From the IMG/VR virus record IMGVR_UViG_3300047546_003009: a stretch of 23,626 bases of DNA. One strand, given 5' to 3'. Under the pieces are notes generated by a model that saw only the letters and a program-made list of their open reading frames with translations, did no database searches and had not been told where the DNA came from. How positions within the stretch are numbered: position 1 is the first letter of the stretch; every line of letters begins with the position of its first letter. The position numbers and the translations under genes are program-made. This DNA is from a virus (Duplodnaviria > Heunggongvirae > Uroviricota > Caudoviricetes). This document shows, one piece after another, positions 1 to 23,626 of this stretch.

Positions 1-802
1 AATCAAAAGTTCTAACCTCGGTCTTGAAAGCCCCCGACTGATATTTGTGAACAGTATCTGTTCTATTAGTCACACTATAGTTTATAATGTTTCTAAAAAC
101 CTTGTCTTCTAGTCCCGAAACTTGAGCAATTGGAGAATATCGATAAACCCTGACACCGCCCATTGAATCACGCTTCAGACCGTCATCTATCAGCTTCTCA
201 ACTGTTACAAAATTAAAACCAAGTTGATTTTCAAAGAAAACAAACGAGCTACTAGGATACGTTTGACTAACTGCTTTTCGACGTAAGAAGTCAATACCTT
301 GAAATGGTGTTATATTTGAAGGGAACACATACGTGTCAAAACCTTTACAAGCTTCAGTAAAAATGCTTTTATTTGTTTTAATAATATTTTTCATTATCTG
401 GTTAACAGATGAATCAACTGTACCAGATATTGCAATATCAATACCCTTTCTTGCATTAAGCAAGCTTTCATCACTTACGCAGCGTAAAACATAGGTTTTG
501 TTTGTAAGATCACGGGCCACAATTTCATTATCAACTTCAAAAACTTTAAACCTAAAAGTAGAGGGTGGTAGACTTGGCGTACTAAACACCATTGTTACAA
601 CTTCTTCACCTACAATAGGAAGATTTTTAATTAGGTTAACATCATCCTTCATTAAAATATCACATATCATTGTTGGAGAACCTATGTCCTCGTAAATATC
701 AATGTGAATAATAAAAGGCAGTAAGTTTATCTCCACGTCTTGTCGTGGTGATTGTATAGTGAATAATACCCCGTTTAAATCACCTGGTTTAAAATTTTTC
801 AT
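1..802 (-). CDS. T4-like baseplate hub / tail protein (gp27-like), partial, runs off the left edge
   Basis: Not in the ORF track. Manual translation from ATG at 802, which overlaps the gp53 stop (ATGA), gives MKNFKPGDLNGVLFTIQ...IDIYEDIGSPTM...LPIVGEE...FVFFENQLGFNF... These motifs and the position after gp53 fit T4-like hub proteins. Confidence 0.65.
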   Translation of the reverse strand, partial: MKNFKPGDLNGVLFTIQSPRQDVEINLLPFIIHIDIYEDIGSPTMICDILMKDDVNLIKNLPIVGEEVVTMVFSTPSLPPSTFRFKVFEVDNEIVARDLTNKTYVLRCVSDESLLNARKGIDIAISGTVDSSVNQIMKNIIKTNKSIFTEACKGFDTYVFPSNITPFQGIDFLRRKAVSQTYPSSSFVFFENQLGFNFVTVEKLIDDGLKRDSMGGVRVYRYSPIAQVSGLEDKVFRNIINYSVTNRTDTVHKYQSGAFKTEVRTFD

Positions 803-1656
803 ACGCTAAGCTGTTTTAATCTTTGTTCAATAGTATCTACATACTTTGCATCTATAATATTGATTGTTTTTTTAGCTTCGTTTTGTATCTCTTCGTAATC
901 GTAAGCTGTTACTGGTGACCAGTATACTGCCTCTTGCTCTGTTATTACTGTAAGAAGAGTACTCACTGACGTAATAGTTGCCGTTGTGTCGCCACTATAG
1001 TTTTGAATAGTCTGGCCAACAACAAACTCACCATCTATCTTGTCAAGAGTTAATGAACTGCTGTCTTGTGTTTTTAGAAAGCCGGATGCTGTCGTAGTTC
1101 CCGCTGCGACTTGCAAAATCTTATCGCTTCCACTAAATGATGTGCCTGTTGTAATCGTGTAACCTACAGAAATTATTTTATTTGTTTCAACAGAAAGACC
1201 CAGTGGATTTCTTACATAAGAAGATACCCCACCAAAATAATCATAAACCTCAGACCAATATTTTTTTAACGATGCTGGTAAAGCATTATACCCCGGAACT
1301 GTTAACGATGTTTCATCATTTTCCCAGTTGACAGTGTAAAAAAGAATTTTTTCTTGAGCATATTCTACAGAACCGTACTTGTCAACAAGATACCCAGCAA
1401 ACTCGCTGTATGAAAGTGGCCAGTCATAATACGGATCAACAATATCATTAGCAAGATATATCAGCCATGCGTATTCAGGACTACCGTAATATGCATTAGC
1501 AATAGTATCGGGCCTATCTCCATCCTTTATGACATACGGATGATACGTGTATGGATTTTGTCCTTGTGTAGCCACCAACTTGAGCTTACTAAACACATTG
1601 GTAGCAATTGCACCACTATGTGTTATAGGAGGTGCATATGATAGAAACTTTGACAT
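799..1656 (-). CDS. gp53: baseplate wedge protein gp53 (LysM-like N-terminus)
   Basis: Motifs YVIKDGDRPDTIANAYYGSPEYAWLIYLANDIVDPYYDWPL and C-terminal YDYEEIQNEAKKTINII. Confidence 0.88.
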   Translation of the reverse strand: MSKFLSYAPPITHSGAIATNVFSKLKLVATQGQNPYTYHPYVIKDGDRPDTIANAYYGSPEYAWLIYLANDIVDPYYDWPLSYSEFAGYLVDKYGSVEYAQEKILFYTVNWENDETSLTVPGYNALPASLKKYWSEVYDYFGGVSSYVRNPLGLSVETNKIISVGYTITTGTSFSGSDKILQVAAGTTTASGFLKTQDSSSLTLDKIDGEFVVGQTIQNYSGDTTATITSVSTLLTVITEQEAVYWSPVTAYDYEEIQNEAKKTINIIDAKYVDTIEQRLKQLSV

Positions 1657-1680
1657 CTATTATTAACTCCAGTCTACATG

Positions 1681-3129
1681 CTACCAGGTGCCGGTAGCTC
1701 CTATTGGTCTATTTGCATCACGTGTTGTAGTAGCACTGCTTCGTTGTGCAGCAGCTGCTCGTATTTTTTCACCCTGGCGCGCAAGGTTTGGATTAACTGT
1801 GACGGCACCACCACCAGTTACGTTAGCTGGTCTAGGTGTAATCGTTTCCCACCGTTTTAATTCTCTTTTATCATCTGCTTCTGTTGGTGATTTAATTTGT
1901 TTTTTTATACTGTTACTATTATTACCAGGTGGTTGTGTTGGCTGTGCTGCAGGTTGTTCATTGTTTAGTGGAAACTCGTTTAAATCCTTATCAACATCGT
2001 TTCTTGTTAGTATCTCATATTCAATGACTGAAATAGCCATGTCGATAACTGCTGGATGTTTTGCGTCGTCATTAAAAAATAGTGGACCTTCGGGACCATA
2101 GTTTATAGCGACTGACTGGACAAAACATTTTTTAAATGGAAACACACTTTTACCTAAAGGCGATATTTCTATACTAACCTCATCGGGATACCCTAAAATT
2201 AAACCAGGTGAAGGTCCACCAAGCGATGGTAAGCTTCTTGCTTTAATCTGCTGTATAATTTTTCTAAGCTGCTGGGATTCTGCTTCGGACTTTGGTGCAA
2301 ATCTAAAGCTGAAATTGAACGATCTTAAATTTACTGTTTCAAAAGCTTGTGATTCGTTAGGATTGACAACCGCACCAATTGCTCTTTCAGCAGCGTATGG
2401 AATATTTTGATTCACAGACATTGCTGGACGGATTACGTACTGATACAGTATGGCAGCCATCTGATCTCTAGCAAAACCACGATTGATTATATCATTCATT
2501 GCTGTACGAGCTTCTGATGAAGATGAAGCAGTACGAATCTGATTGACCGCATCCATTGCACCACTTAAAGAAAGTCCAGCCATTGGACCATAACCAAACT
2601 TTCTATATTGCAAGTTAACTGTATCAACTAAATTAGTCGGAATTGGTAGAACCAATGTGTAGTTGTGAATAGCTCTTGTTTTACCAGCAAGCTCGCGCTT
2701 TTCAACTCTCTTAAAGCTAAACGTTATTGAAAAATCTTGATTCAAGTCTGGTGGGAAAACTTCAATATACGGATTCTCAGAGCTAGAATACTGACCAACA
2801 ACCTTCTGTGGATTTGACGTGTTGTTCACGTTATCTGACGTTTGTCGCTCGTTCAATGCCTGCTTAAAGCCTGAATCCTCTGTACCAACCTTACCTGACA
2901 GCATTTTTGTAAGGCCTTCGGTTTTTTCTACGCCAGTGCCAATAAGATTTTTAAGAACATTGTTTCCCTGTAGTAGCTGATCACTTGCAATTCCAGCAAT
3001 TGTCTGTGATCCTGAAGCAAAAGAACCAGTTGGTGCAAACTTGTTAATGCTCTGCAACAAATCTCTTGCAGTTTTGTCTGAAACAGTCTGACTGCTTGGA
3101 TTTGTGAAAAAACTTGGGTCTATTGCCAT
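1681..3129 (-). CDS. gp48: baseplate tail-tube cap gp48-like
   Basis: Motifs LPIPTNLVD, VNPNESQAFETVNLRSFNFSFRFAPKSEAESQ, YPDEV and FKKCFVQSVAINYGP; adjacent to gp53. Confidence 0.82.
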   Translation of the reverse strand: MAIDPSFFTNPSSQTVSDKTARDLLQSINKFAPTGSFASGSQTIAGIASDQLLQGNNVLKNLIGTGVEKTEGLTKMLSGKVGTEDSGFKQALNERQTSDNVNNTSNPQKVVGQYSSSENPYIEVFPPDLNQDFSITFSFKRVEKRELAGKTRAIHNYTLVLPIPTNLVDTVNLQYRKFGYGPMAGLSLSGAMDAVNQIRTASSSSEARTAMNDIINRGFARDQMAAILYQYVIRPAMSVNQNIPYAAERAIGAVVNPNESQAFETVNLRSFNFSFRFAPKSEAESQQLRKIIQQIKARSLPSLGGPSPGLILGYPDEVSIEISPLGKSVFPFKKCFVQSVAINYGPEGPLFFNDDAKHPAVIDMAISVIEYEILTRNDVDKDLNEFPLNNEQPAAQPTQPPGNNSNSIKKQIKSPTEADDKRELKRWETITPRPANVTGGGAVTVNPNLARQGEKIRAAAAQRSSATTTRDANRPIGATGTW

Positions 3130-3136
3130 CTAAATA
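3129..3136 (+). promoter_or_regulatory. T4-type late promoter variant (TCTAAATA) for the gp4-gp2-gp54 operon
   Basis: One mismatch to TATAAATA, 6 nt upstream of the gp4 ATG. Confidence 0.5.
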
Positions 3137-3142
3137 ACTCCT

Positions 3143-3592
3143 ATGAGCAGCCGCAACTACGTTAAAGGCCACTTTAAGCCTAAAAATCCTGGTAAATACA
3201 AAGGGGATCCCACGTCGATTATTTATAGGTCTTCATGGGAGTGTCGGTTTATGTCTTATTTAGACAGCCATCCTGACGTCATATCGTGGGCAAGCGAGGA
3301 GTTTTCAATCCCTTATGTTTCACCACTCGACAATAGAATTCACAGGTATTTTCCAGACTTCTGGGTTAAAATGAAAACACGTGATGGTAAAATCACGACC
3401 GTTGTTATTGAAATAAAACCCCACCACCAAACGATTGAACCCAAAGCACAGAAAAGCAAGTCAAAGAAATATGTTCGGGAAGTTGCAACGTGGGGAATAA
3501 ATAGTGCTAAGTGGAAGGCAGCCAAAGACTTTTGCGCCGATAGAAAGTGGGACTTTAAAATCCTCAACGAGCACGACCTAGGCCTAAAATGA
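3143..3592 (+). CDS. gp4: head completion nuclease gp4 (TnsA-like endonuclease fold)
   Basis: Motifs KPKNPGKYKGDPTSIIYRSSWE, WASEE, HRYFPDF, EIKP and NSAKWKAA. Confidence 0.92.
   Translation: MSSRNYVKGHFKPKNPGKYKGDPTSIIYRSSWECRFMSYLDSHPDVISWASEEFSIPYVSPLDNRIHRYFPDFWVKMKTRDGKITTVVIEIKPHHQTIEPKAQKSKSKKYVREVATWGINSAKWKAAKDFCADRKWDFKILNEHDLGLK
3220..3227 (-). promoter_or_regulatory. T4 late promoter TATAAATA inside gp4, oriented toward gp48
   Basis: Exact consensus on the minus strand about 90 nt upstream of the gp48 start. Confidence 0.55.
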
Positions 3593-4170
3593 TTCTCTTT
3601 CAGAACATTCTCGATGAAGCCGCAGCAAAGGGCATTATTGTAAGTAGAAATAGTAGCTCACAAGCTTGGTTTCGAAACCAAGCCGCAAAAACAACCATAC
3701 AACCAACAACACTGGTCACAGATGAGCGCGCACAGCGAAATATTGAACCCGGCTCGTTAATACTTTTTAAATATAGTGCAACCCACACGCTGCCTTACTA
3801 CGACGCCTTTCCTCTGATTTTCTATCTCAGTGGTGATTTAAAAGGTTTCGTAGGTATGAATATGCATTATATAAACTATAGGCAACGTGCTGTTTTAATG
3901 GATAATTTGTATAGCCTTGCCGATGATAAAACCATTAATGACAGTACACGAATTTATCTAAGTTACCAAATTCTAAACAAATACAACAAGTTCAAATACT
4001 TTAAACCGTGTGTAAAAAGGTATCTATATAAGAATGTGAAGTCCCGTTTCCTACACCTAAAACCCACAGAATGGGAGTTAGCTCTGTTTATGCCACTTGA
4101 GCGATTTGTAGGAGCGTCCAAAGAAAAAGTTTGGGACGATAGCAACGTAAAGATCAATAAAGGATTGTAA
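3589..4170 (+). CDS. gp2: DNA end protector protein gp2
   Basis: Motifs LPYYDAFPLI, GMNMHY, FKPCVKRYL and WELALFMPLERF; follows gp4. Confidence 0.9.
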   Translation: MILFQNILDEAAAKGIIVSRNSSSQAWFRNQAAKTTIQPTTLVTDERAQRNIEPGSLILFKYSATHTLPYYDAFPLIFYLSGDLKGFVGMNMHYINYRQRAVLMDNLYSLADDKTINDSTRIYLSYQILNKYNKFKYFKPCVKRYLYKNVKSRFLHLKPTEWELALFMPLERFVGASKEKVWDDSNVKINKGL

Positions 4171-5022
4171 ATGGCTAATTTTGCCACAAAAGCTACAACT
4201 GCCATTGGAATAGGCGCGACAATTAAATCTCTAATCAGTGGACAGTCGCAGCCTACGGGAAGTATAAGAGATTTTACAGCGTTGGTAAGAAATGATAGCC
4301 TTGCTCCAACAAACAGGTTTCTTGTCGAGTTTACGCTACCAAATCTTTCTAATTTAAACGCTCGCACAAAAAGCAACACAGAGATGGCTCGCTACCTTCA
4401 ACTTCTGTGCCACGGCACAGTGTTTCCTGGCGTGAGTTTAACAACAGTACCTTTTAAAAGATACGGTGTGGGTATGACTGAAAACATTGTTACTGGTGCT
4501 ACTGTTGGAAATCTACCTCTCACTCTTTACTGCGATGGAACTGGAACCATACAAACTTTCTTCTATCAGTGGATAGACCAAATATATGGTTTTTCTGGCA
4601 AGCCACAAAATCATGTTTCATCATCAAAATATCCTCACACAGTGGAATACAAATCCTCTTATCAAGTTGACATGAAAGTTACAATGTATAATGAAAGAGA
4701 GGATAAGATAATTACGTGTAAACTTATCGAAGCATTTCCAACATCAATTGGGGATATTAATCTTGATTGGGGTGGAACCAATGAGATTGTCAATCTTCCT
4801 ATTGTATTTTCATATACAAGCTGGGTGTATGAAAACTATGCTGTGAAAACATCATCGAGTCGCGACGTAAGAGAGTTGAATGTTTTTGAAAGAGCAGCAA
4901 AATTGGCCTCTCAAGCGCAGGTTATTTCAGCACTTAAAAAACCAAGAAACATCAGCGATATTATTAGCATTACAAATAACGCTAAAATTCTTATCAATGA
5001 CTATTATCCTGGAAGTATTTAA
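4171..5022 (+). CDS. gp54: tail tube initiator / tube-fold baseplate protein (gp54-like)
   Basis: Tube-fold motifs NRFLVEF, FFYQWIDQI, EAFPTSIGDINLDWG and FSYTSW; lies between gp2 and gp26. Confidence 0.7.
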   Translation: MANFATKATTAIGIGATIKSLISGQSQPTGSIRDFTALVRNDSLAPTNRFLVEFTLPNLSNLNARTKSNTEMARYLQLLCHGTVFPGVSLTTVPFKRYGVGMTENIVTGATVGNLPLTLYCDGTGTIQTFFYQWIDQIYGFSGKPQNHVSSSKYPHTVEYKSSYQVDMKVTMYNEREDKIITCKLIEAFPTSIGDINLDWGGTNEIVNLPIVFSYTSWVYENYAVKTSSSRDVRELNVFERAAKLASQAQVISALKKPRNISDIISITNNAKILINDYYPGSI

Positions 5023-5038
5023 CTTAGTGGAGTAAATT

Positions 5039-5746
5039 ATGGCACTACCAAAAATAATGTATCCAACGTTTCATCTGACAATCCCTTCAACAAACAAGCA
5101 AGTAAAATTTAGACCCTTTCTTGTTAAAGAAGAAAAGATTTTATTAACGGCTCAAACAAGTGGTGATAAGACAGATATAATTAACTGCCTCGTGCAGATT
5201 ATTAACAATTGTGCTGTAGAGGAGTTAGACGCATCTCAACTTGCAACTTTTGATTTAGAGTATCTTTTTATTAAACTGAGAGCACGCTCCGTAAACAATA
5301 TCATTGAAATAACATATCAGGATGAGGACGACGGCAACCAATACAAAGTTGAAGTGAACCTCGATGATGTTGAGGTTAAGTTTGATCCAGAGCATAAAAA
5401 CAAAATTGATATTAATGATACCATGCACGTTATTATGCGCTATCCAAAACCCGATATGGTGTCGGTCGTTAGTGGTGCAGAAAATGAAGCTGAGGCATAT
5501 TTTAAAATTCTAACATATTGCATGCATTACATTGTTGATGGTAATCAAGTGTATCAAACAGATGACTCGACGATGGAGGAACGAGAAGAGTTTCTTGGTG
5601 ATTTGGATATTAACGCTTTCAACCAAGTAGAAAAATTTGTACAAACCCTACCAAAAGTAACTCATGAGGTTTCCTACACAAATAGCCAGGGCAAGGTTAA
5701 AAATATTAAACTAGAGGGTCTTGAAGATTTTTTTACCTTTCGCTGA
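5039..5746 (+). CDS. gp26: baseplate hub assembly protein gp26-like
   Basis: Motifs MALPKI, FRPFLVKEEKILL, FDLEYLFIKLRARSV and C-terminal LEGLEDFF. Confidence 0.88.
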   Translation: MALPKIMYPTFHLTIPSTNKQVKFRPFLVKEEKILLTAQTSGDKTDIINCLVQIINNCAVEELDASQLATFDLEYLFIKLRARSVNNIIEITYQDEDDGNQYKVEVNLDDVEVKFDPEHKNKIDINDTMHVIMRYPKPDMVSVVSGAENEAEAYFKILTYCMHYIVDGNQVYQTDDSTMEEREEFLGDLDINAFNQVEKFVQTLPKVTHEVSYTNSQGKVKNIKLEGLEDFFTFR

Positions 5747-5907
5747 GCTATAATTCACTAAATAATTATTATCAAACAGTTTTTGCTCTAGCTCAGCACC
5801 ACAAATGGTCCATAAGTGAAATTGAAAATTTAATGCCATATGAAAGAGACATATATGTTGAAATGCTAGAAACGCTTTTAGAAAAGAATAAACAAGGGAA
5901 AGTTTAA
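5728..5907 (+). CDS. gp51: gp51-like hub assembly domain, probably expressed as a -1 frameshift extension of gp26
   Basis: Not in the ORF track. The -1 frame reads FFYLSLSYNSLNNYYQTVFALAQHHKWSISEIENLMPYERDIYVEMLETLLEKNKQGKV*. No ATG precedes the conserved part, and the stop overlaps the next ATG (TAATG). Confidence 0.75.
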   Translation, partial: FFYLSLSYNSLNNYYQTVFALAQHHKWSISEIENLMPYERDIYVEMLETLLEKNKQGKV

Positions 5908-8204
5908 TGGCTGACATACTAACATCAACAGCTCGTGGTATAGGTAGAACTGCGGCTGATACATCTAAAATGGTTGCCGCTGCTGGTATGTCGCAGGCAA
6001 AAGCTATAACACAGTTTTATAAACAAGTACCCTTCTTTAGTAAAGTAATAGAAAACACAGCGAAAGACTACAAGAAATCTACACAACTTCAAACTAAAGC
6101 GCTTAGTACAAACACAAGCGCAATAAACACCTTAAATAAAAATCTTTCGCTCTTTTCAAAAAACATATCTTCAAAGGTTCAATACTCGAGTGGAACGGGT
6201 GCCTCGACAGATGAACGAGTTTTTAACAAGGTTGAAAAAGCAGCAGTTGTTGGTCTTCTTACAGCAGCTTTCGCTAATGATAAGATTCGAGGAAGCTTAA
6301 TTGGTCTAACAGAATCAATATACAAAACAACAGTACGCACGTTTCTCGGTGAAGAAAAATATAATGAACTTGCTGGTGGGATCACTAAAGAATTTACTAA
6401 TGTTCTTAAGCTAGCTGATGGTGTAGCTGACGGCATTAAAGAAGTAGCTAAGGTGCTAAAACCAGTTGCCGATGTTTTCCTTTCTGCAACAAAAAGTCTT
6501 GGAAGTGTGTTAGGTTTTGAAACCGAGTATGGTAAGTTGATTGGCGGTGCAATTGCTGGCCGAATAGCCATGAAAGGAATATTCTGGGGTGCTGATAAAC
6601 TTGCCAATCGTGCTATGGCAAAATCAGGCACATCAGCTGGTGTTGGGAACGCACTTAATAATCTATCTCTCAATGCAGCTAATGTTTACATCAACACTAA
6701 AAATATCGCTAATAGTGTAGGGGCTGGTCAAACAGGACCAGCAAGGAAGGGCGCACCAGGACGCGGAAGACCAAACTTTAATGCTGGTGGAGCAGGTATC
6801 TTTGGCACTTTATCAGCAATAGCACTTGGTGTCGGTGCAGGTAGTGTGATGGGAGGTGGTTTTGGGGGAGATGGTGGCGACGCGTTTGATGGTTCATCTA
6901 TCCTACCTGGTGTTGTTGGTGGACTGGGCGTATTAGCTCTCCCAAAATTAATTGAAATGGCTGCTCAACGTCGCATGAGAGCTTTACCAGAAGTTAAACC
7001 TCTTTATCTTGACACAGAAAAGAAAAAAGGATTTGCTGAACTTTCCAGAGTTGAAAAAAACATGCAAGCCAGCCAACAGTTTAAGGCTGAAAAAGAAGCC
7101 CGCCGCAATGTGTTGAGACAAAACCTAGCAACAGAGAAAATTGCCAAGCGGGCAATTAAAGTTGTTAGGAGCGGAGGTGTAGTTGGTGTCCTTATTGAAG
7201 GTTATAGTTATGCAATGGATAGAAAAGAACTCGATGAGAAGCTAGAGGCAGGAGAGATTGATCAAGACACCTATAACGAAGCAGTTAAAAAACTAAACTA
7301 TGAAACAACAGGTGGTGTAGTAGGTGGTGTTTTAGGAGCTGCAGCAGCTGGTGCTCTTGCTGGTTCCATTATTCCTGGCTTTGGAACTGCTGCCGGCATA
7401 ATTGGTGGTATTGCTGGTTATTATGCTGGTCGTAAAACAGGAGGTGCAATAGCTTCGAAGCCATCGCTGGGTGGAACATCATCTAACATTGCTGCAATAG
7501 CAACACCTAAAAATTACAGTAATGCAGCAAAATATGCATATGATTACCTACAACGACAGGGCCTATCATCAGCCGACGCTGCAGCAATTGTTGGTAATTT
7601 AATTCAAGAATCCGGCGTTAATCCAAACGCCTATAATGCTAAAGAAGGTGCTCACGGAATTGCGCAGTGGAGAAACGAGCGTTTTGTAGCCTTGCAAAAA
7701 TTTGCTGCTAGTCAAGGCAAGCCATGGACCGACCTCGATGTCCAGCTTGATTTCATTCTTCACGAACTTAGCACAACACAAAAACGTGCATGGAATGCAA
7801 TGCAAAATGCTACGTCTATATCAGATAAGGCAGCTATATTTGATAGTAAGTATGAACGATCTAATGGAAGGGACGTTAACAAACGAATAGGATACGCACT
7901 TGGAATAGCTGGTGCTGATTCGGGTACAGCAAGCGCTGGATCAAACATCGTTCCATCAACACCATCGACAAGAAACATTAATGAACCGGTTGACCAAGTG
8001 GAACAAGCTCTCGCAAAGATGATGACATCGCCAATGTGGAAAGGATTAACACTTGGCCAAGAGCTGATGCCATCACAAACATCCACTATACCACCTCAAC
8101 AAGCGGGTATGACAGAGTACAACCCGATCCCTTCACCAATATCTACAAGATACGCCGCTCTGGTAGCAAAAGAGCAATACCCATTCCAAGTAGGTGCAGC
8201 ATAA
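5907..8204 (+). CDS. tape-measure-like tail protein with C-terminal phage-tail lysozyme domain
   Basis: Ala/Gly-rich helical body with glycine-zipper segments. Lysozyme-like motif AAAIVGNLIQESGVNPNA...GAHGIAQW...DLDVQLDFILHEL...YER. Follows gp26/gp51. Confidence 0.7.
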   Translation: MADILTSTARGIGRTAADTSKMVAAAGMSQAKAITQFYKQVPFFSKVIENTAKDYKKSTQLQTKALSTNTSAINTLNKNLSLFSKNISSKVQYSSGTGASTDERVFNKVEKAAVVGLLTAAFANDKIRGSLIGLTESIYKTTVRTFLGEEKYNELAGGITKEFTNVLKLADGVADGIKEVAKVLKPVADVFLSATKSLGSVLGFETEYGKLIGGAIAGRIAMKGIFWGADKLANRAMAKSGTSAGVGNALNNLSLNAANVYINTKNIANSVGAGQTGPARKGAPGRGRPNFNAGGAGIFGTLSAIALGVGAGSVMGGGFGGDGGDAFDGSSILPGVVGGLGVLALPKLIEMAAQRRMRALPEVKPLYLDTEKKKGFAELSRVEKNMQASQQFKAEKEARRNVLRQNLATEKIAKRAIKVVRSGGVVGVLIEGYSYAMDRKELDEKLEAGEIDQDTYNEAVKKLNYETTGGVVGGVLGAAAAGALAGSIIPGFGTAAGIIGGIAGYYAGRKTGGAIASKPSLGGTSSNIAAIATPKNYSNAAKYAYDYLQRQGLSSADAAAIVGNLIQESGVNPNAYNAKEGAHGIAQWRNERFVALQKFAASQGKPWTDLDVQLDFILHELSTTQKRAWNAMQNATSISDKAAIFDSKYERSNGRDVNKRIGYALGIAGADSGTASAGSNIVPSTPSTRNINEPVDQVEQALAKMMTSPMWKGLTLGQELMPSQTSTIPPQQAGMTEYNPIPSPISTRYAALVAKEQYPFQVGAA

Positions 8205-8205
8205 G

Positions 8206-8233
8206 AAAAGGGGCCTTTCGGCCCCTTTGTTTT
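8206..8233. terminator. bidirectional rho-independent terminator
   Basis: AAAGGGGCC-TTTC-GGCCCCTTT stem with A/T flanks between two convergent genes. Confidence 0.88.
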
Positions 8234-9131
8234 ATTCCTCTTCTCGTGCTAGCTTCTTGAAGAAATCAATTCCTTCATCATCGTCCTCATCATCATCCTG
8301 CTGAACAGGTTGTTGTTTAGCAGGTTTGGCTTTCTGCTTTGGAGGTTCAACTTCCTCCGTAACAGTCTGGGGACGAGGAGAACTTCCATCAAGACCAAGA
8401 ATCTTGTAAAGACGAGCTTTGAGGTCATCGTAGCTCTTAAAGTTCTTAGGATCGATAAACTCTTGAAGAGAGTGTTCACCTTTCCAAATAGCTTCAAGTT
8501 CACTATCATCATCAAGCAGAGGGGCAGGCTCCTCAAATTCTGATTTATCGTAGTTACGATAACCCTCAACATTACGAATCTTAAGCTTGAAGTTTGCACC
8601 TTCCCAAAGATCGAAAGGATTAATTGAGGCCTCATCCTCAAACTCAGGATTCATAGCAGCATTGAGTTTATCCCAAATCTTCTTACCATACTGATAAAGG
8701 AAAACCTTCCCTTCATTTTCAGGATGTGCAGAATCTTTGACAACGTAAATATTTGAGATGAAATACAAGCGACGCTTCTGCTTACGAACGATAGCTTGGT
8801 TCTCTTTTGTTCCAGTAGCCCACAGTTGGGAATTATATTCCGAAACAGGATCCTTCTGACCGAGAGTGGTCAGAGACTTTTCGATATACCAACCATTCGG
8901 ACCTTGGAATCCATGATCCCAAACACGAACAAAAGGAACGTCTTCCTTAGGAGGAGCAGGAAGGAAGCGAATAACAGCAAAACCATTACCAGCTTTATCA
9001 ACCTCGGGTTTCCAAAAACGATTGTCTTCTTGGCTACCTTGCTTAGGTTGCTCGAGCTTGGTCAGCTCGGTAGTGAGTTTTTCAAACTGGCTTTTACGGT
9101 TTTTCTTGAGAGCAGCAAAATCTACAGACAT
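8232..9131 (-). CDS. gp32: single-stranded DNA-binding protein gp32
   Basis: Motifs DNRFWKP, GNGFAVIRFLP, HGFQGPNGWYIE, NPFDLWEGANFKLK, NYDKSEF and an acidic tail. Confidence 0.96.
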   Translation of the reverse strand: MSVDFAALKKNRKSQFEKLTTELTKLEQPKQGSQEDNRFWKPEVDKAGNGFAVIRFLPAPPKEDVPFVRVWDHGFQGPNGWYIEKSLTTLGQKDPVSEYNSQLWATGTKENQAIVRKQKRRLYFISNIYVVKDSAHPENEGKVFLYQYGKKIWDKLNAAMNPEFEDEASINPFDLWEGANFKLKIRNVEGYRNYDKSEFEEPAPLLDDDSELEAIWKGEHSLQEFIDPKNFKSYDDLKARLYKILGLDGSSPRPQTVTEEVEPPKQKAKPAKQQPVQQDDDEDDDEGIDFFKKLAREEE

Positions 9132-9200
9132 ATAAAACTCCTTGTATAAACGATGTATAAAAGTATGTTAGCTTGTTCACATTATGCATAACCACATGCA

Positions 9201-9208
9201 TATTTATA
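9201..9208 (-). promoter_or_regulatory. T4 late promoter TATAAATA upstream of gp32
   Basis: Exact consensus immediately after the gp59 stop, 70 nt upstream of the gp32 ATG. Confidence 0.7.
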
Positions 9209-9808
9209 TTAATCCAAATCGCTGAATTTGTCAACAACAATTTTTCGAAACTTTTCTTCATCAAACTCAACAAATGGTCGATATCTAACACACTTAAATT
9301 TAAATGCCGGCCACACTAACTGGTCTTCAATGTTGCGAGACCAATACTTAAAGAACTTACATAATGAATTCATTATAACAACTGTTTCGAGCGATATCTC
9401 CTTTCGCAGTGCTAGTTTTAACAGCTTTGGATGCTGTCCGTTTTCAACAATAATATTGCTATTAAAATTCGCATCAAGCTTTGCTAAATCGTTTTCAAAA
9501 ATGTACTGAAGTGATTGTTGTCTTGCAAGCCATTTTGTATAAACCTTCTCACTGTTATTACTAGTGATAACATCACCAATCCAGTTTGTTTGATTGTCGA
9601 TGAGGTTTGCAATTAGAAACCCTTTGACATCTTTTTTCTTTGCAAGCTTGCAGAAGAAGAACTTATCGTTCCTCCGCTCAAACGAGGAACGACCAGCTTT
9701 TACACTACCACCATACTTAAAGAAATCATAGTACTGGGAGGTAAAGTGATTCTTCAACGCAACGTATAGCTTGTATGCTTGATACCCACTATCGAGGTTG
9801 CTGATCAT
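9209..9808 (-). CDS. gp59: helicase loader gp59
   Basis: Motifs YKLYVALKNHF, YDFFKYGG, SFERRNDKFFF and ISLETVVI; next to gp32 and gp33. Confidence 0.9.
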   Translation of the reverse strand: MISNLDSGYQAYKLYVALKNHFTSQYYDFFKYGGSVKAGRSSFERRNDKFFFCKLAKKKDVKGFLIANLIDNQTNWIGDVITSNNSEKVYTKWLARQQSLQYIFENDLAKLDANFNSNIIVENGQHPKLLKLALRKEISLETVVIMNSLCKFFKYWSRNIEDQLVWPAFKFKCVRYRPFVEFDEEKFRKIVVDKFSDLD

Positions 9809-9817
9809 AACAAAAAG

Positions 9818-10063
9818 TTAGATTGGAAGTTTTGACGTCTTTGGTAGAAAGTTCAATGTTTCGGCTTCGGTTCTAATCTTAGCTTTAAACTTTTGGTTTT
9901 GTTTGATTAGCTGAGCTGCTGTTTCAATTTCCATGTTGTTCTTCTCACAGTAATAAACAACAGCGTCAATATACTCCATTTTCTTTTCAGTGACAAGCTG
10001 CTCCACTTCACGAAGAAAATCTTTAACAGTAATAACTGTATTAACTTTAAGTTCATCTGTCAT
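9818..10063 (-). CDS. gp33: late transcription co-activator gp33
   Basis: Motifs YIDAVVYYCEKNNMEIE and EAETLNFLPK. Start moved to ATG 10063, which overlaps the upstream stop (ATGA). Confidence 0.88.
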   Translation of the reverse strand: MTDELKVNTVITVKDFLREVEQLVTEKKMEYIDAVVYYCEKNNMEIETAAQLIKQNQKFKAKIRTEAETLNFLPKTSKLPI

Positions 10064-10581
10064 TTGTAGAATATGTGGTCGCCTATCTGTACTACTTTGT
10101 TGTACTTCCATTGTGGCCTCACGTATGTTGCATGAAAATAAGTTGCACCGCTTGTAGGGTCTAGATTAGGATTATACCTATACCACACATGAGAGGCAAC
10201 ATTGTAAGCGAGTTCCCATCGCTGCTTATTTGGAACTCGAGGTTGTTCGCATACCCAAGAAAACTGGCAGACTGTTTGGTTTGTGTCGGGGTTCTTGGTT
10301 TTCTGATAAACTACTTCACATACATCTGAAGGCCAACGCTGACTATATAGTCGATTTAATGTAACGAACGCTACAGCCTTCATACCTTCTATTGGTTGAT
10401 TGCCAGCTTCAAAGTAAACGTTATCAGCTAGGCATCTTATTTGTCTCTTAGCATCCAAATAACCTTGCTTCGAAACATGGGGAGTAATTACTGTTTCATC
10501 TGTTGTAGCAAGATGGCACAATGCAATAATAAAGGCTGCAGATACAGTAATAGCAGCTCCCACAAGAGCTTTTACTATCAT
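10060..10581 (-). CDS. SleB-like (Hydrolase_2) cell wall hydrolase with N-terminal hydrophobic segment
   Basis: Motifs CLADNVYFEAGNQPIEG, AVAFVTLNR, CQFSW, GATYFHATYVRPQW and IGDHIFYK. Confidence 0.88.
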   Translation of the reverse strand: MIVKALVGAAITVSAAFIIALCHLATTDETVITPHVSKQGYLDAKRQIRCLADNVYFEAGNQPIEGMKAVAFVTLNRLYSQRWPSDVCEVVYQKTKNPDTNQTVCQFSWVCEQPRVPNKQRWELAYNVASHVWYRYNPNLDPTSGATYFHATYVRPQWKYNKVVQIGDHIFYK

Positions 10582-10601
10582 ATTGTAAACCTTTTATTGT
10601 T

Positions 10602-10642
10602 AAAAAGAAGGTAGGTTGTTTGGATAATAAGGAACAACCTAC
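10602..10642 (-). terminator. terminator-like hairpin at the 3' end of the tmRNA coding piece
   Basis: GTAGGTTGTT/AACAACCTAC 10-bp stem followed by CTTCTTTTT on the minus strand. Confidence 0.7.
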
Positions 10643-10936
10643 AAATCCCCATCTAGCTTTTAGGCAGCCAGAGCAAACTTTTCGTCATTTGCGTTTATGG
10701 TTTTTGCTCTGCTTACGGCAGTCGCCTATCGTGCTGTCTGTTCCGTTACTCATTGCCCTGTCGAAACCTAGTCACCCCCATCAGAAGCATACTAACCACA
10801 TAGTCCGCAAGTGTAAGTTATTCCCTTTCGGGTGTCCTTGGCATACGGTGGGGTTCGAACCCAATGCTTTTGGTGGAGGTGGGGAGAATCGAACTCCCGT
10901 CCAGAACACCTTTTACTTTACTTCATACAGCAATAT
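10602..10936 (-). ncRNA. ssrA: tmRNA, circularly permuted two-piece gene (acceptor piece ~10936-10871, intervening segment 10870-10780, coding piece 10779-~10602)
   Basis: Acceptor end GGACGGGAGTTCGATTCTCCCCACCTCCACCA lies upstream of the 5' motif GGGGGTGACTAGGTTTCGACA. Stem GGGGGTG/CACCTCC has the G3-U70 pair. The tag frame at 10692-10660 reads ANDEKFALAA*. Confidence 0.93.
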
Positions 10937-10941
10937 TTGAT

Positions 10942-10949
10942 TATTTATA
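10942..10949 (-). promoter_or_regulatory. T4 late promoter TATAAATA driving the tmRNA gene
   Basis: Exact consensus directly upstream of the acceptor piece, abutting the upstream terminator tail. Confidence 0.75.
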
Positions 10950-10973
10950 AAAAAGGGCAGTGACGCCCTTTTT
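10950..10973 (-). terminator. rho-independent terminator after the DUF932 gene
   Basis: AAAAAGGGC-AGTGAC-GCCCTTTTT directly after the stop at 10974. Confidence 0.85.
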
Positions 10974-11933
10974 CTACGCAGCTTCAGCGTACTCAATCGC
11001 CAGATCAAGCGCTTTCATCTTGAGGTTACGGTTGAGACCAAACCACGAAGAAGTAAGGCGATTTTCAGCAGATTTACCAGCTTTGTGGTCGACAAAGTAT
11101 GTAACTGCGTTAAACGCTTGCCACCACGAACCCTTAGCAAATTCCGCACCAGGCTGGAGATCCAGAATACCAGGCTCACCACCAGAACCAAGCATAATCT
11201 CGGCAGTCTTTGACATCTCTTTACGGGACTCTTCTTTCTGCGTAAGAACAGGGAACAGTTCTTTCATGTAATCCTTAACAGTATCTTTTTTGTAACGTTT
11301 CTTACCAAGGAAAAGAGCGTTGTCTTTGTATTTACGAAGCTGATCACCGGCAATACCAAGAGCAAGTTTAACTTCCTGAGGATCAAACTCAGATCGGTGA
11401 TTAACCTTAACAGCCTTACGACCTTTTTCGTTCAAGGCCATAGTCAGCGTGTTGTTGCAGACAACACGAATCGGAGTGAAACGAACGTCAATCGACTGAC
11501 CCCACTTATGAGGATTGGTAAACATGAGGTAGCCTTCAACCTTATCGCCACCAAACACTTCGAAGCTGTCCTTAATTTTGGCAAGCGCCCAAACAATCTG
11601 ACCGTTCTTGAGAGAACCGGCCGTATGCATTTCCATGTCGCCGGCGTGCACATATTCATTAAAGAACTCAAACGCTTCGCTGTTCTGAACAGGCAGCCAG
11701 TCGTTCGTAACAACGTCGAGAATCGACTTGTCGGTGGAACGAACAAGAGCATGTTTACCAGTAAGGCGTTCTTCACCATCAACCTTGATGTAGGCAGGGA
11801 TCTTTTCAACCTGCCAATCGAGACCAGCAGTCTTCAACATTTGCTCCGGTGACAGATCGGCCGGGACAGATTTACCAAGACCGTGCCAAGGAGTCTCACC
11901 CGCGTACGCCATCGTTTCAACCATGTGTGCCAT
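10974..11933 (-). CDS. DUF932 / phage-plasmid-related protein
   Basis: Motifs MAYAGETPWHGLG, AGLDWQVEK, VQNSEAFEFF, TAGSLKNG, TPIRVVCNNTL and WWQAFNAVT. Confidence 0.85.
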   Translation of the reverse strand: MAHMVETMAYAGETPWHGLGKSVPADLSPEQMLKTAGLDWQVEKIPAYIKVDGEERLTGKHALVRSTDKSILDVVTNDWLPVQNSEAFEFFNEYVHAGDMEMHTAGSLKNGQIVWALAKIKDSFEVFGGDKVEGYLMFTNPHKWGQSIDVRFTPIRVVCNNTLTMALNEKGRKAVKVNHRSEFDPQEVKLALGIAGDQLRKYKDNALFLGKKRYKKDTVKDYMKELFPVLTQKEESRKEMSKTAEIMLGSGGEPGILDLQPGAEFAKGSWWQAFNAVTYFVDHKAGKSAENRLTSSWFGLNRNLKMKALDLAIEYAEAA

Positions 11934-11976
11934 AATGTAATTACCTCTTTAAAGTTAATTTGTCAGCTACAAGGTC

Positions 11977-12005
11977 ATTGTACAGTAAACTACTTTAAAA
12001 GTCAA
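11977..12005 (-). promoter_or_regulatory. sigma70-type early promoter for DUF932
   Basis: TTGACT-17 nt-TACAAT, then a GAGG ribosome-binding site. Confidence 0.78.
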
Positions 12006-12228
12006 CAGCTTTTTTTATCTGCTGAAAATAAGCATTTACAGCATAACGGTTTTCATTAACAAACCGTTCTGAACTTTGGACACGCAAATCATCAATTAAA
12101 TTGAAATATTCTTCACGATCAACCATTCCGCGCGCAAACAAAGAAGCGTAAATTTGAGCCCGAGTTGAAACAATAGAATATTGTTCAGGTTCGTTGAAAC
12201 ATTCGCGGGCAATTGTAAAAACATTCAT
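11995..12228 (-). CDS. hypothetical protein
   Basis: 77-aa ORF coupled to the exonuclease stop (ATGA). Confidence 0.65.
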   Translation of the reverse strand: MNVFTIARECFNEPEQYSIVSTRAQIYASLFARGMVDREEYFNLIDDLRVQSSERFVNENRYAVNAYFQQIKKAVDF

Positions 12229-12881
12229 TTACAAAAAACCTCTTTGACTCTAGGATAGAAACTTGTCGTCTTTTTAACGAACACTTGGGGCTGTTCGTTC
12301 TCCACACCAATAACAACAGCTATTCTAGGAACGTTGATATTATATAGTTCTTGAATCATTACTGCATACACTGTGCATTGAAGAAAATAATTTTCGATCC
12401 AGTCTTCCCGCTTTAACTTGGAAGAGGATTTAAAATCAACAACTGTATTCATACCATCAAACCTACAAAACAGGTCGCAGCGGCCCGCTGTCTTCAACAG
12501 ATGTGAGTATAGAGGAAACTCTTGTCCATAAACCTTTTCAACACGCTCATCAATAATTGGTTGAATCGATTTAAACAGATCGATAGTAGAGGGATTATAC
12601 TTAACGTGAAAGTCTTCTTCATTGTTAATATACTTCTCAACAATTGCATGAAGCTTTGTACCACGTGTCGAAGCCTGCGTTGTTATTTTCTGGGCCTGTT
12701 CTGGACCAACACGCTTACGCCACTCCATAATAGATTTCTTATTGAGAGCAGATAAGATTGTTGTCACAGATTTATATCGTTCCCCGGTGGGGAGCGTATA
12801 GTAACGCTCTCCATCCAGTTCTTCAGAAACTAATTCAATAGAATCGAAATGTTTCTCATGATCAAAATACTTTGTTCTCAT
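12225..12881 (-). CDS. PD-(D/E)XK exonuclease (RecB/Cas4-like), typical PhoH neighbour in T4-like phages
   Basis: Motifs YKSVTTILS, RGTKLH, AGRCD, VVDFKSS and YFLQCTVYA. Confidence 0.85.
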   Translation of the reverse strand: MRTKYFDHEKHFDSIELVSEELDGERYYTLPTGERYKSVTTILSALNKKSIMEWRKRVGPEQAQKITTQASTRGTKLHAIVEKYINNEEDFHVKYNPSTIDLFKSIQPIIDERVEKVYGQEFPLYSHLLKTAGRCDLFCRFDGMNTVVDFKSSSKLKREDWIENYFLQCTVYAVMIQELYNINVPRIAVVIGVENEQPQVFVKKTTSFYPRVKEVFCK

Positions 12882-13608
12882 ATCCTAGTTTGTCTTTTGT
12901 AATAATATACTGTTTAACCATATCAGAGCGAAGAATATCATCTTCTTTAAATTCAATGTGATCAAAGCAAGACATTTCCTCCAGTATCTTCATAAAATGT
13001 TTCAGACCATCTCTCTCTGTTTGTTTTGAAAGATCGGCCTGTCTATAATCACCGCAGAACAACAACTGACAATTTGAACCCATTCTAGTAATAATACTAT
13101 CAAGCTCATGGAAGTTCATGTTGTTACACTCATCAACAACTACTATTGCATTGTTAATTGTTATGCCACGTATAAATGATGTGGTAATGAAGTCAATTAC
13201 TTTATAACGCTTGAGTATTTCATAAGCGTCGTCCCTACCAAACAACTCACTACAAATTCCTCTGTATGGTGCTTCGTATGTTTTAATCTTATCATACTCG
13301 TCACCAGGTAGAAAACCAATATCACGTGTAGGTACGACACTGCGAACAATTACGACGCTACTATGAAGGGAGGATTTTTTCATTACGCTATCAAGGCCAA
13401 GATACAGGGACATAAATGTTTTACCTGTACCAGCAAGACCATGAAGAAGCATGTTTCTACCTTGGTTGAAACTATCAAATGCGCGCTGCTGATTATCTGT
13501 GAGAGGAGTTATGTTGTTTAAATGAAGGTTGGTGTGGGGGAGCTTGATACCGTTGACAAAAACACTGGATGGCTGTTTTTTACTTGCTTTTTTAATTGCT
13601 TTTCTCAT
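12862..13608 (-). CDS. phoH: PhoH-family ATPase
   Basis: Walker A GLAGTGKT, IGFLPG, FIRG, VVDECNN and CGDYRQAD. Confidence 0.93.
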   Translation of the reverse strand: MRKAIKKASKKQPSSVFVNGIKLPHTNLHLNNITPLTDNQQRAFDSFNQGRNMLLHGLAGTGKTFMSLYLGLDSVMKKSSLHSSVVIVRSVVPTRDIGFLPGDEYDKIKTYEAPYRGICSELFGRDDAYEILKRYKVIDFITTSFIRGITINNAIVVVDECNNMNFHELDSIITRMGSNCQLLFCGDYRQADLSKQTERDGLKHFMKILEEMSCFDHIEFKEDDILRSDMVKQYIITKDKLGYENKVF

Positions 13609-13614
13609 TGACCC

Positions 13615-13851
13615 TCAGAACGTGTTAATTTTGCTCTTATAATGCGTGCTCTTGATATCCTTGAGTCTATCCCTAAACGCATCGTCCGGTTTTTTCAACC
13701 CGAGCCTGATAGGATCACCGATTGGTGGTGCAGCAGAAAAGAATCTTTCTAGGTGCGGGTTGTTTTTAACAAAGTCATCATATTCTGACATCCGCATCAC
13801 ACGTTCAACTATTTCACCAGTTTCTACATTACGAAATTCATACGTCGGCAT
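13615..13851 (-). CDS. FmdB-like small regulatory protein (zinc-ribbon-like, without cysteines)
   Basis: N-terminus MPTYEFRNVETGE and motif GDPIRLG..KPDDAFRDRL; adjacent to phoH. Confidence 0.6.
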   Translation of the reverse strand: MPTYEFRNVETGEIVERVMRMSEYDDFVKNNPHLERFFSAAPPIGDPIRLGLKKPDDAFRDRLKDIKSTHYKSKINTF

Positions 13852-13854
13852 AAT

Positions 13855-14127
13855 TTACTTTTCTGCTTTTTTCTTACGCGATTGTTTTTTCTTTGCTTTG
13901 GGTTTTGTCTCTACTTTTTCCTCTTCAACTGTGAGAGTTGGAATCTCTTGAGGAATGTTGTAGTTGTATGAGTAGCTTTCTTCGAGAGTGAGATTTTGTT
14001 GAGGGTCCTCATCCTTTCGACTATTCCAATCATACTTTTTATCTGTATACCAACCAACAAACTTTAAAAGTACATCTTCAATTTTATCAGCTAGTTTTGA
14101 ATCCCAAAACAGACGCTTTCTATACAT
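13855..14127 (-). CDS. hypothetical protein with basic C-terminus
   Basis: 90-aa ORF tightly packed in the operon. Confidence 0.6.
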   Translation of the reverse strand: MYRKRLFWDSKLADKIEDVLLKFVGWYTDKKYDWNSRKDEDPQQNLTLEESYSYNYNIPQEIPTLTVEEEKVETKPKAKKKQSRKKKAEK

Positions 14128-14138
14128 TAAGGTTCCCC

Positions 14139-14324
14139 TTACTTGTAGTTGTTGTAATCATATTCTGATAGATCATCCAGTCTATCAAAATCCTGGGTTT
14201 TAATGTATTTATCAATACTCCGAAAAGATTGTCGGTCTTGTCTGCTTTTCTGGTATTTAAAGTAGTGACCGTTGTTTTCGTAATCGTCAGCAACTTTTGA
14301 CGACTTCTTAAACGTCTTGCTCAT
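14139..14324 (-). CDS. hypothetical protein
   Basis: 61-aa ORF with an ATGA overlap to the upstream gene. Confidence 0.6.
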   Translation of the reverse strand: MSKTFKKSSKVADDYENNGHYFKYQKSRQDRQSFRSIDKYIKTQDFDRLDDLSEYDYNNYK

Positions 14325-14758
14325 GCTTTCTGACTCTCCTTGACAGGAATTAGATCGGGGAATGCTTCATTAATAATTTTTGCCGTGATTCCCTTAAACG
14401 GCAATTTTTTATCTTTCATACAGTTGACAAGTTTTGCATCTTTAGGGTCGATCGACTCAATTAACTGAATGTATAACATTTCTCGCTTAAGGTTTGTTAG
14501 GTTTGGATTACCACCTTCAAGGAACAAATAGAGACGACGAACCTCGGTGTATAGTCTTGCTTCCTGGTCAACGTACGGACATGGTTTAAAAGGAGGTTCA
14601 CCCTTAGGTAGAGCAAATTTAATTTGAGGGTCAAGAGCATACTTTAGCACCGTGCGCAAAGCACCGTTATCGTTCCTGCGTAACAAATCAATCTTCTCAG
14701 CTGGTGTCTTACATTTAGACACCTGCTCCAAAATCTCATACATGCTTTGTTTTTTCAT
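14321..14758 (-). CDS. conserved T4-like hypothetical protein found next to RNase H
   Basis: Motifs LPKGEPPF, LYLFLEGGN, KREMLYIQLIE and EAFPDL. Start set at ATG 14758 (TAATG overlap). Confidence 0.75.
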   Translation of the reverse strand: MKKQSMYEILEQVSKCKTPAEKIDLLRRNDNGALRTVLKYALDPQIKFALPKGEPPFKPCPYVDQEARLYTEVRRLYLFLEGGNPNLTNLKREMLYIQLIESIDPKDAKLVNCMKDKKLPFKGITAKIINEAFPDLIPVKESQKA

Positions 14759-15627
14759 TAAAATTCCCCAACACATTCCATAAGGTTTTTAAGCTTCTTA
14801 TTAATAAAGTAATTAAACATCTTACCTCTCTTTATAGTGCATCCGTCTTTCTCTTGCTCAAATACTGCAATCGCTTTTGAAACAATATCGTTGGGAACAA
14901 ATGAAAGGTCAATCAGCTGTTGGTTACGCATGTAACCACGCTTGATGTCTTCAGGCTGATCATCAATCCCATTCTCAATAACATTGGAGATGAGTTTGCT
15001 GGTTACCTTTCTTTGGCGAACGCCACTCACAAAGCAATCATCACTAGACAAGATGTTAGGCACACCATCTCCACGATCACCTTTGATAATCTGCTCTTTA
15101 ATAAACTTTGACGGGTCACTATGAGCAATCATTTTATTCTTGATTGGATCGTACTGTTTTACGTTAGCGTATTGTTGTAATTGAACAAAGTCTTTGTCAC
15201 CAGAAACAATAACAATATCTTCAGCTGTGTTGTTATTTAGCTCGACGCCGTATTTTGATACGAGTGACGCAATGATATCGTCAGCCTCAGCATGGTCTAG
15301 GTGAATGACAATATAGGGAAAGTTCTCTTTGAGCTCGTCACGGATCTTGTTAAGAAGATCAAATACACCAACCCAATCAAAGTCAGAAGCTTCGCGGTCT
15401 TTCTTGCGATTGGCCTTGTAGTTTGGGAATATGTTTTTTCGCCAGTTGTTTTTACCATCACAAGCAATAACAACGGTTTGATGTTCCTTGAACATCTGGC
15501 GAACGTTGCGAATTTTATTGAGGATCATGTGCCGTACAAGATCCTCTTCGAGTTTGACGTTTGTGTGGTTACCAATCTGAGCCATTATATTTGAGATGGC
15601 GATCTGATTGTAGTCAATGATAATCAT
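14758..15627 (-). CDS. rnh: T4-type RNase H (5'-3' exonuclease)
   Basis: Motifs MIIIDYNQ, WRKNIFPNYKANR, EADDIIA, SGDKDFVQL and GDRGDGVPN. Start set at 15627. Confidence 0.93.
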   Translation of the reverse strand: MIIIDYNQIAISNIMAQIGNHTNVKLEEDLVRHMILNKIRNVRQMFKEHQTVVIACDGKNNWRKNIFPNYKANRKKDREASDFDWVGVFDLLNKIRDELKENFPYIVIHLDHAEADDIIASLVSKYGVELNNNTAEDIVIVSGDKDFVQLQQYANVKQYDPIKNKMIAHSDPSKFIKEQIIKGDRGDGVPNILSSDDCFVSGVRQRKVTSKLISNVIENGIDDQPEDIKRGYMRNQQLIDLSFVPNDIVSKAIAVFEQEKDGCTIKRGKMFNYFINKKLKNLMECVGEF

Positions 15628-15628
15628 T

Positions 15629-16570
15629 TTAGTATTGAATCTTCTTTTCGTTAAGAATCTGCTTAAGGAACAGCGTCCATTGCTGCTTACGCATTTCCCA
15701 TCCATAGAAGATATTACTATAACTTTGTTGATTAATCAACCGCAATTTGATTTGTTCGTTGTGAACGTTTTGAATTGCCGCGTCAAGTTGGTGATAGAAC
15801 AGCATTGCGTGATCACGCTTGTCCTCAAGGAACTGATACATCCATGTCCAGTTCGCTGCCGTTTCGTAGAGTGCACCGTAGTTTGGATGAACGCAGATTA
15901 GACCAGCAGACATTGCCTCCATAAGTGCACGGCAGCTCGTCTCCATCCAAATAGATGGATATGCAAAAATATGAGCACTAGCAACAGCATCACGAACAAC
16001 CGGTTGTTCGGCAAAGCCATGGTAGTTCACTTTAGGATTTGCTTTAAGCATGTCGAACACTTGTTGGTACTGTTTATCACGTTCTTCAAAGTTGTACATC
16101 TTAAAGCTTGAGAAAACATCAAGAACGATGTTATCGTGCTTTTCACAAAGTTTATCAAACACAGGAGCAAGAAGCTCAAGACCACGATGAGGTGTAGTGT
16201 GGTAGATAATTCGAATTACAGAATCATCTTTCTCTTTGGAAGGGATTGGATTGATTGCGTTTTGAATGACAACACACTTGTGCCATGGAATGCCATAGTA
16301 GCTGACAAACTGTTGCATTTGCCAGTTGGAGACGAATACAAGCTTTTCGTATTGATTATAACCACCTGCCTTAAGGTGTTCACACTCAGGATCACCTACA
16401 AGATCGTGAGCCCAATAGATGGGAATCTTTCCCGCTTCGTGACCTCGAAAGCGAGAAGGAACAATATGAAAATGCTTCCAGATGTTTTCATCAATGTGGC
16501 TTTTGAACTCCTCAATTAAGAGCTCTGTGCCACCCTTTGCACCTTTGTTAACAATATCAAGACCCATCAT
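15629..16570 (-). CDS. GT-B fold glycosyltransferase
   Basis: Motifs GGTE, FVSNWQ, YHTTPHRGLELL and YPSIWMETSCRALMEAMSAG (EX7E motif). Confidence 0.85.
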   Translation of the reverse strand: MMGLDIVNKGAKGGTELLIEEFKSHIDENIWKHFHIVPSRFRGHEAGKIPIYWAHDLVGDPECEHLKAGGYNQYEKLVFVSNWQMQQFVSYYGIPWHKCVVIQNAINPIPSKEKDDSVIRIIYHTTPHRGLELLAPVFDKLCEKHDNIVLDVFSSFKMYNFEERDKQYQQVFDMLKANPKVNYHGFAEQPVVRDAVASAHIFAYPSIWMETSCRALMEAMSAGLICVHPNYGALYETAANWTWMYQFLEDKRDHAMLFYHQLDAAIQNVHNEQIKLRLINQQSYSNIFYGWEMRKQQWTLFLKQILNEKKIQY

Positions 16571-16854
16571 GCCACCATGTCAATTCGTTTGACTGAATCA
16601 ATTTTAAAAGAACGCCAAGCACTCTTTTCAACATCCCACACAGCAAACACATCATCATTTGCTTCTTTCTTACGGTCGGTCTTTTGCTCGTAAGGAACAA
16701 CAATGTTTTCTTGTAACGTACACTTCATGACACGTTCCGTACCATCTTTTTTGGTAAACGTCACATTTACAGTATTCTCTTTAAGAACACTAGACAGCCA
16801 TTTACGAAAAGACGGTTTATCTTCTTTACTCCACTCCAATGCGCTCATTATCAT
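16567..16854 (-). CDS. SH3/Sm-like beta-barrel protein (WYL_2/DUF2693-like)
   Basis: Motifs VTFTKKDGTERVMKCTL and VWDVEKSAWRSFK. Confidence 0.75.
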   Translation of the reverse strand: MIMSALEWSKEDKPSFRKWLSSVLKENTVNVTFTKKDGTERVMKCTLQENIVVPYEQKTDRKKEANDDVFAVWDVEKSAWRSFKIDSVKRIDMVA

Positions 16855-17191
16855 ACCTCACAATAAAAGTTTTCAGTTTTTGACGACTTGCTTGATCTAT
16901 CATGTTTTGGGTTCCATTAGAAACCCCATCCCAGAAACATATTAATGCATCACCATATTCAGCCATTTGCTTATTACGAATAGGACCTGCTGCCTTACCA
17001 TACTTTTTCCAGTCGGCAGGAAATCTTTTTATCGGGATGTTATATTTTTCTGCGTATGTGATTGCAAGTGTATCTGCACCATCAGCACATCCAGAAACAA
17101 TTTCAGTTATCGGCCACTCGATCTTGTTTAGATATTTCTCAAGAAGATTGAAGTCGCTAAATGTTCTCGTTCCGGCTATTATTAGTTTCAT
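16826..17191 (-). CDS. YspA-like SLOG-family protein (DUF2493)
   Basis: Motifs IIAGTR, IVSGCADGAD, GKAAGPIRNKQM and FWDGVSNGT. Start set at 17191. Confidence 0.82.
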   Translation of the reverse strand: MKLIIAGTRTFSDFNLLEKYLNKIEWPITEIVSGCADGADTLAITYAEKYNIPIKRFPADWKKYGKAAGPIRNKQMAEYGDALICFWDGVSNGTQNMIDQASRQKLKTFIVRYDNERIGVE

Positions 17192-17726
17192 TTTCAACAC
17201 CAAGCTTGCAAATAAAGTAACTATCGATTAGGTCTGAAGATGGATTCCATTGTTTTGATGTCATAGAGAGTGTATGTTTAATATCAAACCCAGTTTCAGC
17301 GATAAAGCTTTCTTCCATCTTCTGTTTATCAGCATTACCTTTACCTGTAGCAAACTTCTTAATCACAGTTGGAGGCACTGCTAGGTAATCGATGTGATTT
17401 TTCCACAGCAGAAATTTACAAATGCCACCGTTTTCGGCAATATGAAACACCTTGCCTTTTGAACCATAACTATAGTCTTCTATAAAGACTTTTTCAACAC
17501 TTTGAGATTTGCAGATATCAACAATCCATGTAGCGATGTTATTGTATCGCTCGCTATCACAAGTATATTCTGGAAACACCTCGCCATGAAGCTTTGGGTG
17601 GACGTAAAGATATTTGTCTTTGGAAGTGAGGAAGTAAAACTCACATTTATCAAACTCAAATTTGTCACCACGAAACAGGCACAGCGCAGGTGATGTCATT
17701 GATAGATCAACACCTAGTATAATCAT
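17157..17726 (-). CDS. RuvC-like Holliday junction resolvase
   Basis: Motifs ILGVDLSMTSP, FIEDYSY, IKKFATGKGNADK and DLIDSY. Confidence 0.8.
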   Translation of the reverse strand: MIILGVDLSMTSPALCLFRGDKFEFDKCEFYFLTSKDKYLYVHPKLHGEVFPEYTCDSERYNNIATWIVDICKSQSVEKVFIEDYSYGSKGKVFHIAENGGICKFLLWKNHIDYLAVPPTVIKKFATGKGNADKQKMEESFIAETGFDIKHTLSMTSKQWNPSSDLIDSYFICKLGVENETNNSRNENI

Positions 17727-17774
17727 AAGAACCCTCCTACTCTTATATAGGAAGGTTCTTTCACTAACTGCTAC

Positions 17775-17891
17775 TTACATAATCAATAGAGCAAGTGCTA
17801 AAATAAACCACCATGCAGACCACCCATTGTGAACGAGGTATGCGGTTCCTGCTAGAACAAATATGTTCCAGATTAGGTGTTGTATTTTCAT
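17775..17891 (-). CDS. small membrane protein (38 aa)
   Basis: Manual translation MKIQHLIWNIFVLAGTAYLVHNGWSAWWFILALALLIM*; ATGA overlap with the ligase stop. Confidence 0.55.
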   Translation of the reverse strand: MKIQHLIWNIFVLAGTAYLVHNGWSAWWFILALALLIM

Positions 17892-19186
17892 TTAATCGCT
17901 TTCGATGAATCCGCTTCAGACTTATCGTGACGAATCTCAACAAAGATCGGAAGGAACAGGCTATCCCCACCAGTCTTCTTGTCTTTGATTCGTGCATTAT
18001 ATTTTACCGAAACAACGCTGCCAATGCAGTCGGGTTTAATAGAATCACGATCAGCATCAGTATAGCCCGAACCAATCGAGACTCGGACAACACTATCGCT
18101 AGACTCAGCAACAAGAGCACCGAGCCTACCCACATTTTTGCCAGTTCCTTCTTCCCACCCAACAATCTTGAGATCGCACTCAAGTTCTCCTTTGAATTTT
18201 ATTTGATGTTTGACCCGCTTTGACTCCCACGGACTATCAATGTTTTTGAGAATCGTTCCTTCCTGACCTTCACCAAGAAACTTCTCAAAGATTTTCTTTG
18301 CAGACTCAAGGTCATCCACAATCTCATTCCACACCGTTGAAATCTTATCCGACTCAACGCGAGTGACGGAATCACGAACTTCCTGAAGGCGAGCCTTGTA
18401 GGGAATAGTGCATTTACCAGTCACCCAGTTTTTGTACGGAATGCAATCCCACAGAGTTGCACCAACCCTTGCACACTCGTTGTCAGTGATTGTTCCTTTC
18501 AGCGATTTCGAAAGGATGCCGTTAGAAGTTTGACGGGGGAGAAATTGATAGCGATCTTCATCAAACACAAGAAGCTCCCCGTCAAACACACATTCGCGGC
18601 CAGCAGCAAGCTCGACAAACTCTTTCTCGAGGTGGCCCCGAAGGTTGATCTCTTTTCCGTTCCTCGAACGGAACTCGACGGTGTTGTTTCGGCAGATCGC
18701 ATTGAACCGCATACCATCAAGTTTAAGCTGGACATATGCGGGAAATTTGATATTGGCAATTGCCTTATCATCGTACTGTGCGCACAACATGACAGGAAAT
18801 TCCATGATCAGCTTCGGCCAGATCTTGTTGACGGTTTTTTCAGAAACGCCGCATCGAAGATCCTTTTCAATGATTCGGGTGATTACGATTGCATCTTCAG
18901 GTTCAACCTCGGAGAGGAGGAGCGAGAGGTATTCGATTGCACTATTGCCAGTGACTTTTCGGGATGAAAGTTGAGACAATTTCTCAAGTGCCTTCTCGAG
19001 CGTCAGCATCACAGGGCGATCAATTTCGTACTTGGGGATTTTCCGAATGTAGTAGTTCGTCATCGGGCACAGTGCAGCGATGAGAACTTTTTTGAGAAGT
19101 TCGTTGTCTTTCTCGCGCCGGAGGATTGCTTCTTTTTCCAGGCGAGACGCTGTGCTACCAAGTTCATCGAGGATTTCGTAGATCAC
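17888..19186 (-). CDS. gp30: ATP-dependent DNA ligase gp30
   Basis: Motif I QLKLDGMR, FDGEL, EGTILK, KRVKHQIKFK and SLFLPIF. Confidence 0.95.
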   Translation of the reverse strand: MIYEILDELGSTASRLEKEAILRREKDNELLKKVLIAALCPMTNYYIRKIPKYEIDRPVMLTLEKALEKLSQLSSRKVTGNSAIEYLSLLLSEVEPEDAIVITRIIEKDLRCGVSEKTVNKIWPKLIMEFPVMLCAQYDDKAIANIKFPAYVQLKLDGMRFNAICRNNTVEFRSRNGKEINLRGHLEKEFVELAAGRECVFDGELLVFDEDRYQFLPRQTSNGILSKSLKGTITDNECARVGATLWDCIPYKNWVTGKCTIPYKARLQEVRDSVTRVESDKISTVWNEIVDDLESAKKIFEKFLGEGQEGTILKNIDSPWESKRVKHQIKFKGELECDLKIVGWEEGTGKNVGRLGALVAESSDSVVRVSIGSGYTDADRDSIKPDCIGSVVSVKYNARIKDKKTGGDSLFLPIFVEIRHDKSEADSSKAIK

Positions 19187-19220
19187 AAAACGCTCCAGTT
19201 ATCACTAAATTTGAACTACA

Positions 19221-19249
19221 ATTATACTGGAAAAATCAAATCAAGTCAA
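19221..19249 (-). promoter_or_regulatory. sigma70-type promoter for DNA ligase
   Basis: TTGACT-17 nt-TATAAT, then a GGAG RBS before the GTG start. Confidence 0.8.
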
Positions 19250-19672
19250 CAGTTTTAGTTCGACGGATGCCTCAGCGAACATTTCCTTTGTCAATTCAAA
19301 TGACTTTTGCCACCGCTCTGTGTCACAGTATGGGGCGCAAACAGTTTTGATTCCTGCCTGGATGACAATTGCTGCACATCTGGAGCATGGCATGAAAGGC
19401 CATGTATACAGTGTTGTACCGCACAGTGGTTCTCTTGCAAAGACGATTGCATTAATTTCACCGTGAACGATCATATCGAGCTTTTGGTCACGGTTAGTCA
19501 GTCTTTCATCAATGTCTCGAACGCCTCTTGCAAACCCGTTGTATCCGGTTGAGATGATTCTTCTTTGGTCGTCGACAATCACTGCACCAACTTTTGTTGA
19601 AGGGTCTTTAGACCACTGTGCAATGTGTTCGGCGAGTTCGAGGAACCTTTTGTCCCACTTATTATTATCCAT
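19241..19672 (-). CDS. cd: dCMP deaminase
   Basis: Motifs WSKDPSTKVGAVIV, TGYNG, HGEINAI and PCSRC. Confidence 0.92.
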   Translation of the reverse strand: MDNNKWDKRFLELAEHIAQWSKDPSTKVGAVIVDDQRRIISTGYNGFARGVRDIDERLTNRDQKLDMIVHGEINAIVFAREPLCGTTLYTWPFMPCSRCAAIVIQAGIKTVCAPYCDTERWQKSFELTKEMFAEASVELKLLT

Positions 19673-19751
19673 AGCGAACGATCAGATATGTCATCATGAT
19701 TGCGATTGACGAGAAGATTGTCACCCATTCAACAACGGTGAATTGAAACAT
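19665..19751 (-). CDS. small hydrophobic peptide (28 aa)
   Basis: Manual translation MFQFTVVEWVTIFSSIAIMMTYLIVRYG*; fills the gap between its neighbours. Confidence 0.45.
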   Translation of the reverse strand: MFQFTVVEWVTIFSSIAIMMTYLIVRYG

Positions 19752-19755
19752 CCAC

Positions 19756-19977
19756 TCAGGAAGTTTTTGAATCAAGTTGTCTTTCCAGTTCATTGATTCT
19801 CCTTTCGGCTTCAATCAATTTTAGTTCCAGGTCTCTACACACATTCGAGTAGACGAATCCTTTTTTTGAAATCTTCGTTTCACAGTCCCAATACCATCCA
19901 CCGGTCTGGTTTTGTCTAGAAGACCACATGAACATTTCATTGGAATCTGTGATAGGGGTTTTAGTATTCATTCTCAT
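19756..19977 (-). CDS. hypothetical protein with C-terminal coiled coil
   Basis: 73-aa ORF directly downstream of a sigma70 promoter. Confidence 0.6.
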   Translation of the reverse strand: MRMNTKTPITDSNEMFMWSSRQNQTGGWYWDCETKISKKGFVYSNVCRDLELKLIEAERRINELERQLDSKTS

Positions 19978-19990
19978 TGCTCGCCTAGCT

Positions 19991-20018
19991 ATTATACATA
20001 TAATTTAGGAAATGTCAA
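19991..20018 (-). promoter_or_regulatory. sigma70-type promoter
   Basis: TTGACA-16 nt-TATAAT. Confidence 0.65.
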
Positions 20019-20030
20019 CAGGGGAGTCGA

Positions 20031-20201
20031 TTGGCGCAGATTATTTTTCTCTCACAGATCTACAAAGAGCGGATTGAGAAACAACGAGAGCTCGACTACT
20101 ACAGGGAGCAGATCGAGCTGTTGTACAAGAGGGTTGAGATTGTTCAACGAGAGATTGATCTCACAGAAAAGATCATTTCAATCATTGAACACGAGCTCTA
20201 G
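20031..20201 (+). CDS. small coiled-coil protein (56 aa), lone plus-strand gene
   Basis: Not in the ORF track. GGGGAG RBS, then TTG start: MAQIIFLSQIYKERIEKQRELDYYREQIELLYKRVEIVQREIDLTEKIISIIEHEL*. Confidence 0.65.
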   Translation: MAQIIFLSQIYKERIEKQRELDYYREQIELLYKRVEIVQREIDLTEKIISIIEHEL

Positions 20202-20602
20202 TCCTTCACGGTGATTTTCCAGCACCATTTGTTTTTCCACGCAAGAAACGCTTGGACAGCAAATGATTGATTTTTTCCCAGCTTTGAAGCTCGTTGTCTT
20301 GCAGTGACGATCAGCACAAACAACAAACTGATCGCGACAACAATAAACACGAGTATCGCTGCAATCACGGCAGGCTCATCGGGATGAATCCATTGCATTG
20401 TAGCAATCATTGCAGCAATCCAAGCAAGCATGTCGGCAAACGATGCGACAATACCACAAACAACTGCAACACCAACACACAACACAAACAATGACCAAGC
20501 AACATCGCGCGTGTAGCCACAGATGTCATCATTCGGCTGGATGCAGATCTTTTCAACAAGCCGGTAGTGCCATGAATTTCGAGAAACAACAATTTCTTTC
20601 AT
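20198..20602 (-). CDS. hypothetical membrane protein
   Basis: 134 aa with two long hydrophobic segments. Confidence 0.7.
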   Translation of the reverse strand: MKEIVVSRNSWHYRLVEKICIQPNDDICGYTRDVAWSLFVLCVGVAVVCGIVASFADMLAWIAAMIATMQWIHPDEPAVIAAILVFIVVAISLLFVLIVTARQRASKLGKNQSFAVQAFLAWKNKWCWKITVKD

Positions 20603-20605
20603 TTT

Positions 20606-20926
20606 TCAACTCCCAGTGATTAGAACAACGGTGTCACCCCGACAACGAAACCCTTCAATGAACACATGATGACGGTCACCAGACTCTCGAATGCACCTGT
20701 CACACGCCTTCCACACATCCAAATACGAAGTTCCTTCAATACGAGCACTTACTTCCTTGTCACCCCAATGATCCCTGTATACAACGGTTTTACAGTGGGT
20801 AAACGGATGAGCGCTCTCAATACTATCACACCCAGCAACAGACCACACGGAACAAAAATCGTTCTCCTTGCGAATATTGTTGAGGTAATCAATCAGTTTC
20901 ATCATTTCATCACTTTCATAAGACAT
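20606..20926 (-). CDS. hypothetical protein
   Basis: Start reset to ATG 20926 (MSYESDE...) behind GGAG; C-terminal ESGDRHHVFIEGF. Confidence 0.7.
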   Translation of the reverse strand: MSYESDEMMKLIDYLNNIRKENDFCSVWSVAGCDSIESAHPFTHCKTVVYRDHWGDKEVSARIEGTSYLDVWKACDRCIRESGDRHHVFIEGFRCRGDTVVLITGS

Positions 20927-20934
20927 CGGTGTTT

Positions 20935-21105
20935 TCTCCGGAAAATTTTCTAAAAAAAAATTTTTTGGAAAATTATACAAAACCAGCGAAGTTTTTTGGG
21001 GGAAACCTTTTAGAACAAATTTGAGCGGGGGAGCGGGGGTTCGGTTATATAAGCACCCCCGGCCTACTTTTTTGCACCCCCGGGCAGTGTCTTGCCCGGG
21101 GGTCC
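20935..21105. repeat. non-coding A-tract / G-tract / palindrome cluster
   Basis: GAAAATTTTC, A9T6, GGAAAATT twice, GAGCGGGGG twice, four G5 runs, and an 11-bp perfect inverted repeat at 21076-21103. Confidence 0.7.
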
Positions 21106-21109
21106 ACAA

Positions 21110-21265
21110 TCACCGAAACACGGCGAAATGTTTCATTGCATCCTCCAGAGTGTAGCCGTAGAGGTGCTTCAACACCTGGCACTGATCACCAACCCGGCAG
21201 ATCTCGTACTCGTAGTTGCCGATGGAGAACAGCTTGAGTGAACCGCGAGAGCAGATGAAAGACAT
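21110..21265 (-). CDS. hypothetical early protein
   Basis: AAGGAG RBS and ATG at 21265 (MSFICSRG...), 51 aa. Confidence 0.6.
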   Translation of the reverse strand: MSFICSRGSLKLFSIGNYEYEICRVGDQCQVLKHLYGYTLEDAMKHFAVFR

Positions 21266-21279
21266 TGTGTAGCTCCTTG

Positions 21280-21465
21280 TTATTTGTAGTACTTTGCGAC
21301 CGGGACACCGAGGGCGCACAGCTGGTCAGCAGCTTCGTCGAACCGCTTCATGTTCTTGCGGAGCTCATCGCTGTCGTTCGTCTCCTGGATCATTCTGTTC
21401 CACACGAGCAGCGAGTTGATGTGCATGGAGATTTCCTCTGCAGTCTTTTTCTGAACCTTGGCCAT
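21280..21465 (-). CDS. hypothetical early protein
   Basis: 61 aa with a GGAG RBS, downstream of a promoter. Confidence 0.65.
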   Translation of the reverse strand: MAKVQKKTAEEISMHINSLLVWNRMIQETNDSDELRKNMKRFDEAADQLCALGVPVAKYYK

Positions 21466-21494
21466 TTCGGGCTCCGTTCGATTAGTGAGCCCCC

Positions 21495-21523
21495 AGTATA
21501 TACGAGAACGAACTGGAGGTCAA
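21495..21523 (-). promoter_or_regulatory. early promoter repeat
   Basis: TTGACC-17 nt (containing AGTTCGTTCT)-TATACT. Confidence 0.75.
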
Positions 21524-21552
21524 CAGGGAAGATTGCTTTTAGAATCAGGGAG

Positions 21553-22002
21553 TTAGAGAGTGACGCTTGCAGGGCCAAACAGCTGTTCCATCACCGCGGT
21601 CGGGCCAAAATACGACCACCGGCCTTCCCGGTCACCACCCTTGTAGTAGTCCCAGATGCCGCACCGGACAGTCTCGCCGTTGAGCTCCACGGTGAATCCC
21701 CACGAATAGGCAACCTTCGAAGTGTCATCCGGAGCATTCTGCGGGAAACCCAGGATCTGTTCGATCTCTTTCGGCCGGACATTGATCAGGCCACCCATCC
21801 GATGATCACCAGGAACAGCACAAGGCTTCACCTGGAGAATTTGGGCGGCAGTGAGTTGCTCCGGAATCTGCTCGACAGTCAGCCCGTTGAGATCAAGCTG
21901 CGCATTGCGGTCTGCAGCAGTGATCCATTGAGCAACCCGGGCACGCGCGATGGTTTCAGTCGGTGCATCGAGATCAGCTTCCACGGTGATTTTGTATTTC
22001 AT
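21553..22002 (-). CDS. hypothetical early protein
   Basis: Start reset to ATG 22002 (MKYKITVEAD...) behind AGGA; 149 aa. Confidence 0.65.
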   Translation of the reverse strand: MKYKITVEADLDAPTETIARARVAQWITAADRNAQLDLNGLTVEQIPEQLTAAQILQVKPCAVPGDHRMGGLINVRPKEIEQILGFPQNAPDDTSKVAYSWGFTVELNGETVRCGIWDYYKGGDREGRWSYFGPTAVMEQLFGPASVTL

Positions 22003-22027
22003 CTTGGTGTCCTGTATCGTAGGAAAG

Positions 22028-22156
22028 TTAGCCGAAGTACATCTGGGTCGCCAGGAACCCGGCAATGAACAGAAGCGCACAGAACGCTCCCGCGTAGAAG
22101 AACATCATGTTCTCCCGGTCAAGTTCCCGTTTGACGCGAAGTTCCCGTTCGGTCAT
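22028..22156 (-). CDS. small membrane protein (42 aa)
   Basis: Manual translation MTERELRVKRELDRENMMFFYAGAFCALLFIAGFLATQMYFG* with an AGGAG RBS. Confidence 0.6.
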   Translation of the reverse strand: MTERELRVKRELDRENMMFFYAGAFCALLFIAGFLATQMYFG

Positions 22157-22184
22157 CTCTTAGCTCCTAGTGAAGTATGAACCC

Positions 22185-22213
22185 ACTATACTGCAGTTTG
22201 AACTACTTGTCAA
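22185..22213 (-). promoter_or_regulatory. early promoter repeat
   Basis: TTGACA-17 nt (containing AGTTCAAACT)-TATAGT. Confidence 0.78.
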
Positions 22214-22367
22214 CAGGTTTGTTGACGATTTTTGCGCAAAGATTCCACGTCATCCCCATCACCGTCATCGCCAGAGTGCGATCTCCGGCCGGCAGACCGT
22301 TGATGTAGTCCAGCAGTTCGGTGCTGGTAGCAGGCGTGTGGAACAAACCGACAGGGGTCAATTTCAT
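22203..22367 (-). CDS. hypothetical early protein
   Basis: Start reset to ATG 22367 (MKLTPVGLF...) behind GGAG; 54 aa. Confidence 0.6.
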   Translation of the reverse strand: MKLTPVGLFHTPATSTELLDYINGLPAGDRTLAMTVMGMTWNLCAKIVNKPVDK

Positions 22368-22368
22368 T

Positions 22369-22581
22369 TTATTGCTCTCCATAGAGGTCGACCGTTTCAA
22401 TGTTAGAAGAAAATACGTTGCTTTTCTGAGTTTCTGCGACGTGACTGCGGCCGCGGGGGCACACAAACTCCATCACGTCTCTGCCTTGAATGTCTTCTTC
22501 ACAGTTGAGAAACTCAACGTCTGTCGTCCTGTGCCACATATCGCACACATAGCAACGCACAAAGTATACTTTGGTCATCAC
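22369..22581 (-). CDS. small putative zinc-binding protein
   Basis: CYVCxxxH near the N-terminus plus a distal FVCP; ATGA overlap. Confidence 0.6.
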   Translation of the reverse strand: MMTKVYFVRCYVCDMWHRTTDVEFLNCEEDIQGRDVMEFVCPRGRSHVAETQKSNVFSSNIETVDLYGEQ

Positions 22582-22832
22582 TCATCTCCATAGTAGCCAT
22601 AGTCTTCATCCGTGCCAAACCCCGCAGACGCCATCGCAGAGTCGAAGTCACCGTCCATCGAATCGTTGTAGTCGTCCCCATCATCTTCCTCGATGAGGTC
22701 GATGTAGTCGACCTTCAGGTTGCCGAAATCTTCCTGGAACAGCTCCCGAGCATGATCAAAGCTCCGGGCATACAGTTCACATTCATGTTCAGCACCGTGT
22801 TCAGCAGTGAAGTAGAAGCGATACAGGTTCAT
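22578..22832 (-). CDS. highly acidic early protein
   Basis: C-terminus DDGDDYNDSMDGDFDSAMASAGFGTDEDYGYYGDE; AAGGA RBS. Confidence 0.7.
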   Translation of the reverse strand: MNLYRFYFTAEHGAEHECELYARSFDHARELFQEDFGNLKVDYIDLIEEDDGDDYNDSMDGDFDSAMASAGFGTDEDYGYYGDE

Positions 22833-22833
22833 G

Positions 22834-22920
22834 TTAGTCCTTCAGCAGTTTAACGATCACAGGGCCCGCAGCAGAAACAAACACCAGGAAAATCGCAGCG
22901 ATGACATTGATATCGAACAT
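22834..22920 (-). CDS. small hydrophobic peptide (28 aa)
   Basis: Manual translation MFDINVIAAIFLVFVSAAGPVIVKLLKD* with an AAGGGA RBS directly after a promoter. Confidence 0.55.
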   Translation of the reverse strand: MFDINVIAAIFLVFVSAAGPVIVKLLKD

Positions 22921-22949
22921 TTCAGTCCCTTTCGTCAGTTGATGAAGCC

Positions 22950-22978
22950 AGTATACAACGGTTCGAACTAAAGGTCAA
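22950..22978 (-). promoter_or_regulatory. early promoter repeat
   Basis: TTGACC-17 nt (containing AGTTCGAACC)-TATACT. Confidence 0.8.
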
Positions 22979-23151
22979 CAGTCAGATTCTTCCATCGCAC
23001 GCTCGAGAACTTCGAACTCCCGCTTGAAATCCTCTTCAGTCCAGCTAGAAACGTCATTGCGCGGGCGAATACCATACGCATCCTTGTACATATCGGAGTA
23101 GATTTGGTGGTATTGCTCGAGAATCGTCATCTCTTCCCACGGCTTGAACAT
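22975..23151 (-). CDS. hypothetical early protein
   Basis: Start reset to ATG 23151 (MFKPWEE...) behind GAGG; contains YSDMYKDAYGIRPR. Confidence 0.7.
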   Translation of the reverse strand: MFKPWEEMTILEQYHQIYSDMYKDAYGIRPRNDVSSWTEEDFKREFEVLERAMEESDC

Positions 23152-23182
23152 CGTTTTTCCCTCTTTGTTAACTGTTAGGACC

Positions 23183-23211
23183 ACTATACAACAGTTCGAA
23201 CTAGAAGTCAA
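23183..23211 (-). promoter_or_regulatory. early promoter repeat
   Basis: TTGACT-17 nt (containing AGTTCGAACT)-TATAGT. Confidence 0.8.
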
Positions 23212-23332
23212 CATGTTTAACTCGGTGTTTCTCGTGGCGTTTGTACTGTTTCTTCATCGCACATACCCGCAAACGGTACTTCGGAGTGCGCAAATCCTTG
23301 TGAACCTGCGATTGCTTACGCCTGTACGACAT
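23201..23332 (-). CDS. small basic protein resembling alternative ribosome-rescue factor ArfA
   Basis: GAGG RBS and ATG at 23332: MSYRRKQSQVHKDLRTPKYRLRVCAMKKQYKRHEKHRVKHVDF*. The pattern LxxPx[FY]RxRVxxxKK..YxRxxKH matches ArfA. Confidence 0.55.
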   Translation of the reverse strand: MSYRRKQSQVHKDLRTPKYRLRVCAMKKQYKRHEKHRVKHVDF

Positions 23333-23459
23333 TTTCCTCTCGCTTTTCAAGGGTTTCCAGCACGTTTTTGACGTACGTCTGCACGTACAGCACGCGCAAA
23401 TCATCGGTTTTGCAGTCTTTCAGCACTTCGTGCACATGCTTGAGGAACATTTGATCCAT
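23316..23459 (-). CDS. hypothetical early protein
   Basis: Start reset to ATG 23459 (MDQMFLKH...) behind GGAG; 47 aa. Confidence 0.6.
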   Translation of the reverse strand: MDQMFLKHVHEVLKDCKTDDLRVLYVQTYVKNVLETLEKREENVVQA

Positions 23460-23478
23460 TTTTCTCTCCAAAAAACCC

Positions 23479-23507
23479 ACTATCCCACAGTTCGAACTAA
23501 AGGTCAA
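23479..23507 (-). promoter_or_regulatory. early promoter repeat
   Basis: TTGACC-17 nt (containing AGTTCGAACT)-GATAGT. Confidence 0.72.
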
Positions 23508-23626
23508 CTACTTGCAGCACGTGACCTTCGCCAGGGTTTTCCACTGAGCCTGATTGAATTGCTTCAGTCGACCGATCTTCACGACGAGTCGCAGGGAAAG
23601 TTCCCGCAGCTTGTCAGTGTTTTCTT
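23508..23626 (-). CDS. hypothetical protein, 3' end only
   Basis: Open frame ...ENTDKLRELSLRLVVKIGRLKQFNQAQWKTLAKVTCCK* entering from the right edge. Confidence 0.5.
   Translation of the reverse strand, partial: ENTDKLRELSLRLVVKIGRLKQFNQAQWKTLAKVTCCK

What the first reader, a model, noticed from the sequence alone, without database searches (positions are those of the whole stretch)
10602..23332. Candidate system: staged phage control of ribosome rescue (early ArfA-like protein plus late tmRNA)
Seen: two possible non-stop-ribosome factors in one window under different promoter classes. The ArfA-like ORF is behind a sigma70 early promoter (23479-23507); the tmRNA is behind TATAAATA. No smpB is visible in the window, so host SmpB would be needed unless it is encoded elsewhere. 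Inference: the phage may free ribosomes stalled on degraded host mRNA early and provide tagging quality control late. This could counter host defences that cleave mRNA, tRNA or tmRNA.
Basis: inference. Interest (0 to 1): 0.75.

Follow-up and report, generated by a model that had tools for sequence, protein, structure and literature searches.

The report
Phage tmRNA and ArfA-like mini-protein
An uncultured T4-like freshwater phage carries two real ribosome-rescue genes, a two-piece tmRNA and a 43-residue shortened relative of the bacterial rescue factor ArfA. The two are inherited independently across phages, so they are not a linked "system".

Summary
Both elements exist at the stated coordinates. 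The permuted tmRNA (10601-10983, minus strand; Rfam 143.7 bits; tag ANDEKFALAA) lies about 10 nt behind TATAAATA. This kind is already published for aquatic T4-like phages (PMC9004378).

The 43-aa ORF (23201-23332, minus strand) is a real gene, with 5 synonymous and 3 non-synonymous changes against its closest relative. It is a true but divergent ArfA homologue:
- Its family aligns with ArfA at hhalign probability 92%, E 6.6e-7, and 0 of 300 column shuffles come close.
- It is 50% identical to a Pfam-qualified ArfA ORF in Roseobacter phage CRP-212, differing mainly by deletion of the GKG loop.
- Relatives fall into Pfam DUF7230.
- It has its own stop codon and no arfA-style non-stop design.

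Coupling is not supported:
- 17 of 20 marker-selected relatives have the tmRNA, but only 2 have the mini-protein.
- Three complete genomes have the tmRNA without the mini-protein.
- Acinetobacter phages Acj61 and ZZ1 have the mini-protein without any tmRNA.
- In genomes with both, the genes lie 12-64 kb apart.

SmpB is absent from 8 complete or near-complete relatives, so host SmpB is presumably used. Earlier notes of this scan already describe the phage ArfA-like/DUF7230 family on other DNA.

The parts
10601..10983 (-). Permuted (two-piece) tmRNA gene with its leader. The acceptor piece ends in ...CACCUCCACCA (about 10932-10871). An intervening segment follows (about 10870-10780), then the coding piece starting GGGGGUGA (from about 10779).
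   Evidence: Rfam RF01850 128.9 bits and RF04321 143.7 bits. ARAGORN tmRNA*. The fold pairs GGGGGUG with CACCUCC, including G3-U70.
10660..10692 (-). Tag reading frame: GCA resume codon, ANDEKFALAA, then UAA.
   Evidence: ARAGORN. The same tag pattern ANDE[KRQ..]FALAA was found in at least 120 bacterial genomes, mostly Burkholderiales.
10942..10949 (-). TATAAATA, a T4-type late promoter motif about 10 nt before the tmRNA 5' end. It lies just after the terminator hairpin of the upstream DUF932 gene.
   Evidence: 3 copies in the window, all on the minus strand directly before a gene. NATAAATA lies at the matching distance in 12 of 33 distinct relatives.
10603..10642 (-). Hairpin plus T-run after the tmRNA coding piece (a likely terminator).
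   Evidence: Read directly. It is paired in the fold.
23201..23332 (-). 43-aa basic mini-protein (P0001), a loop-less ArfA homologue of the DUF7230-related phage family. It has its own TAG stop.
   Evidence: (5 synonymous and 3 non-synonymous changes against L001).
23316..23459 (-). 47-aa ORF (P0002) of unknown function. It is the first gene of the same early transcription unit, and its end overlaps the start of P0001.
   Evidence: It is conserved in L001. No family hit.
23479..23507 (-). Sigma-70-type early promoter, TTGACC-17 nt-GATAGT, with an AGTTCGAAC box in the spacer.
   Evidence: It is conserved in L001, where the -10 reads TATAGT.
23183..23211 (-). Next early promoter (TTGACT-17 nt-TATAGT). 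Its -35 hexamer overlaps the last codons and the stop of P0001.

Best explanation
The window comes from an uncultured T4-like myovirus, probably of freshwater Burkholderiales. It carries two separate accessories for rescuing ribosomes stalled at the 3' end of broken mRNAs.

(1) A permuted two-piece tmRNA. It is transcribed from a late-type promoter and has a G3-U70 acceptor stem and CCA end, as needed for alanine charging. Its tag matches that of the presumed hosts. It must use host SmpB, AlaRS and the host tag-directed proteases.

(2) An early-expressed 43-residue protein that is a homologue of ArfA lacking the GKG of the KGKGS loop. It keeps the strand that in E. coli ArfA (Q27-E30) docks onto RF2, and it keeps the C-terminal Y-x-R-x-x-K-H tail that fills the empty mRNA channel. 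By analogy it should sense an empty channel and recruit host RF2 to release the peptide. Unlike bacterial arfA, it has a normal stop codon and no internal hairpin or terminator, so it is not switched off by trans-translation.

Shown: both genes are real, the homology holds, the promoter motifs are present, and the two genes are distributed independently. Inferred: expression timing, RF2 recruitment, use of host SmpB, and any benefit to the phage. The two genes are not a co-inherited or linked module.
For: tmRNA. The kind is published for related phages (PMC9004378). As in phage Melnitz, the tmRNA lies upstream of the gp33 late coactivator gene (9818-10111, PF16805).

Host tag match.

No SmpB in 8 complete or near-complete relatives that carry the tmRNA.

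The mini-protein is coding: 5 synonymous and 3 non-synonymous changes against L001.

Homology to ArfA:
- BLASTP 22.7 bits, E 1e-5 to a Pfam-qualified ArfA (P0125).
- 28.1 bits, E 1e-7, 50% identity to the CRP-212 ORF, which scores 33.3 bits on PF03889 (cut-off 25.5).
- HMMER found 6 small homologues. Five of their six invariant residues (R22, V23, Y30, R32, K35) align with identical ArfA residues (R28, V29, Y39, R41, K44).
- hhalign family against ArfA: 77-85% probability, rising to 92%, E 6.6e-7 with 60 family members.
- 300 column shuffles gave at most a score of 18.8, against 29.1 for the real alignment.
- Relatives score on DUF7230 (28.6-49 bits), and E. coli ArfA itself touches DUF7230.

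RF2 strand and KH motif roles: PMC8012679.

Complex prediction with Variovorax RF2 gave weak support: score 0.34, best of 3 controls 0.01. The mark was reached by 58 of 80 solved complexes and 2 of 110 mismatched pairs, but at 0.60 or under by only 7 of those 80 and by both mismatches. The runs agree in at least 59% of contacts, and the partner's pLDDT is at least 46. ArfA-RF2 complexes are solved, so this may be memory of a like complex.

Independence.
Against: - P0001 itself scores on neither PF03889 nor PF23876, even at E 10.
- It lacks the invariant GKG of all 18 aligned ArfAs. At 43 aa it is shorter than the 46-48 residues seen ordered on the ribosome, and ArfA cut to 40 residues is inactive (PMC8012679).
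- Five candidate host genomes with the same tag have no ArfA, so their RF2 has not co-evolved with an ArfA. ArfA/RF2 pairs are known to be species-specific (PMC8012679).
- No expression, binding or activity data exist.
- The whole genome of this phage is not held, so smpB or arfB elsewhere in it cannot be excluded.
Confidence: 0.6

Rival explanations
1. One reading: a coupled, staged system. The early ArfA-like factor and the late tmRNA are selected together to manage ribosome rescue through infection, for example against host RNase-type defences.
For: The promoter motifs differ as claimed. The late motif before the tmRNA recurs in relatives. All 10 mini-protein-bearing IMG/VR records that are at least 55% complete also have a permuted tmRNA. 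One such genome (G481) additionally has an ArfB-like RF-1 domain ORF.
Against: The 10/10 is explained by the baseline: 17 of 20 marker-selected relatives have the tmRNA and only 2 have the mini-protein. Three complete genomes have tmRNA only. Acj61 and ZZ1 have the mini-protein only. Gene spacing varies from 12 to 64 kb. Melnitz is reported to express its tmRNA from an early promoter (PMC9004378), so late timing is not a conserved design.
Confidence: 0.12
2. The mini-protein is an inhibitor rather than a rescuer. It plugs the empty mRNA channel or A site and blocks host SmpB-tmRNA, ArfA/ArfB or RF2, as a host shut-off or anti-defence tool.
For: It keeps the channel-binding tail but has lost the GKG loop. 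It is shorter than active ArfA (PMC8012679). Expression appears unregulated and early. The presumed hosts lack ArfA.
Against: The most conserved block of the family (LRTPKYRMRV) corresponds to the RF2-docking strand region, which a simple channel plug would not need. There is weak complex support with RF2. A phage that also encodes its own tmRNA would be blocking it.
Confidence: 0.15
3. The likeness to ArfA is compositional or convergent. The ORF is a generic basic nucleic-acid-binding peptide unrelated to ribosomes.
For: It is very K/R/H-rich and short. P0001 has no direct Pfam, NCBIfam or PDB hit.
Against: None of 300 column shuffles approached the real score. The invariant residues coincide with those of ArfA. 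Intermediate forms exist that combine the family's N-terminal core with the KKGKGSY loop (CRP-212 ORF, PF03889 33.3 bits) or with a similar KKGRGTW loop (L295).
Confidence: 0.05
4. The phage tmRNA does not act in general rescue. It could be a decoy or spare for a host tmRNA that is cleaved or depleted, or a device to tag selected proteins for degradation.
For: Both ideas are raised for Melnitz (PMC9004378). The tag mimics that of the presumed hosts.
Against: Nothing in the sequence separates these roles from ordinary trans-translation. All the canonical tmRNA elements are intact.
Confidence: 0.1

Closest known systems
Two-piece (permuted) tmRNA of aquatic T4-like phages, e.g. Methylophilales phage Melnitz and pelagimyophages (PMC9004378), and of the betaproteobacterial two-piece lineage (Rfam RF01850)
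   Same: Permuted order of acceptor piece then coding piece. Host-like ANDE.FALAA tag. Position upstream of the gp33 late coactivator gene. No phage SmpB.
   Different: It sits behind a late-type TATAAATA motif, not the early promoter reported for Melnitz. No glutamine riboswitch was reported by Rfam at gathering threshold. The tag and the sequence are of beta type (best bacterial matches are Rhodocyclaceae), not alpha type.
ArfA (alternative ribosome-rescue factor A, YhdL, Pfam PF03889; E. coli structures on the ribosome with RF2, as reviewed in PMC8012679)
   Same: Small basic protein with an aligned core P-x-[FY]-R-x-R-V ... K-K ... Y-x-R-x-x-K-H. This includes the RF2-docking strand region and the KH motif of the channel tail.
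   Different: It lacks the GKG of the invariant KGKGS loop. It is 43 aa, not about 55 active residues. It has its own stop codon and no RNase III hairpin or terminator, so there is no control by tmRNA. It is phage-borne. It scores below the PF03889 threshold.
Pfam DUF7230 (PF23876), e.g. Acj61p003 and ZZ1p0006 of T4-like Acinetobacter phages
   Same: Same length, same core (V-A-K-x-[LV]-R-T-P-x-[YF]-[RK]-M-[RQ]-V ... Y-x-R-K-x-K) and early-region location. Homologues of P0001 score up to 28.6 bits, and the Acinetobacter phage proteins 47-49 bits.
   Different: P0001 itself does not reach the model. The Acinetobacter forms end in K-F rather than K-H, and their phages have no tmRNA.
BrfA (Bacillus) and ArfT (Francisella), other small RF-dependent rescue factors (PMC8012679, PMC6881298)
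   Same: Small basic peptides that sense the empty mRNA channel. BrfA shares the KH motif.
   Different: No sequence relationship to these was tested or seen here. BrfA is regulated by an internal terminator, which P0001 lacks.

Membership tests
tmRNA (permuted / two-piece) | Matches the curated covariance model above the gathering score | tested here: met
   RF04321 143.7 bits (gathering 47) and RF01850 128.9 bits (gathering 84), both full-length.
tmRNA (permuted / two-piece) | tRNA-Ala-like domain: acceptor stem with G3-U70, T-arm and an encoded CCA end | tested here: met
   GGGGGUG pairs with CACCUCC-ACCA, giving G3-U. The T-arm reads GGGAGUUCGAUUCUCCC.
tmRNA (permuted / two-piece) | Tag reading frame with an Ala resume codon, ending in a hydrophobic ..LAA and a stop | tested here: met
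   ANDEKFALAA*.
tmRNA (permuted / two-piece) | Acts together with SmpB | not testable with these tools
   No SmpB among the window ORFs scanned, nor in 8 complete or near-complete relatives. Use of host SmpB is inferred.
ArfA (PF03889) | Scores above the Pfam gathering threshold | tested here: not met
   No hit for P0001 even at E 10. One homologue reaches E 0.42. The related CRP-212 ORF passes at 33.3 bits.
ArfA (PF03889) | Invariant KGKGS loop | tested here: not met
   GKG is deleted in P0001 and in nearly all of its family.
ArfA (PF03889) | Detectable homology to the family by profile comparison | tested here: met
   hhalign 77-92% probability, E 1.9e-5 to 6.6e-7. None of 300 shuffles reached the real score. 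BLASTP E 1e-5 and 1e-7 to two Pfam-qualified ArfAs.
ArfA (PF03889) | RF2-docking strand (E. coli Q27-E30) and C-terminal KH channel motif | tested here: met
   L21-R22-V23-C24 and K35-H36 align with them. R22, V23 and K35 are invariant in the 8-member alignment and stay strongly conserved in the 60-member one. Their roles are taken from PMC8012679. This is sequence-level evidence only.
ArfA (PF03889) | Non-stop mRNA design (internal RNase III hairpin or terminator) giving repression by tmRNA | tested here: not met
   The ORF has its own TAG stop. The fold of the ORF region is no better than shuffles (z 0.04), and no terminator-like site lies in the ORF.
ArfA (PF03889) | Recruits RF2 to non-stop ribosomes and triggers peptide release | not testable with these tools
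   There is only a weak complex-prediction pass with a Variovorax RF2: 0.34 against a best control of 0.01, possibly from memory of solved ArfA-RF2 complexes.
DUF7230 (PF23876) | Scores above the Pfam gathering threshold (27 bits) | tested here: inconclusive
   P0001 gives no hit. Homologue P0129 scores 28.6 bits, while P0132 and P0133 fall below the cut-off. Acj61p003 and ZZ1p0006 score 47-49 bits. P0001 is linked to the family only through its homologues.
   (tmRNA 17/20 against mini-protein 2/20; 3 complete genomes with tmRNA only). (mini-protein only). Spacing is 12-64 kb.

The most novel reading that the evidence does not exclude
Large phages carry a widespread, unpublished branch of the ArfA family: loop-less, constitutively expressed and not gated by tmRNA. 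On this reading it installs RF2-dependent ribosome rescue in hosts that lack ArfA. In phages that also encode a tmRNA, the two act at different times of infection to keep ribosomes free while host and phage mRNAs are being degraded.
Probability: 0.15. Interest if true: 0.75.

Novelty: new variant of a known kind. Interest (0 to 1): 0.5.

Why it matters
ArfA-type factors are thought to be narrowly distributed bacterial back-ups for trans-translation, and I found no paper describing a phage-encoded one.

Here a shortened ArfA branch turns out to be common in large phages. At least 293 IMG/VR loci carry it, and tblastn with a family member matched 63 Acinetobacter phage records; the two examined, Acj61 and ZZ1, are T4-like.

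If it is active, it would show three things:
- phages manipulate ribosome rescue directly;
- the KGKGS loop is dispensable;
- rescue can be supplied without the tmRNA-gated regulation of arfA.

It is directly testable in culturable Acinetobacter phages. The tmRNA itself adds only one more example of a published phenomenon. The proposed two-gene system does not hold up.

Tried and rejected
- No whole genome is held for the window. An exact 33-nt pattern from the ORF is not in IMG/VR, and megablast of the tmRNA region against cultured phages found nothing.
- The word-indexed protein search found only one homologue of P0001 and only the query itself for the divergent ArfA. The exhaustive HMMER search was needed.
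- The PDB sequence search with P0001 found nothing.
- The P0001 hit inside a 2365-aa protein (P0128) is a coiled-coil chance match.
- The order-level ArfA search around G071 held only one genome.
- My first scan for TATAAATA upstream of relatives' tmRNAs used ARAGORN starts and found 0 of 48, because ARAGORN's permuted-gene start lies upstream of the promoter. It was redone anchored on the T-loop. Several loci remained mis-anchored or unanchored, so 12 of 33 is a floor.
- I considered that the 6/6 (10/10) co-occurrence showed coupling. I rejected this after the baseline test.


Full report
**What the window is**

PHROGs and Pfam scans identify T4-type genes on both strands: baseplate and tail genes, gp2- and gp4-like genes, a gp5-like lysin, gp32, gp59, the gp33 late coactivator, ligase, dCMP deaminase, PhoH and exonucleases. 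The gp32 protein is 60-64% identical to those of cyanomyoviruses, Sinorhizobium phiM12-type phages and Pelagibacter phage HTVC008M. No close DNA match exists among cultured phages. No whole genome is held for the window.

**The tmRNA**

- ARAGORN and two Rfam models agree on a full-length permuted tmRNA on the minus strand at 10601-10983.
- Direct reading shows an acceptor piece ending in CACCUCCACCA, an intervening segment of about 90 nt, and a coding piece starting GGGGGUGA. Together they form an acceptor stem with G3-U70. There is also a T-arm and the tag ANDEKFALAA followed by UAA.
- TATAAATA (10942-10949) lies between the terminator hairpin of the upstream DUF932 gene and the tmRNA 5' end.
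- The same NATAAATA motif at the same distance recurs in 12 of 33 distinct relatives. This is a floor, because some loci were mis-anchored.
- Downstream come a cell-wall hydrolase gene and gp33. This resembles phage Melnitz, where ssrA lies directly upstream of the coactivator gene (PMC9004378).
- That paper already reports 53 two-piece tmRNAs among phage isolates, and 17 among 47 Melnitz-like contigs. The kind is therefore published.
- A degenerate pattern for the tag found at least 120 bacterial genomes, mostly Burkholderiales: Polaromonas, Variovorax, Acidovorax, Hydrogenophaga, Polynucleobacter and Rhodocyclaceae. The bacterial tmRNAs most similar in sequence are from Rhodocyclaceae. A betaproteobacterial host is likely.

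**The mini-protein is a real gene**

window:23201-23332 (-) encodes 43 residues. Its start overlaps the end of a 47-aa ORF that follows a sigma-70-type promoter at 23507-23479. Its stop overlaps the -35 hexamer of the next promoter of the same family. Against the one close relative (L001, a 3.3-kb Logan contig), the ORF shows 5 synonymous and 3 non-synonymous differences, which indicates purifying selection in this frame.

**Is it ArfA-like?**

P0001 has no Pfam, NCBIfam or PDB hit by itself. Its BLASTP match to E. coli ArfA is only 15.4 bits. Four lines of evidence then converge.

1. Two Pfam-qualified ArfAs match it far better.
   - A 38-aa ArfA of a gammaproteobacterial MAG (PF03889, 36.9-39 bits) gives 22.7 bits, E 1e-5.
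   - An unannotated 41-aa ORF in Roseobacter phage CRP-212 (PF03889 33.3 bits, cut-off 25.5) gives 28.1 bits, E 1e-7, with 50% identity over 36 residues. The only gap is the GKG of KKGKGSY.
2. An exhaustive HMMER search found six small homologues. Five of the family's six invariant residues (R22, V23, Y30, R32, K35) align with identical ArfA residues (R28, V29, Y39, R41, K44).
3. Profile-profile comparison with 18 diverse ArfAs gives 77-85% probability. With 60 family members it gives 92%, E 6.6e-7. In 300 column shuffles of the family alignment, the best score was 18.8 against 29.1 for the real one.
4. Family members score on Pfam DUF7230: P0129 at 28.6 bits, and Acinetobacter phage Acj61p003 and ZZ1p0006 at 47-49 bits. 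E. coli ArfA itself weakly touches DUF7230. One IMG/VR member (L295) keeps a KKGRGTW loop.

I conclude that P0001 is a divergent, loop-less member of an ArfA/DUF7230 superfamily that is common in phages, with 293 confirmed loci in IMG/VR from a single peptide pattern.

It fails formal ArfA membership on three features: the Pfam threshold, the KGKGS loop, and the non-stop mRNA design. On the last point, it has its own TAG stop, no significant structure (z 0.04) and no terminator in the ORF.

According to the review PMC8012679, ArfA residues Q27-E30 dock onto RF2 by strand addition, and the KH motif contacts the mRNA channel. Both regions are retained. The same review notes that ArfA cut to 40 residues is inactive and that ArfA/RF2 pairs are species-specific, which are reasons for caution.

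A complex prediction with a Variovorax RF2 gave only weak support. The score was 0.34 and the best of 3 controls 0.01. The mark was reached by 58 of 80 solved complexes and 2 of 110 mismatched pairs, but at 0.60 or under by only 7 of those 80 and by both mismatches. The runs agree in at least 59% of contacts, and the partner's pLDDT is at least 46. Because ArfA-RF2 complexes are solved, this may reflect memory of a like complex.

**Is it a system?**

Co-occurrence and linkage were tested directly.

| Sample | Permuted tmRNA | Mini-protein |
|---|---|---|
| 18 mini-protein-bearing IMG/VR records of 50 kb or more | 11/18; 6/6 at ≥90% complete; 10/10 at ≥55% complete | present by selection |
| 20 records selected only by the DUF932 marker | 17/20; all 14 at ≥37% complete | 2/20 |
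| 3 complete genomes with terminal repeats (G001-G003) | present | no mini-protein, no PF03889, no PF23876 |
| Cultured Acinetobacter phages Acj61 and ZZ1 | no standard or permuted tmRNA | clear family members |

- The 10/10 in the first row is explained by the baseline in the second row. The tmRNA is a clade-wide trait and the mini-protein is patchy.
- tblastn with one family member matches 63 Acinetobacter phage records.
- In genomes that hold both genes they lie 12 to 64 kb apart (coordinates). In the window they are 12 kb apart and separated by DNA-metabolism genes.
Functional complementarity in phages that happen to have both genes remains possible but untested.

**SmpB and other factors**

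SmpB is absent from three complete tmRNA-bearing relatives. It is also absent from five complete or near-complete genomes that have both genes. Host SmpB is therefore the likely partner. One of the latter five (G481) has an ArfB-like 135-aa ORF with an RF-1 domain. Five candidate host genomes with the same tag lack both PF03889 and PF23876. Only 3 of 300 sampled genomes of the class have ArfA. The phage protein would therefore bring a rescue route that the host probably lacks.

**Literature and earlier notes**

No paper in the searched library describes a phage-encoded ArfA or DUF7230. Earlier AI notes of this scan describe the same phage-borne loop-less ArfA-like/DUF7230 family on other DNA. 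I re-derived the homology and the Acinetobacter phage members here.

**Verdict**

The tmRNA is a new member of a published kind. The mini-protein is a new variant of ArfA. The "staged system" is not supported as a linked or co-inherited unit, and its timing rests on promoter motifs alone.

Noticed in passing
L306:301-426 (+), Roseobacter phage CRP-212, MZ892988.1 around 39070-39192: An unannotated 41-aa ORF scores as a true ArfA (PF03889 33.3 bits, cut-off 25.5). It lies in another frame inside the annotated 1203-aa gp38. It combines the phage-family N-terminal core with the KKGKGSY loop.
   Followed up: partly
G481:C1:38965-39249 (+), the IMG/VR record behind L301: A complete 170.6-kb phage genome holds the mini-protein and a permuted tmRNA, and also encodes a 135-aa ORF with an RF-1 (GGQ) domain (55.5 bits). 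This is ArfB-like in size.
   Followed up: no
window 21495-23507 (-): Five early-type promoters TTGACN-17 nt-TATA[GC]T share an AGTTCGAAC-like box at a fixed place in the spacer. There are 5 matches against 0.12 expected by chance. The box is conserved in L001. It could be an operator or a phage-specific promoter element.
   Followed up: partly
window 22834-22920 (-) and about 23175 (-): Compared with L001, the window has an extra stretch of about 85 nt encoding a 28-aa hydrophobic peptide. It lacks a segment of about 125 nt that L001 has between an early promoter and the next gene. Small cassettes are swapped between identical promoters.
   Followed up: no
L009, L010, L012, L033, L074 (relatives): Arrays of 18-21 tRNA genes lie a few kb from the DUF932 gene in several relatives. 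In L009, L010, L012 and L033 they lie upstream, with the tmRNA downstream; in L074 they lie downstream and no tmRNA was called. The window itself has no tRNA gene.
   Followed up: no
window 16567-17203 (-): Adjacent small genes encode a WYL_2 Sm-like domain (PF10902, 64 bits) and a YspA/SLOG domain (PF10686, 53 bits). They lie among the DNA-metabolism genes.
   Followed up: no
L003, L004, L017 (relatives): ARAGORN misses tmRNA-like sequences that blastn with the window's tmRNA finds downstream of the DUF932 gene. ARAGORN-based counts of phage permuted tmRNAs are therefore underestimates. Rfam RF04321 found the one in the whole record behind L017 (G484).
   Followed up: partly

Follow-up and report, generated by a model that had tools for sequence, protein, structure and literature searches.

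Ribosome rescue by ArfA is the closest described counterpart of the gene considered here; off the ribosome, ArfA is disordered. It is regarded as the least widespread of the rescue factors and is reported only from Gammaproteobacteria, some Betaproteobacteria and a few Bacillus, with none in 2,376 Alphaproteobacteria or 162 Cyanobacteria (PMC11633108). The arfA gene is expressed from an mRNA truncated at a hairpin inside its own ORF, and the full-length product carries a hydrophobic, destabilizing tail (PMC8012679). Residue F25 of ArfA fills the V198/F217 pocket of RF2, and the strand Q27–E30 extends the RF2 beta-sheet (PMC8012679; PMC6299226). An N-terminal segment (within residues 1–14) becomes ordered on RF2 opening, and the KH motif contacts the mRNA channel—a contact common to BrfA (PMC8012679). 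No single residue of the ArfA tail is essential (PMC6299226), and the E. coli variant ArfA(A18T) binds and recruits RF2 with activation blocked by steric hindrance (PMC8012679).

Two further small factors, and two phage genes, frame the comparison. ArfT of Francisella tularensis (40 aa), compared here by description, resembles the 43-aa mini-protein of this study (P0001) in being tiny, basic and encoded by a normal ORF with a stop codon, free of nonstop-mRNA control, and the mRNA channel is the presumed site of its basic C-terminal tail (PMC6299226). Unlike P0001, it has no hydrophobic residue at the F25 position; it works with RF1 or RF2, and it is chromosomal and found in Francisella only. 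BrfA of Bacillus subtilis depends on RF2 for rescue, is expressed from a nonstop mRNA and has a KH motif as in ArfA (PMC8012679); by its description, it is otherwise unrelated in sequence. In phages, gp30 of pelagiphage HTVC027P (transcribed early and late; PMC12753301) and g10 of Citromicrobium phage RXM (PMC8953757) are annotated as ArfA. Both ArfA-like ORFs were named from a direct match to PF03889, their function being putative, whereas P0001 belongs to a GKG-less type (DUF7230) that annotation pipelines leave as “hypothetical.”

The stretch of viral DNA analysed here (“the window”; 23,626 nt) is a fragment of a T4-superfamily myovirus, with genes for gp32, gp59, RNase H, DNA ligase, PhoH, dCMP deaminase, baseplate gp53, tail-tube gp19 and a tail lysozyme. 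The closest relatives of its gp32 are in cyanophages, uncultured marine viruses and Sinorhizobium phages (~62–64% identity). Megablast of the early region against phages gave no match, and a near-identical cultured phage was not found. The right-hand 2.5 kb is an early array in which small minus-strand ORFs stand singly or in pairs, each behind a sigma70-like promoter of the pattern TTGACN, 17 nt, TATAGT-like, with a AGTTCGAACT box in the spacer. A promoter scan found seven promoter-like sites where 1.7 were expected, and four matches to the boxed pattern where none were expected. The palindromic box (Table 1) could be an operator.

A preliminary description had reported a 43-aa ORF with a strong ribosome-binding motif in this array, and both the quoted peptide and such a motif are present; the ORF lies on the minus strand, behind a sigma70-like promoter. 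P0001 is the second gene of its early unit, and its ATG overlaps the final 17 nt of the 47-aa ORF upstream, so that the two look translationally coupled. P0001 ends in V-D-F-stop (23201–23211), and the sequence that encodes this ending is at the same time the −35 region of the next promoter; V-D-F also occurs near the C-terminus of two relatives (P0006 and P0028). A second locus, L001—from an unrelated sequencing run and another sample—carries a copy of P0001 that is 93% identical, differing by five synonymous and three non-synonymous changes. When a conserved partner was sought among the other loci compared, the upstream 47-aa gene and a downstream 58-aa gene proved to be kept in the near-identical L001 only; the upstream gene is therefore no family-wide partner.

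Table 1. Positions of the features discussed. Coordinates are those of the window unless preceded by a locus identifier.
Feature	Position	Strand	Basis or remark
P0001 gene, 43-aa basic mini-protein, ArfA-like/DUF7230-family	23201..23332	minus	ORF (ATG 23332-23330, stop TAG 23203-23201), homologues, profile link to ArfA
Shine-Dalgarno-like GAGAGG	23336..23341	minus	3 nt 5' of the P0001 ATG; identical in L001
47-aa acidic/helical ORF upstream of P0001	23316..23459	minus	Opens the early unit that it forms with P0001
Sigma70-like early promoter of the two-gene unit	23479..23507	minus	TTGACC, 17 nt, GATAGT, TG-extended; AGTTCGAACT box in spacer
Next early promoter	23183..23211	minus	-35 box overlaps the final codons of the P0001 gene
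Early promoters sharing the palindromic AGTTCGAACT box, always at one position of the 17-nt spacer	22186-22213, 22951-22978, 23184-23211, 23480-23507	minus	Box also conserved in L001
Permuted (two-piece) tmRNA, tag ANDEKFALAA	10569..10983	minus	ARAGORN; Rfam tmRNA_permuted 143.7 bits, beta_tmRNA 128.9 bits
DUF6433 protein, replication module	14321-14776	minus	Adjoins RNase H
Group-1 glycosyltransferase, replication module	15629-16570	minus	
YspA/SLOG-family protein, replication module	16826-17203	minus	PF10686
In-ORF hairpins of bacterial DUF7230 genes	L169:1600-1700, L170:1600-1700, L173:1590-1690, L211 ~1596-1705		
Permuted tmRNA 2.3-4.4 kb from a mini-protein gene	L023:2239-2680, L025:562-922		
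tRNA-array loci	L004/L005:7339-9901, L026, L061, L064, L078, L052, L019, L011-L018		

Taken as the sole query, P0001 had no match in Pfam, NCBIfam, PHROGs or PDB sequences, and its comparison with the Pfam models PF03889 (ArfA) and PF23876 (DUF7230) reported none at E ≤ 10; tblastn against phages gave one weak match, in a Roseobacter phage. A phmmer search of 1.84 billion cluster representatives recovered six relatives of 42–53 aa and 51–65% identity. A further match, a 2,365-aa protein (P0005), was dropped as it looks compositional or coiled-coil. The profile of the six relatives then gathered 2,165 proteins (E ≤ 0.01), mostly members of PF23876, two of which carry the name ArfA in JGI naming. 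Against the Pfam cut-offs (27 bits for DUF7230, 25.5 bits for ArfA), relatives of P0001 match PF23876, some of them above its cut-off, namely P0006 (28.6 bits), P0090 (34.4 bits) and P0084 (27.5 bits). In alignments, DUF7230 and P0001 share a length of 38–55 aa and the pattern N-x-V-A/H-K ... Y-x-R-K-x-K-H (also given as N-P-V-A-K...Y-x-R-K-x-K-H). P0001 differs in belonging to a divergent sub-branch, with P0002, P0004 and P0011, that is marked by MS[YF]..., V-H-K-D/E-L and Cys24. Across the family, columns K12–Y19, R22, V23, Y30, R32, K35 and H36 are nearly invariant; R32 and K35 are invariant, and Y/F at position 19, R22, V23 and H36 reach at least 90%. The Pfam annotation of DUF7230 records no function, and our literature search for DUF7230 found no mention of the family.

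The DUF7230 family is very large and mostly phage-borne. A scan of IMG/VR confirmed 293 P0001-family stretches in viral contigs, and the metagenomic contexts of family members are phage-like. Among cultured phages the family occurs in 60-odd records, where all features shown are “hypothetical” or unannotated. The carriers are mainly T4-like Acinetobacter phages, together with phages of Roseobacter, Pelagibacter, Ralstonia and Microcystis and one Tegunavirus; the profile search adds a member in Sinorhizobium phage phiM7. In Acinetobacter phage ZZ1 the homologue lies among small early genes and adjoins rIIA. In bacteria, 6 of 300 genomes sampled from one class, and 2 of 401 from a phylum, have a DUF7230 gene. 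Unlike ArfA as surveyed, the family thus reaches phages of Alphaproteobacteria and Cyanobacteria.

How this family relates to ArfA was judged from pairwise, profile and HMM comparisons and from natural intermediates. BLASTP aligns residues 12–45 of E. coli ArfA (NC_000913.3, with which the core given in the preliminary description agrees) to residues 6–36 of P0001, with 12 of 34 positions identical (E = 0.029) and one 3-residue gap, at GKG. For profile comparison the ArfA set comprised E. coli arfA and 27 diverse ArfA genes from PF03889 genome scans (28 in all). Against it, 120 family members gave an hhalign probability of 87–89%—that is, below 95%—with P = 2.5e-6 to 4e-6 over 36–37 columns, and again a single 3-residue gap exactly at GKG, in agreement with the alignment of the preliminary description. 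The real score of 29.7 compares with a mean of 8.6 (sd 2.1, maximum 15.4) for 150 column shuffles that keep composition and with 9.5 for the reversed family alignment. The family HMM likewise gives E. coli ArfA 22 bits and other ArfAs up to 25.9 bits, whereas 1,120 shuffled ArfA decoys stay at or below 7.4. Profile similarity to ArfA, the absence of which had been set in advance as grounds for abandoning the proposal, is thus present, with shuffles reaching at most half the score and HMM decoys in agreement, but it is present at family level. P0001 itself scores 3.4 bits against the ArfA HMM built here, inside the decoy range, and falls below the PF03889 cut-off; by these scores it is among the least ArfA-like family members. 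Because P0001 by itself scores within the decoys, its link to ArfA is family-level and transitive.

The intermediate steps of that link can be followed in several proteins. Pfam cross-matches, though weak, run in both directions (E. coli ArfA vs. DUF7230, E = 0.11; P0022 vs. ArfA, E = 0.006; P0008 vs. ArfA, E = 0.42), with P0008 and P0022 at 10.5–16.5 bits against PF03889, and of all six-frame translations of a whole Escherichia genome, that of arfA matches DUF7230 best. P0024, a 70-aa JGI metagenome protein, is a tandem duplication whose first repeat carries KKGKGS and whose second is of the GKG-less DUF7230 type. Repeat 1 joins the motif A-K-D-L-R-T...K-Y-K to K-K-G-K-G-S-F and passes Pfam ArfA at 27.4 bits; a 40-aa ORF at L167 likewise joins the family motif with KGKGS, at 36.9 bits. 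These two hybrids alone pass the PF03889 cut-off. P0001 aligns pairwise to P0024 repeat 1 (E = 3e-6) and to the L167 ORF (E = 1e-5) with the same GKG gap, and P0024, on its motif content, bridges the two Pfam families as a natural hybrid. Language-model neighbours of P0001 include DUF7230 and ArfA clusters, which we treat as a lead only. In 300 genomes of one class, PF03889 occurred in 4 and PF23876 in 6, with an overlap of 0; as the expected overlap was just ~0.08, this mutual exclusion is uninformative.

Residues were mapped onto ArfA from the hhalign register, family conservation and the structural literature (PMC8012679; PMC6299226). The P0001 family aligns over ArfA residues 13–48, both proteins being small and basic, and the length of P0001 equals that of the part of ArfA ordered on the ribosome (~46–48 residues). 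P0001 keeps P23, an aromatic residue at F25, R26, R28, V29, K33–K34, Y39, R41 and K44–H45. Specifically, Y19 corresponds to F25 and R20-L21-R22-V23 to R26–V29, while K27–K28 correspond to K33–K34, Y30 to Y39, R32 to R41 and K35–H36 to K44–H45; the docking aromatic and strand, and the basic C-terminal tail with its KH motif, are thus present at the level of sequence. The differences lie elsewhere. GKG (35–37), and with it the KGKGS motif, is deleted, so that K27–K28 are directly followed by Q29–Y30. ArfA residues 1–12 are without counterpart, six P0001 residues preceding the aligned part, and the hydrophobic helix 15–24 is replaced in the family by a charged, nearly invariant V/A-K-D-L-R-T block. 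In place of A18, P0001 has a lysine (K12); given the A18T defect, RF2 activation may work differently or fail. The tail and docking strand of P0001 accordingly look ArfA-like in alignment, whereas the activation end does not. Complex prediction for P0001 (72-row alignment) with E. coli RF2—a stand-in that may differ from the host’s factor—gave a median of 0.30 against a mark of 0.32, a score that we count neither for nor against binding.

Regulation is where viral and bacterial members of the family part. P0001 has its own stop codon and a polar C-terminal tail, and RNA folding of its 3' region found no hairpin and no more stability than in shuffled sequences (z = +1.6 and +0.1), whereas the positive control arfA has a 3' hairpin at z = −7.3. 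Unlike ArfA, then, P0001 is without an RNase III or terminator hairpin and without a hydrophobic degron tail, and it is phage-borne and early. Bacterial DUF7230 genes at L169, L170 and L173 carry 15–22-bp hairpins within the ORF, towards its 3' end (z = −4.7 to −7.1), a fourth at L211 has a terminator-like hairpin and U-run inside the ORF, and in L173 and L211 the tail following the hairpin contains hydrophobic runs. Because they share the nonstop-mRNA design of E. coli arfA, these bacterial genes are probably unrecognized ArfA-type genes where PF03889 finds nothing. At 19 non-redundant viral loci, by comparison, the ORF stops 0–19 residues (median 9) after KH and the median fold z is −0.3. 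Viral members stop soon after KH without a hairpin and are therefore “pre-truncated” and unregulated. The preliminary description had noted the stop codon and the lack of a hydrophobic tail and had proposed an escape from nonstop/tmRNA control; the two observations are borne out, and the proposal gains support from the contrast between hairpin-free phage members and hairpin-bearing bacterial members and arfA.

Two alternatives would remove P0001 from this picture altogether. The ORF might have arisen by chance between two promoters and be no translated gene, as its very short length and a 3' end dictated by the −35 box of the next promoter might suggest. This we regard as scarcely credible: its homologues begin at the same MS[YF], synonymous changes outnumber non-synonymous ones in L001, and thousands of motif-bearing homologues occur in unrelated phages with differing flanks. 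On the mostly synonymous changes, the shared start and the thousands of family members, the P0001 ORF is by comparison a real gene rather than a chance one. It could instead encode a generic basic peptide—nucleic-acid-binding or serving host takeover in some other way—and resemble ArfA through convergence or composition. The pairwise E-value of 0.029 and the lack of a Pfam match for P0001 leave room for this reading, and short K/R-rich peptides do readily match spuriously, the 2,365-aa P0005 being an example. We nevertheless hold it to be improbable, since composition-preserving shuffles and decoys fall far below the real scores, all the alignments agree on one single indel, natural intermediates exist in P0024 and L167, bacterial DUF7230 members have the arfA hairpin design, and arfA is the best DUF7230 match in a whole Escherichia genome. 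Alignments, decoys and RNA folding together show the DUF7230 family to be homologous to ArfA; it has retained the key positions and, in phages, has lost the regulatory hairpin. Homology and gene architecture thus support the ArfA-like reading.

P0001 keeps company with a second rescue system, the permuted tmRNA of the window (Table 1). None of the window ORFs scanned was recognized as smpB or as a release-factor gene; a 173-aa ORF beside the tmRNA (10060–10581) was considered as SmpB and rejected, being a cell-wall hydrolase. Among the ten largest IMG/VR contigs with close homologues of P0001, nine carry a permuted tmRNA that scores above the Rfam threshold, including all six that are ≥90% complete (the tmRNA-bearing contigs are those behind L005, L008, L017, L038, L063, L067, L082, L051 and L078). 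Tags read from tmRNAs in the flanks of related loci are ANDNVYSEDLRLAA and ANDELFAIAA, and 13 of 41 viral loci have an array of 3–23 tRNAs ≤5 kb downstream of the mini-protein gene. A permuted tmRNA is absent from the five cultured T4-like phages taken for comparison; since two of them, ZZ1 and phiM7, do carry the mini-protein, the co-occurrence is not universal, and it may reflect the shared descent of one phage lineage. The window shows, even so, that the phage lineage of P0001 invests in ribosome rescue twice, through the mini-protein candidate and through tmRNA.

The function that we lean towards, at slightly better than even confidence, is that of a constitutive ArfA-type ribosome-rescue factor. 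With an early, host-type promoter and a complete ORF ending in a stop codon, P0001 would be made independently of trans-translation activity, in contrast to bacterial ArfA. Its basic C-terminal half (K27–K28, Y30, R32, K35–H36) would thread into the mRNA entry channel, which is empty in ribosomes that have stalled at the 3' ends of truncated mRNAs. The block ending in P-K-Y-R-x-R-V would take the place of ArfA P23–V29, with Y19 standing for F25 and R-L-R-V for the strand added to the RF2 sheet, and would recruit a host class-I release factor—RF2 by analogy, although RF1 is also possible. The release factor would then hydrolyse the peptidyl-tRNA and return the ribosome to the pool available for phage mRNAs. 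A benefit is likely where mRNA cleavage, induced by the phage or by defence, makes nonstop complexes numerous; the phage also brings its tmRNA. Ribosome binding, release-factor recruitment and phage benefit are each what we infer from analogy with ArfA.

An ArfA derivative need not be an active one. P0001 might instead be a trap or blocker that enters the empty mRNA channel, and perhaps docks a release factor, without triggering hydrolysis. Its effect would be to lock ribosomes that are nonstop or vacant, to sequester RF2 or to exclude the host’s tmRNA–SmpB, serving host shut-off or a redirection of rescue to the phage’s own tmRNA. It is the unlike activation end that keeps this alternative under consideration, as an unlikely one. 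The nearly invariant lysine aligns to A18, where ArfA(A18T) recruits RF2 without activating it (PMC8012679), the 12 N-terminal residues of ArfA are without counterpart, and constitutive early expression suits a takeover factor; the alignment is, however, least certain in just this N-terminal part. ArfT (40 aa), equally unlike the ArfA N-terminus, is an active rescue factor (PMC6299226), an arfA-type feedback hairpin in bacterial DUF7230 genes suits a back-up rescue factor and not a toxin, and the phage tmRNA suggests that rescue is wanted. In its broadest form—DUF7230 as a widespread, phage-spread and deregulated ArfA lineage, re-engineered at the activation end so as to lock nonstop ribosomes or RF2, or to exclude the host’s tmRNA–SmpB—we think the idea more doubtful still. 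Were this locking or exclusion true, control of ribosome rescue would pass to the phage, which in this lineage brings its own permuted tmRNA for a later stage of the infection.

To return to P0001 as a rescue factor, the DUF7230 family as an ArfA relative that is mainly viral, whose viral form is without GKG and nonstop control, and that travels with phage tmRNA, appears undescribed so far. As the family is a stripped-down ArfA relative, many phages would, by analogy, probably have an unregulated means of their own to release ribosomes held up on broken mRNAs. If the proteins of the family are active, phage auxiliary genes would commonly target ribosome rescue, rescue of the ArfA type would extend far past its known host range, and the family would provide a natural minimal, GKG-less ArfA variant with which to dissect stop-codon-free release-factor recruitment. 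It would also supply a candidate function for a Pfam DUF and for genes left unannotated in dozens of cultured phages, in which it is directly testable.

Some smaller observations concern neighbouring genes. L001 contains an extra 285-aa gene (L001:1506-2363), with weak matches to nSTAND NTPase and AAA_16, that is missing at the corresponding place in the window. The replication module of the window includes, besides its T4-type genes, the glycosyltransferase and YspA/SLOG-family genes of Table 1 and the DUF6433 gene, whose pairing with RNase H recurs in L208–L210.
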